A stretch of 64,000 bases of DNA. Origin: Squalus acanthias. Taxonomy: Eukaryota. Below, one piece after another: positions 1-64,000 of this stretch. The notes under the pieces are model-generated. The model was given only the letters and a program-made list of their open reading frames with translations, ran no database searches and was not told the origin of the DNA. The stretch covers positions 28,770,001-28,834,000 of the forward strand of contig CM059432.1 of NCBI GenBank assembly GCA_030390025.1, in the 5' to 3' direction. The number at the start of each line of letters is the position of its first letter. Position 1 is the stretch's first letter. The position numbers were made by a program, and so were the translations under genes.

Positions 1-420
1 TAAGTGCCCTGTTATCATGTTCTTAATAGATTCTAGCATTTTCCTACTACTGATGTCAGGCTAACTGGTCTGTAGTTCCCCGTTTTCTCTCTCCCTCCTT
101 TCTTAAATAGTGGGGTTACATTTGCTACCTTCCAATCCGCGGGAACCGTTCTAGAATCTATGGAATTTTGGAAGATGACAACCAATGCATCCACTATCTC
201 TATAGCCATCTCTTTTAAAACCCTAGGATGTAGGCCATCAGGTCCAGGGGATTTATCGGCTTTCAGTCCCATTAATTTCTCCAGTACTACTTTTTTACTA
301 ATACTAATTCTTTCAGTTCCTCATTCGGACTAGACCCTTGGTTCTCCACTATTTACGGAATGTTTTTTGCGTCTTCTTCTGTGAAGACAGACACAAAGTA
401 TTTGTTTAATTTCTCTGCCA
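1..420 (-). mobile_element. CR1 LINE ORF2 fragment (pre-RT region)
   Basis: ORF 33-272 KSPGPDGLHPRVLKE...NYRPVSLTSVVGK, homologous to ORF2 at 10636-13500. Confidence 0.9.
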
Positions 421-693
421 TATAAAGTGCAGAGAGAGAGGTTGATGTTTTCGGTGCAGTTAAAGCCTAAAGCAAGACGATATTCTGTTGCTTATCGGAG
501 TCACAAGGAAGATTCTGTAGCTAAAGCATAATCTAAAGTTAGGTTTTTTGTACCGTATCCCATTTCTGATGAAGGGTCGGTCGTACCTGAACCGTTAACC
601 CATCTTATTCAGATGCATTGCCTCCATTTTCTATTCTTATTCAGATTCAATTTTATGCCAACAAAAGGATTCAATGACAGGATAATCACTTAC

Positions 694-808
694 GGTCAGT
701 CAATTCTACCAACTGTTCTTGCAGTGTGATGGAGGCATTGTACGTTCGGAACACTTTGGCAGTGAGCCCCTCCATCAACTCCTGAAGGTGCTTGTTCAGA
801 TCAGAGGT
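694..808 (-). CDS. TOP1MT: Topoisomerase IB core exon, 115 bp ([38 protein letters not shown]); gene continues left of the window
   Basis: TAG acceptor, GTAAGT donor; KVFRTYNAS catalytic Arg (R590 equivalent); LQEL and LQEQL are TOP1MT type. Confidence 0.98.
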
Positions 809-1005
809 CTAAAGATAGAAAATAAAACTCATTAGTTCTTTTTCTTAGCTCCAGAAAGATGTTTTGTTTAGTCTATGGTTGGTGGTAGTAAGCTGATCTA
901 AACAGATTCCTTTCAGCATTAATTCGTACAGGTATACATGAGGGTAGAAAAAACTGAGCATTAGATAAATGTACATTAGTGAGATTCACAAAAAACAAAA
1001 CATAC

Positions 1006-1074
1006 GTTCAATCTGTCAAACAGGTCATCTGCAGGATCCTTATTCTCCATGAATAATTTTAGATTCTTGAACAC
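1006..1074 (-). CDS. TOP1MT: Topoisomerase IB core exon, 69 bp (VFKNLKLFMENKDPADDLFDRLN)
   Basis: CAG acceptor, GTATG donor; NKDP..DLFDRL. Confidence 0.97.
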
Positions 1075-1149
1075 CTGGGAGAAAGAAATACAAGTAACAT
1101 CACTAAGGAATTGTATATGCTGCACAAATACAGGCATAAGAAAGAAACA

Positions 1150-2955
1150 AAGAACTTGCAATTATATAGCTCCTTTCACGACCACAGGATGTCCCAAAGC
1201 ACTTTATAGCCAATTAAGAACTTTTGAAGTACAGTCACTGTTGTAATGTAGGAAATGCAGGCGTCAAATTGCGCACAGGAAGGTCCTGCAAACAGCAATG
1301 AGATATATAAGCAAATTTTTTTTTGTTGATATTGGTTGAGGGATAAATATTGGCCAGGACACCGGGGAGAACTCCCTTGCTCTTCTTCGAATAATCCCGT
1401 AGGATCTCTTATGTCCACCCAAGAGAGCAGACGGGTTCTTGGTTTAACATTTCATCGGAAAGACAACACCTCTGACAGTGTAGCACTCCCCCAGTACTGC
1501 AGTGAAGTGTCAGCCTGGATTATAAGAACATAAGAAATAGGAGCAGGAGTAGGCCATTCGGCCCCTCGAGCCTGCTTCGCTCTTCAATAAGATCATGGCT
1601 GATCTTATATCTCAACTCCACTTTCCTGCACAATCCCCATATCCCTTGATTCCCTTAATATTCAAAAATCTATCGATCTCTGTCTTGAATATACTCAACG
1701 ACTGAGCCTCCACAGCCCTCTGGGGTAGAGAATTCCAAAGATTCACCACCCTCTGAGTGAAGAAATTTCTCCTCATCAGTCCTAAATGGCCGACCCCTTA
1801 TTCTGAGACTGTGACCCTTAGTTCTAGACTCCCCAGCCAGGGGAAACATCCTCCCTGCATCTACCCTGTCAAGCCCTGTAAGAATTTTGTATGTTTCAAT
1901 GAGATCACCTCTCATTCTTCTAAACTCCAGAGAATATAGGCCAAGTCTACTCAATCTCTCCTCATGGGACAATCCCCCCATCCCAAGAACCAGTCTGGTG
2001 AACCTTCGTTGCACTCCCTCTATGGCAAGTATATCATTCTTTTGGCAAGGAGACCAAAACTGTACACAATACTCCAGGTGTAGTCTCCCCAGGGCCCTAT
2101 ATAATTGCAGTAAGACATCTTTACTTTCATACTCAATCCTCTTGCAATAAATGCTAACATACCATTTGCTTTCCTAATTGCTTGCTGTACCTGCATGTTC
2201 ACTTTCAGTGATTAGTGTACAAGGACACCCAGGTCCCTCTGAACACCAACATTTCCCAATCTCCCACCATTTAAAAAATGTTCCTGCCCACTCACTTAGC
2301 CTGTCTATATACCCTTGAAGCCTCTTTGCATCCTCCTCACAACTTACATGCCCACCTAGCTTTGTATCAGCAGCAATCTTGGATATATATTACATTTGGT
2401 CCCCTCATCCAAATCATTGATATAAATTAATAGCTGAGGCCCAAGCACTAATCCTTGCGGTACCCCACCTGTTACAGCCTGCCAACCCGAAAATGACACG
2501 TTTATTCCTACTCTCTGTTTTCTGTCCGTTAACCAATCCTCAATCCATGCTAGTATATTACCCCCAATCCCATGAGCCCTAATTTTGTTTAATAACCTCG
2601 TGTAGCACCTTATCGAATGCCTTCTGAAAATCCAAATACACTACATCCACTGGTTCCCCCTTATCTATTCTGCTAGTTACAACCTCAAAAAACTAACATT
2701 CGTCAAACATGATTTCCCTTTCATAAATCCGTGTTGACTCTGCCCAATCCTATTATTATTTTCGAAGTGCCCTGTTACCACGTCCTTAATAATATATTCT
2801 AGCATTTTCCCCTACTACTGATGTCAGGCTAACTGGTCTGTAGTTCCCGTTTTCTCTCCCTCCTTTCTTATATGCTCAAGTCTCTGGAGTGGGCTTGAAC
2901 CCACAACCTACTGACTCAGAGGGGAGAACGCTACAAACTGAGCCATGGCTGACAT
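1150..2955 (-). mobile_element. tRNA-derived (Deu-type) SINE split by a CR1 insertion; SINE parts about 1150-1520 and 2869-2955
   Basis: Reverse complement of the SINE at 53921-54340; the tRNA head is at 2870-2955. Confidence 0.8.
1522..2868 (-). mobile_element. 5'-truncated degenerate CR1 LINE (RT C-terminus + 3' UTR)
   Basis: QRRFTRL...RRMRGDLIETYKI; TTCTTATG-type 3' tail at about 1522-1540. Confidence 0.92.
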
Positions 2956-3261
2956 TTTATGAGGCATAGTCATATAATGAGGAAAGACCATGTGATGTCC
3001 AGAGTGTTTCATTATAATCCAGGACCAGAATCACAGGATTGCAGTCACTAGGATTTTAGTAAAGTTCAATACTCCTATTATGCCCACTACAAAAAAGTAC
3101 TCAGATCCAATTATAGATGTAGTTCTTCCAAATTTGGGTTATGTTTGGACCGCATCTTGAAGTATTTAACACTCATTGAGTTAGTGGTGGAGGCAACCTG
3201 CGATGCAACTAATCAGAGGTGATGAATTAAGAGCACCTCTTCTAATGGCTCAGAGGATTTA

Positions 3262-3403
3262 TGATGCGGAGATGCCGGTGTTGGACTGGGGTGGACAAAA
3301 TTGAGAGGTCGCACAACACCAGAGGAAGGAGCGATAGCTCCGAAAGCTTGTGATTTCAAATAAAACTGTTGGACTATAACCTGGTGTTGTGCGACCTCTC
3401 AAT
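3262..3403 (-). mobile_element. Penelope-like (pLTR-end) short insertion with internal inversion
   Basis: 12-bp TSD tcagaggattta (3250-3261, 3404-3415); 24-bp inverted repeat aattgagaggtcgcacaacaccag; shares a fixed end with the 5537 and 53639 copies. Family assignment is inference. Confidence 0.7.
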
Positions 3404-3840
3404 TCAGAGGATTTAGCCAGAGTAACTAAGTCACACAGACCAGGAAGGTCCTAGCTCACTAGGATTCTCACTTCTGATTGTTATGCAGTGGACCCTGTTG
3501 GAAGTGGATGTCTGGGGAGGACAGAATTGGGGTCAGCTATAATGTTTCATGCAATCTAGTGACCCCATCCGCTGTTCCAAAAATTTCAAATCCAATCATC
3601 TTCATGTTAACCAAAGGCTTACACTAAAATCAAATGACAAAAGTTAGCACACACTTTTCACTGTGCTCTGCAGTTTTCACAATACATCATTTTTGACATG
3701 TGCCAAGTACTTAATTGGCTGTAAAAAGCACTTTGGGACGTCTGGTGGTCGTGAAAGGCGATATATAAATGCAAGTCTTTCTCAAGTCCACAGTATTCAA
3801 TTTACTGTTGAACCAGCTGATGATATAGTTGTGACATTAT

Positions 3841-3863
3841 AGATATAGAGAGAGAGAGAGAGA
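3841..3863. repeat. (AT)/(AG)n microsatellite
   Basis: agatatagagagagagagagaga. Confidence 0.8.
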
Positions 3864-5114
3864 GGCTAGAACACAAGTTGCTGAACTGTTGGGACCAAGA
3901 GAACACCATACCAAGGAAGATAACTAGTCAAGGATGACTAATGTAGGATGCAAGGTTAGATATTCTAGAATTTTGCTCAATTCCCCTTTGGGGCAGGTCT
4001 GGGAGAAAATCTTGCGGAATCCTACCTCGGGAGATTACATTTTCTGGATCGAGTCTGGGCTAGATTGTTACACTATCTGTAAAAGGAATTAGCAACTAAT
4101 AGGATTAACGGTCGTTTCTCAAACCGACCTTGTGTTCTTAAAGAATGTGGTATAATTTCCCCCCCCCGCCACATTCACTTCTCACAAAACTAGGAGGAAC
4201 AATTCCCTTGTTACGAATCCATTCAGTGAAAATCTGAGAACTAGGATCGATATTCATAGCTTGGCTATTTGAGTATTAGCACAGAGCATAAGTGCACCAA
4301 ACCAGAGTGGTATGATGTAGGCTGTGCTTTTGATTGCACCTCACAGTAAGTTCACAATCTCAACTACGATGTCTGGCAGGGGCTCGGTGTTTCAGCAGGT
4401 AACTGGTGTAGTACCAAAAGTCTTACACATCAGAAAGGTCCTGTGCTGCCAATTTAGCCAATTGCAAATGCAACAGGGACAAGGGATTAAAAATTTGCCT
4501 TGGTATCCTCAGATTTGGAGAAGCAAGGACGATAAAATCCCAAAAGGCTACCCATCACTTTCCAGCAACCGTACTGGGAATACACATGTACGGGCAGGGT
4601 TCAGGTTTGGCTGTAGTGCTCCACTATGACCAAATAACCTGCTACACTCATTGTCTCACTCGCATTAGTGTATAGCTTGATGGGGATGGGTAGCTCTCTG
4701 GTGCTATTCTTAATGCGAGTCCAGACAAATTTTGTCACCAGTACATGAAAACTGAGCCAGATCTCATCCTCACCCAAGATTCCCATTTTCAGCAACACTC
4801 AACAGCAATCAGGAGATGACGACAATTTCCCTTCAGTAGCTCAGACATCAAGGTCAATTTAGCAACCTCATTGTAGTCCCCTCGACTCAGCTCAACATAG
4901 GCCATGTTGCTGGTCTGTGTGACTCAGTACTGCACCATTTGACACAGTCACAACTGAACCACTGAAGGAGTTTGTATAGATTTGAACAATCATATTTTTG
5001 GTTCTAAACAGCCATTAATGAAATATAATTGAATCAACCAAATTAAGGCAGGTTAAGATGCTGAATGGTGTTACGTAGTGTATTTGCATTTCTTACTAGA
5101 GATACAGTCTGTAC

Positions 5115-5300
5115 CTGTTTTTCCACTGGAACCTCGTTGTAGTATCTAATAGAGTCCTTTCCCAGGAAGTCAAATTCTACCACACACTGCAATCCACCAT
5201 GGCTTTCATGCAATTTAATATGCTCAACACGGAGTGAGCAGCAACCAACTGTATCGGCAGTCTCTCCTTCTTCCTTCTCATTCCCAGCTCTCAACGCTAG
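5115..5300 (-). CDS. TOP1MT: Topoisomerase IB core exon, 186 bp ([62 protein letters not shown])
   Basis: TAG acceptor, CAG|GTACAG donor; carries catalytic Arg (LALRAGN) and Lys (GKDSI), equivalent to human TOP1 R488/K532. Confidence 0.98.
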
Positions 5301-5536
5301 CTACAGAAGCACAGAAAAATAAGCTACTTAATTAAAGTGCAGTTAAAAAGTAACCATATTGAATGAAATACAACTATCCAATCATTGCCCATGCATTGCA
5401 GTTTGAAGGAACTTATTCAATCTTCCTCCATTATTGGGATGACAATGATGTGACGCAACAGTGAGCAATTCCAGATGCTGTCTTCTCCCCCCACCCCACC
5501 CACACAAATTGTCCACCTTTATCCTTTTTCTTAATG

Positions 5537-5743
5537 CGGAGATGCCGGCGTTGGACTGGGGTGGACAAAAAATGAGAAATCGCACAACACCAGGTTATAG
5601 TCCAACAGATTTATTTAAAATTACAAGCTTTCGGAGCTGTCGCCCCTTCCTCAGGTAAAAGTTATCATTGTAACTTTACCTGAGGAAGGGGCGACAGCTC
5701 CGAAAGCTTGTAATTTTAAATAAATCTGTTGGACTATAACCTG
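5537..5743 (-). mobile_element. Penelope-like short insertion forming a ~73-bp-arm hairpin
   Basis: 13-bp TSD ctttttcttaatg (5524-5536, 5744-5756); arms 5591-5664 and 5671-5743; CTGAGGA-stem-GAAA motif. Confidence 0.75.
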
Positions 5744-8419
5744 CTTTTTCTTAATGACCTGGCTAACACTGCACTCTAGGTTCTACGTTAGTGGTGTCCA
5801 ACCTGCAGCTCTCCCAAGACCTGGCAATTTGCTCCATGGAGCCCGAGCTTACTTTGTGCTCAAGTCTTATTTGCTGGCTTGGCCTGGAGTTAGTAAACAG
5901 ATGTTTTATTAGTAGATAAATACAAAATCCTGACAGCAAGATCTTTTGATATCAGAAAAGTGATATATATACACAAATTAATGGAAATGCGGTTATGAAC
6001 ACCAATGCTTTATAGTGATGTGGTCCACAAGAAGAAAAGCACATATTTAAAACTATTTCCAACTGCTGCCTCCAAAACTGTAGCTTAGTAACTGCACCAT
6101 GTAGCATAGTACAGAGTCATAAAGAGCAAGAAGGATCCAGTCCCTGGTCTGTGTCTAGTCAGCTCATCACAGCTATGAAATAGCAAGGTTATGAATGAAT
6201 AGGAAGGGAGATAAAATATGATAGAAGTGTTTTAAATTATGAAAGGATGGGACAGAGAGCATCGCGGGAGACCCAAGCAGCATAAATACAGCGCAGGCGC
6301 AGCAAGAGCATCGCATAACAATCACAGGGAGAAAAAGTGAAGAAGTAACCTCACAACCAGGCGGAGCACAAGGAATTACAGGTAAGTATTTAGGATACGT
6401 GTTTGGCAGTTAGTGTTGCGTTAGTTTAAGAATTTAGTTTATTGGTTAGTGCTTAATGGTTAGTTTTTTTTAAGTGGTTAGAGTTTGTGTTTGCTAAACA
6501 GTTAAACAGCCATAAAGCTAAACAAACAATTTTAAATTACTGTTAGCCAACATGGCAGGACAGCTGGGGTCAGTCGCATGCACATCATGTGGGAACTCCA
6601 CAACACAAGGAAGTGCCACCAACTGCTCGAGCTCGAAGTTTGAGCTTGAGGGCAGTTGGCGTCACTACAGTGCATACAGGAAGCTAAGAGTTTTGTGGAT
6701 AGCATGTTTCAGGAGGTGGTCACCCTGCAGCTACAGAGAGTTTGGGCGGCGAGGGAGTGGGTGACCACCAGGCAGACTAGGAGGAAAAGGCAGGCAATGT
6801 AGGAATCCCTGGGAGTGTGGCACTCAAACCGATATTTAGTGTTGAATACCAGCGAGGGTGAGGACACCTTGGGGGAGTGCAGTCGGAAACAAATCCACAG
6901 CACTGAGTGAGGCTTGGCTGCAAGGGGGGGGGGGGGCACTGCAGTTGTTAGAAGTTTCAATAGTCATTGGAGTAGACAAGCATTTCTGCAACAACAGATG
7001 CGGTGTGTTGCCTTCCTGGTACCAGGGTAAAGGATATCACTGAACAGATGAAGGACATTCTGTGAGGGGAAGGTTAATAGCCAAAAGTTGTGGTCCATAT
7101 TGGAACCAATGACAAAATTAGGAAAAGGGTTGAGGTCCTACAGACAGACTTTCAGCAGCTAGGAAAGAGATTAAACAACTGGACCTCAAAAGGTGGTAAT
7201 CACTGATTACTCCCAGTGCTACGTGCTAGTGAGTACAGAAACAGGAAAATAGTGCAGGTGAATGTGTGGCTGGAGAAGTGGTGCAGGAGGGAGGGCTTCA
7301 GATTCCTGGGGCATTTGGACCAGTTCTGGGGCAGGAGGAACCTGTGCAAGCTGGGACCAACGTGCTGGCAAAGAGGTTAACTAATGCTGTGGGGGAAGAG
7401 TTTAAACTAATTTTACAGGGGGAGGGGCACCAGAATGCAGCAGCAGAGAGGAGACAAGGTGCATAGAAAACTAGGAGGGTCAAACAGCAACAGAACAAAA
7501 AATAGTGTAGAAAGTGCAGGAAGCAAATGGAGAAAAAGTAAAGCAGACTAGCATGGTGTTGGAATGCATGTGTGTTAATGCAAGGAGTGTTACAAATAAG
7601 GTGAGGAGCTACAGGCGCAAGTTGCCACATAGGATTATGATAATAGTGGCTATAACAGAAACCTGGCTTAAACATGGGTAGGAATGGGAACTAGACATTC
7701 TTGGCTACAATGTATTCAGGAGGGATAGGGAAGCGAAGGGAAAAGAAAGGGGCGAGGTGGCAGTATTGATCAAGGATAATATTACAGTTCTATAGAGGGT
7801 TCAAAGACTGAATATATTTGATTAGAGTTAAGAAACAGAAAAGGAGCTGTTACATTGCTGGGTGTTTAATATAGACCCCCAAATAGCACGAAGAAGATAG
7901 AGGAGCAAATCTGTAGGCAAATTTCAGAGAAATGTAAAAATAATAGAGCAGTAATAGCAGGGAATTTTAATTACCGTAACACAGACTGGGAGAAAAAAGA
8001 GAGTAAAGGAGGGTGAAGAATTCTTAAATTGCGTACACAAGAACTTTCTTAATCAATATGTTTCTAGCCCAATGAGGAATGAAGCAGTGCTGGATCTAGT
8101 TCTGGGGAATGAAGTAGGGCAAGTGGAGTGTGTTTCAGTGGGAGAACATCTGGATAATAGTGAGCATAATATAATTAGGTTTAAAGTAGTTATGGAAAGG
8201 GACAAAGAAAAATCAAAGGTGAAAATAGCAAACGAGAATAGAGCCAATTTCAGTAACTTGAGAAGGGATCTAGCACAGGCGAACTGGAAAAAAAGATTGG
8301 CCAGTAAAACAGTAAATAAGCAAAGGTAGACCTTCAAGGTGGAGATAGTTTGGATAAAAACCAAGCATATTCCCATAAGGAGGAAAGATAAGGCATCCAA
8401 AGCTGGATGACAAAGGAAA

Positions 8420-8720
8420 GTGTCGGGAGCGGAGAGAGCAGCAGCACAGTGAGTATTTAAACTCACTTTCGCGGGCTTTTTTTTGCAGAGGCCAGTGTCG
8501 GGAGCGGAGAGAGCAGCAGCACAGTGAGTATTTAAACTCACTTTCGCGGGCTTTTTTTTGCAGAGGCCAGTGTCGGGAGCGGAGAGAGCAGCAGCACAGT
8601 GAGTATTTAAACTCACTTTCGCGGGCTTTTTTTTTGCAGAGGCCAGTGTCGGGAGCGGAGAGAGCAGCAGCACAGTGAGTATTTAAACTCACTTTCGCGG
8701 GCTTTTTTTTGCAGAGGCCA
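8420..8720 (+). repeat. Four tandem 75-76 bp monomers at the LINE 5' end
   Basis: Units start at 8420, 8495, 8570, 8646 (partial at 8721); identical except T-run length. Confidence 0.97.
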
Positions 8721-9183
8721 GTGTCCGGAGTGACGAGACCGGAAGCGGACCAGGTGGGAAGCTCCCAGGTGAACAGCATTTAAGGAGGGTGGTGGCTTAA
8801 ACCCGAGTTCCTACAGAGTAGGAACCCCCACCCGCCCTCCTCCTCTAACCTACTAGTCTTTTAGCAGTCTAAAAACAGAGGTCACAAATTTTTTGGTCTC
8901 AGTTTCTTTTCAGCAGGGCAGGAACCGGGAGGAGCGGGAAGTCGGCGTAGGACCAAGGGGACACAAGACCGGGAAGTCAGCGAAAGACCAGGGAGGTAAG
9001 ACTAACTGGTAAGTACTTTCCTCAAACCTTCCTAGAAAGTAAAACTAAAACTAGTGGGATTTGGTTAGTTTAAAAAGGAATAAGAGGAGTACAGTATACA
9101 TTGGTCTAAGTAAGCTTCGGGAAAACAAAAGTCAATAAATAAACTAAAACTAGAAAATTAAAAAGTAATATAAGGGTTAAGTC

Positions 9184-10131
9184 ATGGCAGTAGAGCTCGG
9201 ACCTGTGTCATGCTCCTCCTGTAACATGTGGGAAATCAGGGACGCTTCCTGTGTCCCTGACAACCATGTGTGCGGGAAGTGTGTCCAGCTGCAGCTCATG
9301 TGGGACCGCATGACGGCCCTTGAGCTGCGGATGGACTCACTTTGGAGCATCCACGATTCTGAGAGGGTTGTGGATAACACATTTAGTGAGTTGGTCACAC
9401 CGCAGGTTAAGGCCAGCGTAGATAGTACATGGGTGACCAAAAGGCAGAGCAAGGGCAGGAAGGTAGTGCAGAAATCCCCTGGGGTTGTCTCCCTTAGCAA
9501 CAGGTTCACCGCCTTAGGTGCTGTTGTCGGGGGGGATGACTCATCGGGGGAAGGCACCAGCAGCCAGGCTCATGGCACCATGACTGGCTCTGTTGCAAAG
9601 AAGGGAGGGAAAAAGAGTGGCAGGGCTATAGTAATAGGGGATTCGATTGTAAGGGGAATAGATAGGGGTTTCTGTGGTCGCGACCGAGACTCCAGGATGG
9701 TATGTTGCCTCCCTGGTGCAAGGGTCAAGGATGTCTCGGCGCGGGTGCAGAACATTCTGGAGGGGGAGGGGGAACAGCCAGTTGTCGTGATACATGTTGG
9801 TACCAACGACGTAGCTAAAAAAAGGGAAGAGGTCCTACAAGTAGAATTTAGGGAGTTAGGAGCCAAGCTAAAAAGTAGGACCTCGAAGGTAGTAATCTCT
9901 GGATTACTACCAGTGCCACGTGCTAGTAAGAGTACAGAGAACAGGATAGTTAGGCTAAATACGTGGCTTGAGCAGTGGTGTAAGAGGGAGGGTTTTAAAT
10001 TTTTGAGGCATTGGAACCAGTTTTGTGGTAGGTGTGACCTATACAAAAGGGACGGTCTACACCTGTGCAAAGATGGAACTGATGTTCTCGGGGTAATTTT
10101 TGATAAAGCAGTTCGGGAGCATTTAAACTAG
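9184..10131 (+). CDS. CR1 ORF1 protein: N-terminal Cys/zinc-finger and coiled-coil region + SGNH/GDSL esterase domain (315 aa)
   Basis: CxxC...CxxC; VIGDSIVR; CLPGA; HVGTND; DGLH - the established CR1 ORF1 esterase blocks. Confidence 0.93.
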   Translation: MAVELGPVSCSSCNMWEIRDASCVPDNHVCGKCVQLQLMWDRMTALELRMDSLWSIHDSERVVDNTFSELVTPQVKASVDSTWVTKRQSKGRKVVQKSPGVVSLSNRFTALGAVVGGDDSSGEGTSSQAHGTMTGSVAKKGGKKSGRAIVIGDSIVRGIDRGFCGRDRDSRMVCCLPGARVKDVSARVQNILEGEGEQPVVVIHVGTNDVAKKREEVLQVEFRELGAKLKSRTSKVVISGLLPVPRASKSTENRIVRLNTWLEQWCKREGFKFLRHWNQFCGRCDLYKRDGLHLCKDGTDVLGVIFDKAVREHLN

Positions 10132-10235
10132 TATGGCAGGGGGCTAGAAACCTATGTAGTGAAATAGAGGAAAGTGAAAGGCAGACAGAAATAAATGGTA
10201 AAAGGGTGAGGAACAAAAAACAAAGGGCCAAACTA

Positions 10236-10660
10236 CAGGAAACTTTCGTTTATCCGGCACCCAAATATCCGGAATTCTCGCTTAACCGGCAAAAATCATC
10301 CTCCGAAAACTCCTCTCAAATAACCGGCAATGTTGCCGAGTCGCAGTCGAGTCTCCGCGAACGCCGAGTGCTCCGAAAAATCCTCTCAAATAACCGGCAA
10401 TGTTGCCGATCCCGAGTCCGAGTCTGAGTCCGCGAACGCCGATTTAGTCAGTAGGGGTACTTTTCAAAAGTGCCACTACTCGGCCTCCTGGCGCTGTCGC
10501 AAGTCCGAAACATTGCAGTAGCATGAGTAGATTCTCCCGTGCTGCTTGGAGTCTCTTTGTTAAAAATAGCCTCGGTAGATATAACTCTCTGTTATCCGGT
10601 ACTTTCGATAAACCGGCACCACGCCGGTCCCGTCGATGCCGGATAAACGAAAGTTTCCTG
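10236..10660. mobile_element. 425-bp non-autonomous Tc1/mariner-superfamily (pogo/Tigger-like) MITE
   Basis: Perfect 24-bp TIRs caggaaactttcgtttatccggca (10236-10259, 10637-10660); TA at 10234-10235 and 10661-10662; subterminal WTATCCGG/TAACCGG repeats; internal ~40-bp direct repeat; CpG-rich. Confidence 0.93.
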
Positions 10661-13500
10661 TAATTCATAAAAAATGTGAGCATAAAAAAAGCCTGAGGGT
10701 TTTATACCTTAATGCGAGAAGCATCAGGAACAAGGTAGATGAATTAGCTGTGGAAATAGAGGTTAATAATTATGATCTAATTGGGATTACGGAAACATGG
10801 TTGCAGGGTGAGCAGGGCTGGGAGCTTAACATACAGGGGTATTCAGTATTTAGGAAGGATCGACAAAAAAGAAAGGGAGGAGGGGTAGCATTGCTGGTAA
10901 AAGAAGGGATAAATGCAATTGAAAGGAAGGATATTAACTCAGTTAATACAGAATCTATATGGGTGGAGCTAAGAAATAGCGAGGGGCGAAAAACATTAAT
11001 AGGAGTGGTATATAGGCCTCCAAATAGTAAAATAGAGGTTGGGGAGGGCATCACGAGGGAAATTAGAGAAGCGTGCAATAAGAGCACAGCTGTCATCATA
11101 GGTGACTTTAACTTACATATAGATTGGAATAGCCTAATCAGTAAAAATAATGAGGAGGAGGAATTCCTTGAGTGTTTAAGGGATGGTTATCTGGATCAAT
11201 ATGTCGAGGAACCAACTCGGGAACAGGCTATATTGGACTGGGTACTGTGCAATGAGAAGGGACTAATTAGTAATCTTGTTGTACGGGGACCCTTGGGTCA
11301 GAGCGATCATAACATGATCGATTTCTCACTCGAAATGGAGAGCGAAGAAATTGACTCAGATACTAAGGTCCTGAATTTAAACAAGGGGAATTATGATGCC
11401 ATTAGACGGGAACTGAGTAGGTCTGATTGGACAACGTTCCTGGGAGGACTGGAGGTAGATAAACAATGGCAAGCATTTAAAGATAGAATGACAAAATTGC
11501 AAAAATTGTTTATACCAATCTGGCATAAAAGGAAATCTAAAAAGGTGACTCAACCGTGGATAACAGGGGAAATTAGAGACAGCATAAAATCCAAAGATAG
11601 GGCGTATAAAATAGCCAAAAAAAGCGCCAGAGCGGAAGATTGGGAACAGTTTAAGATAGAGCAAAGGAGGACAAAGGGCTTAATCAAGAGGGGCAAAATA
11701 GCTTACGAAAGCAAGCTGGCGGAAAATATAAAAACTAACTCCAAAAGCTTTTATAAGTATATCAAGAGGAAAAGACTGGTGAAAACCAAAGTTGGCCCAT
11801 TGCAGTCAGATACGGGGGAATATATAACGGGAAATAAGGAAATGGCAGACCAACTAAATGCATACTTTGGGTCAGTCTTTACGAAGGAAGACACAAAAAA
11901 CCTCCCTGGGATATCGGGAAAAATAGGGACATTTGCAAAGGAGGAACTGACGCAAGTCAATATCTCTAAGGATATGGTGTTAAGGAAGCTAAAGGGATTG
12001 AAGGCGGACAAATCCCCAGGGCCTGATAACATGCATCCTAGGGTGCTGAAGGAGGTGGCCCTAGAGATAGCGGATGCACTAAGTATGATTTTTCAGAATT
12101 CATTAGACTCGGGAACAGTGCCCATGGATTGGAGGGTAGCTAACGTTACCCCACTATTCAAAAAGGGGGGTAGGGAAAAAGCAGGTAATTACAGACCTGT
12201 AAGCCTTACATCAGTTGTGGGCAAAATGCTGGAGTCCATCATTAAGGATGAAATAGCGGAGCACTTAGCAAATGGGGACAGGATAGGACAGAGTCAACAT
12301 GGATTTACAAAGGGTAAATCGTGCTTGACTAATCTATTGGAATTTTTTGAGGGAGTAACTGGTAAAATAGATGGGGGAGAGCCAGTAGATGTGGTGTACC
12401 TGGACTTCCAAAAGGCCTTCGATAAGGTCCCACATAAAAGATTAGCAGGGAAAATTGAAGCTCATGGGATAAAGGGGAAAGTATTGACGTGGATAGAGAA
12501 CTGGCTGTCAGATAGAAAACAGAGAGTTGGAATAAACGGCTCATTTTCTGAATGGCAGGCAGTAACAAGTGGGGTACCACAGGGATCTGTCCTGGGTCCC
12601 CAGCTGTTCACAATTTACATTAATGACCTGGATCAGGGAGTCGGATGCAGCATTTCCAAATTTGCAGACGACACTAAACTAGGAGGGGGGGTGGGCTCAG
12701 AGGAGGAGACCAGGAAGCTCCAGAGCGATTTGGACAGACTGGGTGATTGGGCGGATAAATGGCAGATGCACTATAATGTGGACAAGTGCGAAGTTATCCA
12801 CCTTGGGTGCAGGAACGGGAGGGCAAATTATTATTTAAATGGCAATAAATTGGGAGAGGGGGAAGTACAGAGAGACCTGGGTGTTCTTGTACACCAGTCA
12901 CTGAAGGCGAGCATGCAGGTGCAACAGGCGATCAAGAAGGCAAACGGTATGCTGGCCTTCATAGCAAAAGGGTTGGAATACAGGAACAGGGATACCTTGC
13001 TGCAGCTGTACAGGGCACTGGTGAGACCACACCTCGAGTACTGTGTACAGTTTTGGTCGCCTCATCTGAGGAAAGATGTTCTTGCCATGGAGGGGGTGCA
13101 GCGGCGATTCACCAGGCTGATACCAGGAATGGCGGGATTGACCTATGAGGAGAGACTATGTAGTTTAGGGATGTACACACTGGAGTTTAGAAGATTGAGA
13201 GGGGACCTCATAGAAGTGTATAAAATTCTGACAGGTCTAGACAGACTAGATGCAGAAGGAATGTTTCCCTTGGCGGGTGAGAACAGAACTAGAGGACATC
13301 ATTTAAGGATAAGGGCTAAACCATTTAGGACAGAAATGAGGGGGAATTTCTTCACTCAGAGGGTGGTGAACCTGTGGAACTCATTGCCACAGAGGGCAGT
13401 GTACGCCAGCTCATTAAATATATTTAAGAGGGAATTAGATGTATTTCTACAGGCAAAAGGGGTTAAGGGTTACGGAGAGAAGGCGGGGACGGGATACTGA
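10636..13500 (+). CDS. CR1 ORF2: APE endonuclease + reverse transcriptase (954 aa as called; the first ~9 codons are MITE-derived)
   Basis: YLNARS, ITETW, GDFN, SDH (APE); LDFQKAFD, GVPQGSVLGP, FADD (RT); no stops. Confidence 0.95.
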   Translation: MPDKRKFPVIHKKCEHKKSLRVLYLNARSIRNKVDELAVEIEVNNYDLIGITETWLQGEQGWELNIQGYSVFRKDRQKRKGGGVALLVKEGINAIERKDINSVNTESIWVELRNSEGRKTLIGVVYRPPNSKIEVGEGITREIREACNKSTAVIIGDFNLHIDWNSLISKNNEEEEFLECLRDGYLDQYVEEPTREQAILDWVLCNEKGLISNLVVRGPLGQSDHNMIDFSLEMESEEIDSDTKVLNLNKGNYDAIRRELSRSDWTTFLGGLEVDKQWQAFKDRMTKLQKLFIPIWHKRKSKKVTQPWITGEIRDSIKSKDRAYKIAKKSARAEDWEQFKIEQRRTKGLIKRGKIAYESKLAENIKTNSKSFYKYIKRKRLVKTKVGPLQSDTGEYITGNKEMADQLNAYFGSVFTKEDTKNLPGISGKIGTFAKEELTQVNISKDMVLRKLKGLKADKSPGPDNMHPRVLKEVALEIADALSMIFQNSLDSGTVPMDWRVANVTPLFKKGGREKAGNYRPVSLTSVVGKMLESIIKDEIAEHLANGDRIGQSQHGFTKGKSCLTNLLEFFEGVTGKIDGGEPVDVVYLDFQKAFDKVPHKRLAGKIEAHGIKGKVLTWIENWLSDRKQRVGINGSFSEWQAVTSGVPQGSVLGPQLFTIYINDLDQGVGCSISKFADDTKLGGGVGSEEETRKLQSDLDRLGDWADKWQMHYNVDKCEVIHLGCRNGRANYYLNGNKLGEGEVQRDLGVLVHQSLKASMQVQQAIKKANGMLAFIAKGLEYRNRDTLLQLYRALVRPHLEYCVQFWSPHLRKDVLAMEGVQRRFTRLIPGMAGLTYEERLCSLGMYTLEFRRLRGDLIEVYKILTGLDRLDAEGMFPLAGENRTRGHHLRIRAKPFRTEMRGNFFTQRVVNLWNSLPQRAVYASSLNIFKRELDVFLQAKGVKGYGEKAGTGY

Positions 13501-15594
13501 ATTGGAGGATCAGCCATGATCTCATTAAATGGCGGAGCAGGCTCGAAGGGCCGGATGGCCTACTCCTGCTCCTATCTTCTATGTATCTATGTATCTATGA
13601 AATAAGAGGTTAAAATAAAACAGGAAAAGAAGTTATGACAAATGTCAGGTGTAGAATACAATTGAAAACCAGGCAGAACAGAGTGATTGCAGGGGGAAAT
13701 TAAAAAAATACAAGGGCAAAGAAAGAGTATGAGAAACGATGAGCAGGTAACAAAGAATCAAAAAATCTTTTTTAAACATATAAAAAGTAAAAGTATAGTT
13801 AAAGAAATGGTGGGGCCGATTAGGGACAAAAAAGGCAATCTTCTTGTGGAGGCAGAGGACGTGACTGAGGTACTGAATGAGTATGTTACATCTGTCTTCG
13901 CAAAAGAGGATGAAGTTAATGTTAGAGTAGAGGAGGGGGAGTAGAGACATTGGATTGGATAAAAAGATAGAAGAGGTGCTAAATAGGTTGGCATCACTCA
14001 AAGTTAACAAGTCACCCGGTCCAGATGGGATGCATCTTGGATTCCTGAGGGAAGTTGGGATGGAGATAGCAGAAGCTCTGACCATAATCTTTCAATCCTC
14101 CTTGGATATGACAGTGGTGCAAGAGAACTGGAAGATTGATAATGTTACACCCTGTTCATAAAGGGGAGAGGGATAAACCCAGTAACTGCACGCTAATCAG
14201 TCTAATGTCAGTGGTGGGAAAACAGCTAGAGACCACTGTCAAGGACAAAATTCATTCTCATTTGGAGCATGGGTTAATAAAGGGACAGCCAGCATGGATT
14301 TGTTAACAGCAAATCGTGTCTGACTAATCTGATTGAATTCTTTGATGAAATAACAAAAAGGGTTAATGAAGGTAGCGCAGTAGATACATGTATGGAATTC
14401 AAAAAGCATTTGATAAAGTACCTCATAGCAGACTTATTCAGAAAATAGAAGCACATGGTTTTAAAGGAATGGTGGTAACTTGGGTACATAATTGGCTAAG
14501 GGATAAGAGGCAGAGAATAGTGGTGAATGATATTTTTCCTGAATGGAGAGAAGTATGCACAGTGGGGCCCCCCTGGGGTTGGTATTAGGGCAAATGCTTT
14601 TCTTGTTATATAGAAAATGACCTGGACTTGGGTAGAGGGAGTACAATTTGGAAGTGTGCGGATGATACAAAACGTGCCAATGTAGTAAATAATGAGCATG
14701 ATAGTAGCAGACTTCAAGAGGACATAGACAGAGTGGTGAAATGGGCAGACACAATTTAATGCAGATATAAGTGTGAAGTGCACACTTTGGGAGAAATAAC
14801 ATGGAGAGGCAGTATAATCTAAATGGTACTATTTTGAGGGGGTGGAAGAATAGAGGGACCTAGGGGGGCATAATCACAAATCTTTGAAGGTGGCCGGGCA
14901 AGTTGATAAGGAAGTTAAGAAAGCGTATGGGATACTTGGCTTTGTAAATCAGGGCACTGAATACAAAAACAAGTCAGTCATGCTAAACCTTTACAAACCT
15001 CTGGTTAAGCCTCAACTGGAGTAGTGTGCACAATTCTGGCCACCACACTTTGGGAAGGATGTCAAGGCCCTGGAGAGGGTAGAGAGGAGGTTTACTAGGA
15101 TGATACCAGGGATGAGGGCATTCAGTTATGTGGAGAGATTGAAGAAGCTGAAATTATTCTCCTTAGAGCAGAGAAGGTTAAGGGGACTAATTTGCAGGGT
15201 TATGGGGAAAAAAGGTGTGTGGGACTAAATTGGACAGCTCTTTCAAAGAGCTGGCACAGGCATGATGGGCCGAATGGCTTCCTTCCGTGCTGTAACATTC
15301 TATGATGCTAGTGTCAAGACCAACGGGCCATAGAGGCAAGGTAAGTGTAAGGGAGCAAGAAAGATTCCTTTACAGAGTTGTGAAGCAGTAGAATTCACTT
15401 CCAGAGTGAGCAGTTGAGGCAGAGACTAGGCCAACATTCAAGATTAGATTGGATAGGTGAATGAAGGAAAAGGGAATAAAAAGATACGGAAACTGGGTGG
15501 GTAAATGTGATTCAGACTAATTGCTTGCATGGAACATCAACATGGACTGTTTGAGCCATGTTGTAACTTTTACATATTTTTATGACAAGGTAAA

Positions 15595-17530
15595 TTCATA
15601 GAAACTTACAGCACAGAAGGAGGGCATTCAGCCTGTGCTGGCTCTTTGAAAGAGCAGTCATGCTTTGTCACACATCCACGCTTTTTGTCCGTAACCTTGT
15701 AAGTTCCTCATCCTCAAGTACTTGTCCAACTCCCTTTGAAAATTATTTATGAAATAAGCTTCCACCACCTTTACAGGTAGAGCTTTCCAGATCCCAACAA
15801 CTCTGAAAAAAAACTGTCCTCAACTCCCTTCTAGATCTTTTCCAATGATTTTAAATCCATGACCTCTGATTTCTGACCCACTTGCCAGAGGGAATAGTTT
15901 TTCTCCATCTACTCTGTCAAAACCTATCATCTTGAAAATCTCCATTAGGTCACCTCTTAACCGTCTCTGTTCCAAGGAAAATAGTCTTAACTTTTCCAAC
16001 CTTTCCTCATAACTGAAGTCCCTCATCCCTGGTAAACCTCCTCTGTACCCTTTCTAATGCCTTTACATCTTTGCTGAAGTGTGCTGCCCAGACTTGTCCA
16101 CAATACTCCAGCTGAGGTCTAACCAGTAATTTATAAATTTCTAGCATGATCCCATTGCTTTTATATTCTATTCCTCTAATAATAAACCCAAGTAACTCAT
16201 ATGCTTTTTTAAACTACCTTATCAACTTGCCCTGTTACCTTTAAGAATGCATATATATGGACACCAAGGCCTCTGATCATCTACACTTATCAAAATCATG
16301 CCATTTATAGTATACTGTCTTTCCATATTAGTCTTCCCAAAGTGCATCACTTCACATCTCCGCATTGAACTCCATCTGCCATGCTTCTGCCCATTTCACC
16401 ATTCTGTGTCATCCTGAAGTCTACAACTATCCTCAGCACGATCTACTACATTGCCAAGTTTAGCATCATCTGCAAACTTTATTATGTTCTCCCTAGGTTG
16501 TTTATAAAGATTGAAAAGAGTAATGGACCCAAAACTGACCCTTGAGGAACACCACTGCAAACCACCTCCCAGTCTGAAAAACATTCATCCATCACCACCT
16601 TTGCTTCCTGTCACTGAGCCAATTCCAAATCTACACCACCACTTTCCCTTAATTCCATGGGCTTTCATCTTCTTAATGAGCCTCCTGTGTGGCACTTTGT
16701 TAAATGCCTTCCCAAAGTCCATATATACACAACATCTACTGCACTACCTTGATCAACCTTCTCTGTTACTTCATCAAAGAATTTAATTGTTAGTCAGAAT
16801 GATTTGCCTTTAGCAAATCTATGCTGGCTCTCCTTGATTAACCCATGTCTTTCTAAATGAAAGTTTATTTTGTCCCTGATGATGGTTTCCAATAACTTTC
16901 CCACCACCAATGTTAGGCTGACTGGCCTGTAGTTTATCCCTCTCCCCTTTCTTGAATAACATTAGCAACCTTTCAAGTTCCCCTCCAAGGTCACACACCA
17001 TCCTGACTTGGAAGTAAATTGCCGTTCCTTCATCGTCACTGGGTCAAAATCCTGGAACTCCCTCCCTAACAGCACTGTGGGAGTACCTTCACCACACAGA
17101 CTGCAGCGGTTCCAGAAGGTGGCTCACCACCACGTTCTCAAGGGCAACTGGGGATGGGCAATAAATGCTGGCCTTGCCAGCGATGCCCACATCCCATGAA
17201 CGAATAAAAAAAAGTCCTCTGGCACTAATCCTGTATCCATTGAGAATTGAAAGATTGTAACCAATGCTTTTGCTATTTCTACCTTTGCTTCTTTCAGCAA
17301 TCTAGGATGCATTCCATTCAGACCAGGTGACTTACCAACTTTCAGTAATGCTAATCTTTTTAGTATATCTTCTCTATCTAGTACTATCCTGTCCATAACT
17401 TCTTTCTCCTTTTTTAGTGTAACCTTCACATCAACCGCTGCCTTTGTGAAGACAAATGCAAGTACTTATTTAATACTTTAGCCATATCCTCTGCCTCTAC
17501 ATGAAGATTTCCCTTTGCGTCCTTAATATA
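15595..17530 (-). mobile_element. Degenerate CR1 LINE fragment, with a 3'-end fragment of the tRNA-headed family inserted at about 16975-17213 (+)
   Basis: EQRRLRGDL, KFADDAKLG, KSPGLNGMHPRLLKE remnants; the insert ends aataaatgctggccttgccagcgatgcccacatcccatgaacgaataaaaaa. Confidence 0.85.
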
Positions 17531-17707
17531 GCCAACTATTTCCCCATGATAATTGCTTACACTTTATAAATTGTTCATGGTCTGGAAGAAAGGGTCAAAT
17601 GGCCTTTTCTTGTACCATGTTTTGTTATGAAAAGTTCTCCTGCATTGACCTCATTTCACCTTGAACAGTGTAAAACAAATACAGTATAAACACTAAAAAC
17701 ATTGTAC

Positions 17708-17851
17708 TTTGTCAATGAAATACAGTGCCACTGCTCGTTGTCGTGATTTCATTTCCCTCGATTTCCAGTCTACACGATACTGAGTTCGGATTGCATCAAT
17801 CTTCTCCTTCAGGCGCCGGGCTACTTCATACTTCTGCCAGTCCTTTTCACC
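17708..17851 (-). CDS. TOP1MT: Topoisomerase IB core exon, 144 bp ([48 protein letters not shown])
   Basis: CAG acceptor, GTACAA donor; [12 protein letters not shown] motif; WKSREMK is TOP1MT type. Confidence 0.98.
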
Positions 17852-18109
17852 CTGATAGTATTACCAGAAAACAATACAAAGTTAGTCCTGTTCAGCAGTT
17901 ACTTACTGGAGATACCATTTCACTTTACTGTAGAGTTAAAGAAAATGGATCCAGAGCACCTCACCCTCAGCACCTCAATAGCTTGTGTGGAACTGATCGA
18001 TATAGATCCAGAAATTCCCAAGTTCATTCAAGTTTGTGTGGAGTTAGCTAATCTCAACTAGGACAGTCGTAGAGATACTATAATCAGTATCAGCACCCCT
18101 GGGCTACAC

Positions 18110-20520
18110 TACTACTACAACAACAACTAGTATTTATATAGCGCCTTTAACGTAGTAAAACGTCAAGGCGCTTCACAGGAGTGTTAGAAGACAAAAAGGT
18201 TTGACACTGAGCCACACAAGGATAAATTCGGGCAATGACCAAAAGCTTGGTCAAACTGGTAGGTTTTAAAGAGCGTCTTAAAAGGAGGAAAGAGGTAGAG
18301 AATTCTACGGCCACCAATGGTTGAGCAATTAAAATCAGGGATGCTCAAGAGGAGCGCAGAGATCTCAGGGGGTTGTGGGGCTGGAGGAGATGAGAGAGAT
18401 AGGGAGGGACAAGGCCATGGAGGGATTTGAAAACAAGGGTGAGAATTTTAAAAATCGAGGTGTTGCTTAACTGGGAGCCAATGTAGGTCAGCGAGCACAG
18501 GAGTGATGGGTGAACGGGACTGGTGCAAGTTAGGTCACGGGCAGTAGTGTTTTGGATGACCTCAAGTTTACGTCGGGTAGAACATGGGAGGCCCGCAGGA
18601 GTGCGTTGGAATAGTAAAGTCTAGAGGTAACAAAGGCATGGATGAGGGTTTCAGCAGCAGATGAGCTGAGTCAGGGGCGGAGATGGGCGATGTTAGAGGT
18701 GGAAAGAGGCGGTCTGAGTTATGGCGTGGATATGTGGTTGGAAGATCATTTCAGGGTCAAATATGACACCAAGGTTGCGAACAGTCTGGTTTAGCCTCAG
18801 ACAGATGCTAGGGAGAGGGATGGAGTCGGTGGCTAGGGAACGGAGTTTGTGGCGGGGACCGAAAATAATGGCTTTGGTCTTCCCAATATTTAATTGGAGG
18901 AAATTTCTGCTCCTCTAGTACTGGATGTCGGACAAGCAGACTGACAATTTAGAGACAGTGGAAGGGTCGAGAGAGGTGGTGGTGAGGTACAGCTGGGTGT
19001 TGACATGTGGAAACTGACGCTGTGTTTTCGGATGATGTTGCCGAGGGGCAGCATGTAGATGAGAAGGTCAAGGATAGATCCTTGGTGGACACCAAAGACA
19101 ACGATGCGGGAGCAGGAAGAGAAACCATTGCAGGTGATTCTGCAGCTACGATTAGATAGATAAGAATGGAGCCAGGCGAGTGCAGTCACACCCAGCTGGA
19201 CGACGGTGGAGAGGCGTTGGAAGAGGATGGAGTGGTCAACCGCGTCAAAGGCTGCAGACAAGTCGAGAAGGATGAGGAGTGATAGTTTACCTTTGTTACA
19301 ATCACAAAGGATGCCATTTGTGACTTTGATGAGAGCTGTTTCGGTACTGTGGTGGGGCGGAAACCGGAGGGTTTCAAACATGGAGATCCGGGAAAGATGG
19401 GCATGGATTTGGGTGGCAACAACATGTCAAGGACTTTGAAGAGGAAAGGGAGGTTGGAGATAGGGCGGTAGTTTGCAAGGATGAAGGGATCAAGGGTTGT
19501 TTCTTTGAGGAGGGTGCTGACGGCAGATTTGAAGGAGAGGGGGACAGTACCTGAGGAGAGAACACTTTACAATGTCAGCTAACATGGGAACCAGAAAAGG
19601 AAGTTGGGTGGTCAGCAGTTTAGTGGGAATCGGGTTGAGTGAGCAGGAAGTGGGTCTCATGGACAAAATGAGCACAAAGAGGTCATGAGGGGAGATTGAA
19701 GAGAAACTGGAGAAAGATGAGCGTTCAGGGCGGGGGAACCTTAGAAGAAGTTTGGCCTGGTGGGCTCAGGAAAGGAAGGGAAGTGGCAGAGGCAGCTGAT
19801 CGGATGGTCTCAATCTTGGAGACAAAAGTCCATGAGCTCCTCGCACTTGATGTTGGAGGAGACAGGGGAGAGGGGTTTAAGATGGTTAGCAGTAGAGAAT
19901 AGAAGACGACGGTTATCTTTGCATTCCAGAATGATCCTGGAATAGTGAGCAGTTTTGGCAGGTGAGAGCAAGACCTGATGATGCTTTATGTGGTCAAGCC
20001 AGATCTGGCGGAAAATGGCTAAACATGTTGACAACCATATCGGTTCAAGTTCCTTGGACTGGAGGGCCGTACCAGGGGGAACGGCCAGGGTGAGAGAGTG
20101 TAACGGTTTTAATAGGGACTAGGGCATCAAAGGTGGTGGTGAGGGTGTGATTGAGCAAATCGGTAACTGCAGAAATGACATGGTGAATGGAGAGCCAAAG
20201 GCTGGACAGTTGGGATTTCGTAAGTGCAGTTGTAAGTGAGTTGGGAAGAGTTTTTTTCCCCCGGGGTGGACCCAGGGTTGGGGGCGGGGGAGAAAGAGGA
20301 ATGTGTGTGGAGAGAGATGGCCTTATCTGCGATTGACATGATGGGAGTAGCGAGGCCACAAGAGATGGCAAGATCAAGGGAGAGCCATGAATATGGGTTG
20401 GGGAGTTTACATGAAGGGAGAGATTAAGGGAGGATAGGAGAGTAGTGAATTCAGAGGAGAGCATGATGATTTGAGATAAGATGATAGAGATGAGGGGGGA
20501 AGCAGCTAGCATTTACCCCT
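18110..20520 (-). mobile_element. L2-clade LINE, degenerate, 5'-truncated
   Basis: HSTETALIKVTN...LILLDLSAAFD.VDH and CSLNPIPTKLL are L2-type RT motifs; the 3' tail is shared with the Deu-type SINEs. Confidence 0.88.
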
Positions 20521-21176
20521 CTTCATGGTTATCGAGAGATTCTGGCTTGAAAGCGTGCATGTGTGTACATTGGATGAGGAAGCATCAGGCTTGGATTTGA
20601 TGCCCCATATGGTCCAACAGCCTTAGACATGGTCTAGCTTCACATACAAAGGCTGCTGCTTCTAGAAGGGGACCCCGTCCCCCCCAAACACGTGTCTGTA
20701 TCTTAAGAGATACTGGATGGCTATTGCTGCCCCTGAACTGTATTCCCCCACCCCTTCCCAGCATGTTAGTACCTGCAAGAGAAGAGTTGAAAATTTGATG
20801 AGGGGGAGAATGGGGGTTGGGGGGGGGCGGGGGCTTGAATTCTAAAAAAAAAAGATTTAATAAAGGATGGGAAGGGAGATGTGTCCCACTGCAAGGATTT
20901 CAACCAATCAGATCTGTACCCGCACACAACGAGATCTGTAATCGTTGTTCTGCATTCTTTTACCCACGTTATGGTAACCATCAGCAGTGCAGTGTGTTCT
21001 ATAGAAAAGCGGACATTAGTGAATGTGCAACAGAAGTGTTATTCATACAGGAGCCAGGCAACATCTGATACATGATATTCCCACAACACAACAAATGAAT
21101 GCCAATGACTCCGATACCAACATAGGTCATTTCAGTTAACTTTTGGAGCACAGCTAACAAACTCACTAATGAAGGA

Positions 21177-22308
21177 CATAAGAACATAAGAAATAGGAGC
21201 AGGAGTAGGCCCTTCGAGCCTGCGCCGCCATTCAATAAGATCATGGCTGATCTTTTACCTCATCTCCACTTTCCTGAACTATCCCCATATCCCTCGATTC
21301 CCCTAATATTCAAAAATCTATCGATCTCTGTCTTGAATATACTCAACGACTGAGCCTCCACAGCCCTCTGGGGTAGAGAATTCCAGAGATTCACCACCCT
21401 CTGAGTGAAGAAATTTCTCCTCATCTCAGTCCTAAATGGCCGACCCCTTATTCTGAGACTGTGACCCCTGGTTCTAAGCTCCCCAGCCAGGGGAAACATC
21501 TTCCCTGCATCTACCCTGTCAAGCCCTGTAAGAATTTTGTATGTTTCAATGAGATCACCTCTCATTCTTCTAAACTCTAGGGAATATAGGACTAGTCTAC
21601 TCAATCTGTCCTCATAGAACAATCCCCCCATTCCAGGAACCAGTCTGGTGAACCTTCGTTGCACTCCCTCTATGGCAAGTATATCCTTCCTTAGGTAAGG
21701 AGACCAAAACTGTACACAATACTCCAGGTGTGGTCTCACCAGGGCCCTATATAATTGCAGTAAGACATCTTTACTCTTATACTCAAATCCTCTTGTAATA
21801 AAGGCCAACATACCATTTGCTTTCCTAATTGCTTGCTGCACCTGCATGTTAACTTTCAGTGATTCTTGTACAAGGACACCCAGGTCCCTCAGAACACCAA
21901 CATTTCCCAATCTCACCATTTAAAAAATACTCTGCTTTTCTTTTTTTCCCTGACCAAAGTGGATAACTTCACATTTCTCCACATTATATTCCATTTGCCA
22001 TGTTCTTGCCCACTCACTTAGCTTGTCTATATCCCCTTGAAGCCTCCTTACATCCTCAACTTACATTCCCACCCAGCTTTGTATCATCAGCAAACTTGGA
22101 TATATTACATTTGGTCCCCTCATCCAAATCATTGATATAGATTGTGAATAGCTGAAGACCAAGCACTGATCCTTCCGGTACCCCACTAGTTACAGCCTGC
22201 CAACCTGAAAATGACCAGTTTATTCCTACTCTCTGTTTTCTGTCCGTTAACCAATCCTCAATCCATGCTAGTATATTACCCCCAATCCTATGGGCCCTAA
22301 TTTTGTTT
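21177..22308 (-). mobile_element. CR1 LINE 3' fragment
   Basis: ORF 21260-21919 RT C-terminus; FADD; 3' tail at 21177. Confidence 0.92.
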
Positions 22309-22310
22309 AG

Positions 22311-25040
22311 AAACATAGAAAAATAGGAGCAGGAGTAGGCCATTCGGCCCTTCGAGCCTGTTCTGCCATTCGAGCCTGCTCTGCCATTCAATATCATGGC
22401 TGACCCTCTATATCAAAACCATATTCCCACTCTCTCCCCATACCCCTTGATGCCTTGTGTCTAGAAATCTATCTATCTCCTTCTTAAATATATTCAGTGA
22501 CTTGGCCTTCACAGCCTTCTGTGGTAGAGAATTCCACAGGTTCACCACCCTCTGAGTGAAGAAATTTCTCATCTCAGTCCTAAATGTCCTACCCCGTATC
22601 CTGAGCCTGTGACCCCTCATTCTAGACCCCCCCCCCCAGCCAGGGGAAACACCCTCCCTGCATCCAGTCTGTCTAGCCCTGTCAGAATTTTAAACATTTC
22701 AATTAGATCCCCTCTCATTCTTCTAAACTCTAGTGAATACAGGCCTAGTCGACCCAATCTCTCCTCATAAGACAGTCCTGCCATCCCAGGAATCAGTCTG
22801 GTGAACCTTCGCTGCACTCCCTCTATGGCAAGTATATCCTTTCTTAGGTAAGGAGACCAAAACTGCACACAGTACTCCAGGTGTGGTCTCACCAAGGCCC
22901 TGTATAACTGTAGTAAGACATCCTTGCTCCTGTACTCAAATCCGCTTGCAATGAAGGTCAACATACCATTTGCCTTCCTAACTGCTTGCTGCAGCTGCAT
23001 GTTTGCTTTCAGTGAGTGGTGTACAAGGACACCCAGGTCTCTTTGTACATCAACATTTCCCAATCTATCACCATTTAAATATTCCTCTGCCTTTCTGTTT
23101 TTCCTACCGAAGTGGATAACTTCACATTTATCCATGTTATACTGCATCTGCCATGTATTTGCCCACTCACTCAACTTGTCTAAATCGCCTTGAAGCCTCT
23201 TTGCATCCTCCTCACAACTCAAAATCCCACCTTGTTTCGTGTCGTCAGCAAACTTGGAAATATTACATTTGGTTCCCTCATCCAAATCATTGATATATAA
23301 TGTGAATAGCTGGGGCCCAAGCACTGATCCCTGTGGTACCCCACTAGTCACCCCGAAAAAGACCCATTTTTTCTTACTCTGTTTCCTGTCTGTTAAACAA
23401 TTTTCAATCCATGCCAGTATATTACCCCCAATCCCATGTGCTTTAATTTTGCACACTAACCTCTTATGTGGGACTTTATCAAAGGCCTTCTGAAAATCCA
23501 AATACACCACATCCACTGGTTCTCCCTTATCTATTCTACCAGTTACATCCTCAAAAACGATTTCCCTTTCATAATTCCATGTTGACTTGGTCTAATCCCG
23601 TTGATATTTTCCAAGTGTCCTGTTATCACGTCCTTTATAATAGACTCTAGCATTTTCCCTACTACTGATGTTAGGCTAACCGGTCTGTAGTTCCCCGTTT
23701 TCTCTCTCCCTCCTTTTTTAAATGGTGGGGTTACATTTGCCACCCTCCAATCTGCAGGAACTGTTCCATAATCTATAGAATTTTGGAAGATGACAACCAA
23801 TGCATCCACTATTTCCATGGCTACCTCTTTCAGTACTCTGGGATGCAGATTATCAGGCCCTGGGGATTTATCAGCTTTCAGTCCCATTAATCGCTCCAGC
23901 ACTATTATTTTACTAATACTAATTTCCTTTAATTCCTCCTTCTCACTAGACCCTTGGTTCCCTAGCATTTCTGAGAAGTTATTTGTGTCCTCTTCCGTGA
24001 AGACAGAACCAAAGCATTTGTTTAATTGCTCTGTCATTTCCTCATTCCCCACTATAAATTCTCCTGTCTGACTGTAAAGGACCTACATTTACCTTCGCCA
24101 GTCTTTTCCTTTTCACATACCTATAGAAGCTTTTACAATCCGTTTTTAGATTTTGCGCTAGTTTGTGCTCATATTCTATTTTCCCCTTTATGAATTTCTT
24201 GGTCCCCCTTTGCTGATTTCTAAAAAGATCCCAATCCTCTGGCTGACCGCTTTTTCTGGCAACTTTATAAGCTTCCTCCTTTGACTTAATACTAGCTTTA
24301 ATTTCTTTTGTTAGCCATGGTTGGATCACTTTTCCTTTTGGGTTTTTATGCCCTAGAAGAATATATGTTTGTTGCAAATTATGCATTATTTCCTTGAATG
24401 TTAGCCATTGTATGTCCACCTTCATACCTTTTAGTGTAGTCTCCCAATCTACCATGGCCAACTTGTCCCTCATACCCTTGTAGTTTCCTCTGTTTAGATT
24501 GAAGACCTTAGTTTCAGATTGGACATCACTCAAACTTAATGTAAAATTCAATCATATTATGCTCACTTGTCCCTAAAGGCCCCTTTACCACAAGATTATT
24601 GATTAGCCCTTTCTCATTACACAGTACCAGATCCAGAATAGCCTGTTCCCTGGTTGGTTCCTCCACATACCAATCCAGGAAACCATCTCTCATGCATTCC
24701 AAGAATTCGTCCTCCACACCATTAGTGGTAATTTGATTTGCCCAGTCAATTGTAAATTAAAGTCCCCCATGATTACCGCATTGCCCTTGTTACATGCACT
24801 TCTAATTTCTTGATCGATACTGTGCCCTACATTACCACTACTGTTTGGTGGCCTATACACAACTCCCACCAATGTTTTCCACCCTTTGCTGTTTCTTAGT
24901 GATCTGTCGAGCCAAGATCTTTTATCTCTACCGTACCGATCTCATCCCTTATTAACAGCGCTACGCCACCTCCTTTTCCTTTTTGTCTGTCCTTCCTAAA
25001 TGTTGAGTACCCTGGAACATTCAGTTCCCAGCTTTGGTCC
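22311..25040 (-). mobile_element. CR1 LINE, near-complete ORF2 with frameshifts
   Basis: Collinear ORF pieces 24690-24872 (EN), 24526-24717, 24042-24551, 23543-24052, 22617-23516 (RT), 22408-22620. Confidence 0.93.
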
Positions 25041-25119
25041 AGGTACAGAGATTATTAAAATGTCATGAATAGATACAGAAAATAATCAAAAAGGCTTTTA
25101 ATTATTATCTATTTATATC

Positions 25120-26003
25120 TAGAGGACTAGAATAGCATAACTACAACTATAGCCATACAAAGCCCTGGTTAGTTCACACCTGCAGTGCGGTGAGCAGTTC
25201 TGGGCACCACATCTTAGGAAGGATATATTGGCCTTGGAGGGAGTGCAGCGTAGGTTTACCAGAATGATACCTGGACTCCAGGGGTTAAAATACGAGGAGA
25301 GATTACACAAACTAGGGTTGTATTCTCTGGAATTTAGACGGTTAACAGGTGATTTGATCGACGTTTTCAAGATATTAAGGGGAACTGATAGGATAGATAG
25401 AAACTATTTCCGCTGGTTGGGGAGTCTAGGACTAGGGGACATAGTCTACAAATTAGAGCCAGATCTTTTAGGAAACACTTTTACACACAAAGTGTGGTAA
25501 AAGTTTGGAACGCTCTTCTGCAAACGGCAACTGATACTAGATCAATTATTAATTTTAAATCTGAGATTGATAGATTTTTGTTAAGCAAAGGTATTAAGGG
25601 ATATGAGGCAAAGGCAGATATATGGAGTTAGGTTGCAGCTCAGCCATGATCTCAATGAATGGGAGAACAGGCTCGAGGGGCTAAATGGCCTACTCCTGTT
25701 CCAATGTTCCTAGATGTTACAAAAATTGCCTGTATGGTTGATAGTGAGGAAGAAAGCTGTAGACTGTAGGAAGATATCAATGGACTGGTCAGGTGGGCAG
25801 AAAAGTGGCAGATGGAATTCAATCCGGAGAAGTGTGAGGTAATACATTCGGGGAGGGCTAACAAGCCATGGGAATACACAATCAATGGTAGGATACTGAG
25901 AAGTGTAGAGGAACAGAGAGACCTTGGAGTGCATGTCCACAGATCCCTGAAGATAGCAAGACAGGTAGATAAGATAGTTAAGAAAGCCTACGGGATACTT
26001 TCC
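25120..26003 (+). mobile_element. Two adjacent CR1 fragments (about 25120-25710 and 25730-26003)
   Basis: LEGVQRRFTRMIPGL; MEFNPEKCEVIH. Confidence 0.85.
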
Positions 26004-27179
26004 TTAAACACTTACAGCTACATGACTGAACTCAACACCTGTGTGCATGCAGAATCACAGATGAAGATCTGCATTCCAACACTGACAAAGTGCATTAGGG
26101 CATTCCAAAGATTAAGTGAGCAACACTGGTCTAGAACATTTGTAAGCTGTTCCAGTGCAGTAACCTTATTGGATCTGTTTGCACAAACATGTTGCAAAGG
26201 GAGGTTTGACCATTAATTGATTTATTTCACTTTTAAGAATATGTGTTTAAAGGTGGCTGCAGAACTCTTTAGAATGGTGTTCTTAAACAAAAGCGGTTTT
26301 GTAGCAGCAGTCGTCTGGTATCATGGTCAAGTGTAGAGCCTAGGCAGTGAACATAAATGGGTTATTTGACTATGGAGGTCATCACAGCCAATCCTGACCA
26401 TCTTCATCAGGTACCTAAATGCCCAATTTTATAGAAGGATCATTGCCTGGCAATCAGGTGTAGAAATCCTGACAGATTCTAATCCTCCCATTAATCCAGG
26501 ATCCACTGCCACACCAACTGAGATTAGTTTTTTTTTTAAAACAAATCGTTATTTAAAATTAATTCTCAGGATTTCGGCAACACTGGCAACGTCAAATTTA
26601 TTGCCCTTCCACAGTTGCCCAGAGAAGGTGGTGATGAGCCTTCTCTATTGAATTTTCCAGTCCTTGACTGATGGTACTTCCAAAATGGTATTAAGTAGGG
26701 AAATCCAGGACTTTTAACTGAGCGATGAAGGAATGGCAGTTTATTTTCAAGAGGAACATAACAGCTGAATTCTGATCCTGTCCTCATCAAATGTTCACAC
26801 ATGCACTTCCAGCAGGGATAAACTCAGCACAGACCATGGGTTAGCGGTGTGGCTCAGCTACACACAGGATAAACTCATTGAGCCATTTAAAAAAAAAACA
26901 TAAGGTCAAGTTTCATAATTCAGGTTGCTACCAGAGTTGAATAGAAAAGAGTGACAAATCAGAGTTTTATACCACAGGAGCTATCTACTTAATCACAATC
27001 CCCAAGCCCTTTTAAAGTTTCCTTTTTCAAATATTTATTCCCATCCTTTTGAAAAGCTATTATGCATTCTGCTTCCACCACTGTTCTGAGTTAGGGCCAT
27101 ACCATGTCCTAATTACCCTTGAGTAAAAAACACTAAGTTTGGTGATGGTCTTTTTGTGCTCTCTAGTTACCAACTCATT

Positions 27180-28080
27180 TGTCAGTGTGGTTGATAATGA
27201 AGAAGAAAGCTGTAGACTGCAGGAAGCTATCAATGAACTGGTCAGGTGGGCAGAACAGTGGCAAATGGAATTCAATCCTGAGAAGTGTGAGGTAATGCAT
27301 TTGGGGAGGGCCAACAGGCAAGGGAATACACATTAAATGGTAGGACACTGAGAAGAGTAGAGGAATAAAGGGACCTTGGAGTGCAGGTCCACAGATCCCT
27401 GAAGGTAGCAGGCCTAGTAGATAAGGTGGTTAAGAAGGCATATGGAATACTTGCCTTTATTAGCAGAGGCTTAGAATACAAGAACAGGGAGGTTATGCTT
27501 GAACTGTATAAAACACTAGTTAGGCCGCAGCTAGAATACTGCGTGCAGTTCTGGTCACCACATTACAGGAAAGATGTGATTGCACTAGAGAGGGTACAGA
27601 GGAGATTTACGAGGATGTTGCCTGGGCTGGGGAATTTTAGCTATGAGGAAAGATTGGATAGGCTGGGTTTGTTTTCTTTGGAACAGAGGAGGCTGAGGGG
27701 AGACCTAATTTGAGGTGTATAAAATTATGAGGGGCTTAGATAGAAAGGATAGGAAGGACCTATTTCCCTTAGCAGAAGGGTCAATAATCATGGGGCATAG
27801 ATTTAAAGTAATTGGTCGGAGGCTTAGAGGGGATGTGAGGGGAAATTTCTTCACCCAGGGGATGTTGGGGGTTCTGGAACTCACTGCCTGAAAGGGTGGT
27901 AGAGGCAGAAACCCTCATCACACTTAAAAAGTGCTTGGATTTGCACTTGAAGTGCCGTAACCTACAGGGCTACAGATCAAGAGCTGAAAAGTGGGATTAG
28001 GCTGGATAGCTCTTTGTCGGCCGGCACGGACAAGATGGGCTGAAAAGGCCTCCTTTCGTGCTGTAAATTTTTATGATTCT
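27180..28080 (+). mobile_element. CR1 LINE 3' fragment
   Basis: WQMEFNPEKCEVMH, RPQLEYCVQFWSP, 3' tail. Confidence 0.9.
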
Positions 28081-28368
28081 AAGTAGTTTCACTCCCCCCA
28101 CCCATTTACCTTATAAATTCTCAATTTAGAATAATTCAATCAAATATCCTCAACCTTCTCATGAAAAGGGCCCCAATCTAGAAGACTAGGTTAAGTAAAG
28201 TGGCAGTGACTAGATGTCACTGAGCTTGTTTTTAAAAGCCTATAGGTTGCAACAGGAAGGCAAAATGGAGTTCTACAAATTTGTGGCCTTGGGAAAGAAC
28301 AAGTCAATAAATCTTGTGCCTATTAAACCAAGAAGAAAATGATAGTCATTCTGTCAGAGAACACATAC

Positions 28369-28513
28369 CTTAAGTTTGGAACTCGGGTTGAGCATGATGT
28401 ATTTAATGAGTCCCTGGACATTTTCTGTCCATGATGCCAGCCAGGTTACTTTATTATCGAAACGCACCTCCTTCCACTCGTGATTTTCTGGGGGAACTGG
28501 GATCTGGGAATCC
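28369..28513 (-). CDS. TOP1MT: Topoisomerase IB core exon, 145 bp ([48 protein letters not shown])
   Basis: TTCAG acceptor, AAG|GTATG donor; ends SKLK (TOP1MT type) rather than SRIK (TOP1 type). Confidence 0.98.
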
Positions 28514-29627
28514 CTGAATAAAATAAGCTTAATTTAGAAAAACAGTCTGTCTGAACAGGTTAGATAGACTATCGCAAATTATATTTGTGAACTAGACTAC
28601 TCGGTGACAGATCAGCAGACTGGTTTCATTTAAATGTATAGAAGGTGACAGGGCAGCCTCCTGTATTGCATTCAGGATTTAAGATATCCTGAGTTCAGTG
28701 ATATTTTAAAGAGCCTTTACGACAAAGATTTTTTAGTACCTGGGTGCTTGGGTATAGAACTATAACTGATTATCTAACAAGGAAAAAGATTGCACTGACT
28801 ATGTATACAGCCCAACAGCCATTAGCTCCGAAAATATGCATGCCAGCAATCCCAGCATTTACGTTGGGTCATGTCTATCAATGCCTTTCTGCTGACCCTT
28901 CCGGAGACTGCAGGATCAGGAGGAGGGCACCTAAATTACATGGGGCTAATGGAAACCTGCCTGCCCCAAGCTGCTGTGAAATCCAGCCTCAACCTGCCAA
29001 GTCACCCCCACCACCAGAAACTTAGCAATTTGACTAGTGTAATACCCTTGCACAAGGGGACACTGAAAGTACCAACTTAATAATGCTACCAGATCTGCCT
29101 ATTTTTGATTGACGCTCCCTGCTGGGAGCAGGAGGCTAGTGAAATTACTTTTATAAAAAAAGAGAGACACAGAGAGAGACAGGTAAGTAAGTGCAGGTCT
29201 TTGTGTCTCTGCTTCTTTTCCTTTGGGTGACAAGTTATTTTCCCTTGCTTGGACTCCCAAGATGGGCCCCACTTCTGCTGGGTTACTTTGCGCTTCATAT
29301 AAAACAGCAAGGCAATTCCCCCCTCTGCACCCCACACAAATAGAAGTGATTGTCACAAGAAACAAGTGAAACTCAGCCACAACCATAGGTAAGGGTATTA
29401 AGGGATATTGAACCAAGGTGGATAAATGAAGTTGATACAGATCAGCCATGATCTAAGAGGAAAATAAGAACGGGAATAGGCCATGTTAAGCAATGGGATC
29501 AGTTCACATGTTCAAATGGCATGGGTGAGAGGAACAAGGTGGAAAGATAAAAGAGAGGACCTAAACAACAGGGCAGGCTGGATTCTCTGTATTGCTATTT
29601 CTTGCATTCATCACATAAACCACTTAC

Positions 29628-29815
29628 TTGCTGCAGTTGATAATAACATCTTCAGGCAAGATCCTTTTCTTTAGCTTTCCCATCTTTGGATGGTTGCCTC
29701 GCCCACGAAACAGCCCCGGTGGCTCAATTTTGAAGTTGGCGATTCTCTCCCGATGCCCATCCATTACACAGTAGCCATACTCCTCGGTGATTGCATCTTG
29801 CTCTAACTTTAGTTT
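29628..29815 (-). CDS. TOP1MT: Topoisomerase IB core exon, 188 bp ([62 protein letters not shown])
   Basis: CAG acceptor, GTAAGT donor; invariant [19 protein letters not shown] motif. Confidence 0.98.
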
Positions 29816-29919
29816 CTGTGGGGAAAGAGTGGACTTTCACTGGACAATTCTAAGTTTATTGAGATTTAGGGGTCCATGTACAGAAATCAAACTAGAGGAC
29901 AGGAACATTTTTTTTTTTT

Positions 29920-30655
29920 AAAAAGGCTAATGGAATGTTGGCCTTTATCTGAAGGGGGCCAAGGTGGATAAATTGGAGTTGATACAGATCAGCCATGATC
30001 TAATTGAATGGCGCAACAGCCTTCAGGGGCTGAGTGGCCTATTCCCGTTCCTATTTTCCTCTATTCAATTAGATCATGGCTGATCTGTATCAACTCCATT
30101 TATCCACCTTGGTTCAATATCCCTTAATACCCTTACCTAACAAAGATCTATCAATCTCAGTTTTGAAATTTTCAATTGACCTATCTTCAGCAATTTTTTT
30201 TTTTGGGGGGGAAAAGAGAGCTCCAGATTTCCACCACCCTTTGTATGAAGTAATGCTTCCTGATATCACCCCTGAACGTCCTAGCTCTAATTTTAAGATT
30301 TAGGCCCTCTTGTTCTAGACTCCCCCACCAGAGGAAATAGTTTCTTTTTATCTACCGTATCAAATCCTTTAATTATCTTAAATACCTCAATTAGTTCACC
30401 CCATAATCTTCTGCACTCAAAAGGAATACAAGTCTAATCTATGCAATCTGTCCTCATAATTTAACCCTTTTAGCCTGATACCATTCGGGTGAATCCGCAC
30501 TACTACCGAGGACAAAATATCCTGCCGGAGGTGCAGTGACCAGAACTGAACGCAGTACTCCAGGTGCAGTCTAATCAGAGCTTTATACAACTGTAGCATA
30601 ACGTCCACCCTTTTTTATTCCAGCCCCCATGAGATGAAGGCCAACATTCCATTCA
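29920..30655. mobile_element. Tail-to-tail CR1 3' fragments (+ about 29920-30060; - about 30063-30655)
   Basis: gatcagccatgatctaattgaat on both strands; LHLEYCVQFWS on the minus strand. Confidence 0.82.
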
Positions 30656-31251
30656 TTCCATTTTGTTTGTGAGGTCATCAGTACCATTGAGTAACGGTTT
30701 CAGTGCACTCATGTGATATGACTAGTGTCGTCTCTGGACTGGCAGTTTTGCACTTAGCAGTTTATGCTTTGTACATTTTTATGATTCAAACATTCAGAAA
30801 AGACTCAAAAGGCCACAAAATATTTTGGAAATGAATCCTAGAAGTCTGAAGCAAAAACCCCACTGCTGGTAATATGCACATCAGGTCAACCAATATTCAT
30901 CAGAGAAAAGGTTTATAAATATGTTGGGCAGGATTCACCAAATCTCAACTAACTTGTTAGAAATGGACTGCAAATAGTATAGCAAGACACATGCTTGCCA
31001 CAGCTGCACCAATATCAATATAGTCACCACAGCCAATCACTTCTGGATTTCTTCCCCACGTTCTGCCTTTGAACTCTAGCCTCAGACACATAGAAAATGT
31101 GCTGGATCACATCACCTGACTTAACCAGTATCAATCTACAGCCAGAATAGCAAGTATCTGAATTTATTTTATATAAAAACTTACATTTATTTACATAGTT
31201 TAATTTCACCATATTTGTTGTCTGTGCTATTTATGTTTTACTCATACTCAT

Positions 31252-32800
31252 AATATCTCCAAGTTTGCAGATGACACAAAGCTGGGTGGGCGTGTGTGTT
31301 GTGAGGAGGATGCAGAGAAAAGACATACATGCTCTCGAGGCAGTACAAAGAAGGTTCACTCGGTTAATCCCGGGGATGAGGGGGTGGACATACGAGGAGA
31401 GGTTGAGTAGATTGGGACTCTACTCATTGGAGTTCAGAAGAATGAGAGGCGATCTTATTGAAACATATAAGATTGTGAAGGGGCTTGATCGGGTGGACGC
31501 GGTGAGGATGTTCCCAATGATGGGTGAAACTAGAACTAGGGGACATAATCTTAGAATAAGGGGCTGCTCTTTCAAAACTGAGATGAGGAGAAACTTTTTC
31601 ACTCAGAGGGTAGTGGATCTGTGGAATTTGCTACCCCAGGAAGCTGTGGAAGCTACTTCATTAAATAAATTTAAAACAGAAATAGACCGTTTCCTAGAAG
31701 TAAAGGGAATTAGGGGTTACGGGGAGCGGGCTGGAAATTGGACATGAGTTTGAGTTCGGATCGGTCAAGGCCCTGTGGGTGGCGGAGCGGGCCCAGGGGC
31801 CGAGTGGCCTGGTCCTGCTCCTTCTTCTTCTTCGTGTTCTTTAGAGTTGAGGTTGGATCAGATCAGCCATGATCTCATTGAATGGCGGAGCAGGCTCGAG
31901 GGGCCGATTGGTCTACTCCTGCTCCTATTTCTTATGTTCTTATGTTCTTAAACTCCAGTATGATTTGGACAAGTTGGGTGATTGGGTAGATGCAGTATAA
32001 TGTGGATAAATGCGAGGTTATCCACTTTGGTGGCAAAAACAGGAAGGCAGATTATCTGAACGGCAATAGATTGGGAAAAGGGGAAGTGCAACGAGACCTG
32101 GGAGTCCTTGTGCACCAGTCGTTGAAGGTAAGCATGCAGATACAGCAAGCGGTTAAGGCGGCAAATGGTATGTTGGCCTTCATAGCGAGAGGATTCGAGT
32201 ACAGGAGCAAGGATGTCTTGCTGCAGTTGTACAGGGCCTTGGTGAGACCACACCTTGAGTATTGTGTGCAGTTTTGGTGGCCTTATCTGAGGAAGGATGT
32301 TCTTGCCATGGAGGGAGTGCAGCGAAGATTCACCAGACTGATACCTGGGATGGCAGGAATGACATATGAAGAGAGATTGGGACGATTGGGCTTGTATTCG
32401 CTAGAGTTTAGAAGAATGAGAGGGGATCTCATTGAAACTTATAAAATTCTAACAGGACTAGACAGACTGGATGCAGGAAGGATGTTCCCGATGGCAGGGG
32501 AGTCCAGAACCAGGGGTCACAGTCTAAGGATAAGGGGTAAGCCATTTAGGACTGAGATGAGGAGGAATTTCTTCACCCAGAGAGTGGTGAACCTGTGGAA
32601 TTCTCTACCACAGAAGGCAGTTGAGGCCAATTCATGAAATATATTCAAGAAGGAGTTAGATATATTTCTTAAGGCTAAAGGGATCAAGGGATATGGGGAG
32701 AAAGCAGGGACAGGGTACTGAATTTGGATGATCAGCCATGATCTCATTAAATGGCGAAGCTGGGCCGAATGGCCTACTCCTGCTCTTATCTATGTTTCTA
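31252..32800 (+). mobile_element. CR1 3' fragment (31252-31320 + 31950-32800) with a second CR1 3' fragment nested at about 31321-31949
   Basis: Host reads EEDAEK|LQYDLDKLG across the insertion; both pieces have 3' tails. Confidence 0.88.
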
Positions 32801-33569
32801 TTCTGCCTTTCTCTTCTGAAGACACCAAGGTAACGGCCCATGTACAGCAGTAGCCTGTTAGCACCTTAGCCAAGTGGTCAGTCCTTAAATGTGAGCTTTG
32901 ACAATCAGTGGAGTCAGCCTATTTGCTGACAGGAGCATCACATCCTATACTCACTATGTTCTCATGCACGGTCCTGCAGAAGTCACCCGATAGTGATCAG
33001 GAGTGAGAGTGCTGGATAATTTTGGCTTGCCTAGTCCTGGGGTGCTTAGGCCAATTATGCCATCCCTATTACTGCCCGTGGTACTGATCAGCTCACTCAA
33101 CACCAACTGGGAAGTGAACCTGGTCTGTATGGTTCAATTCCACACTGTCTTCATCAATGGAGCCATCAGCTTCTATTTGTTCTGTAAACAGAATGTGCAT
33201 CAGGGCAGCTGGTCAAAATAAGCTAGTCATGTTACAGACAAGGCGCCAACCTCATGAATCCTCCATTTCCATGTTCGCCATGAGGTGCTTTTTGCTCTGG
33301 GTAAGGGATACATTTTTGTATTCATTAAGTCGACTGATGTTGGCAGTAAGAAATTCAATCTTTTTTCAATTCTGTCACCACCGTCACTGACAGGTTAGGT
33401 ATAGCCAAGTTTAAATGCAGAGCAAAGATTTCTTTAATCTGTATCTCACACCAACTCCTACACCACCAGTGACATTTTTGCATTTCTCATACCAATCATC
33501 CTCTGGCCTCAGTGGGACTGGCTAATAATAATTGGTGCTAAGGCAGCAGTTTATGACGTCAGCCTATAT

Positions 33570-33925
33570 CTCATTGAAACATAAGATTCTGAGAGGACTT
33601 GACAGGGTAGATGCTGATCAGCTGTTTTCCCTGGCTGGAGAGTCTAGAACTAAGGAGCATAGTCTCAGGTTAAGGTGTTGGCCATTTAGGACTGAGATGG
33701 GGAGAAATGTCTTCACTCTTTGGAATTCTCTACCCCAGAAGGCAGTGGACTCTCCGTCGTTGAGTATATTCAAGTATATTCATAGATTTTTGGATTCTAG
33801 GGGAATCGAGGGATATGGGGATCAGACGGGAAAGTGGAGTTGAGGTCGAAGATCAGCCAATATCGTATTGAATGGCGGAGCAGGCTCGAGGGGTCTTTGG
33901 CCTACTCCTGCTCCTATTTCTTATG
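33570..33925 (+). mobile_element. Short CR1 3' fragment
   Basis: KILRGLDRVD...LWNSLPQKAV and 3' stem-loop. Confidence 0.85.
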
Positions 33926-34094
33926 CACAGTACAAAACTGGGCTGAGACTGTCTCAGGTCATTTCAAGTCTTACACCCAGAGACATTTTTTTTAAATAAA
34001 GTCAGTTGGATAAAAGCATGGAAATCCATGACTATGCTAAAGAATTTTCTAAGTAAGCTATTGATAAATGTAGGATTTTCGTTGGCCAGGCGGA

Positions 34095-34220
34095 GGTCAC
34101 CAACCTGAAACGTTAACTTTGCTTCTCTTGCCAGAGGCTGCCTGACCTGCTGAGTATTTCCAGCATTTTCTGTTTTATTTCAGATTTCCAGCATCTGCAG
34201 TATTTTGCTTTTGTATTAGA
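34095..34220 (+). repeat. Short interspersed repeat remnant, probably a Penelope-type pLTR
   Basis: cctgaaacgttaac...gacctgctgagtatttccagcattttctgttttatttcagatttccagcatctgcag; related pieces at about 565-650, 37800-37840 and 42350-42430. Confidence 0.5.
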
Positions 34221-34981
34221 GCTTATTGTGCAGATTGGCAGCAGCAAAGGCTTATGGAAGTATATGCAAGGATAGTGCTGGTATTTAACCAGCTGAAACC
34301 ACAAGTTGACAAGGACAGAGCACGAGTAAGCTTTCCCTCGCTAGTCTAACTAGGAACAGTTACGACTGAATGAAAGGGATTTCAATCTCCAGGGGTAGGT
34401 TATCCCATCAGGTCCCATTAATGCACCAGGCTGCCTGATCAATAATCAACAGTCCCTTGGAGTACTATGGAAGTGGAGAAGCCAACAGTAGAGATGGAGA
34501 GATTTTACCCCAACACATCAGTATGAACCAGGTTACCACAGAAGTTCACAGCAAACGAGGCAGCCATTTCAACTACTGAGTCTGTGCAGCCTCTTTGATG
34601 GAGCAATTCAAACAAATTCCACTACCGAACGCTCTCCCCATAACACTGTCTTAAAGAGTTTTCCCACAACTGATGTTAGACTAACTGGTCTCTAGTTACC
34701 TATTTTATCTTTCTCTCTCTTATTGATCAAAGATATTGTATTGGTTTATCTCCAATCCTATGACAAATTTGCATATTTATAGAGCAGACAAGTTTGGGCT
34801 CGACTGTGATGTGCCTCCCTGCTTGAACAGCTTGCTGGCATTCACTATCTAGGCTCACACATGAATAGTCATTTGGGTGAGCTGCCAATACCTGTTGGAT
34901 TGTACCCCAGCATGAATCAGTGCCCAAGGACAGGAGAGGAAGTTAGCAACAATTTCTTCTACTTGACAAATATATTCTCAC

Positions 34982-35104
34982 CTGCTTCTCCTCCTTGGGC
35001 AACGTTTTCTTGGCCTCTGCTTTTTCAGTGAAGTAGCGATGCAGGTTGCTGAAATCGCATTTATTTAGGTTGGTGATCATCATCCTCTCATACTCGTTCA
35101 TTTC
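34982..35104 (-). CDS. TOP1MT: Topoisomerase IB core exon, 123 bp (EMNEYERMMITNLNKCDFSNLHRYFTEKAEAKKTLPKEEKQ)
   Basis: CAG acceptor, CAG|GTGAG donor; KCDF..HRYF and EEKQ resemble TOP1MT. Confidence 0.96.
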
Positions 35105-37039
35105 CTGTACTCCAGAGGAAGTCCATAACAGTAAATGGGTTACGTTGCATTAGCAGACAGGATTCATCACTCAGATAGGCTCACAGCCTTTCATTTTTAT
35201 TACCTTCAGGATTTATTATGCAAAACTACTACTTGGGCACCAAATCATGCTACACGTAGTGGTGTAGAAAATCGTATCTGTCATGGAGAATAGTATTTGC
35301 ATAACGCCTTATAACCAATGAATTACCTTTGAAGTGCAGTGACTATTACATAAGCAAACTGAGCTGCTGAACTGCACACAACAAAATTCCAAATAATGTG
35401 GCAAGTGATTGTTGTGGGATATACGAACATATGAAAATAACAAGTCTGCCCCACTCGTGATGCCTGAAGCATAGTGATTAGACACCCCCTTCCCACCTGC
35501 AGCCATATAACCTCCTGGGAGAGGCCAAAAAAGAGAAAAGCCATAGAGCAATTTAGGGGCCAAAAATGTGGAAAATCTCTCTCCAATCCAGTTAAGGAAA
35601 TAAAATTAGTCCAGGAGACCACATTGATCATGCTTATATTACCTTGTTCACCCACCTTTTATAGGACGTGATCTCTGCTCCAGCCAGGAACTGGTTTAGT
35701 TCTCTTTTGAAAGTATGCTGAGGGTCTGGACCCACTGTACAACCTGGAAACTTGTTCCATGGGAAAAGACACACCTAACGCTAATCTGGTCCTACCTTTA
35801 CGTAATTTATACGCATGACCCCTGGTCTTCCCCAATCCCTCAGCAGGAAACATTATGCCGCTACAATCACGATGTAATGTACAATCACGAGAAAGTCCGT
35901 AACAATGAATGATGCAGTCAGTTATCAGAATCTATAGTGGGATGCAATTCATCGAAATAGCATGTACTCAAATTAACACTAACCCAAACAAGCTACTTAA
36001 ATTCTTTTACCTTAAAGAACTAACAGGACAGTGCAGTGATATTGTTTTTGACTTTTTTTTTTTAAATACTTAAAACCTATAGCATTGCTATATCTGTTCC
36101 ATTATACCTGCATGGTTCCGATGAGGCTCATCACCAGGTTGGGTACAAAATTCAATGAATCACCTCAGCATAATCCATGGTAGATACATTTGAAATGCTT
36201 ACAAAAGGTACAAGTATGCCACTTGATGGCATGAAGATCAAACGGAGTGGTATCATTAGACTATGTTATGTGTACTAATAGGAGACATGTTATTTTCAAA
36301 ATACCACAAATAGAAGAAACGCAATGTGTTAATACACAGAAACATAGTCCATGCATCAGTGGAAAAGGTCTCGATCTTGGCTGTGCAGTGTGTCACTGAA
36401 TAAAAGATTACTTCTCTGCAGAGACAAGGGGGGAATTAAATAGAAGGAACACTTCCCCATGTCTGTCAATTCTTGAAGAATTATCACTTCAACCCAATCT
36501 TCAACGGCACCATCACTGAGTTTCCCAGCATCAACATCCTGGGAGAAAATCACCAATGACCAGAAACTTGACTGGACCAGCCATCTCAATATGAGCAAAG
36601 CAGAGCAGAGCATGGCTACTATAAGTGGATCCCCTCCTGACTACTCAGAAGCCTCTCCTTCATACTACAGACTTCAGCCTTGTGGATGTTGAATACTCAC
36701 CTCTCATCTGGATGGGAACAGCTGCCAACAGAAGAAGCTGGACACCATCCAGGACAAAGCAGTTCACTTGATTGGTGCCCTTGCCACTGGACTCAAAATC
36801 CAGCCCCCCTCTACCACCAGTGCAATGTGGCTGCAGTACATACTAAAAACAGGATGCACTGCAGCAATTCACCAAGCTTAATTTGACAGCACCTGCCAGG
36901 CCCTTGATCTCCAACACCAGAGGGCAAAAACTGTAAAATCATGCAAGTGAATCACCTGCACGTTTCCTCCAAGTCACATCCCATTCTGACCTAGACATAT
37001 ACTGCTGTTTCTTCTTCATCACTAGGTCAAAATAAGCAC

Positions 37040-40000
37040 ATAACATAAGAATTAGGAGAAGGAGTAGGCCATACAGCCCTTCGAGCCTGCTCTGCCATTC
37101 AATAAGATCATAGCTGATCTTCACCTCAACTCTACTTTCCCGCCAGATACCCATATCCCTCGATTCCTCTATAGTCCAAAAATCTATCTATCTATCTCAG
37201 CCTTGAATATACTCAACGACGCAGCCGCCACAGCCCTTTGGGGTAGAGAATTCCAAAGATTCACAACCCTCAGGTGAAGAAATTCCTCTTCATCTCAGTC
37301 TTAAATGGCTGACCCCTTATCCTGAGACTATGCCCCCTAGTTCTAGACTCTCCAGCCAGGGGAAACAATCTCTCAGCATCTACCCTGTCAATCCCCCTCA
37401 GAATCTTGTAGGTTTCAATGAGATCACCTCTCATTCTTCTAAACTCTAGAGATTATAGGTCCAATCTACTCAATTTCTCCTCATAGGACAACCCTTTCAT
37501 CCCAGGAATCAATCTAGGGAACCTGCATTGCACCACCTCTAAGGTAAGTATGTCCTTCCTCAGATAAGGAGATCAAAACTGTGCACAGTACTCCATGTGT
37601 GGTCTCACCAAAGCTTTGTACAATTGTAGTAAGACTTCCTTACTCTTGTACTCCAACCCCCTTGCAATAAAGGCTAACATACCATTTGCCTTCCTAATTG
37701 CTTGCTGTACCTGCATGCTAACTTTGTGTTTCCTGTACAAGGACACCTAAATCTCTCTGAACACCAACATTTAATAGTTTCTCACAATTTAAAAAATATC
37801 CTGGCCTGCTGAGTTTTTCCAGCGTTTTCTGTTGTTATTTTAAAAAATATTCTGTTGTTCTATTCTTCCTACCAAAGTGAATAACCTTACTTTTCCCGAC
37901 ATTATACTCCATCTGCCACCTTATTGCCCACTTCTATGAACCTGTCTATATCCCTTTGCAGCCTTTGTGTCCTCCTCACAGTTTACTTTCCCACCTAGCT
38001 TTGTATCATCAGCAAACTTAGATACATTGCACTCAGTCCCTTCATCCAAGTCATTAATAAGGGAACAGTAGCATAGTGGTTATGCTACTGGACTAATAAT
38101 CCAGAGACGCAAGATCAAATCCCACCACGGCAGCCGTGGAATTTAAATTCAGTTAATTAAATAAAAATCTGGAATAATAAGCTAGTGGTGACCAGGAAAC
38201 TACCAGATTGTCTTAAAAACCCATCTGGTTCACTAATGTGCTTTAGGGAAGCAAATCTGCTGTCCTTACCTGGTCTAGCCGATGTGTGACTCCAGACCCA
38301 CAGCAATGTGGTTGACTGCCCTCTGAAATGGCCTAGCAAGCCACTCCGTTGTAATCAAACCGCTATAAGAAACAATAATAATAAAACCGGACGGATCACC
38401 TGGCATCGGCTTCGGTCATGACAACGGCACACCCAGCCCAGTCCATCCTGCAAAGTCCTCCTCCCTAACATCTGGGGACTTGTGCCAAAATTGGGAGAGC
38501 TGTCCCACAGACTAGTCAAGCAACAGCTCGACAGTCACACTCACAGAATCATACCTTTCAGCTAATGTCCCAGACTCCTCCACCACCATCCCTGGGTATG
38601 TCCTGTCCCACCGGCAGGACAGACCCACCAGAGGTGGTGGCACAGTGGTATACAGTCGGGAGGGAGTGGCCCTGGGAGTCCTCAACATTGATTCCGGACC
38701 CCATGAAGTCTCATGGCATCAGGTCCAACATGGGCAAGGAAACCCCCTGTTGAGTACCACCTACCGCCTTCCCTCAGCTGATGAATCAGTACTCCTCCAT
38801 GTTGACCACCACTTGGAAGAAGCACTGAGGGTAGCAAGGGCACAGAATGTACTCCACCACAATTTGTAACCTCATGGGGACTTCAATGTCCATCACCAAG
38901 AGTGGCTCGGTAGCACCACCGCTGACCGAGTTGGCTGAGTCCTGAAGGACATAGCTGCCAGACAGCCTGCAGCAGGTGGTGAGAGGGCCAACATGAGGGG
39001 AAAATCCTACTCGACCTCGTCTTAACCAATCTAGTGGAGACAAAGTCCCGTCTTCACACGGAGGACACCCTCCATTGTGTTGTGTAGCACTACCACCATG
39101 CTAAATGGCATAGATTCAGAACAGATCTAGCAGCTGAAATCTGGGCATCCATGGGCCATCAGCAGAATTATAATCTATCACAATCTGTAACCTCCTGGCC
39201 CGGCATATCCCTTACTCTACCATTATCAAGCTAGGCGACCAACTATGGTTCAATGAGGAGTGTAGAAGAGCATGCCAGGAGCAGCACCAGGCGTACCTAA
39301 AAATGAGGTGCCAACCTGGGAAGCTGCAACACAGGACTACATGTATGCTAAACAACAGAAGCAGCATGTAATAGACAGAGCTAAGCGAGCCTACAATCAA
39401 CAGATCAGATCAAAGCTCTGCAGTCCTGCCACATCCAGTCGTGAATGGTGGTGGAAAATTAAACAACTAATGGGAGGAGGAGGCTCCATGAATATCCCCA
39501 TCCTCAATGATGGCGGAGCTCAGCACGTGCGTGCGTGCAAAAGACAAGGCTGAAGCATTTGCACCCATCTTCAGCTAGAGGTGCCGAGTGGATGATCCAT
39601 CTCGGCCTCCTCCTGAGGTCTCCACCATCACAGAAGCCAGTCTTCAGCCAATTCGATTCACTCCACGTGATAAAGAAATGGCTGCGCACACTAGATACAG
39701 CAAAGGCTATGAACCCCGACAACATCCCAGCTGTCGTGCTGAAGACTTGTGCTCCAGAACTAGCCTCGCCTCTAGCCAAGCTGTTCCAGTACAGCTACAA
39801 CACCGGCATCTACCTGACAATGTGGAAAACTGCCCAGGTATGTCCCATCCACAAAAACCAGGACAAATCCAATCCAGCCAATTACCACCCAATCAGTCTA
39901 CTCTAAATCATCAGCAAAGTGATGGAAGGTGTTGTCGACAGTGCTATCAAGTAGCCCTTACTCACCAACAACCTGCTCACCGATGCTCAGTTTGGGTTCC

Positions 40001-42055
40001 GTCACGACCACTCGGCTCCAGACCTCATTACAGCCTTAGTCCAAACATGGACAAACGAGTTGAATTCCAGAGGTGAGTGGAGAGTGGCTGCCCTTGACAT
40101 CAAGGCAGCATTTGACCAAGTGCGGCATCAAGGAGTCCTAGTAAAATTGACGTCAAAAGACTCTCCACTGGCTGGAGTCATACCTAGCACAAAGGACGAT
40201 GGTTGTGGTTGTTGGAGGCCAATCATCTCAGCCCCAGGGCATCGCTGCAGGAGTTCCTCAGGGCAATGTCCTCGGCCTAACCATCTTCAGCTGCTTCATC
40301 AATGACGTTCCCTCCATCATAAAGGTCAGAAATGGGGATGTTCGCTGATGATTGCAGTGTTCAGTTCCATTTGCAACTCCTCAGATAATTAAACAGTCTA
40401 TGCCTGTATGTAGCTAGACCTGGACGACATTCAGGTTTGAGCTGATAAGTGTCAAGTAACATTCGCGCCACACAAGTGCCAGGCAATGGCTATCGCCAAC
40501 AAGAGAACATCTAACCACATCGCCAAATCCCCCAATATCAACATCCTGGGGGTCATCATTGACCAGAAACTTAACTGGACCAGCCACAAATACTGTGGCA
40601 ACAAGAGCAGGTCAGAGGCTGGGTATTCTGTGGTGGGTGTCCTGACTCCCCAAAGTCTTTCCACCATCTACAAGGCACAAGTCAGGAGTGTGATGGAATA
40701 CTCTCCACTTGCCTAACGAGTGCAGCTCCAACACTCAAGAAGCTCGACACCATCCAGAACAAAGCAGCTCGCTGGATTGGCACCCTATCCACCACCTTAA
40801 ACCTTCACTCCCTCCACCACCAGCATACCGTGGCTGCAGTGTGTACCATCTACAAGATGCACTGCAGCAACTCGCGGAGGCTTCTTCGACAGTACCTCCC
40901 AAACCCATGACCTCTACCACCTAGACGGCCAAGGGCAGCAGGCGCATGGGAACACCATCACCTCAAAGCTCCCCTCCAATCACACACCATCCTGACTTAG
41001 AAATATATGACCGTTCCTTCATAGTTGCTGGGTCAAAATCCTTGAACTCCCTCCCTAGCAGCACTGTGGGAGTACCTTCACCATGTGGACTGCAGCGATT
41101 CAAGAAGGTGGTTCACCACCACCTTCTCAAGGGCAATTAGGGATGGTCAATAAATGCTGGCCTTGCCAGTGACACCCACATCCCAGGAACTAATACAAAA
41201 AGACATTATAAATAGCTGAAGTCCAAGCACTGATCCTTGCAGCACCCCACTAGTTACAGCCTGCCAACCGGAAAATGACCCATTTATCCCCCTCTGTTTT
41301 CTATCCGTTAACCAATCCTCTATCCATGCTAATATATTACCCCCAACCCCATGAGCCCTTATCTTGCATAGCAACCTTTTATGTGGCACCTTATCGAATG
41401 CCTTTTGGAAATCTAAATATACTACATCCACTGGTTCCCTTTTATCCACCCTGCTAGTTACATTCTCAAAAAACTCTAATAATTTGTTAAACACGATTTC
41501 CCTTTTAATAAATCTGTGTTGACTCTGCCTAATCATATGATGATTTAAGTGCCCTGTACTACTTCCTTAATAATGGATACCAGCATTTTCCCCAATGACT
41601 GATATCAGGCTAACTGGCCTTTCGTTCCCAGTTTTCTCTCTCCCTCCTTTCTTGAATAGCGGGGTTACATTTGCTACCTCCCAATCCGCTGGGACGGTTC
41701 TCGAATCTAGGGAATTTTGAAATATCACAACCAATGTATTCACTATCAATTGAATGTATTTTCATTGAGAATTTGGAAATATTTCTTTAAGTGTCTGCCA
41801 CTGCTTATCTACAGTCATACCTTTTAATCTAATTTCCCAATCTACCTTAGCCAACTCACCACTCATACTCATAATTGGCTTTATTTAAGTTTAAGACTCT
41901 TGTTTCAGACTGAAGTATTTCACACACAAACTCAATATGAAATTCTATCATATTATGATCACTCTTCCCCAGAAGATCCTTTACTGTGAGATTACAAATT
42001 AACCCTGTCTCATTACACAATACAAGATCTAAAATAGCCTGTTCCCTGGTTGGTT
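37040..42055 (-). mobile_element. CR1 LINE (about 37040-38060 and 41205-42055) split by the tRNA-headed LINE
   Basis: Host sequence tcatccaagtcattaata...aaatagctga continues across the insertion; LDFQKAFDKVPH and EPTREQAILDLV remnants. Confidence 0.87.
38061..41200 (+). mobile_element. Degenerate ~3.1-kb non-LTR retrotransposon: tRNA/SINE-like head followed directly by an APE-EN + RT region
   Basis: A-box-like TAGCATAGTGG (38069) and B-box-like AGATCAAATCC; then IPGYVLSHRQDRPTRGGGTVVY, GDFN, DIKAAFD, GVPQG, FADD remnants; 3' AATAAA...cccacatcc tail. Confidence 0.85.
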
Positions 42056-42712
42056 CCATTATGTATCATGGAATGCCTTACCTATCATTATTGTGGGATC
42101 TGCAGTGGTTCAAGGCAGCCCACTAACCCCACCTACTCAAGTGAACTAGGGATGGGCAATAAAAGTGTTGCCTGTATCCCGAGAACAAATAATAAAAAAG
42201 CGCAAAGTACTGTTCATACTGTGGACCAGCTCAGATTCAGTTCAGAGAATGCTAAAAATATACAGTTGGTCTGTTAGCACCTGCAACAGTAAAGGCAGAT
42301 GCAGACTGAACTTTGCACTCAATTTGATTAAGTTTCTAAACCCAAAATGGTAATTTGTCTTTTCTCTTTACTGATGCTGACAGGATTTCTAGCATTTTCA
42401 GTTTTAAATTCACATTTGCAGTTTTTCTATTTATCTTAGATTCCATTCATCCTGATTAAAAAAAGCTGATATTTAAAAAGGAAATGTCTAGGGACATCAA
42501 ATTAAAAAATGTGAAAACCATCTCTTACTCAGGACCTCATAACTGTGGAACTCCTTGCCTCCCTCAGTCTTCCAATCTACGGGCTTTTAAAGTCCAAACT
42601 TCACATTACCTAATCAATATTTCTTAGGACTATCATCTTCAATCCTACTCTTATCAACTTTGGCCTTGACTCATCATCTAGGTTTCTCAATTAAAACAAA
42701 AGTAAAACACAC

Positions 42713-42834
42713 CTTCCGCCAGTCGTTAAAGAAGTTTTGTCTGAAGACGTCTTTTGTAGTGTAATCATGATCCAGCATCTTGGCGAAGAAGGTGGCCACT
42801 TCTTCTGCTGCGAGACTCAACTTCATTTGATTTC
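42713..42834 (-). CDS. TOP1MT: Topoisomerase IB core exon, 122 bp ([40 protein letters not shown])
   Basis: TAG acceptor, AAG|GTGTG donor; AAEEVATF and NFFNDWRK are TOP1MT-type residues. Confidence 0.97.
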
Positions 42835-43382
42835 CTACACACAGAAACAAACCTGATTTACAAAACAAGCCATCAAATGTGAAGAGGGGCGAAGAAAATC
42901 TACTACAAACTAACTGTGGAGATTTTAAATAAAATGCATATTGAAATAAAACTAGGAAAATGTTGTGCTAGCTGTGTTTTTCCATCAGCATCTGAAGAGA
43001 AAAAAAAAAGGCAGGTTACTGTGTATTTCTTTGCCAGAACCATAAACTGGTTAAAAAAAGTTAACTTCTGTTTTCAGATGCTGACTTATTTCCATGCACA
43101 GTATCCAAATTTCTAATAACTATTAATTTAAAAGATTAAGGACTAGAAGTAATTAGAACACTGCTCTTTCACCTGAAATCTATTCCATAGAGATGAACTG
43201 AAAGAATCTGCTCATTATGTGCTTCAAGGATAGCAAAGGAGTTTAGGGTTACTGTCAACCCAGTTTGAATTGGTAAATCTCACTCAGTTCAGCCGGCATG
43301 GGGAATAGAAATGTCATACTACTTCAGTAAGTGATCTTTCAAGGTTTGTTTGGAGATGCAATTTATTTTTTAAAATAACATG

Positions 43383-43797
43383 CGCCTAGTTCAGTTGGTA
43401 GCACTCTCGCAAGTGACTCGGGAGGTTGAGAGCTCAAGCCCTACTATGGACTTGAGCACAAAATGTAGACCAACACTTTACTGAGAGTATGCTGCATTGT
43501 CAAAGTGCCATCTTTTGGATGAGAAGATAAATAAGGCATTATCTATCTGCTCAGATCGATGTAAAAGATCCCATGGCAATATTTGAAAGAGTGGTGAGTT
43601 CTTCCAGTGCCCTGACCAACGCTCATCCCTCAATCAACATAATCAAAAATATTACATTGTCGCTCATTCACTTTGTGCGCAAATTAGCAGGTGCGTTTGC
43701 TTATACAACAGTGACTACACTTCAAGAATAATCCATTGGTTGTAATGCACTTGGGATATGCCGAGGACATGAAAGCGCCACATAAATACAACTTCTT
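43383..43797 (+). mobile_element. Diverged Deu-type tRNA SINE
   Basis: Collinear with 53921-54340; decayed A/B boxes. Confidence 0.72.
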
Positions 43798-44676
43798 TAA
43801 TAGAGTAGACATGGCTTTACTCGGCCTCAGGATATTTCTGATTAGGGATTTAAACATGGGAAGGGGACCAATACCTGCCGCTGAGGATCACTCCGTGCAG
43901 GCTTCTCCCCCCCCCTTCCTTTCCTGAAAGCACTGACCTATATAAAAGCGTATGATTCCATTGGCGTTTCCAACCTCCACATCAGGCAACACACTAACAA
44001 CTGAGCTACTGGTGTGAGCCTGAACCAACAGTTTAAAGCATTACATTTAGAAACAACAGAGAACCAAGACATACCTGTAAATGAACAGCTATATTTGTAA
44101 CATTTAGGAATAAAAGAAATTTGATAGTATACCATCCCCTTTTACATCTTACAGGAGAGGAAGGTTCACTTTCTTCCCATTTATATATTTATTGTAAAAC
44201 TGACATATTCAATACAAACAGGTGAATAATGGAATAGAACATATAAATTACATATATCACATCACAATAATGTATTTTTGTAACCACGAGCAAAGCAACA
44301 GGAGATCAGGTAGTTTATTGTATATCCCATGATTGGGCCATTTCATAGCATGCAATCACAACTATTATGTTGCTCAAAAATTATTTGAAGTGTAATCCTT
44401 GTAATCTGAAGTTACTCTTTACTGTGCATCTTACCAGCTCCCTACTTTAAAAAAAAAAATTGCCAAGTTTTTGAGGGGATGTAATTCATTAAGGGGCTTC
44501 ACAATACTTGAGAAAAGCATCCCCTATTAGTCACTAACATTTTAATCTGCTATACTAGGTATCCTTGTTGCCTCGTTGAGTAATGCTAGACATGATAAAA
44601 AATAAATTGAATCTCCTGTTGATAATTTACCCAGACCATTGATGCATTAAAAAAATGGCTGCCCACTGTAACTCAC

Positions 44677-44792
44677 CATTGTAACAGAAATCAACGTCAA
44701 AAGGAAGTGGCTCATATTTGGGTGCAAACAATGGACCTTTGTGTTCCAGAAACATCCATTTTACGCCATCCTCATAGTGTTCCTCTTCCCAC
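44677..44792 (-). CDS. TOP1MT: Topoisomerase IB core exon, 116 bp (WEEEHYEDGVKWMFLEHKGPLFAPKYEPLPFDVDFCYN)
   Basis: CAG acceptor, G|GTGAGT donor; LEHKGP.FAP.YEPLP TOP1 motif. Confidence 0.97.
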
Positions 44793-46071
44793 CTGATGAT
44801 GGAACCAATACATCCCACAGGGAAGAAGAGAGTTAGAAGAGACCAATACTAAATATTTTGCAATGACATATTTAAGCAATAGAAAAGACTACCTACCTGC
44901 TAGTGTCTAAGTTCATTCTTTAAATCAATGGTATGCTCCACACAGTACTGAGGCAAGGCCACATTTCAGTAATTTTTTCCCCAGAAAGTCACAGGGGATA
45001 ATACCCTTATGCTTACAAAGCTATGATGGGATGACATCAGAATGAATCCTATTTGATCCTTATAAAATGTTGGACCACATGTACACCCCTTCCCCCAGCC
45101 ACATGGAGGCTTCACTTCATCCTGACCCAAAAATCCCAAGAGTAAAAGGATAAGACCCAATGAATGTATTACCAGTAAAGCGGAGGGAATAGGAGGCCTG
45201 CGTGTGTAGAGGCCTTAGGTCAGCTCAACTAAGTGACCTGCCAACATTTGGAGCAGGTCCCGGAACCATAACCGTACAAAGTTGAGTACCTTCAGGAGAC
45301 AAAGGGGGAAAAACCTAGATGGGGAAATGAACCTAGTCATCGAGAGGCATCCTCAGCAGGCATTTGTAAATCCCTAAACAAGCAAGATCGGGTTGGTCAA
45401 AGACAGTTGATTGTACTCATCCATAACAATGAGCAAAACAATTTTGCAAGATTAGAATTTTAGATCACATTAACCAACAGGGTTAAAGGGAGAACAATTT
45501 AACAAAGAACCTGAATGGGAATGAAGATTTCTAGACCCCTTACATTAATTGAAAAAAGCAAAGGATATCTCAAAAAGAAATATGGAAGATTGATAGCTTC
45601 TTGTGGATAGAGCTTCACCCACAGGTGCCAAGAGAACTCTAATGTTGACCTTACACGAGCGAGGGTTATACCACCAGGAGGACCAATTAACGTATTTCTT
45701 TCTCTTCTCAGAAGAGAACAAAGTCTACACTACTGGAGATGAAAATCCTTGGCCTCGTCAATGTCCGTTTATCTCCATTTGTTGGAACAATGGAGATCTG
45801 TGGTTATGCAAATCACTGACAAAGTAGGATCACCTCGGGGCAAATTCTTTCATAGTGGAGACCAGAAAAATGGCCCGCCATCATACAGGAGCACAACTTT
45901 AGTGTTCTATGAATTAGTCCTTGTCCTTCATATATTTGGATTTCAAGCTGATCTAGAGATTAAAAAAATAAACTTGCTCGGAACACTTGTAAACATCATA
46001 TCCTGTTTAGCTCAAGATCAGACTTCTTGTAGTTGTCAACCCCCTGGAATGTGGCAAAGACAGTTATCCAG

Positions 46072-47511
46072 TGGATTCCGCCCACTAAGGGGCACAATGG
46101 ACATGATCTTCACCGCACGTCAATTACAAGAGAAATGCAGGGAACAGCACCAACCGCTGTACATGGCCTTCTTTGATCTCACAAAGGCCTTCAACACTGT
46201 CAACCGTGAGGGATTATGAAGTGTCCTCCTCAAATTCGGCTGCCCTCAAAAGTTTATCACCATCCTCCGCCTGCTTCACAACGACATGCAAGCCGTGAGC
46301 CTGACCAACGGTTCCACCACAGACCCAATTCACGTATGAACCGGGGTCAAGCAAGGCTGTGCCATCGCACCAACGCTCTTCTCGATCTTCCTTGCTGCAA
46401 TGCTCCATCTCACCCTGCGTAAGCTCCCCGCTGGAGTGGAGCTAATTTACAGAACAAACGGGAAACTATCCAACCTCCGTCGCCTCCAGTCCAGATCCAA
46501 GGTCGTCCCATCACAGTATGCAGATGACGCTTGCGTCTGTGCTCACTCGGAGGTCGAACTCCAAACCATCGTCAACACCTTCACTGAAGCGTACGAGAGC
46601 ATGGGCCTTGCACTAAACATCCGTAAGACAAAGGTCCTCTACCAACCTGCCCCCGCCACATAGTACTGCCCCCCAATTATCAAAATCCACGACAAGGCCT
46701 TGGACAACGTGGACCACTTTCCATACCTCAGGAGCCTACTGTCAACAAGGGCAGACGTCGATGACTAAGTCCAACACCGCCTTCAGTGTGCCAGTGCAGC
46801 CTTCTGTTGCCTGAGGAAGAGAGTGTTTGAAGATCAGGACCTCAAACCCGGCACTAAGCTCATGGTCTACAGAGCAACAGTGATACCTGCCCTGCTGTAT
46901 GCCTCAGAGACATGGACCATGTACAGCAGGCACCTCAAAGCACTGGAGGGGTACCACCAACACTGCCTCCGCAAGATCCTGCAAATCCACTGGCAGGATA
47001 GGTGCACCAACGTCCGTGTTCTCGCTCAGGCCAACATCGAAGCTTTGACCACGCTCGATCAGCTTCGATGGACGGGTCACATTGTCCGCATGCCCGATAC
47101 GAGACTCCCAAAACAAGCGCTCTACTCGGAGCTCTGGCACGGCAAGAGAGCCCCAGGTGGGCAGAGGAAACGCTTCAAGGACACCCTCAAAGCCTCCTTG
47201 AAAAAGTGCAACATCCCCACCGACACCTGGGAATCCCTGGCCCAAGACCACACAAAGTGGAGGAGAAGCATCCGGGAAGGCGCCAAACACCAAGTCTCTT
47301 CACCGGGAGCAAGCGGAAGCCAAGAGCAGGCAGCACAAGGAGCGCATGTCAACCCAAGCACCCCACCCACCCGCCCCTTCAACCACAGTCTGCCCCACCT
47401 GTGACAGAGACTGTAGGTCCCGCATTGGACTCATCAGTCACCTGCGAACTCATTTTTAATGTGGAAGCAAGTCATCCTCGGTTCCGAGGGACTGCCTAAG
47501 AAGAAGAAGAA
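46072..47511 (+). mobile_element. RTE-clade LINE, 5'-truncated, degenerate
   Basis: GFRPLRGTMDMIFTARQLQEKCRE, DLTKAF, YADD, RW.GHIVRMPDTRLPKQ; (AAG)n tail; perfect 26-bp TSD at 46046-46071 and 47512-47537. Confidence 0.95.
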
Positions 47512-47954
47512 GGAATGTGGCAAAGACAGTTATCCAGGCTATCCCTGATGGGCAGCTCTAATGAGTGGTCTATAAATTGATAAATATGCAAATGCCGCAG
47601 CCTTAGGGAACACCCAGGGGTTAAATAAAATATATTTATGGCTGCTACTGTGGAAACTCAACAGTAAGAGTTTTTGAAAAGGTTGGATAGCAATGTTAAA
47701 GCAGGCATTTTGTATATTTTCTGGACAAAACCTAAGCGATTTGAGGTAACACCACCATATTTTTTGACAAACTTGTTCAGTGATCAGGTGAAAGATGTCC
47801 ATCTTTTGGGTACCAAAAACCATGACAAAAAACTTTTCTGGGGAAAGAAATTGTTTAATTGCAAGGGACCATCTATCTTGGTTGCCACCAGCTTGGGAAT
47901 ACCCCAAGAAGCTACAGAAATGTGAAAGATCTGATTGTAGGGTTTACACTTTGA

Positions 47955-48530
47955 TAGGAACATAGGAACAGGAGTAGGCCATTCAGCCCCTCGAGCCTGT
48001 TCCGCCATTCAATGAGATCATGGCTGATCTGCGACCTAATTCCATATACCCGCCTTTGGCCCATATTCCTTAATACCTTTGCTTAACAAAAAGCTATCAA
48101 TCTCAGATTTAAAATTAACAATTGATCGAGCATCAATTGCCGTTTGCGGAAGAGCGTTCCAAACTTCTACCACCCTTTGTGTGTAGAAGTGTTTCCTAAT
48201 TTCACTCCTGAAAGGTCTGGCTCTAATTTTTAGACTATGCCCCCAGTACTAGAATCACCAAGCAGCGGAAATAGTTTCTTTCTATCTACCCTATCTGTTC
48301 CCCTTAATATCTTGAAAGCTTCGATCAGATCACCCCTTAACCTTCTAAATTCTAGGGAATACAACCCTAATTTGGTGTAATCTCTCCTCGTAACTTAACC
48401 CTTGGAGTCCGGGTACCATTCTGGTAAACCTACGCTGCACTCCCTCCAAGGCTAATATATCCTTCCTAAGGTGTGGTGCCCAGAACTGCTCACAATACTC
48501 CAGGTGTGGTCTAACCAGGGTTTTGTATAG
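47955..48530 (-). mobile_element. CR1 3' fragment
   Basis: LVRPHLEYCEQFWAPHL; (TTCCTATG)-type tail. Confidence 0.88.
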
Positions 48531-51500
48531 TTTTTGTATAGATTGTCTTCTGACTTGATCTTTGAAATCAATCTGCACTATATTTGCTGTGAAGCAAAGT
48601 AGATAGCTTCACATTTACACAAGATGACAGATGACTACTGAACTTTAAAAAAAAATAATGCTGGGCGTTTTTCTGCTGGCTACCTTAGATTGGACCTAGA
48701 TCAAAGCAGTTTGCTCTAGGATCTTGGCTAAAAAACACAAAGGCTGCTGTTTCTGCCTCGTTCTGTAGGCTGATTTAGAGATCCTGCTAATAGTACTTGC
48801 AAACTTCAAACATTTCCATCAGTTTTCAATGAAAAAGCCCCCTCATTGAAGGGCATCTGCAGCAGCTTTGTCTGCAACTTAGAGATGCATGGCCATACAA
48901 GTCATTCATCAAGATTTCTGTGTTAAGCTGCTACATCTACAAAGCTGCAGTTGTGAGATGGTCTGGAGGAGGTCCTCCAGCAGCTACAGGAATGGCTCAC
49001 TGGCAGGGCTTTGAATGTCAATTATTACAACCTGGAGCAGAGCTACTTGCTTATAAAAGATGAGCAATGAATCTAAAACCAGGTTATCTTGAATAGGGCA
49101 GACTCCTTAGTGAAGACTTTTTGACCCCACAAATTATGTCCCAGCTGAAGATCTTGTCACAAAGAAATAGAATCTGGTACACTTCTCTAGTTTGGTGGCA
49201 GGAATTATGTATATACAGGCTAATTAGTACACTCAATTTAAGTCTATGTGCCGCTTCCACACATCTATCCAGACCCTCTTGCGCATAGATGAGTTAAAAC
49301 CTGTAAAGATCAAAGAAGTTGACCATTAAGAGATCTGCAGCAAATGGCTCTAATCCCAGGGTAAGGACAGGCTGCCTGAATGAGGCCCTTAGTATTTGAG
49401 GAATCGCCAGGCCTCTTGGCTCTCTGGTGCCAAGACGAAACTCTTCCTTCCACAGGATCTCAGGACTGTCTTGATGCCAAGGTGAACTCCATCACTGCTG
49501 ACTGACGTGGCAGACAGAATGAGAAAATGGAATTGCCATTGCAAATCATTAGTACTGATCAGATCAAAGAGTGTACAAAGACTTTGTTGCAGCTGGTATT
49601 AAGCTGGCTCTTTGGGCAATTAGCCTGCGGCATAACTGAATTAGAATTGTGCATAACCAAAGTTTTGATGGGACAGAGGGGGGCCCAGCACCTTCTCCTT
49701 ACCAATTTTACTTCCGTGTTTAACACGTTTTTCACAGTCTTAGCAAAAAAAGACACACTTTATAAGCAGCCATGTCATGTGTACCACAGAATGCAGAATC
49801 ACAAGAGTCTCTGACCATAAAAGCTCAGGTGTAAGTCAATGTTTGTTGCCTCCATACACTGAAACATTTAAAAAAAAAAGGAATTCATCACGTGGCAACA
49901 GAACCAGACCATACCAACAATCAAAAATATTGCTAGGGATGGAGTGAGGTCAAAATGTTTTTCAAAGGTGAGATAACATGATTTAAAACCATGGGTTCAT
50001 TTTTTGCAGAGGTATGGGAAAGATCATGCACTGTTAAATGTTATGACATCACAAGCACCAAGCAGAAGGGAAATGGTCTGTCCAGGGGTAGGGAGTATTA
50101 CTTTTTAGTCGAAGCACTGAAGAAAGTAGCAAGATTGATTTGAGTTTCAATTTTAATCCCTAGCATGAAAGCCCTTAGGTAGGCCAAGTGTCACCAATTA
50201 CGGAGAGCATTCCAGTGGCTCCACTGCAAGAGCAGAAGAAACAACATCACCAGCCTGATGGCCACCCCAGAGACACCCAATCCCCCAGGAAACGGTGTCA
50301 ATAGACTGGAAAGTCAACATCACTAGCTTGCAGTCTGGTCTGGAGTTAGGTGGCCCGAGAAAAAGTTTCAGGTCATTTGAATTTATATCGTTTGTAAGAG
50401 ACAAGCAGGTACAAAGATCATCACTGGAGCTGCACAACAGAGATGCAGATTGTACTCAAGGATCTCCATATCATCAGCAAGAAATTTGGCATTTTTTTAA
50501 AATAAAAATTACAATCCATATATTACTTTATTTTATAAAATTGGTTAGTACCATGAACAAAAATCATCTCTCACCTTTAACAAAGCATAGTACCTTGACT
50601 TTACAGAGCAGAGTAAAGAACAGTACAGAGGTATGGCTTCTGCCATCCCCAGAAGTACTTGAGGATGAAGAATTAAAATCATAAACTGTTTCGATTTACC
50701 ATAATTGTTTTGAGTTAAAGATTAGACCACAAACTCACCATCATAGACATTATTCTTCATCTACTGGAAAGGCAGCTTTTGAAGCCTATATAGGCAATAT
50801 ATTGGGGCGCCGAAAACGGATATGAACTGCTCTCAAGGTAGTCTACATCATCTCTGGGAGAAACTCCACAGCTACCAAGAGGTGCAGCACAAAATTAACA
50901 TGCAGCAACAGCACAAAGCTATGTTTAACAGACATTGTACATTAAATTTCATTGCCTGTGAAGCACTTAGAGATGTTCCTTGGAGCTGCGATAAGGCACT
51001 ATAGAAATAAAAGTTTCCTTTAAAGCCATTTATAAGGAGCTACATGAGGTCATTAAATTGGAGGGAACCTTTCCTAATGGTATCATCATGAATACCTACT
51101 GGTTTTCATTATCTTGTGCTTACACTATTTTCTGATGTGGACTCACACAAGCAATCCCTTCCCACACCCTCAAAAGCTCAAACCTAAAGTGCCGGTGTGG
51201 GTCATATACAATCTTCAGTGAATAGTGAGTCAGCAGTTTGTAGGATGCATTGATGTCATCGTCATTCAAGCTGCCATTCGTCTTCTCATTACCCCCCAAC
51301 GTGGCTACACTCAAAGTGGCGGACCTGGTGACGCAAGGAAACGGAGCTCCATAATTCAGCTTTTAAAATTTTTGGCAAAAAAAATCTACCAATTGCTATA
51401 ATTTAAAAAAGGAAAATAAAGTTCCACTTTATCTAGCAATCATAATGTAAAAGAACAGATCAGATGATTAAAAGGATTAGTGATGCTGCTCTGCAGTTTA

Positions 51501-52234
51501 ACAACAGGCATAAATGTAATGCCACAGTACGTAGTGTTGCAGTTTGATTCCATATAGCAAGAAATGTGCCATATGAGTGGTGTTAATATTTGTCTTTGAG
51601 GCAATTATTAGTGGAGTCAGAGACAAATCACTTTCATGTCAGTTTTGGCAGGAGACCATCTGTTCCTCTATTCTATCAGTGAATTATCTACTCTGCAAAC
51701 TAGTGTTTTGGAGTAAGAACGTCAATTAGGGGAGCTTTGTTCTAGGTCCCTATTCTCATTAAGACCAAAGTTGAAACTGCTCCAATTCATTTCAATCAGG
51801 CCCCTTAGAGCCAGCAGTTCCTGGTATCTTTAGTCTGTGGCAGATTCAAACTCAGGTCAAGCGATGAAAAGACAGTATGCTGCTTCACTGGACCGCCCAG
51901 GATTAGATTGGAGATATTAAGTTAAACCCATCGCCCACAGTACACACGACCCAAAAGCACTCAATACATTGGGAGTTTCAACCTGCTGCGACACAAGACA
52001 CTTTGGGGGTTTACCATCCTCTGGTTACAGACTGTTTAACAACTTTGCATAAAATTCCTTTTTGTGCTATTTAACAGGTCAATAACTACAAGTTAAAAAG
52101 AAATCACAAACACATTAAACCAGGCCACTACAGGAAATTAAAGCTCTCTGGAAGCAGTAGCTGCTACACCAAGACACTTAAAACAGACAGCAGCGGTGAC
52201 AATTTATCGTCTCGTCATGGAGCGAATCATTATA

Positions 52235-52650
52235 TAGAATCATATAGAACAAAATGCGTCCATTCGGCCCATCATACCTGTGCCGGCTCTTTGGAAGAGC
52301 TATCCAATTAGTCCCACTCCCCTGCCCTTTACTCGTAGCCCTGCATTTTTTTCCTTTTCAAGTATGTATCCAATTCTCTTTTGAAAGTTACTACTGAATC
52401 TACTTTTACCATCCTTTCAGGCAGTGCAGTCCAGAACATTTCTCGCTGTGTAAAAAATTTCTCATCTCCCCCCTGGTTCTTTTGCCAATTATCTTAAACC
52501 TGTGTCCTCTGGTTACTGACTCTCCTCCTGCCAGTGGAAACAGTTTCTCATTATCTACTCCAGCAAAACTCCTCATAATTTTGAACACTTCAATTAAATC
52601 GTCTTAACCTTCCCTGCTTGAAGGAGAACAATCCCAGCTTCTCTTGTCTC
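52235..52650 (-). mobile_element. CR1 3' fragment
   Basis: FKIMR...EKLFPLAG...RGHRFK. Confidence 0.82.
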
Positions 52651-53174
52651 TACATAAATTTAATTAATTAAATATCTCTATTTACTAACCTGGGAGTATA
52701 CCTTTAATCACTAGGCCCTATACTACTATGACCAAAATATTGTTCAGTGCGCTAGAGAATCAAACTTGATAGCAGTCTAATTACTGGTCTGGTGAAAGCT
52801 GGGACCCTGCGGTTTCATCGGGCTCCACAGTGCCACTGGAGGGTTGCAATTGTCTTCACTATTTTCAGCAGCTTTTGATGAAAAGTTCTCAGTTCTTTAA
52901 AGACCTCACTTTCAATATGGGCAAGCTGAAAACGGTGCAACCAAGCATCTCTTCCACCCACTCCATCATTTCCCCATTTTCCAGTCAATTAAATCTCACA
53001 CACAAGACATATAGTGAGGCTATCACATCGCCTCAGGAGTGAAAGGACAGAGGGTTTCAGGGGTTAACCAGCATAAAATAAATTAAAAATGCTTTGAAGA
53101 CAGTATTACCAGATAACCTTTTTGTTTCTCGAGAACAATCCCACCTGACTACAGAATTGAAAGTTGTAACCTAC

Positions 53175-53305
53175 CTTTTTCCTGCAAAATGTGCTTTCTG
53201 AAGAACAGAAACTGTGCATCTTAAAGTCCTCAAAGATAAATAAGTGTGCTTAATGTTGAAGTTAGCAAAGGCTAGTTTTGTTACAGCAGCCACACATCTG
53301 AACAT
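53175..53305 (-). CDS. TOP1MT: Candidate alternative first coding exon encoding a mitochondrial targeting presequence (MFRCVAAVTKLAFANFNIKHTYLSLRTLRCTVSVLQKAHFAGK+R)
   Basis: ATG at 53305-53303; 131 nt open (43 codons + 2 nt); donor AAG|GTAGGT; phase 2 fits the 44792 acceptor (AG+G = Arg, then WEEE). No Asp/Glu; rich in R/K/L/A/S/T. Confidence 0.75.
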
Positions 53306-53638
53306 AACAAAACACTGTCGTTGCAGAGATCCCCAGAGGTTAGCTTACTTCAAAACACACTGCACTGAAAAAGAAAACCCCCACACATAAAACACTCGCT
53401 TCACTCATTACTGCTACATTTTGAACTTTCAACCTGGAAACAGTTCCTGTGGTCCTGCTAATTTTTTCCCCTACAGACAACACATTTCTGCACATGGTAA
53501 CTGATCCTACAGACTAGCACAAGCCTCGCTTTCAGTTCCTAGTGAATGAGTGTTTTTTTTGTGCGTGTGTGAGTGAACAGGGAGGAGAGAGAAAACAGGG
53601 TGATGAAGAAAAAGGAATAAACAGCCTCACTTATTGTT

Positions 53639-53674
53639 CATGATGCGGAGATGCCGGTGTTGGACTGGGGTGGA
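53639..53674 (-). mobile_element. 36-bp Penelope-like terminal micro-insertion
   Basis: atgatgcggagatgccggtgttggactggggtgga, identical to the 3262 copy end; 11-bp TSD cacttattgtt (53628-53638, 53675-53685). Confidence 0.75.
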
Positions 53675-53920
53675 CACTTATTGTTGACAGTTTCAAAGTG
53701 AAAAACAAATACTTTTCAACTCAATAGCAATTAGATTTATTTTAGAATTTTTGTTCCTTTACAAACTCTCAGGCAGTTTCTAGACCCTGTCATAAATGCG
53801 GTGTCAATTTGAAAGTAATGCAAGGCAATTTTATTTAACCAATTTTCTTTCTGTAGATCTTACACATATTGAAAGAATCTTATAAATCTCTCAAAAAATA
53901 AAGTGGAACAGGGTCTCAAA

Positions 53921-54340
53921 TGTCAGCCTTGGCTCAGTAGTAGCACTCCCACGAGTCAGAAGGTTGCGAGTTCAAGCCCCATTCCAGAGACTTAAGCACA
54001 CAATCTAGGCTGACACCCGAGTGCAGTACTGAGGGAGTGCTGCACTGTCGGAGGTGTCGTCTTTCATGAGGCGTTAAACCTCTCAGGTGGACATAAACAA
54101 TCCCATGGCACTATTCGAAGAGCAGGGAAGTTCTCCCAGTGTCCTGGACAATATTTATCCCTCAACCAACACCTAAAACAGATAATCTGATCATTTATTT
54201 CATTATTGTTTGTGGGACCTTGTGCGCAAATTGGCTGCCGCGTTTCCTACATTACAACAGTAACTACACTTCAAAAGTACTTAATTGGCTATAAAGTGCT
54301 TTGGAACATCCTGAGGTCATGAAAGGCAAGTCTTTCTTTC
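53921..54340 (+). mobile_element. Full-length tRNA-derived SINE with central domain and L2-like tail (DeuSINE-like)
   Basis: A box TGGCTCAGTAG, B box GAGTTCAAGCC; 3' ...taattggctataaagtgctttgg...gaaaggcaagtctttc; other copies in the window. Confidence 0.85.
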
Positions 54341-54725
54341 ATGCAGGAACCTCTTTTAATGTAAAGAAACCACAAATTTAACAGGGAAGGAGAGTCTAAT
54401 GGCCAATTTTGGTGGGGGTGGGGTGTAAAAAGAGAGGCTGGTGATTTTATATTGTTACTCTCTCTTCCCCCTCTTTTCCACCTCTTGCATTTTAAATTGC
54501 GAAAACAGGCTTATTAAAAATCTAATGCATTAAAATACCCCTCTCAACCCATAGCAAGGTGGGTATATCTCTGCTCCCAATCCCACTTATTTTTGAGGCA
54601 CTGCACAGAGGTTGTACAAGAAGAGAAATAATGAATGCATCAAAAGGTAACATAAAATTAAAAAAAAATTGAAGATGGTACTATTGCACAATAACTCTTC
54701 CCCATCCCAAACCAATTAATCTCAC

Positions 54726-54895
54726 CATTTCCATTTATCTGCATCTTTTTTCTTCTCTTCCTCCCCTTTCAATTGGGTCTTGCTTTTATCACGCTTCAAT
54801 TTCTGCTTTGACCCCTTCTTCTCTTTGACCTCGATCTTCACGCTCTTCTTTACCTTCTCTGATTCCCTTCTTGATGCCTTGCTTGCAGATGATGT
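54726..54895 (-). CDS. TOP1MT: Topoisomerase IB gene, Lys-rich N-terminal exon (170 bp; TSSASKASRRESEKVKKSVKIEVKEKKGSKQKLKRDKSKTQLKGEEEKKKDADKWKW)
   Basis: AACAG acceptor, TG|GTGAG donor, open frame. Joined to the 44792 exon it gives KWKWWEEE, the TOP1 N-terminal/core junction motif. Confidence 0.9.
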
Positions 54896-55585
54896 CTGTT
54901 TTGAAATTAAAAATAAAAACTTTTTTTTTTTTAAAAATGAGCATTTTTCATGGTATTCAGGAGCACAGTAAGAGAGGACAAAACAAAAAGGTTACTGCTG
55001 TCCATTTTAGTGAAGTTTCTTTTTCCCTCTTTCAGGAAGAAGTACCGAGAACAAATACTGCAGCGTATATTTCCTGGTTACTAAGAAAGGAACATATCTT
55101 TATTGTGGCAAACTGATCTTATTCAGCCAAGCTACTAAGTTCAAACCATCCCTGAAAGCCACTGAGCACAAGGTAATTCATTCAATCTTCTCTCTCATTT
55201 CTGTAGTGCTTTACTTACTTCGTTATTCATTCATTTTGAAATAACATTCGGGTGAACTTTATCTTGGGGTCCGGGGGGGGGGGGGGGAATGACAGCACTG
55301 GTAGGGAATACTACACTACTTTTGGTGCCCAGAATGCACAAACATTCCCAAGCACAGAATAGCCAGTTGCAAAAAGTAATTTGACAATAAATCCTCAGCC
55401 TCATCTCCACAGCCTCACACTACCTCATCAGCATTTATCCCTGCAAGCACCCTCCACTTATCAACACCACCTACTCCTCATCTCCCACTCCATCAGCAGC
55501 AGCTGCACCTTCAAACAATATACCCCCACCCTCTGAACTCCCTCACCCAGCACCTCCATCTTCACCTCCCACCCTACATTCAGAT

Positions 55586-56250
55586 ATAGTAGTGTAGTGC
55601 TCATGTTACTGGACCAGTAATCCAGAGGCCTGGACTAATAATCCAGACAATGTGAGTACAAATACTACCATTTGAGAATTTGAATTCAGTTTTAAAATAT
55701 CTGGAAATGAAATGCTGGTATCAGAAAAAGTGACCTTGAAGCTGATGAATTGTCGTAAGAACCTGCTGGTTTACTAATATCTTTCCAAAGGACATTACAC
55801 CGTCCTTACCTGGTCTGGCCTATATATGACTCCAATCCCATACCAATGTGGTTGACGTTTAACTGCCCTCAAAAGGTGACCTAGTAAGCCACTCCATTGT
55901 ATCTCGCCACCACCAGCGCAACAATGTACCCCACCTAGAAGATGCACTGCAGCAACTCGCCAAGGCTTCTTCGACAGCATCTCCTAAACCCGCAACCACC
56001 AGCACCTAGAATGACAAAAGCAACAGGCACATGGAAACACCACCACCTCCAAGTCCCCCTCCAAGTCACACACCGTCCTGACTTGGAACTATATCACTTT
56101 TCCTTCATAGGCACTGGGTCAAAATCCTGGAACTCCCTACCTAACAGCACTGTGGGAGTACCTTCACCACACAGACTGCAGCGGTTCACCACCACCTTCT
56201 CAAGGGCAATAAATGCTGGCCTTTCCAGCAATGCTCACATCAAGAATGAT
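55586..56250 (+). mobile_element. Internally deleted (SINE-sized) derivative of the tRNA-headed LINE
   Basis: Same head and central domain as 38061-38350, joined to the same 3' end as about 40850-41190. Confidence 0.8.
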
Positions 56251-56850
56251 TTTTTTTTAAAAACTCACAGGGGAGGTGCTGAGCAGAATCAGATGTTTCC
56301 CTCCATCTAAGAAGGAAGGGAGTGTCTGGATGGATCCTGGGAGATCAAAGCTAACTTATACCCATGTGTAACTTTCTCAAGATCCAGCTGAGTACCTTTT
56401 CAACCAGGCCCATTTTACCAGCAGAACTGTCAAGAGTGCAATATTGCAATTTTGAGGGAAAGCTTCAGGTGTCTCATCAGTCTGGGGATGTTCTATACTT
56501 TCACCTGGCTAAGATCTCAAGTAGGGTATGTTCAATAGCTTTGCCTTAAGGAAAGACCTCCTCTCAGAGGCCTTTGACGAGGAAGACAATCAAACGCATT
56601 GATGGATTAGCCAGATAAGCAGTAGCTGCCTAGAGGATGTGAAGTTTCTGGCTGCAAAATATTTGAGCCCATATATCAGGTCCTTCTCTTGATTGTTACC
56701 TCTGTCCACTGCACGAGTAAGCTGTTCAATCTTCCCTTTTCCACCATAATTATTTCATAAAGATAGACACTTCTCTGCATGCATCAAGTCACTTGGATCC
56801 CATTAATGCTACCTCATCAAAGCCACTTCCAAATATTGACAATAAACCAT

Positions 56851-57533
56851 GGGGGAAAAATTCAGTTGCTTTGCGCCTTGTTAGCACCCTAAGAGGGCGC
56901 TAACGGGGCACAACGCAACTAGCGCCCGGGCGCGGCGCTGCCAATGCCTCCTGTGAAATTCAGTGGGAGGTTAGCAGTAGCGGTAACAGTTAGCGCCCCG
57001 TGGCGCTGTGCCGCCGGCGATGACTTCATCGCCGTGCGCAACACCCCGGCCGCGATCTCCGGTAGTGCCCCCTGACTTACCGTCGGACGCTATGTCCGAT
57101 GGGGTCAGGGTGCCTACCTGCAGCCGGGGCGGCGCTAGTTAAAGGGGAGGTGGCGGGCGCCTGCCAGCACCTGCCCCCATTGCTGCCCCCCCCCCCCCCC
57201 ACAGGGTGCCGGCTGCTCTCCGTGAGCCCGGCACTCCGAGTGCCGGGCTCGTTTGCCGGCACTCCCGATGCCTTGTGGCCCAGCTGGGCGCCGGGACGCG
57301 CTGCGCCAGGCCCCTCCCCTTTAATAAGGGGAGGAAGGCCTGCAGTACCGCGGCGTGACGTGCCGCAGCGCCACGATATTGCCTCAGTGTCCCAAGAGGG
57401 ACGCGGGGCGCTTCCAGTAGCGCCCCTCCTCCCTCTCGGGGCGCTACCTGGGAAAATTGGCCACGGGGGCGCTAATTTTTTTTGGGGTGGTAAAAGTAGC
57501 GCCCTGATGTTAGCGCGACTCAATTTTTCCCCC
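56851..57533. mobile_element. GC/CpG-rich MITE, PIF/Harbinger-like
   Basis: TIR gggggaaaaatt(c/g)agt; 3-bp TSD cat (56848-56850, 57534-57536); repeated tagcgcc/ggcgcta subterminal motifs. Confidence 0.8.
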
Positions 57534-59399
57534 CATGTCTGCAAAATATTTTTCCCCCCATGTCTGCAAAATATTAATCAAAACCCAGACTGTAAATGTG
57601 CCTACCGTTTCTTTTCAATGTGTTGCCTTTTAGTACCAGTATAGGATGTATAATCTCTCATACTATGATTCATGCTTCTCCGGGTGCTACACAAGTGGAC
57701 GAGGTCTTATATGGCTTATGGCATGGAGGTGACCCTCTCATCGGTCAGCCAAGTCCCGCGATGGACCTATTGCTTCTGTTGTATGCGCAAGGGCAGTTGG
57801 GTCCTGCTTCCTTTCTGCCACATGTGTAGGCATCTCAGGGGTATGATGGGAAGGCATCCATCAGTTGCTACCCTGAGAGACTGCACCATCATGTAAATAC
57901 ATTCTTGCCATCCCACTAGTACTCGGCTCTGGATATGCTCGGCCACTGATTGGGAAAGGAGACATAATGGTACCGATCAGATCGGTAAAGTCCTCAGAGA
58001 GGGTGGTCTACAATCTGTCAAAGCCAAAGGAGGTAGCCCTCTCCAATATGGCACCCAGGGCCTCTGTGGGAACCTAAAGAGTGCATGTTCGTAGGTTAGC
58101 AGAATGAAAGGATCAGGTTCAGCTGAACCTGATCCTGTCCTCACTTGACACTCACACAAGTATACCGTCAAGCAGGGGGCTGACCTGCTCCAAAGCTTAT
58201 CGAAGTCAGCTGATAAGATGTGCACGAACACAAACCTGGCTGACTCTCCCGCAGATTTCCCCAACCTGCCCTTCATTTAGTATTCCTCCACCCCAATCCA
58301 TTAATTCTTCGCCACAGAGCCACTGCTGTTATTGAAAACTCAGCATGTGGAAGACCTGTGTCCCACCACTTTGCAGCATTGTCAACCCAGTGAGTCAAGG
58401 TTGGCTCCTTCCCTGTCTCTCCTGAATGTTTACAGATGAAGCATCACTGGAGAATGCAATCAACAATGGAGACAACAATGATCCAGGGATACAACATGCT
58501 TAATTTTGATGGCATTCCATCAGTGCGGTACCTGAGACTCCAACATTAATTCGGACATGGTGTTCCAACTGACAGGAACAGGAAAAAGAAACGAGAATCC
58601 TGTAGATCTTCTACTTCCCACACAAAAATTCTCATTACTATTTTAACATCCTTGTTCAATCTACTCCAATCCCACTGTTCAGGTTCAGCGTCCTTCTCCA
58701 ATTGCTTGCTGTGCCATTTTAAAGAACAGGCCCTCAGGTCTCATTTGAGAATCAAAAAATGAAAACAAAAAAAAGATTGTAAAGGGTTTGCAAATTAGTA
58801 CAAGCAAATCAGTAGTTTAAAAAAAAAATCCACACATACTTGTGTGGTAAAAAAAAAATCAATGAGAAGTTTTTAAAAAAAGGTTATACATATACTCCTG
58901 CAGGTATGACTACATCACAATAAAATAGCAACATCACAAAGTGCCTAAAACTTAACAGTTTTAGCTCATACTGATTTTACATTTACAAAAGTTGTGAATG
59001 TTTTTAATGGACTGAGACTATGATAGTCAGCTAAAAGTGGGCTAATAGCTCCACTCAAGAAGTGACCTTATCACTTGTGACTGATCGGCTAGCTTCAATT
59101 GTGGTGTTCTTCACTGTGTCATAGCCCTTCGTCCTGTAATATTCAGTATAACTAATGAATTCAGGATACCTACTACATTTCAGAACAGTCAGTTAGAACA
59201 TTGTGCTCTTTAGGAGCTACCCAGAATGTGACCAAACATCTCTTCTATCCTGCATGACAGAGTTTAGCCCAGCTTCAGACAGTTTTTTAGGTTTATGTAC
59301 CAAAACACACAAAACTGCCCTATAATTCAGCAACTCACTTAAAATATCCCATAACAATAGAAACGGTGGAAATGGGAAGGTCACCATAAAGGCCATTTA

Positions 59400-60272
59400 G
59401 AGTCATAGAATAATACAGCACAGAAGGAGGCCATTCACCCCATCATGCCTGTGCTGGTTTGAACGAACTATCCAATTAGTCTCACCCTCTTGCTCTTTCC
59501 CCATAGCCCTGCAGATTTTTTACTTTTAAAGTATATATCCAATTTCCTTTTGAAAGTTACGAATGAATCTGCTTCCACCACCCTTTCAGGCAGTGCATTC
59601 CAGATCATCATAACTTGTTGCATAAAAATGTTTTCTGGTCAACTCTCCTCCGGTTCTTTTGTCAATTATCTTAAATCGGTGTCCTCTGCTTACCGACCCT
59701 CCTGCCAGTGGAAACAGTTTCTCCTTTTTTACTCTATCAATACCCTTCATAATTTTGAATACATCTATTAAATCTCCCTTTAACGTTCTCTGCGCCAAGG
59801 AGAACAATCCCAGCTTCTCCACATAACTGAAGTTGCTTAGCCCTGATACCATTCTAGTAAATCTCCTCTGCACCCTCTACAAGGCCTTGACATTCTAAAG
59901 TGTGGTGCCCAGAATTAGACAAAACACTCCAGCGGAGGACGAACCAGAGATTTATAAAAGTTTAGCATAATTTCCTTGCTTTTGTACCCTATGTCTCTAT
60001 TTATAAAGCCAAGGATCCTCTAATTTTTTTTTATTTTTTTTTAAAACAGCTTTCCCAACTTGTCCTGCCACCTTCAAAGATTTGTGTATGCAAACCCCCA
60101 GGTCTCTGTTCCTGCATCTCCTTTAAAATTGTATCATTTGGTTTATATTGCCTCTCCTCATTCTTCTTCTCAAAATGAATCACTTCACACTCTGCTGTAT
60201 TAAAATTTCACCTGCCAGTTGCCTGCCCATGTCTGTCTATGGCCTCCTGAATTCTGCTACTATCCTCCTCAC
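59400..60272 (-). mobile_element. CR1 3' fragment
   Basis: QRRFTRMVSGL...GDLIDVFKIMKG. Confidence 0.87.
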
Positions 60273-60834
60273 TTGTCAGATGTGGGAAGGAATAGGATAG
60301 GTGACTAGTTCATGCACCTCAAGAGCCCTCCCTCTCCCAGTGTGATATATTAATTTCTTGCATCAGCCATCCTTGTGATGTCTGAGGGAACATACTATTT
60401 GGACAGTTTTGTATTTTGGATCGGAGTTGATTCATCCACAGACATTTTGCATAGGGTGCCCGTTTGGGGAAAGAGAGGGAGAGATCTCCATTTGTGTGGA
60501 TTAATCCTCAAGGTCCTAGAAAAGACAGTATATAACCATAAGCAGCAACTGCCCCAGATATGCTTAACCCTACATTTAAGACACTGTACTAAGTGCAGCT
60601 TCTTAAGAGTGCTACAGTGAAGAGTCTTCAATTTTAAAAGGTAATGCAAAAAATCAAGGCAATATTTTTTTTAATGATTAGCTAAAGGCAAACAATTTCC
60701 TAAGTTAGAAACATTCCGCCAAAAAGCAGAGAATCATTCTGAAGATTATTTTGTGTGCATGTTTCTCCCCAACAGTTCGAGTAGCTTTCTAATACCTGAC
60801 CTGTGACTTTTTGTCATGCGCTGACAATGGGTCA

Positions 60835-62425
60835 GACTGGATGGACCACTCAGCATCGATCTAGGCATTTGAACATGTAAAAGACACATCGAGCCCAGTT
60901 GACCCTGCAAAGTCCTCCTTATTAATATCTGGGGGCTTGAGTCAAAATTGGGAGATCTGTCCCATAGACTAGTCAAGCAACAGCCGGACATAGGCATGGT
61001 TCTGTGAGTATGACTATCAGCCAACGTCCGAGACTCCATCACCATCTTTGGGTATGTCCTGTCCCACCGGTAGGACAGACCCATTAGAGGTGATGGAAGG
61101 TGTCGTTGACAGTGCTATTAAGCAGCACTTACACCAATAACCTGCTCACCGATGCTCAGTTTGGGCTCCCCAGGTACACTCAGCTCCAGACCCCATTACA
61201 GTCTTGGTCCAAACATGGACAAAAGAGCTGAATTCCAGAGGTGAGGCGAGAGTGACTGCTCTTAATATCAAGGAGCCCTAGTAAAATTGAAGTCAATGGG
61301 AATCGGGGAAAAACGCTCCACTGGCTGGAGTCATACCTTACACAAAGGAAGATGGTTTTGGTTGTTGGAGGCCATCTTCAGTTGCTTCATCAATGACCTT
61401 CCCTCCAGCATAAGGTCAGGAGTGGGGATGTTCCCTGATGATTGCCCAGTGTTCAGTTCCATTTGCAATTCCTCAGATAATGAAGCAGTCTATGTCCGCA
61501 TGCAGCAAGACCTGGACAATATCCAGGCTTAAGCTAAGTGGCAAGTAACATTTGCACCACAGAAGTGCTAGGCAATGACCATCTCCAACAAGAGAGTCTA
61601 AACACCTCGCTTTGACATTCAATGGCATTAGATTTTTGGACTCTAGGGGAATCAAGGGATATGGAGATCGGGCGGGAAAGTGGAGTTGAGGTCGATGATC
61701 AGCCATGATCTTACTGAATCTCGGAGCAGGCCTACTCCTGCTCTTACTTCTTATTACCATCATCAGATCCCCCCACCATCAACAAGTGGGGGTTAGCATT
61801 GACCAGAAACTTAACTGATCAGCCACATAAATACTGTGGCTACAAGAGCAGGTCAGAGGCTACAGAGAGTGACTCAGCTCCCGAGTCCCCAAAGCATTTC
61901 CACTACTTACAAGGCGCAAGTCAGGAGTGGGATGGAATACTCTCCACTTGCCTGGATGAGTGCAGCTCCAACAACACTCAAGAAGCTCAACACCAGCCAG
62001 GACACAGCAGACCGCTTGATCGGCACCCCATCTACCATCTTAAACATTCACACCCTCCACCACCAACACAACATGGCTGCAGTGTGTACCATCTATAAGA
62101 TGCGCTGCAGCAACTCGCCAAGGCTTCTTCGACTGCACCTCCCAAACCCATGACCTTCACCACCTAGAAGGACAAGGGCAGCAGGCGCATGGGAACAACA
62201 CCACCTCCAAGTTACACACCATCCTGACTTGGAAATATATCACCTTCCTTTATCGTCGCTGGATCAAAATCCTGGAACTCCCTACATAACAGCATTGTGG
62301 GAGTACCTTCACCACACTGACTGCAGCAGTTCAGGAAGGTGGATCACCATCACCTTCTCAAGGGCAATTGGGTATGGGGAATAAATGCTGGCCTTGCCAG
62401 CGCCGCTCCCATCCCGTGAATGAAC
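60835..62425 (+). mobile_element. Deleted copy of the tRNA-headed LINE family (EN start, RT end, 3' tail), with a small CR1 3' piece at about 61628-61752
   Basis: Collinear with parts of 38390-41190; YKAQVRSGMEYSPLAW. Confidence 0.82.
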
Positions 62426-62529
62426 ACATGCATTTTTTTTTTAAAAAGGTCTTTATATTCAATCTTTGACAGACATTATATACTCGCATTTCCAGTATGC
62501 GTCGCAGATAGCATTCAGGAACCTGATGG

Positions 62530-63405
62530 AATATGAAACTCGGAAATGTAGTAAACAATGAGGAAGATAGTAACAGACTTCAGGAGGACACACTCAGACT
62601 TGTAAAATGGGCAGACACAGAGCAGATGAAATTTAAAGCAGAGAAGTGTGAAATTTTGGTAGGAAGAATGAGGACAGGCAATATGAACTAAATGGTATAA
62701 TTTTAAAGGGGTGCAGGAACAGAGAGACCTAGAGGTTCACATACACAAATCTTTGAAGGTGGCAGGACAAGTTGAGAAAGCTGTTAAGCATATGGGATCC
62801 TTGGCTTTATTAAGAGAGGGATAGCGTTCAAAAACAAGGAAGTTATGCTAAATCTTTATAAAACGCTGGTTAGTCCTCAGCAGGAGTATTGTGTTCAATT
62901 CTGTGCACCACACTTTAGGAATGATGTCAAGGCCTTGGAGAAGGTGCAGAAGACATTTACTAGAATGATACCAGGGATAAGGGACTTCAGTTATGTACAG
63001 AGACTGGAAAAGCTGAGGTTGTTCTCCTTAGAGCAAAGAAGGTTAAAAGGAGATTTGATAGGTGGTGTTCAAAATCATGAATGTTTTTGATAGAGTAAAT
63101 AAGGAAAAACGGTTGCCAGTGGCAGAAAGGTCAGTAACCAGGTAACTGTCAAAAGACCAGAGGCGACATGAGGACACAGCGAGTTGTTGTGATCTGGAAT
63201 GCACTTCCTGAAAGTGTGGTGGAAACCAATTCAATAGTAACATTCAAAAGAGAATTGGATGAACACTTGAAGGCAAAAAAATTCACAGGGCTATGGGGAA
63301 AGAACAGGGAAGTGGAATTAACTGGTAGCTCCACCAAAGAGCCAGCGCAGGCATGATGGGCTAAATGGCCGCCTTCTGTTCTACATCATTCTATGATTCT
63401 ATGAA
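62530..63405 (+). mobile_element. CR1 3' fragment
   Basis: LYKTLVSPQQEYCVQF, VVVIWNALPE, (ATTCTATG) tail. Confidence 0.87.
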
Positions 63406-63752
63406 TCGATTCCAATTCTTAATTGGAGGCCAATAAATAGGAACCCAAATGCAGCACTAGTTGGAATCAGTTAACGCAACACAGACCTAAAGCTTAGGTT
63501 ACACACCAAGTGGTACCATTGCCCACTAAACCCTGTATTACATAGGAATTATAGGACAAAAAAGACCAAAGTCCATCTAGTTTAGCTTCTACCATCCTGG
63601 TAGTCACAATAATAATGGAGCTGTTGACTAATCATGGCAGTTTGCCTCCTATCCATGTGGGTAGTGGAAATCAGACCAATGTAAAAAATTTAGTTTATTT
63701 TTCAAATTACAGCAGTGTGATCGCTAACAAATAGAAACCTATAAAAGCATAC

Positions 63753-63816
63753 CTGAGGTATTTCATCATCCTCAACAGCTTCCTCCACTTTCAGCTTCTT
63801 GGGTTTGGCCACTGAC
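63753..63816 (-). CDS. TOP1MT: Topoisomerase IB gene, upstream Lys/Glu-rich N-terminal exon (64 bp; SVAKPKKLKVEEAVEDDEIPQ); further exons lie beyond the right edge
   Basis: TTTTAG acceptor and CAG|GTATG donor; ends in phase 0, matching the start of the 54895 exon; charged KPKK-type composition like nuclear TOP1 N-termini. Confidence 0.75.
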
Positions 63817-63915
63817 CTAAAAATAAAGCAGAAGAGGTAAATGTTTTTTTTAAAAAAGCTAGTAATCAGAAAATTTAAGCCATACTGACCCATATTGAGG
63901 GAACATGTTTTGAAG

Positions 63916-64000
63916 TGTCAGCTTGCTCAGTTAGCAGCATTCTTGCCATCTGAATCAAAAGCTTGCAAGTTTCAACCCCATTCGAGGCTGACACTCTAGC
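63916..64000 (+). mobile_element. Start of another Deu-type SINE (tRNA head), truncated by the window edge
   Basis: tgtcagcttgctcagttagcagcattct...gtttcaacccca...ggctgacact. Confidence 0.6.

Follow-up and report, generated by a model that had tools for sequence, protein, structure and literature searches.

Vertebrate LINEs of the CR1 clade with an esterase in ORF1 carry an APE endonuclease and a reverse transcriptase (RT) in ORF2 and lack poly(A), as described in the available sections of PMC3905857 and of a CR1 survey (bioRxiv 10.64898/2026.01.13.699120). In these sections the word frameshift is absent and the translation of ORF2 is not addressed. The esterase of such elements is dealt with in the accessible part of PMC5408684, and the comparison with print also included the corresponding part of PMC11835228. 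For non-LTR elements in general, the available text of PMC3894237 treats the initiation of ORF2 as an open question.

In retroviral gag-pol and in coronaviruses, -1 frameshifting takes place at heptamers of the type X_XXY_YYZ, where the ORFs overlap in the -1 frame, the heptamer is in phase and the downstream ORF has no start codon; U_UUA_AAC, G_GGA_AAC and A_AAA_AAC are named as three of the four most shifty heptamers (PMC5009743, accessible sections). Among retroelements, the non-LTR elements TRE5-A and TRE3-A of Dictyostelium are said to need a -1 frameshift (PMC5911963), and Penelope-like elements with a frameshift and a pseudoknot have been described (PMC8557442; excerpts in both cases). 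Our literature search, with subscription papers outside its scope, found no paper on frameshifting in CR1. The chicken and turtle CR1 papers of 1997 and notes in Repbase may reportedly already mention an overlap of the ORFs or a frameshift.

MITEs of the ITm group and the Tigger/pogo elements of cartilaginous fishes are characterized by a TA duplication, short TIRs, the lack of coding capacity and their abundance, and TIRs of 18-23 bp are reported for chondrichthyan Tigger (PMC9219625 and PMC7386202, available parts). The locus described here brings the two kinds of element together: the LINE has the esterase ORF1, the ORF2 with APE and RT and the end without poly(A) of the known vertebrate elements but, unlike these, this copy bears a MITE, whose 24-bp TIRs compare with the 18-23 bp given for Tigger.

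Results

A full-length young CR1 element

The analysed stretch of DNA (64 kb, referred to as the window) contains a full-length young LINE (Table 1). Judged by the order of APE and RT in ORF2, the SGNH esterase in ORF1 and the short repeats at the 3' end, it belongs to the CR1 clade. ORF1 matches Pfam Lipase_GDSL_2 above the cut-off (E 4.4e-11), and the cysteine columns of its N-terminal finger-like motif are conserved in relatives. Among the named matches listed, proteins of sharks and rays come closest (ORF1, at most 69%), followed by bird and turtle ORF2 (~36-43%), and the nearest named ORF2 matches listed are LINE proteins of ray, bird and turtle. The host is accordingly taken to be a cartilaginous fish. 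The 75-bp array at the 5' end resembles the monomer promoters of some LINEs.

The site of the young LINE is an older, decayed CR1 ORF2. The older remnant aligns with amino acids 173-303 at 8009-8401 and with amino acids 363-423 at 13741-13923 and reads through the site, which shows a (G)AAA duplication of just 3-4 nt. This older CR1 is of another subfamily and is split by the young LINE into 6552-8418 and 13600-15500. The window is generally dense in CR1 remnants, with further ORF2 fragments at 21260-25039 (minus strand) and 31316-32801 (63-82% amino-acid identity). An open frame of 211 aa at 46769-47404 has no Pfam match; we take it to resemble the C-terminal part of another, RTE-like LINE type.

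The family was followed in public runs. Of 24 runs listed, 20, from 12 studies, contain 75-92% of the sampled words of 9150-13600, and the four with a word share of 0.00 were left out. Contigs of the runs X1, X2, X6 and X16 were mapped; such contigs drop rare variants and their depth gives no copy number, and X6 and X16 carry organism labels other than those of X1 and X2. Over ~4.3 kb, 12 letters distinguish the LINE from the X16 contigs. Hence, the LINE is young, and an open ORF2 is possible without selection.

The LINE words occur under about ten organism labels, very small runs included, which fits a young, abundant family common to close relatives or host-associated samples. Horizontal transfer was considered, but close relatives or host-associated samples explain the sharing. 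Part of a CR1-type esterase ORF1 is encoded on a 506-bp contig filed under a bacterial genome, and bacterial labels are also attached to some of the ORF matches; these CR1 pieces are likely animal DNA contaminating the assemblies.

Table 1. Positions of the features discussed in the text (window coordinates).
Feature	Position	Strand	Remarks
Second, decayed CR1, other subfamily: T_TTA_AAC_TAA at ORF1 end	7401..7410	+	sequence
Full-length young CR1-clade LINE	8419..13599 (ends approximate by few bases)	+	older ORF2 remnant flanks both sides
5' tandem array of young LINE	8419..8730	+	75-bp unit, 4.1 copies, 98% matches
ORF1, 315 aa	9184..10131	+	N-terminal Cys-rich finger-like motif, C-terminal SGNH/GDSL esterase, end ...HLN*
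Native ORF2 frame, upstream linker part	10107..10235	+	-1 relative to ORF1, without Met
Slippery heptamer T_TTA_AAC, ORF1 frame	10122..10128	+	ORF1 stop TAG (10129-10131) directly after; candidate -1 frameshift site
Left TA target-site copy	10234..10235		sequence
MITE, 425 bp	10236..10660		perfect 24-bp TIRs (10236-10259, 10637-10660); internal 48-nt direct repeat, short TIR-like sub-repeats
MITE-borne ATG in ORF2 frame	10636..10638	+	T at -3, C at +4; predicted paired in TIR stem
Right TA target-site copy	10661..10662		sequence
Native ORF2 body	10663..13500	+	APE endonuclease and reverse transcriptase, without stop; Pfam Exo_endo_phos, RVT_1
3' UTR of LINE	13501..13599	+	ends in short octamer-type tandem repeats (13575-13599), without poly(A)

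The MITE in the ORF1-ORF2 linker

In agreement with the original prediction of a 425-bp element with perfect 24-bp TIRs and a TA duplication, the terminal bases are complementary at 24 of 24 positions and TA stands on both sides of the element. With up to three mismatches allowed, there are just two occurrences of the TIR in the window, a number that none of 100 shuffles reached. The MITE is short and non-coding, and contigs of the public runs have a single TA at the empty site. It is a TA-targeting element of the ITm group (Tc1/mariner/pogo), and its sequence is probably pogo-like, as we assume from the look of the TIR. Within the 64-kb window there is no transposase-coding partner with the same TIR, and a scan of viral contigs gave no match to it. 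A search of 8300-10800 against Rfam returned two matches, both far below the gathering score.

Removal of the MITE and one TA had been predicted to restore a single open frame, ...QRAKL|IHKKCEHKKSLRVLYLNARS; this frame is open back to 10107 and overlaps the ORF1 stop (10129-10131). The stop claimed for the filled frame at 10425 is present as well and is followed by further stops at 10452, 10524 and 10644. The first of these stops is a variant that is rare among the copies of this MITE, as most sister MITE contigs have another base at this position. As the insertion comprises 427 nt, which is 1 mod 3, the frame of the LINE is broken whatever the stops in the MITE.

The native ORF1-ORF2 junction

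The first reading of this DNA overlooked two features of the native ORF2, the lack of a start codon and the slippery heptamer at its beginning, and these alter the view of what is broken by the MITE. From 10107 onwards no in-frame Met is found before 11314, at the distal end of the endonuclease domain. This ORF2 without Met is the form of the LINE that spread. The heptamer has the X_XXY_YYZ pattern in phase, and the downstream ORF lies in the -1 frame, which is open across it. At both CR1 junctions in the window the -1 frame reads FKL. Six of the 144 possible encodings of base-L-N-stop contain a slippery X_XXY_YYZ, and precisely these six, and no others, give FKL in the -1 frame. The same heptamer is found in frame once inside ORF2 (11376), so that the heptamer alone appears to be tolerated.

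The overlap in the -1 frame, the in-phase heptamer and the downstream ORF without start codon are the arrangement known from gag-pol and coronaviruses, and -1 frameshifting is, on this pattern, the most likely mode of ORF2 translation at the native CR1 junction. Unlike in the viral sites, the stop follows directly on the heptamer, a downstream stem-loop or pseudoknot is not predicted, and the element is a vertebrate CR1. For both window copies, folding of the 3' sequence revealed no stimulatory structure (z -0.54 to +0.81, five of five folds not better than shuffles), with pseudoknots and long-range pairs lying outside the folding model. As no stable fold follows the heptamer, the classical stimulator appears to be missing. 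Both copies have a G-run 10 nt after the heptamer (10139-10143 and 7418-7422), and the stingray and wood stork models have a Gly at the matching place of the -1 frame (FKLxxxG); the run may be a stimulator arm or a protein-binding site.

Heptamer-compatible endings among relatives

The DNA of the heptamer was seen directly in two copies, and for the other relatives its conservation at the nucleotide level is suggested by peptides. ORF1 ends in LN in 41 of the 120 relatives listed, the rest being teleost esterases, which are more distant, or models that are incomplete or fused. The FKL of the -1 frame is present in gene models of stingray (two) and wood stork; it was found in 20 of the 44 ORF2 matches with enough upstream sequence, 19 of these 20 coming from the wood stork, a single bird species.

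A broader view was obtained from a profile search over representatives at 50% identity, of which the best 150 of 9902 were examined and 94 had a complete esterase end. A C-terminal dipeptide compatible with a slippery heptamer was observed in 60 of these 94 as compared to a background of 4.9%, the profile having been built on LN-ending sequences and being biased towards LN. After similar tails had been collapsed, 28 of 50 representatives ended in LN, GN or KN (background 0.8%) and 22 had other ends; tails of other length still ended in one of the three dipeptides in 26 of 57 cases. LN, GN and KN match U_UUA_AAC, G_GGA_AAC and A_AAA_AAC, respectively.

The first base of the heptamer is the last base of the codon that precedes the dipeptide. 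Before LN, residues with only pyrimidine-ending codons were found 10 times and residues with only purine-ending codons once, while before GN the numbers were 0 and 6 (all Q); the contrast gives a Fisher p of 6e-4, uncorrected for relatedness. At the level of the encoded residues, the preceding position co-varies as the heptamers require. The LN-ending members include proteins of lizard, turtle, swallow and alligator, and the GN and KN members looked up carry no taxon. The teleost esterase ORF1s did not show the signal. In other families the linker does contain Met codons, whose positions vary.

Searches for DNA of related junctions gave no confirmed locus in metagenome contigs (382 and 138 candidates), none in viral contigs and none in plasmids; prokaryote genomes contained one short locus without the junction. 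A search for longer ORF1 proteins yielded six, with no new clean fusion of ORF1 and ORF2 among them.

The insertion could also be a one-off event while the native ORF2 is translated by AUG-independent termination-reinitiation, as proposed for mammalian L1, or by stop-start coupling, as in SART1; the filled copy might then yield a little ORF2p, and the conserved motif would serve that process. AUG-independent initiation of ORF2 is considered likely for L1 (PMC5009743), SART1 uses UAAUG coupling (PMC3708506; both from the accessible text), and the failure to find a 3' stimulator would be in agreement with either. However, the motif alternates between three heptamers known to be slippery, together with the matching preceding residue, for which reinitiation has no need, and no stop interrupts the -1 frame at the heptamer. 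Nor is there a stop-start overlap, the ATG at 10133 being out of frame and limited to 4 codons. We consider translation by reinitiation or coupling unlikely.

The MITE-borne ATG

The ATG that overlaps the right TIR opens, as had been claimed, an ORF of 954 aa with the endonuclease and RT domains. An open in-frame ATG is given by two of the six combinations of orientation and phase of the MITE. With two abundant families, a MITE hit in the linker, which holds 10 of the 304 TA sites of the LINE body, is expected somewhere. The ATG is most likely a chance by-product of the sequence beside the TIR.

Even a single or rare filled copy might make ORF2p from this ATG by leaky scanning, from a cryptic promoter or after splicing and be a possible source of RT, as the 954 aa are uninterrupted and ORF1 is intact. 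The ATG has a weak context, however, and lies ~500 nt downstream of the ORF1 stop with six other ATGs in between, and the RNA fold of the MITE predicts it to be paired in the TIR stem. With ~0.3% divergence the frame would be expected to be open anyway, and the coding differences to the X6 and X16 majority (11 sites listed, 8 non-silent and 3 silent) are near neutral drift, with small numbers. Such a use of the ATG therefore seems very improbable.

The empty site in public runs

The exact empty-site joint (10233 to 10661) was found in X2, X6 and X16; X1 has a variant of this joint that differs in one base (depth 7167). In X16 a contig of 718 nt spans the empty site with one other letter, and its depth of 128.7 makes up the whole depth at 10215 and at 10684 in the rows listed; in X6 the empty-site depth of 12.9 likewise equals the total beside both junctions. 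As any filled-junction contig must cover 10215 or 10684, X6 and X16 contain no such contig. The empty site holds all of the adjoining depth in these two runs, hence the LINE family is normally without the MITE. The MITE has a high depth by itself, with many variant contigs, in all four runs (as depth, not as a count of copies), and in X16 its bins (926 and 570) exceed the adjoining LINE bins (138 and 310). The MITE is thus not bound to the LINE; it forms an abundant family of its own.

Two readings had originally been offered. The recent hop of a MITE that inactivated a young LINE agrees with the empty site as the normal state, while the composite of LINE and MITE does not fit the lack of filled-junction contigs in X6 and X16. 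That such a composite family moves as one retrotransposing unit, in which the MITE is both cargo and the source of the start codon, has a very low probability: in its favour are the in-frame ATG with nine MITE-encoded codons, the linker as an uncommon landing place (10/304 TA sites) and the 0.92 of the filled-stretch words contained in X1, which two separate families explain too, but all four runs have the empty site (X1 as the one-base variant), the MITE peptide starts none of the 120 ORF2 relatives listed (best identity 61%) and the exact protein was not found in the protein collection, the last two points being weak since the LINE family is absent from that collection.

A DNA transposon nested in a retrotransposon is typically a clean insertion with a target duplication and an empty site in sister copies. 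The MITE in the LINE is an ordinary nested insertion of this kind, and the chance in-frame ATG is the sole difference from the usual case. We infer that the filled copy is probably a one-off insertion and the filled allele single-copy, though a few more filled copies may exist.

Discussion

Taken together, we consider it probable that a one-off MITE insertion hit the linker of a CR1 element whose native ORF2 is expressed as a -1 frameshift fusion, that the filled copy is dead in cis and that its ATG arose by chance. A full-length copy of the young, abundant CR1 family would have inserted here, and the young, abundant, TA-targeting MITE would then have hit the variable region that links ORF1 to the endonuclease. 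In copies without the MITE, a minority of the ribosomes, paused at the adjacent stop, may slip by -1 on U_UUA_AAC and produce a fusion of ORF1, linker, endonuclease and RT, from an ORF2 without AUG. In the filled copy the slipped ribosomes would read into the MITE and terminate at 10425; as a result, ORF1p would be made, but no RT in cis. As slipped ribosomes would meet the MITE stops, the filled copy appears to be dead in cis, and ORF2p is presumably lost from it.

The endings of the relatives suggest that this may hold more widely. It is likely that all esterase CR1s in the range that extends from sharks and rays through lizards and turtles to crocodilians and birds, together with more distant relatives with G_GGA_AAC or A_AAA_AAC, produce their RT as an ORF1-ORF2 fusion. 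The fusion would arise by a gag-pol-like -1 frameshift on a heptamer directly before the ORF1 stop and would do without a classical RNA structure on the 3' side.

The conserved frameshift signature exposed by the MITE matters more than the insertion. A conserved, co-varying heptamer offers a precise and cheap test of the translation of CR1 ORF2. If the frameshift is true, it would explain the translation of ORF2 in the LINE group that is most abundant in non-mammalian vertebrates. The esterase would then be physically tied to the RT, and the stoichiometry of ORF1 and ORF2 would be set as in retroviruses. Annotations of CR1 ORF2 that start from the first downstream Met would be wrong at the N-terminus, and cell-culture assays of CR1 would have to retain the native junction.

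What the first reader, a model, noticed from the sequence alone, without database searches (positions are those of the whole stretch)
53175..53305. Hidden mitochondrial-presequence exon: one topoisomerase IB gene with alternative nuclear-type and mitochondrial N-termini
Seen: inside the intron between the Lys-rich exon (ends 54726, phase 2) and the first core exon (44792) is an ATG-initiated 43-codon frame, MFRCVAAVTKLAFANFNIKHTYLSLRTLRCTVSVLQKAHFAGK. It ends at a strong AAG|GTAGGT donor in exactly the phase that gives ...GKR-WEEEH. It has no acidic residues and many R/K/hydrophobic/hydroxylated ones. It is below the 60-aa ORF cutoff, so the track misses it. Established: mammalian TOP1MT has one first exon of about 40 codons encoding the targeting peptide, joined to the core at this same R|W position. 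Inference: this locus makes both a mitochondrial isoform and a long nuclear-type isoform by alternative first-exon use, possibly the ancestral dual-targeted state before TOP1 and TOP1MT specialised. A pyrimidine-rich acceptor-like site (TTTTCTTTTTCAG) precedes 53364, so the exon may follow a non-coding leader. Splicing the 54726 exon onto that site would hit a stop.
Basis: partly seen in the sequence, partly recalled or inferred. Interest (0 to 1): 0.9.

Follow-up and report, generated by a model that had tools for sequence, protein, structure and literature searches.

The report
Alternative mitochondrial first exon of TOP1MT
A small exon hidden in an intron of a shark topoisomerase gene is real and conserved, and it lets one gene make both a short, probably mitochondrial enzyme and a long, nuclear-type one, an arrangement that database gene models suggest is ancient in vertebrates.

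Summary
On the minus strand an ATG at 53305 opens 43 codons that end at AAG|GTAGGT (exon end 53175), in the phase that reads ...GKR-WEEEH into the core exon at 44792.

A frame like this alone is no more than chance: 1 seen against 1.17 expected in shuffled intron. Three things show it is a real exon:
- The peptide aligns almost without gaps in 10 other sharks and rays.
- RefSeq models in 4 elasmobranchs pair a 603-615 aa form with an 881-914 aa form on an identical 560-aa core.
- Transcript-like contigs from 4 runs (2 studies) start about 110-130 bases upstream of the ATG and leave the genome exactly at the donor.

The gene is the TOP1MT-type paralogue. The genome holds a separate TOP1 next to MafB, while this gene is linked to MafA.

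The Lys-rich ...KWKW exon (54895-54726) belongs to a long isoform that also appears in contigs.

The same long/short pair is modelled in bichirs, mormyrids and platypus, so the dual design looks ancestral to TOP1MT rather than shark-specific.

The proposed non-coding leader acceptor at 53364 is read straight through. Mitochondrial and nuclear localisation are inferred, not tested. I found no paper describing this.

The parts
53175..53305 (-). Coding part of the alternative first exon: ATG plus 43 codons plus 2 bases. It encodes a basic, acid-free presequence-like N-terminus. The donor GT lies at 53174-53173.
   Evidence: sequence, splice phase. (homologous N-termini in 10 other elasmobranchs). 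(contigs cover it and leave the genome at the donor).
53306..53437 (-). 5' untranslated part of the same exon as seen in contigs (5' ends at 53414, 53415, 53418 and 53437). It holds two upstream ATGs: 53419, followed at once by TAG, and 53408, a 22-codon uORF with its stop at 53342-53340.
   Evidence: table 8 (records 7, 14, 23, 32). (sequence, ORF list). The contig ends are only a weak hint of the transcription start.
53365..53377 (-). Acceptor-like TTTTCTTTTTCAG. It is not used in the contigs seen, and joining the KWKW exon here would give a stop after 8 codons.
   Evidence: sequence. (four contigs bridge it colinearly, with at least 49 letters on the shorter side).
53229..53230 (-). AG of an internal acceptor-like site inside the exon (tatctttgAG|GACTTTAAG). 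Used after the KWKW exon it would stay in frame (W-TLRCTVSVLQKAHFAGKR-WEEEH).
   Evidence: sequence. (the Scyliorhinus torazame model P0095 has ...KWKW-TLRCTFSVVQRAEFAVKR-WEEEH). No use was seen in this species.
54726..54895 (-). Last N-terminal exon of the long isoform (170 bases). It is Lys-rich, ends ...KKKDADKWKW, and has the same splice phase as the short first exon.
   Evidence: boundaries. (tblastn with P0003). (contigs cover 54723-54895 exactly and go on at both ends).
63753..63816 (-). Penultimate N-terminal exon of the long isoform (64 bases), encoding ...SVAKPKKLKVEEAVEDDEIPQ with a basic cluster like KPKKIKTED of the genome's own TOP1 paralogue.
   Evidence: boundaries. (match to P0003). 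(sequence of the C11 paralogue).
44677..44792 (-). First shared core exon (116 bases, WEEEHYEDGVKW...), the acceptor for both alternative N-termini.
   Evidence: (one contig per run covers 44723).
694..42834 (-). Eight further core exons inside the window: 42834-42713, 35104-34982, 29815-29628, 28513-28369, 17851-17708, 5300-5115, 1074-1006 and 808-694. The last four core exons and the stop lie up to 4.5 kb before the window start.
   Evidence: GT-AG at every junction; exon sizes equal to those of the TOP1 paralogue. (Pfam Topoisom_I_N and Topoisom_I on three window exons).

Best explanation
Window 53305-53175 (minus strand) is the coding part of a real, conserved alternative first exon of this shark's TOP1MT-type topoisomerase IB gene. 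The gene has two starts.

Long isoform. A far-upstream start lies beyond the window end, and N-terminal exons were traced to 25 kb past it. It gives a roughly 900-residue isoform. Its long, charged N-terminal domain is encoded by many small exons, the last two being 63816-63753 and 54895-54726 (...KWKW).

Short isoform. A second start lies inside the last N-terminal intron, about 110-130 bases upstream of the ATG at 53305. It gives a 604-residue isoform in which 43 codons plus a split Arg replace that whole domain.

Both 5' parts splice in the same phase to the same 13-exon core, whose first exon is 44792-44677. Transcripts from the upstream start skip the short exon because it has no used acceptor.

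The short N-terminus is basic and acid-free. It has the same length and the same R|W junction as the presequence exon of tetrapod TOP1MT. It most likely directs import into mitochondria. The long isoform lacks it and carries TOP1-like basic clusters, so it most likely stays outside mitochondria, probably in the nucleus.

Shown: the exon, phase, conservation, presence in transcript-like contigs, paralogue identity and linkage. Inferred: both localisations and the position of the second promoter.
For: Sequence and splicing:
- ATG, open frame, AAG|GTAGGT donor and phase.
- A 14-exon, 604-aa reading with GT-AG at all 13 junctions. The core exon sizes are 116,122,123,188,145,144,186,69,115,128,95,150,100. 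From the second core exon on they equal those of the paralogue.

Conservation:
- 603-615 aa models begin with a homologous peptide in 10 other elasmobranchs (5 sharks, 5 batoids).
- They are 48-70% identical to the window, with one gap in total, 0-1 acidic and 6-10 basic residues, and M1, R3, R29, K43 and R44 invariant.
- Long and short RefSeq isoforms share an identical 560-aa core in 4 of 4 elasmobranch pairs.

Contigs, 4 runs from 2 studies:
- Records 7, 14 and 23 lie on 53173-53437/53418/53415 from their first letter, then carry 27 more letters beyond the donor.
- Record 32 (1,823 letters) lies on 53414-53173 and then has 1,581 further letters. Its depth figure, 68.1, equals that of the only contig of that run at 44723.
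- Records 8, 15 and 24 lie exactly on 54723-54895, with 26 letters beyond the donor and 862, 245 and 162 letters upstream.

Paralogue identity:
- Only two loci in the genome match two core exons.
- The C11 locus sits inside the TOP1 clade (99 SH-aLRT). The window's gene sits in a separate elasmobranch clade (100) outside it.
- A Maf gene lies 1.0 Mb from this gene. None of its 120 best hits is named MafB. The named ones are MafA or MafAa, apart from three named Maf or Maf-like.
- The Maf gene 0.58 Mb from C11 falls in a MafB cluster.
- By equal contig length, MafA shares a chromosome with this gene type in 5 elasmobranchs and Polypterus, and with a frog's named TOP1MT.

Long isoform constraint:
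- Its N-terminal domain matches the other 10 elasmobranch long models compared at 49-76% identity over 179-338 aligned residues (E 6e-46 to 8e-131).

Broader pattern:
- Identical-core long (KWKW) and short (R|W) pairs occur in Polypterus, Erpetoichthys, Paramormyrops, Brienomyrus and platypus: 5 of 6 pairs tested were identical.
- Scleropages shows the same pair apart from one skipped segment.
Against: - No targeting predictor could be run. The maximal helical hydrophobic moment of the peptide (0.45) is reached by 39% of its own shuffles, so amphipathicity is not demonstrated.
- The runs are not on record as RNA; the tool marks the kind as a guess.
- The joint table was cut (414 joints not shown), and the joint 53175->44792 is not printed. 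The link to 44792 rests on the letters running on past the donor and on one matching depth figure.
- Contig depth cannot rank the isoforms.
- The 5' untranslated part holds two upstream ATGs (53419, 53408), which could damp translation from 53305.
- The core-domain tree does not decide whether the elasmobranch clade is sister to tetrapod TOP1MT. Holding all non-TOP1 vertebrate rows together gives p-AU 0.89, but holding the elasmobranch clade with TOP1 gives 0.83.
- NAPRT and EEF1D, neighbours of TOP1MT in human by my recall, lie on another chromosome here.
- In human cells, Top1mt sent to the nucleus interacts poorly with mitotic chromosomes (PMC2770673, abstract). A nuclear role for the long form is therefore not self-evident.
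- Most comparative evidence is automated gene models, not cloned cDNAs.
Confidence: 0.8

Rival explanations
1. The exon is simply the ordinary exon 1 of TOP1MT. The upstream Lys-rich exons are a decaying relic, or read-through from upstream, that gives transcripts but no working long protein. On this view the gene is functionally mitochondria-only, as in human.
For: - Human Top1mt forced into the nucleus interacts poorly with mitotic chromosomes, and the core domains are adapted to their compartment (PMC2770673, abstract).
- The genome already has a full TOP1.
- Contig depth cannot show how much long transcript or protein exists.
Against: - The long N-terminal domain stays open and matches the other 10 elasmobranch long models compared at 49-76% identity over 179-338 aligned residues.
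- A 53-residue motif in it is found in 14 chondrichthyan long models.
- The KWKW end keeps the splice phase.
- A contig carries 862 letters upstream of the KWKW exon plus 26 letters beyond its donor.
- The KWKW-type N-terminus is modelled on TOP1MT-type cores from sharks to platypus.
Confidence: 0.1
2. The short isoform is real, but its N-terminus is not a mitochondrial presequence. It might give a cytosolic or nuclear short enzyme, or serve some other sorting or regulatory role.
For: - The hydrophobic moment is no better than shuffles.
- No predictor was run.
- 3 of 214 random ATG frames in the window have the same crude composition.
- The upstream ATGs in the leader complicate translation.
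Against: - The peptide has the same position, length (43-44 residues) and R|W junction as the N-termini of named TOP1MT in Anolis and platypus.
- It has 0-1 acidic and 6-10 basic residues in all 11 elasmobranch peptides.
- The genome offers no other topoisomerase IB gene to serve mitochondria: only two loci.
- The other locus, TOP1, was searched with the peptide and showed no such exon. The peptide has one match in the genome.
Confidence: 0.07
3. The stretch is mainly an internal cassette. It would be entered from the KWKW exon through the internal acceptor at 53230-53229, as in the Scyliorhinus torazame model. That would add 18 residues to the long isoform rather than start a short one.
For: - Model P0095 reads ...KWKW-TLRCTFSVVQRAEFAVKR-WEEEH.
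- The window keeps a pyrimidine-rich AG at that place, and the join stays in frame.
Against: - All four contigs over the exon begin upstream of the ATG. They run colinear with the genome from 53414-53437 through the internal site to the donor.
- The RefSeq short isoforms of 10 species start at the Met.
- The conserved first 25 residues would have no reason to be kept.
- This could still exist as a minor form.
Confidence: 0.03

Closest known systems
Mammalian TOP1MT (mitochondrial DNA topoisomerase IB of human and mouse)
   Same: - A type IB core in 13 exons.
- One 5' exon of about 40 codons giving a basic N-terminal targeting peptide joined at R|W. N-terminal lengths are 42-43 in the Anolis and platypus TOP1MT models.
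- The MTS is given as residues 1-40 of human TOP1MT in PMC10081982, Table 3.
- Linkage to MafA. The human map position is recalled, not tested.
- It lies outside the TOP1 clade.
   Different: - Here the same gene also carries upstream exons for a long charged domain ending KWKW, and contigs and gene models show that form. The papers read describe TOP1MT as having only a short N-terminus and exclusive mitochondrial residence (PMC10081982 introduction; PMC9638942 passages).
- The presequence itself shows no obvious likeness to the tetrapod ones beyond length, charge and junction, as far as the printed N-termini show; no alignment was made.
Nuclear TOP1
   Same: - The long isoform has TOP1's layout: many small 5' exons for a Lys/Glu-rich unstructured domain, a KPKK-type basic cluster, and a ...KWKW|WEEE junction into the same core exon set.
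   Different: - The window's gene is not TOP1. The genome's TOP1 is on another chromosome beside MafB.
- The long N-terminal domain is about 350 residues in elasmobranch models, against about 190-210 in the shark TOP1 models.
- It holds a motif found only in chondrichthyan long forms.
- TOP1 has no presequence exon. The peptide has one match in the genome.
TOP3A, and yeast TOP1: one gene serving nucleus and mitochondria
   Same: - One gene yields a form with and a form without a mitochondrial targeting N-terminus. TOP3A does this with two translation starts (PMC9638942, introduction passage).
[quoted passage not shown]
   Different: - Here the choice is made by alternative promoters and first exons, not by alternative start codons on one transcript.
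- It happens in a gene that is already one of two paralogues. Both textbook strategies, duplication and alternative decoding, are therefore combined. They are set against each other in PMC12718117 (introduction passage).

Membership tests
Eukaryotic type IB DNA topoisomerase (Pfam Topoisom_I_N, Topoisom_I, Topo_C_assoc) | DNA-binding fragment and catalytic core domains | tested here: met
   Three window exons score above the Pfam cut-offs on their own. 29815-29630 scores Topoisom_I_N at 101 bits. 17851-17708 and 5300-5115 score Topoisom_I at 61.9 and 86.1 bits. The orthologous models P0004 and P0003 carry all three domains end to end.
Eukaryotic type IB DNA topoisomerase (Pfam Topoisom_I_N, Topoisom_I, Topo_C_assoc) | Intact reading frame through the C-terminal active-site region (motif ...SKLNYLDPRI...; that it holds the catalytic tyrosine is recalled) | tested here: met
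   The spliced reading is open from ATG to stop. It contains the motif in the exon 3.6-3.8 kb before the window start.
TOP1MT (vertebrate mitochondrial topoisomerase IB) | Not a member of the TOP1 clade; the second of two vertebrate paralogues | tested here: met
   The genome has two loci only. The C11 locus lies inside the TOP1 clade (99). The window's gene lies in a separate clade (100) outside it.
TOP1MT (vertebrate mitochondrial topoisomerase IB) | Groups with named tetrapod TOP1MT in a tree | tested here: inconclusive
   The quick tree leaves a polytomy. The AU tests reject neither grouping: 'all non-TOP1 together' gives p 0.89 and 'elasmobranch clade with TOP1' gives p 0.83. The first is better by about 3 log-likelihood units.
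TOP1MT (vertebrate mitochondrial topoisomerase IB) | Conserved linkage to MafA (TOP1 is linked to MafB) | tested here: met
   A MafA-type gene lies 1.0 Mb away on the same chromosome. A MafB-type gene lies 0.58 Mb from the TOP1 locus. MafA and named TOP1MT share a contig in the frog Anomaloglossus. The human linkage is recalled, not tested. NAPRT/EEF1D linkage is not kept.
TOP1MT (vertebrate mitochondrial topoisomerase IB) | One 5' exon of about 40 codons joined at R|W to a 13-exon core | tested here: met
   The exon has 43 codons plus a split Arg, followed by 13 core exons. N-termini of 42-43 residues ending in R before WEEE are seen in the Anolis and platypus TOP1MT models. The paper that defines the 13-exon motif was not held, so its exon sizes were not compared.
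TOP1MT (vertebrate mitochondrial topoisomerase IB) | The N-terminus works as a mitochondrial targeting sequence | not testable with these tools
   Composition fits: 8 basic and 0 acidic residues, and the same holds in 11 of 11 elasmobranch peptides with 0-1 acidic. The hydrophobic moment was inconclusive. No predictor or experiment was available.
TOP1MT (vertebrate mitochondrial topoisomerase IB) | A short N-terminus only; enzyme dedicated to mitochondria (as described for mammals) | tested here: not met
   The same locus encodes a long Lys-rich N-terminal domain that joins the same core.
TOP1 (nuclear topoisomerase IB) | Membership of the TOP1 clade | tested here: not met
   the TOP1 clade (17 rows, 99) holds the genome's C11 locus, not the window's gene. 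The best hits of the C11 exon are shark and tetrapod TOP1 of about 770 aa.
TOP1 (nuclear topoisomerase IB) | A long charged N-terminal domain with nuclear localisation signals, ending KWKW | tested here: inconclusive
   The domain and the KWKW end are present in the long isoform. A basic cluster KPKKLKVEE resembles KPKKIKTED of the C11 TOP1. NLS function was not tested.

The most novel reading that the evidence does not exclude
The TOP1MT paralogue was born as a two-promoter gene, and in most vertebrate lineages it still is one. It makes a second, TOP1-like long (nuclear) enzyme and, from an intronic first exon, the mitochondrial enzyme. Such models are seen in sharks, rays, bichirs, mormyrids, a frog, a snake and platypus. 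On this reading the 'mitochondria-only' TOP1MT of human and mouse is a late loss of the upstream exons. It is not the state that followed the duplication. The textbook case of 'duplicate, then gain a targeting signal' would then really be a case of slow subfunctionalisation that sharks still show half-way.
Probability: 0.5. Interest if true: 0.8.

Novelty: new variant of a known kind. Interest (0 to 1): 0.62.

Why it matters
TOP1 and TOP1MT are used as the standard example of solving the 'two compartments' problem by gene duplication followed by gain of a mitochondrial signal. [quoted passage not shown]

This locus uses both at once. It is one of two paralogues, yet it still makes two N-terminal forms on one core.

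If the long form is a working nuclear enzyme, cartilaginous fishes, and by the gene models many other vertebrates, have two nuclear-type topoisomerases IB. The dedication of TOP1MT to mitochondria would then be a late, lineage-specific event.

That bears on three questions:
- How the core domains adapted to mitochondrial DNA (PMC2770673).
- How evolutionary rates of TOP1MT are read (PMC10081982 treats its N-terminus as a short MTS only).
- How automated names such as 'topoisomerase 1-like' and 'mitochondrial-like' should be assigned to isoforms of one gene.

It is directly testable with reporter fusions and cell fractionation.

Tried and rejected
- No RNA holder listed. The tool marks all holders as 'RNA?', a guess. 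Stretches of the laid region without contig cover, such as non-repeat intron bins, are noted here only and are not used as evidence.
- The joints table was dominated by repeats and cut (414 not shown), so the joint 53175->44792 could not be read off.
- Helical hydrophobic moment as a test of a presequence: 0.45 against a shuffle mean of 0.43, with 39% of shuffles as high. Not informative.
- Tree-based orthology. The quick tree left a polytomy, and both constrained trees beat it. The free search was poor, and the deep node is not resolved by 560 columns.
- Synteny with NAPRT and EEF1D, recalled neighbours of human TOP1MT. Both lie together on another chromosome, C4.
- A BRO1-domain gene lies at C8:30.18 Mb and could be rhophilin-1, but it was not named.
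- Protein atlas look-up of the neighbouring Maf gene could not tell MafA from Maf or MafB: scores 0.98, 0.98 and 0.97.
- I thought the conserved motif of the shark long N-terminus (...SCQESFEDML...) resembled a stretch of the frog long model. A profile of it hits 14 chondrichthyan long forms of 303 proteins and nothing else at E up to 0.1. The likeness is not supported.
- The GC-rich, CpG-rich stretch 56750-57750 looked like a promoter for the short form. It is a copy of a dispersed repeat: 10,065 first-look candidates, and 40 of 40 scored copies are about 78-85% identical.
- The Lys-rich exon as a query finds only itself in the genome. The four other matches have E of 5.5 or more.
- Earlier notes of this scan: nothing near the place or by words.
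- The paper defining the 13-exon motif was not held.
- Five literature searches gave no paper on long or dual TOP1MT isoforms in sharks or fishes. Only listings were read for most hits, and subscription papers are not covered.
Full report
**What is at the coordinates**

On the minus strand an ATG at 53305 opens the frame MFRCVAAVTKLAFANFNIKHTYLSLRTLRCTVSVLQKAHFAGK. Two further bases (AG) follow, then AAG|GTAGGT, so the exon ends at 53175.

The window holds a large minus-strand gene for a type IB topoisomerase. Protein-to-genome matching with two shark models, followed by a splice-site search, gives a 14-exon, 604-residue reading. It starts at this ATG and has GT-AG at all 13 junctions.
- The first shared exon is 44792-44677 and begins G|TGG GAA.
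- The split codon therefore reads Arg, and the protein runs ...GKR-WEEEHYEDGVKW.
- The gene ends 4.5 kb before the window start.
- Three window exons score above the Pfam cut-offs for the DNA-binding fragment and the catalytic core.

It ends ...AAA TG|gtgag in the same phase. Upstream of it lies a 64-base exon, 63816-63753. Five more N-terminal exons lie up to 25 kb beyond the window end.

The tract TTTTCTTTTTCAG ends at 53365, and joining the 54726 exon to 53364 gives a stop after eight codons (read).

**Is it more than chance?**

Not by itself. It is the only ATG frame of 35 or more codons in the 9,933-base intron that ends at a GTRRG donor in the right phase. Shuffled introns, however, give 1.17 such frames on average (200 shuffles, maximum 5).

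Its composition (no acidic, 8 basic residues) is shared by 3 of 214 ATG frames of that length in the window. The case rests on what follows.

**Conservation**

A search with one core exon returned elasmobranch models in two size classes (5,797 proteins at E<=0.001, best 120 listed).
- Long forms of 814-918 residues have N-terminal domains ending ...KWKW before WEEE.
- Short forms of 603-615 residues begin with a peptide plainly homologous to the window's.
- Cluster look-ups added more.

Eleven elasmobranch peptides (window, 5 other sharks, 5 batoids) align with a single one-residue gap.
- They are 48-70% identical to the window.
- They carry 0-1 acidic and 6-10 basic residues.
- M1, R3, R29, K43 and R44 are invariant.
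- For the Rhinoraja model, 11 residues upstream of the aligned Met were left out.

In Heterodontus, Rhinoraja, Pristis and Chiloscyllium punctatum the long and short RefSeq isoforms lie on the same contig. Their 560-residue cores are letter-for-letter identical: 4 of 4 pairs. The exon is thus already present in automated annotation of relatives. It is 'hidden' only from an ORF-length filter.

**Transcript-like contigs**

Eight runs of two studies are marked 'RNA?', a guess by the tool. None of the listed holders is on record as RNA. These eight hold 0.37-0.70 of the sampled words of 53150-53420. The three best hold 0.70, about the share that 53175-53364 makes of the query.

Four runs were laid on 44500-64000.

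The short exon:
- In three runs of one study, contigs of 292, 273 and 270 letters lie from their first letter on 53437, 53418 and 53415. They run down to 53173 and then carry 27 more letters that do not follow the genome.
- In a run of the other study, a contig of 1,823 letters lies on 53414-53173 and goes on for 1,581 letters. Its depth figure (68.1) equals that of the single contig of that run at 44723, inside the first core exon.
- The two extra aligned letters are expected, because the next exon also starts GT.

The KWKW exon:
- Contigs lie exactly on 54723-54895.
- They have 26 letters beyond the donor and 862, 245 or 162 letters upstream. One of them is in plus orientation, which fixes which side is which.

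So both 5' parts occur in spliced form. Each leaves the genome at its donor and overhangs by 29 letters in all. That is what a word graph gives when two paths merge into a shared exon. That last step is my inference.

The printed joint table was cut, so the joint to 44792 is not shown as such.

All four contigs bridge the acceptor-like site at 53364 colinearly. The proposed non-coding leader is therefore not supported. The contig 5' ends are only a weak hint that transcription starts near 53415-53440.

The leader holds two upstream ATGs: 53419, followed at once by a stop, and 53408, a 22-codon frame.

**Which gene is it?**

Two core exons each find exactly two loci in the 3.7-Gb genome: this one and one on contig C11. 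The presequence-like peptide finds only this locus.

The C11 gene has the same core exon sizes. The best hits of one of its exons are shark and tetrapod TOP1 of about 770 residues (856 proteins, best 120 listed).

I built a 48-row tree. It used 46 database proteins, picked by hand for taxon spread from the roughly 240 listed, plus the two spliced readings. The rest were left out.
- The C11 gene falls inside a TOP1 clade (SH-aLRT 99).
- The window's gene falls in a separate elasmobranch clade (100) outside it.
- The deep node is unresolved. AU tests reject neither 'all non-TOP1 vertebrate rows together' (p 0.89) nor 'elasmobranch clade with TOP1' (p 0.83).

Linkage helps.
- A Maf gene lies 1.0 Mb from this gene. 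None of its 120 best listed hits is named MafB. The named ones are MafA or MafAa, apart from three called Maf or Maf-like.
- The Maf gene 0.58 Mb from the C11 gene sits in a cluster named MafB.
- By equal contig lengths, MafA shares a chromosome with this gene type in five elasmobranchs and Polypterus, and with the named TOP1MT of a frog.
- By the same measure, MafB shares one with TOP1 in five elasmobranchs.
- That human TOP1MT lies by MAFA and TOP1 by MAFB is my recollection, not a tool result.
- NAPRT and EEF1D, which I recalled as further neighbours, are on another chromosome here.

I file the gene as the TOP1MT-type paralogue. The sister relation to tetrapod TOP1MT remains unproven by the tree.

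**Beyond sharks**

The same pair, a Lys-rich N-terminus ending KWKW or a 43-48-residue basic N-terminus ending in R, appears on identical 560-residue cores in:
- RefSeq models of Polypterus, Erpetoichthys, Paramormyrops, Brienomyrus and platypus (689 and 603 residues). 5 of 6 pairs tested were identical; the sixth long model lacks 41 core residues.
- Scleropages transcripts, apart from one skipped segment.

Long KWKW or KWRW-type models also exist for two frogs and a rattlesnake. One frog model and the rattlesnake model group with named tetrapod TOP1MT; the other frog model shares a 90%-identity cluster with its species' named TOP1MT. The snake model has a long branch, and one frog model is flagged low quality.

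The elasmobranch long N-terminal domain is conserved: 49-76% identity over 179-338 aligned residues. Its most conserved motif is found only in 14 chondrichthyan long forms of 303 proteins searched. The long domains of different classes are thus alike in kind and junction, not in detectable sequence.

**How it most likely works**

Two promoters drive the gene.
- The upstream one gives the long isoform. Its transcripts skip the short exon because that exon has no used acceptor.
- The intronic one gives a transcript whose first exon supplies the ATG and a basic, acid-free N-terminus.
- Both join the same core in the same phase.

By position, length, charge and junction the short N-terminus corresponds to the targeting exon of TOP1MT, and the genome has no other candidate for a mitochondrial type IB enzyme. 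I therefore infer mitochondrial import.

The long form lacks that peptide and carries a KPKKLKVEE cluster like KPKKIKTED of the genome's own TOP1. I therefore infer nuclear residence.

Neither localisation was testable here. A hydrophobic-moment test was uninformative.

An internal AG at 53230-53229 would allow an in-frame 18-residue insert in the long form, as one catshark model has. I saw no sign of this in the contigs.

**Literature**

What I saw in each paper:
- PMC10081982 (outline, section 11 and term passages read): an evolutionary study of TOP1 and TOP1MT in chordates. It treats the TOP1MT N-terminus as a short MTS and does not contain the words shark, Chondrichthyes or isoform.
- PMC12718117 (one passage): uses TOP1/TOP1MT as the example of duplication plus gain of a signal, as opposed to alternative decoding of one gene.
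- PMC2770673 (abstract): reports that Top1mt sent to the nucleus interacts poorly with mitotic chromosomes.
- PMC9638942 (passages): describes exclusive mitochondrial TOP1MT in human cells, and TOP3A as a one-gene, two-start case.

Five searches gave no paper on dual TOP1MT isoforms in sharks or fishes. The library lacks most subscription papers, and the paper that defines the 13-exon motif was not held.

**Verdict**

The main interpretation stands with two corrections: the genome has a separate TOP1, and there is no leader splice at 53364.

The exon is known to annotation pipelines in relatives. As far as my searches reach, the design it reveals is undescribed, and it seems old and widespread: a TOP1MT paralogue that keeps a TOP1-type long isoform beside the mitochondrial one.

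Noticed in passing
window 56750-57750: A GC-rich (0.55-0.69), CpG-rich (observed/expected about 0.8) stretch inside the long isoform's intron looks like a CpG-island promoter. It is in fact a copy of a dispersed repeat: 10,065 first-look candidates in the genome, and 40 of 40 scored copies are about 78-85% identical over the full 500 bases.
   Followed up: yes
window 53626-53676: A 46-50-base core, identical or nearly so at hundreds of places in the genome (980 first-look candidates), lies about 190 bases upstream of the contig 5' ends of the short first exon. The rest of 53306-53625 is unique. Similar translated motifs (…PPQSNTGISAS) recur near 3262-3300 and 5434-5594. It is probably the conserved core of a SINE. 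Whether it contributes to the intronic promoter is open.
   Followed up: partly
window 53340-53419: Two upstream ATGs lie in the leader of the short isoform. ATG 53419 is followed at once by TAG. ATG 53408 opens a 22-codon frame ending at 53340, 35 bases before the main ATG. They may regulate translation of the short form.
   Followed up: no
window 53228-53230; protein P0095: A catshark gene model joins the KWKW exon to the last 18 codons of the short exon through an internal acceptor. The window keeps the AG and the frame. This may be a third, minor isoform or an annotation artefact.
   Followed up: partly
G000:C8:29821049-29821888 (L025) and G000:C11:12874274-12875191 (L026): Single-exon MafA-type and MafB-type genes lie 1.0 Mb and 0.58 Mb from the two topoisomerase IB paralogues. 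A third large Maf gene on C6 has no such neighbour. This is a tidy remnant of the duplicated block that gave TOP1 and TOP1MT.
   Followed up: yes
beyond the window end, window coordinates 89092-88973 (locus L016): The exon encoding ...SCQESFEDML.GMD..LKEFCARKQKNKDRKHKEREK is the best conserved part of the long N-terminal domain (90% identity to Pristiophorus). A profile of it hits only chondrichthyan long isoforms (14 of 303 proteins). Its function is unknown.
   Followed up: partly
proteins P0255, P0269, P0009, P0394, P0399: RefSeq also models a third isoform class (519-548 residues) in sharks, rays and bichirs. It starts at an internal Met of the core (MFLEH...) and has neither N-terminal part.
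   Followed up: no
tree: Ray-finned fishes show two separate non-TOP1 groups. One includes Polypterus and holds both short and long forms. The other is a teleost group of about 747-residue proteins named 'mitochondrial', all with ...RWRW ends. Their relation to each other and to TOP1MT is unresolved.
   Followed up: no
window introns, e.g. 41566-41150, 19426-18893, 2640-1673: The introns are packed with reverse-transcriptase-like open frames of LINE-type elements. Contigs of the laid runs pile up on them at depths in the thousands.
   Followed up: no
G000:C4:172777439-172810336: NAPRT-type and EEF1D-type exons lie 33 kb apart on contig C4. That pair is kept together but is not linked to the TOP1MT-type gene in this genome.
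   Followed up: no

Follow-up and report, generated by a model that had tools for sequence, protein, structure and literature searches.

The window, a stretch of 64,000 nucleotides of Squalus acanthias DNA, is filled along its whole length by a TOP1MT-type gene lying on the minus strand. The following exons were delineated, in the order of transcription:

63816-63753, minus strand: charged N-domain exon A, 64 nt, phase 2 in and phase 0 out (AG/GT sites, frame)
54895-54726, minus strand: charged N-domain exon B, 170 nt, phase 0 in and phase 2 out (AG/GT sites, frame)
53305-53175, minus strand: alternative first coding exon of the short isoform, ATG at 53305, 131 nt, phase 2 donor
51324-51184, minus strand: candidate optional in-frame cassette exon, 141 nt, phase 2/2 (AG/GT sites, translation)
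44792-44677, minus strand: core exon 1, 116 nt (PF02919)
42834-42713, minus strand: core exon 2, 122 nt (tblastn, frame)
35104-34982, minus strand: core exon 3, 123 nt
29815-29628, minus strand: core exon 4, 188 nt (PF02919)
28513-28369, minus strand: core exon 5, 145 nt
17851-17708, minus strand: core exon 6, 144 nt
5300-5115, minus strand: core exon 7, 186 nt (PF01028)
1074-1006, minus strand: core exon 8, 69 nt
808-694, minus strand: core exon 9, 115 nt

The original prediction for this locus had proposed that two charged exons splice in frame to a topoisomerase I core, and the peptides that it quoted for exons and core were readable in the translated frames of the window. AG/GT sites are indeed present, the phases of exons A and B fit each other and core exon 1, and these two exons together with the nine core exons yield 480 codons free of stops, so that the charged exons are in frame with the core. 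Core exon 1, which begins at the equivalent of human TOP1 W206, is the acceptor common to both 5′ ends of the gene, each of which has an open frame and a phase 2 donor fitting it. The 3′ end of exon B encodes two tryptophans corresponding to W203 and W205 of human TOP1. Downstream of both alternative 5′ ends and ahead of the core lies the cassette exon; a matching insert was also found in sawshark and sevengill models, and its inclusion in S. acanthias is putative. PF02919 and PF01028 were matched above their curated cut-offs by exons of the window, and equivalents of the catalytic residues R488, K532 and R590 are present in the core, as are those of F361, G363, R364, E418, G503 and D533. Pfam returned no match in exon B or in the alternative first exon, and Rfam none within the window. 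The remainder of the gene, with the catalytic histidine and tyrosine (H632 and Y723 equivalents), is located beyond window position 1, and PF14370, the C-terminal domain, was detected in the sawshark relative. At the other end, since the N-domain measures ~310-360 residues in relatives, it would be only partly contained in the window, with further upstream exons predicted past position 64000. A candidate exon near 58600-58800 was dropped on the grounds that it had no tblastn match and that nothing separates exons A and B in the models of sawshark and other sharks.

The peptide encoded by exons A and B comprises 77 residues, 26 of them basic and 16 acidic (55% charged). In a comparison of 12 proteins, all 77 residues could be aligned with the corresponding part of a sawshark model at 68% identity (E 3e-26), and seven further chondrichthyan models aligned as well, indicating that the charged stretch is more than a chance reading frame; no alignment was obtained with the TOP1 of shark or human, nor with the turtle or frog proteins of the same set. 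By tblastn, exon A was weakly matched (E 0.02-0.08) and exon B clearly so (E 3e-9 to 5e-7). The charged exons are open and 48-68% identical among five sharks, and one block of the N-domain is common to sharks and chimaera (67% identity over 61 residues). Overall, the N-domain of the shark long form is of low complexity, rich in lysine and glutamate, poor in histidine, endowed with basic clusters and devoid of a presequence. Four to six basic NLS-type patterns were counted in each of eight chondrichthyan long N-domains, the pattern being a generic one and weak evidence in lysine-rich sequence. Among amniotes, too, long N-domains are alignable with one another (turtle with Tasmanian devil, E 1e-7; devil with donkey, E 1e-10), which marks the domain as conserved sequence rather than a prediction artefact, and the N-domains of TOP1 proteins are alignable from shark to human. 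The shark N-domain, for its part, aligned neither with the long N-domains of tetrapods nor with any of those of TOP1, such that its homology rests on position and on the terminal tryptophans.

The alternative first exon encodes a 43-residue peptide with seven basic and no acidic residues that is 88-47% identical to the N-termini of seven chondrichthyan short isoforms (tblastn E 2e-13 to 4e-12). Bony-vertebrate short forms use the junction occupied by this presequence-like exon, and contigs lengthen the 5′ part of the exon to 53337-53437. The hydrophobic moment of the peptide was not unusual, 1214 of 2000 shuffles reaching it. The peptide is best regarded as a putative presequence that would direct import of the shark short form into mitochondria. 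The exon, recorded inside the interval covered by the original prediction, had been missed there; that it is retained and spliced to the core contradicts the view of a wholly nuclear locus. In an insect-like protein (P0361), this junction is likewise preceded by a short basic N-terminus; this single record, which may represent intron read-through, was set aside as a sign that the arrangement predates vertebrates.

A run search listed 21 sequencing runs, eight of them with shares of 0.39-0.42 and 13 with small shares that were left unused; the contig evidence came from four runs of two studies, presumed to be RNA. The joint between the presequence exon and core exon 1 was listed in all four runs, with a short side of 27 letters. 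Also in all four, a contig lay exactly on 54723-54895, without mismatch, and ran on at both ends of exon B, continuing for 124-862 letters on the upstream side and for 26 on the downstream side. Counted with the letters that fit both sides, these 26 downstream letters give the exon B contigs a 30-letter overlap with core exon 1, equal to that of the presequence contigs, from which we infer the geometry of a fork. Exon B would itself be joined to core exon 1. Neither this joint nor that between exons A and B was among the 15 of 77 joint rows listed. Contig depth figures were not used to rank isoforms, and most of the contig joints and loose ends at the locus, which corresponded to SINE and LINE copies, were ignored.

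In a tree of the core, the window gene fell within a TOP1MT clade of 20 rows (support 98/97) and outside a separate clade of 13 TOP1 rows, five of them chondrichthyan (support 99/96). This tree, which contained no human or rodent TOP1MT row (no human TOP1MT sequence entered the comparison), replaced an earlier quick one that had left TOP1MT unresolved with plant and nematode outgroups only. At 26 diagnostic columns, the window agreed with TOP1MT at 13, with TOP1 at eight and with neither at five, six of the 13 TOP1MT-type residues being also the commonest outgroup state. A TOP1MT-type core with some TOP1-like positions, as originally put forward, is what was found, and the tree suggested as a check favored the TOP1MT grouping while leaving one TOP1-side placement unrejected. 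In this placement, where the chondrichthyan clade joins TOP1, lamprey and frog top1.2 (AU test, p 0.207), lies the slim chance that the two-isoform gene is real but represents a third paralog issued from early genome duplications, nearer to TOP1 and with a presequence exon of its own. Columns 260, 349, 351 and 409, where the window has the residue of TOP1 and departs from both bony-vertebrate TOP1MT and most outgroups, fit such an origin, as do the lack of alignment between shark and tetrapod N-domains and the existence in frogs of a third type IB gene, top1.2. It is opposed by the best tree itself and by a presequence-like exon located at the bony-vertebrate short-form junction. Furthermore, the chimaera member is named 'DNA topoisomerase I, mitochondrial' by its source, and no other chondrichthyan TOP1MT candidate was present among the matches listed.

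Long charged TOP1MT models were encountered in rays, chimaera, a teleost, amphibians, reptiles, birds, platypus, echidna, marsupials and Equus; the earlier statement that mammalian TOP1MT lacks a charged domain is accordingly not tenable. Long and short models of the same gene exist in sawshark (915 and 604 residues), sevengill (914 and 604), chimaera (870 and 604), skate (916 and 615), knifefish (872 and 598), axolotl (1230 and 614), Xenopus tropicalis (1124 and 602) and horse (about 1000 and 587). In the long model of X. laevis TOP1MT, which counts 1110 residues (128 kDa), charged residues make up 46% of the N-domain. Among 345 proteins examined, a set of non-independent records from length-filtered searches in which most long forms are automatic gene models, 196 were nearest to TOP1MT rows and 148 were TOP1-like. 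A charged N-domain of at least 150 residues ending in a tryptophan pair was present in 94 of the 196 TOP1MT-nearest proteins, and a short basic N-terminus in 33 of them versus one of the 148 TOP1-like proteins; two plant proteins assigned to the TOP1MT bin by best match were counted as 'other N'. The 'short N-terminus only' feature of human TOP1MT thus fails in the window gene and in many annotated vertebrate TOP1MT genes, and only the human-type, 601-residue form of the literature is without the charged domain.

Published proteomic tables, which do not assign peptides to isoforms and in which paralogs share peptides, bear indirectly on the location of the product. In X. laevis, the protein listed as 'top1mt-like.L' showed an oocyte nuclear fraction of 0.71 (0.08 for top1.1.L and 0.11 for top1.2.S), a nuclear fraction of 0.75-1.0 from 13 h on, and a peak in the oocyte (2.38 vs 0.65 in egg), this protein being known by its table name (PMC9537182 supplement). 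Chicken TOP1MT formed its own protein group on cross-linked chromatin and fell through prophase alongside TOP1 (PMC8823707 supplement), unlike a mitochondria-enriched cluster, described among the accumulating ones (PMC8823707). A 132-kDa Xenopus contig whose best human match is TOP1MT was also detected by mass spectrometry (PMC4764573 supplement). Top1mt is named in PMC8861640 only in an RNA-granule pull-down from Xenopus oocytes, which was left out of the evidence. The nuclear or chromatin location of a TOP1MT-named product in frog and chicken, the open and conserved state of the charged exons among sharks and the N-domain block kept from sharks to chimaera all weigh against another improbable reading, namely that the upstream exons, although transcribed and spliced, give a minor, non-nuclear or functionless long product, the gene being only a mitochondrial TOP1MT. 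What keeps this reading alive is that the joint of the charged exons to the core is one that we infer, that 12 of the 15 supplement files of PMC12092007 were searched and gave no top1mt entry, and that human Top1mt directed to the nucleus bound mitotic chromosomes poorly (PMC2770673). That the gene might be nuclear TOP1 or a shark-specific TOP1 duplicate, making the charged exons ordinary, may be dismissed almost entirely: the N-domain does end in a TOP1-type tryptophan pair and some sources call short shark isoforms 'DNA topoisomerase 1-like', but sharks have a separate TOP1 of 767-772 residues, whose identity to the window core is no more than 74-76%, the union of chondrichthyan TOP1 and the window gene in one clade was rejected (p 0.0037), and the N-domain is not alignable to that of TOP1.

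The explanation that we favor, and consider likely, is that one old TOP1MT locus with two promoters gives rise to a mitochondrial and a nuclear enzyme, and that the human-type gene has lost the nuclear form. A promoter within the intron preceding core exon 1 would produce the short form (about 604 residues in relatives), made of the presequence-like exon and the core and expected to reach mitochondria as human TOP1MT does. A separate, upstream promoter would produce the long form (about 870-960 residues in sharks), in which the charged N-domain precedes the same core. Lacking the presequence, carrying basic clusters and restoring the tryptophan cluster that adjoins the core in nuclear TOP1, the long form would most likely enter the nucleus and act there as a second type IB enzyme that relaxes chromosomal DNA. 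This organization appears to be old, in that it is common to cartilaginous fish, a teleost, tetrapods and some mammals; the human-type gene would then be a reduced state, the nuclear form having presumably been lost in the human lineage. A second nuclear topoisomerase I derived from the TOP1MT locus had been suggested from the outset, and a long nuclear form remains the best reading of the exons; its being special to this species does not agree with the widespread models, and many jawed vertebrates probably possess an overlooked second nuclear topoisomerase I. We found no literature report of a TOP1MT locus making both a mitochondrial and a nuclear enzyme.

In the literature examined, TOP1MT is described as exclusively mitochondrial and as having a short N-terminus. 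It is treated as the standard case of a paralog turned mitochondria-only. A wider proposal, on which we are evenly divided, is that most jawed vertebrates have a second nuclear type IB enzyme from the TOP1MT locus, that this oocyte-enriched enzyme is the 165-kDa topoisomerase I of Xenopus, that the mitochondria-only human TOP1MT is late, and that the textbook split into nuclear and mitochondrial paralogs at the origin of vertebrates is wrong. The Xenopus oocyte enzyme, the subject of papers from 1989-1996, is a type I topoisomerase of large size that is enriched in oocytes, and its mRNA is not known to have been identified. The 128-kDa long TOP1MT of X. laevis and the oocyte peak of 'top1mt-like.L' resemble it, whereas the calculated mass is below 165 kDa and slow gel migration must be assumed. 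Should most vertebrates make a nuclear form from this locus, the gene for this large topoisomerase, an old question, would become directly testable; the mitochondrial form would have arisen by addition of an alternative exon, and loss of the nuclear form would be late and confined to some lineages. Results of camptothecin treatment, TOP1 depletion and TOP1MT knockout in Xenopus extracts, chicken DT40 cells and fish may then include effects on a second nuclear target, since the W205 equivalent regained by the long form is a residue affecting drug response in human TOP1 (PMC2094083). Natural enzymes in which a single core serves both genomes would also test the mutual incompatibility of the two cores claimed in PMC2770673.

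With human TOP1MT, a mitochondrial type IB topoisomerase of 601 residues encoded by 14 exons (PMC10081982), the shark gene has in common a core that groups with vertebrate TOP1MT and a short basic first exon joining this core at the junction corresponding to TOP1 205/206 (PMC2770673); it differs in the upstream charged exons, which would add a long form without presequence. With nuclear TOP1, the long form shares an N-domain that is charged, of low complexity and provided with basic clusters, a tryptophan pair adjoining the core and the three catalytic equivalents listed above, but it stems from a separate gene with a divergent core, and its N-domain of 310-360 residues is not alignable to the about 207 residues found in shark TOP1. 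A single catalytic core provided with two N-termini for two compartments is also known from TOP3A (PMC9638942, PMC12718117). There, alternative start codons are used on one mRNA, whereas the shark locus would choose between exons, and the two-form shark gene exists beside a dedicated nuclear paralog. In UNG1/UNG2, as proposed here for the shark locus, alternative first exons supply one core to the nucleus and to mitochondria.

The 64-kb window is the interior of a single minus-strand gene that extends past both window ends and whose introns are LINE- and SINE-rich. Its coding features are as follows.

63816-63753, minus strand: exon A, charged N-domain exon
54895-54726, minus strand: exon B, charged N-domain exon
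53305-53175, minus strand: alternative first coding exon with its own ATG and a phase 2 donor, between exon B and the core
44792 to 694, minus strand: type IB topoisomerase core in nine exons, AG/GT ends throughout

The core exons were delineated from stop-to-stop frames, local inspection and tblastn with five relatives; the closest proteins were all from sharks, with a sawshark model at 93.5% identity over 402 residues, which makes the source a shark. The two charged exons of the original prediction were confirmed. They are compatible in phase with one another and with core exon 1, and joining them to the core yielded 480 codons with no stop. Together they encode 77 residues, 55% of them charged, and this peptide aligned at E <0.02 with all eight chondrichthyan long models (charged N-domain plus core) tested and with none of shark TOP1, human TOP1 and the turtle and frog long models (0 of 4, best E 0.89). 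Three intronic features were noted: a tandem array at 8419-8730 (4.1 copies of a 75-nt unit, matching at 98%), a pair of LINE 3′ fragments at 59398-60186 and 62643-63401 that are inverted relative to each other (blocks 77-92% complementary), and, between exons A and B, a G+C- and CpG-rich stretch at 56840-57575 with a 25-nt duplication at its end, which is probably a repeat element rather than a promoter because many contigs cover it.

The ATG exon had been overlooked in the original prediction. Its peptide of 43 residues (seven basic, none acidic) was 88% identical to the N-terminus of a 604-residue sawshark isoform and 47-77% identical to those of six other chondrichthyan short isoforms (presequence-like exon plus the same core); its amphipathicity was not above that of shuffled copies, 1214 of 2000 of which reached it. 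It meets the core at the residue equivalent to human TOP1 W206. TOP1 residues 1-205 are specified by the initial eight exons (PMC2770673), and human TOP1MT has 14 exons, the last 13 common to TOP1 (PMC10081982). Thus, the ATG exon occupies the position of the human TOP1MT targeting exon.

Placement of the core was investigated in a tree of 40 rows, including lamprey and five invertebrate-type outgroups, which we selected from ~500 proteins without human or rodent TOP1MT. The window core fell, as originally predicted, on the TOP1MT side, within a 20-row clade (support 98/97) whose members include gar-side and teleost fish, amphibians, reptiles, a bird, platypus, devil and donkey, and outside the clade formed by the 13 TOP1 rows (99/96). 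A separate shark TOP1 of 767-772 residues shares 74-76% identity with the window core. The mixed character first ascribed to the core was borne out at 26 diagnostic columns, of which 13 carry the TOP1MT residue, eight the TOP1 residue and five neither. An alternative in which the chondrichthyan clade joins TOP1 together with lamprey and frog top1.2 was not rejected by the AU test (p 0.207). A shark-specific duplicate of TOP1 was rejected (p 0.0037). On these sequence comparisons, the window gene is likely orthologous to TOP1MT. Paralog names are unreliable in sharks, since a Mustelus protein of 771 residues (P0148) named 'DNA topoisomerase I, mitochondrial' at source clusters with TOP1. An apparent third frog type IB gene (tungara frog P0347, 757 residues; X. 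laevis top1.2.S, nuclear in embryos by the proteomics tables of PMC9537182) stands beside lamprey (86/70), outside both clades; the TOP1/TOP1MT papers cited here count two vertebrate paralogs.

The original prediction suggested a second nuclear topoisomerase I for this species. The long form is not peculiar to this shark: models of this gene whose charged N-domain has the tryptophan pair at its end are widespread from sharks to Equus. They were found in sharks, rays, chimaera and a knifefish; in salamanders, frogs, turtles, crocodilians, lizards, snakes and birds; and in platypus (1121 residues), echidna (1081), marsupials (1134-1143) and Equus (972-1033), the sole placental among the long matches listed. 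Long and short models were paired within one species or genus in eight of the taxa looked up. Among 345 proteins classed, which are non-independent records from the matches listed in length-filtered searches, 196 were TOP1MT-like (94 with a long and 12 with a partial charged N-terminus, 33 with a short basic one, 41 of other kinds and 16 without the core start) and 148 TOP1-like, a single one of the latter having a short basic N-terminus. The N-domain was alignable within amniotes and within chondrichthyans, with no alignment between the two groups or with TOP1. It is otherwise low-complexity, apart from a conserved block outside the window (residues ~109-169 of protein P0004 and its shark, ray and chimaera counterparts; 67% identity, sawshark against chimaera) and a different block near the N-terminus in amniotes; these blocks may be binding motifs. 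The horse RefSeq TOP1MT (P0499, NP_001420475.1, 607 residues) starts within the last charged exon, not in a presequence-like exon. P0361, grouped with hoverfly TOP1, has a short basic N-terminus at the junction used by the vertebrate presequence exon, which could reflect an alternative mitochondrial exon older than the vertebrate duplication, or intron read-through.

Querying sequencing runs with exon B plus flanking sequence matched at least 21 runs, eight of which, from two studies, shared 0.39-0.42 of words, the exon-only expectation (140/331 words). Four of these eight, none of the runs being recorded as RNA, were aligned to 44600-63900. A joint between the ATG exon and core exon 1 was listed in all four, with intron-type ends and a short side of 27 letters. 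Exon B was covered in all four by a mismatch-free contig on 54723-54895, with 585, 124, 862 or 162 letters diverging from the DNA upstream and another 26 remaining towards the core. When letters that fit either side are included, both contig kinds would reach 30 letters into core exon 1, the overlap expected of two paths forking into one contig made of 31-letter words. The joints of exon B to the core and of exon A to exon B were absent among the 15 joints listed, 62 further joints lying beyond these. Relative to the window, each of the four runs has differences at 44723 (core exon 1) and at two to three sites just upstream of the alternative ATG (53319-53322), indicating another individual or a close species. 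A 141-nt in-frame cassette exon at 51184-51324 (minus strand), with counterparts in sawshark and sevengill models carrying either 5′ end, was met in two of the four runs by low-depth contigs beginning ~30 letters inside it and continuing into the upstream intron.

The simplest account would be a single gene read from two starts. Presequence plus core, bound for mitochondria, would come from the internal one, and charged N-domain plus core, bound for the nucleus, from the upstream one, with the equivalents of W203 and W205 regained. Camptothecin inhibition of negative-supercoil relaxation by human TOP1 is affected by W205 (PMC2094083). After the TOP1/TOP1MT duplication, dated to early vertebrates (PMC10081982), one copy would have kept the nuclear form only and the other both forms, the human-type gene later losing the long form in the order of events that we infer. 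We regard a two-isoform gene with a predicted nuclear long form as quite probable.

Proteomic tables from relatives do not separate isoforms (PMC9537182, PMC8823707, PMC4764573). X. laevis 'top1mt-like.L', equated with the long model by name only, had an oocyte nuclear fraction of 0.71, versus 0.08 and 0.11 for the other two type IB entries, and of 0.75-1.0 from 13 h post-fertilisation, its relative abundance peaking in the oocyte (PMC9537182, where filtration parts nuclei from mitochondria). Chicken TOP1MT was found on cross-linked chromatin, where its level fell in parallel with that of TOP1, reaching about -0.5 log2; the two shared hierarchical clusters and differed in k-means cluster (PMC8823707). 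Detection of a TOP1MT-like Xenopus contig of 132 kDa is recorded with no value for its localisation (PMC4764573), and no top1mt entry appeared in the 12 of 15 supplement files of PMC12092007 that were searched.

PMC10081982, PMC2770673, PMC9638942 and PMC12718117 describe TOP1MT as solely mitochondrial, and our literature search, whose coverage mostly excludes subscription journals, returned no report of a TOP1MT isoform that is long or nuclear. Public automatic annotation already contains the long forms, under labels like 'mitochondrial isoform X1'. The feature is real, and it points to a nuclear isoform from the TOP1MT locus that is widely conserved and has apparently been overlooked. Among known systems is the 165-kDa topoisomerase I of Xenopus oocytes.
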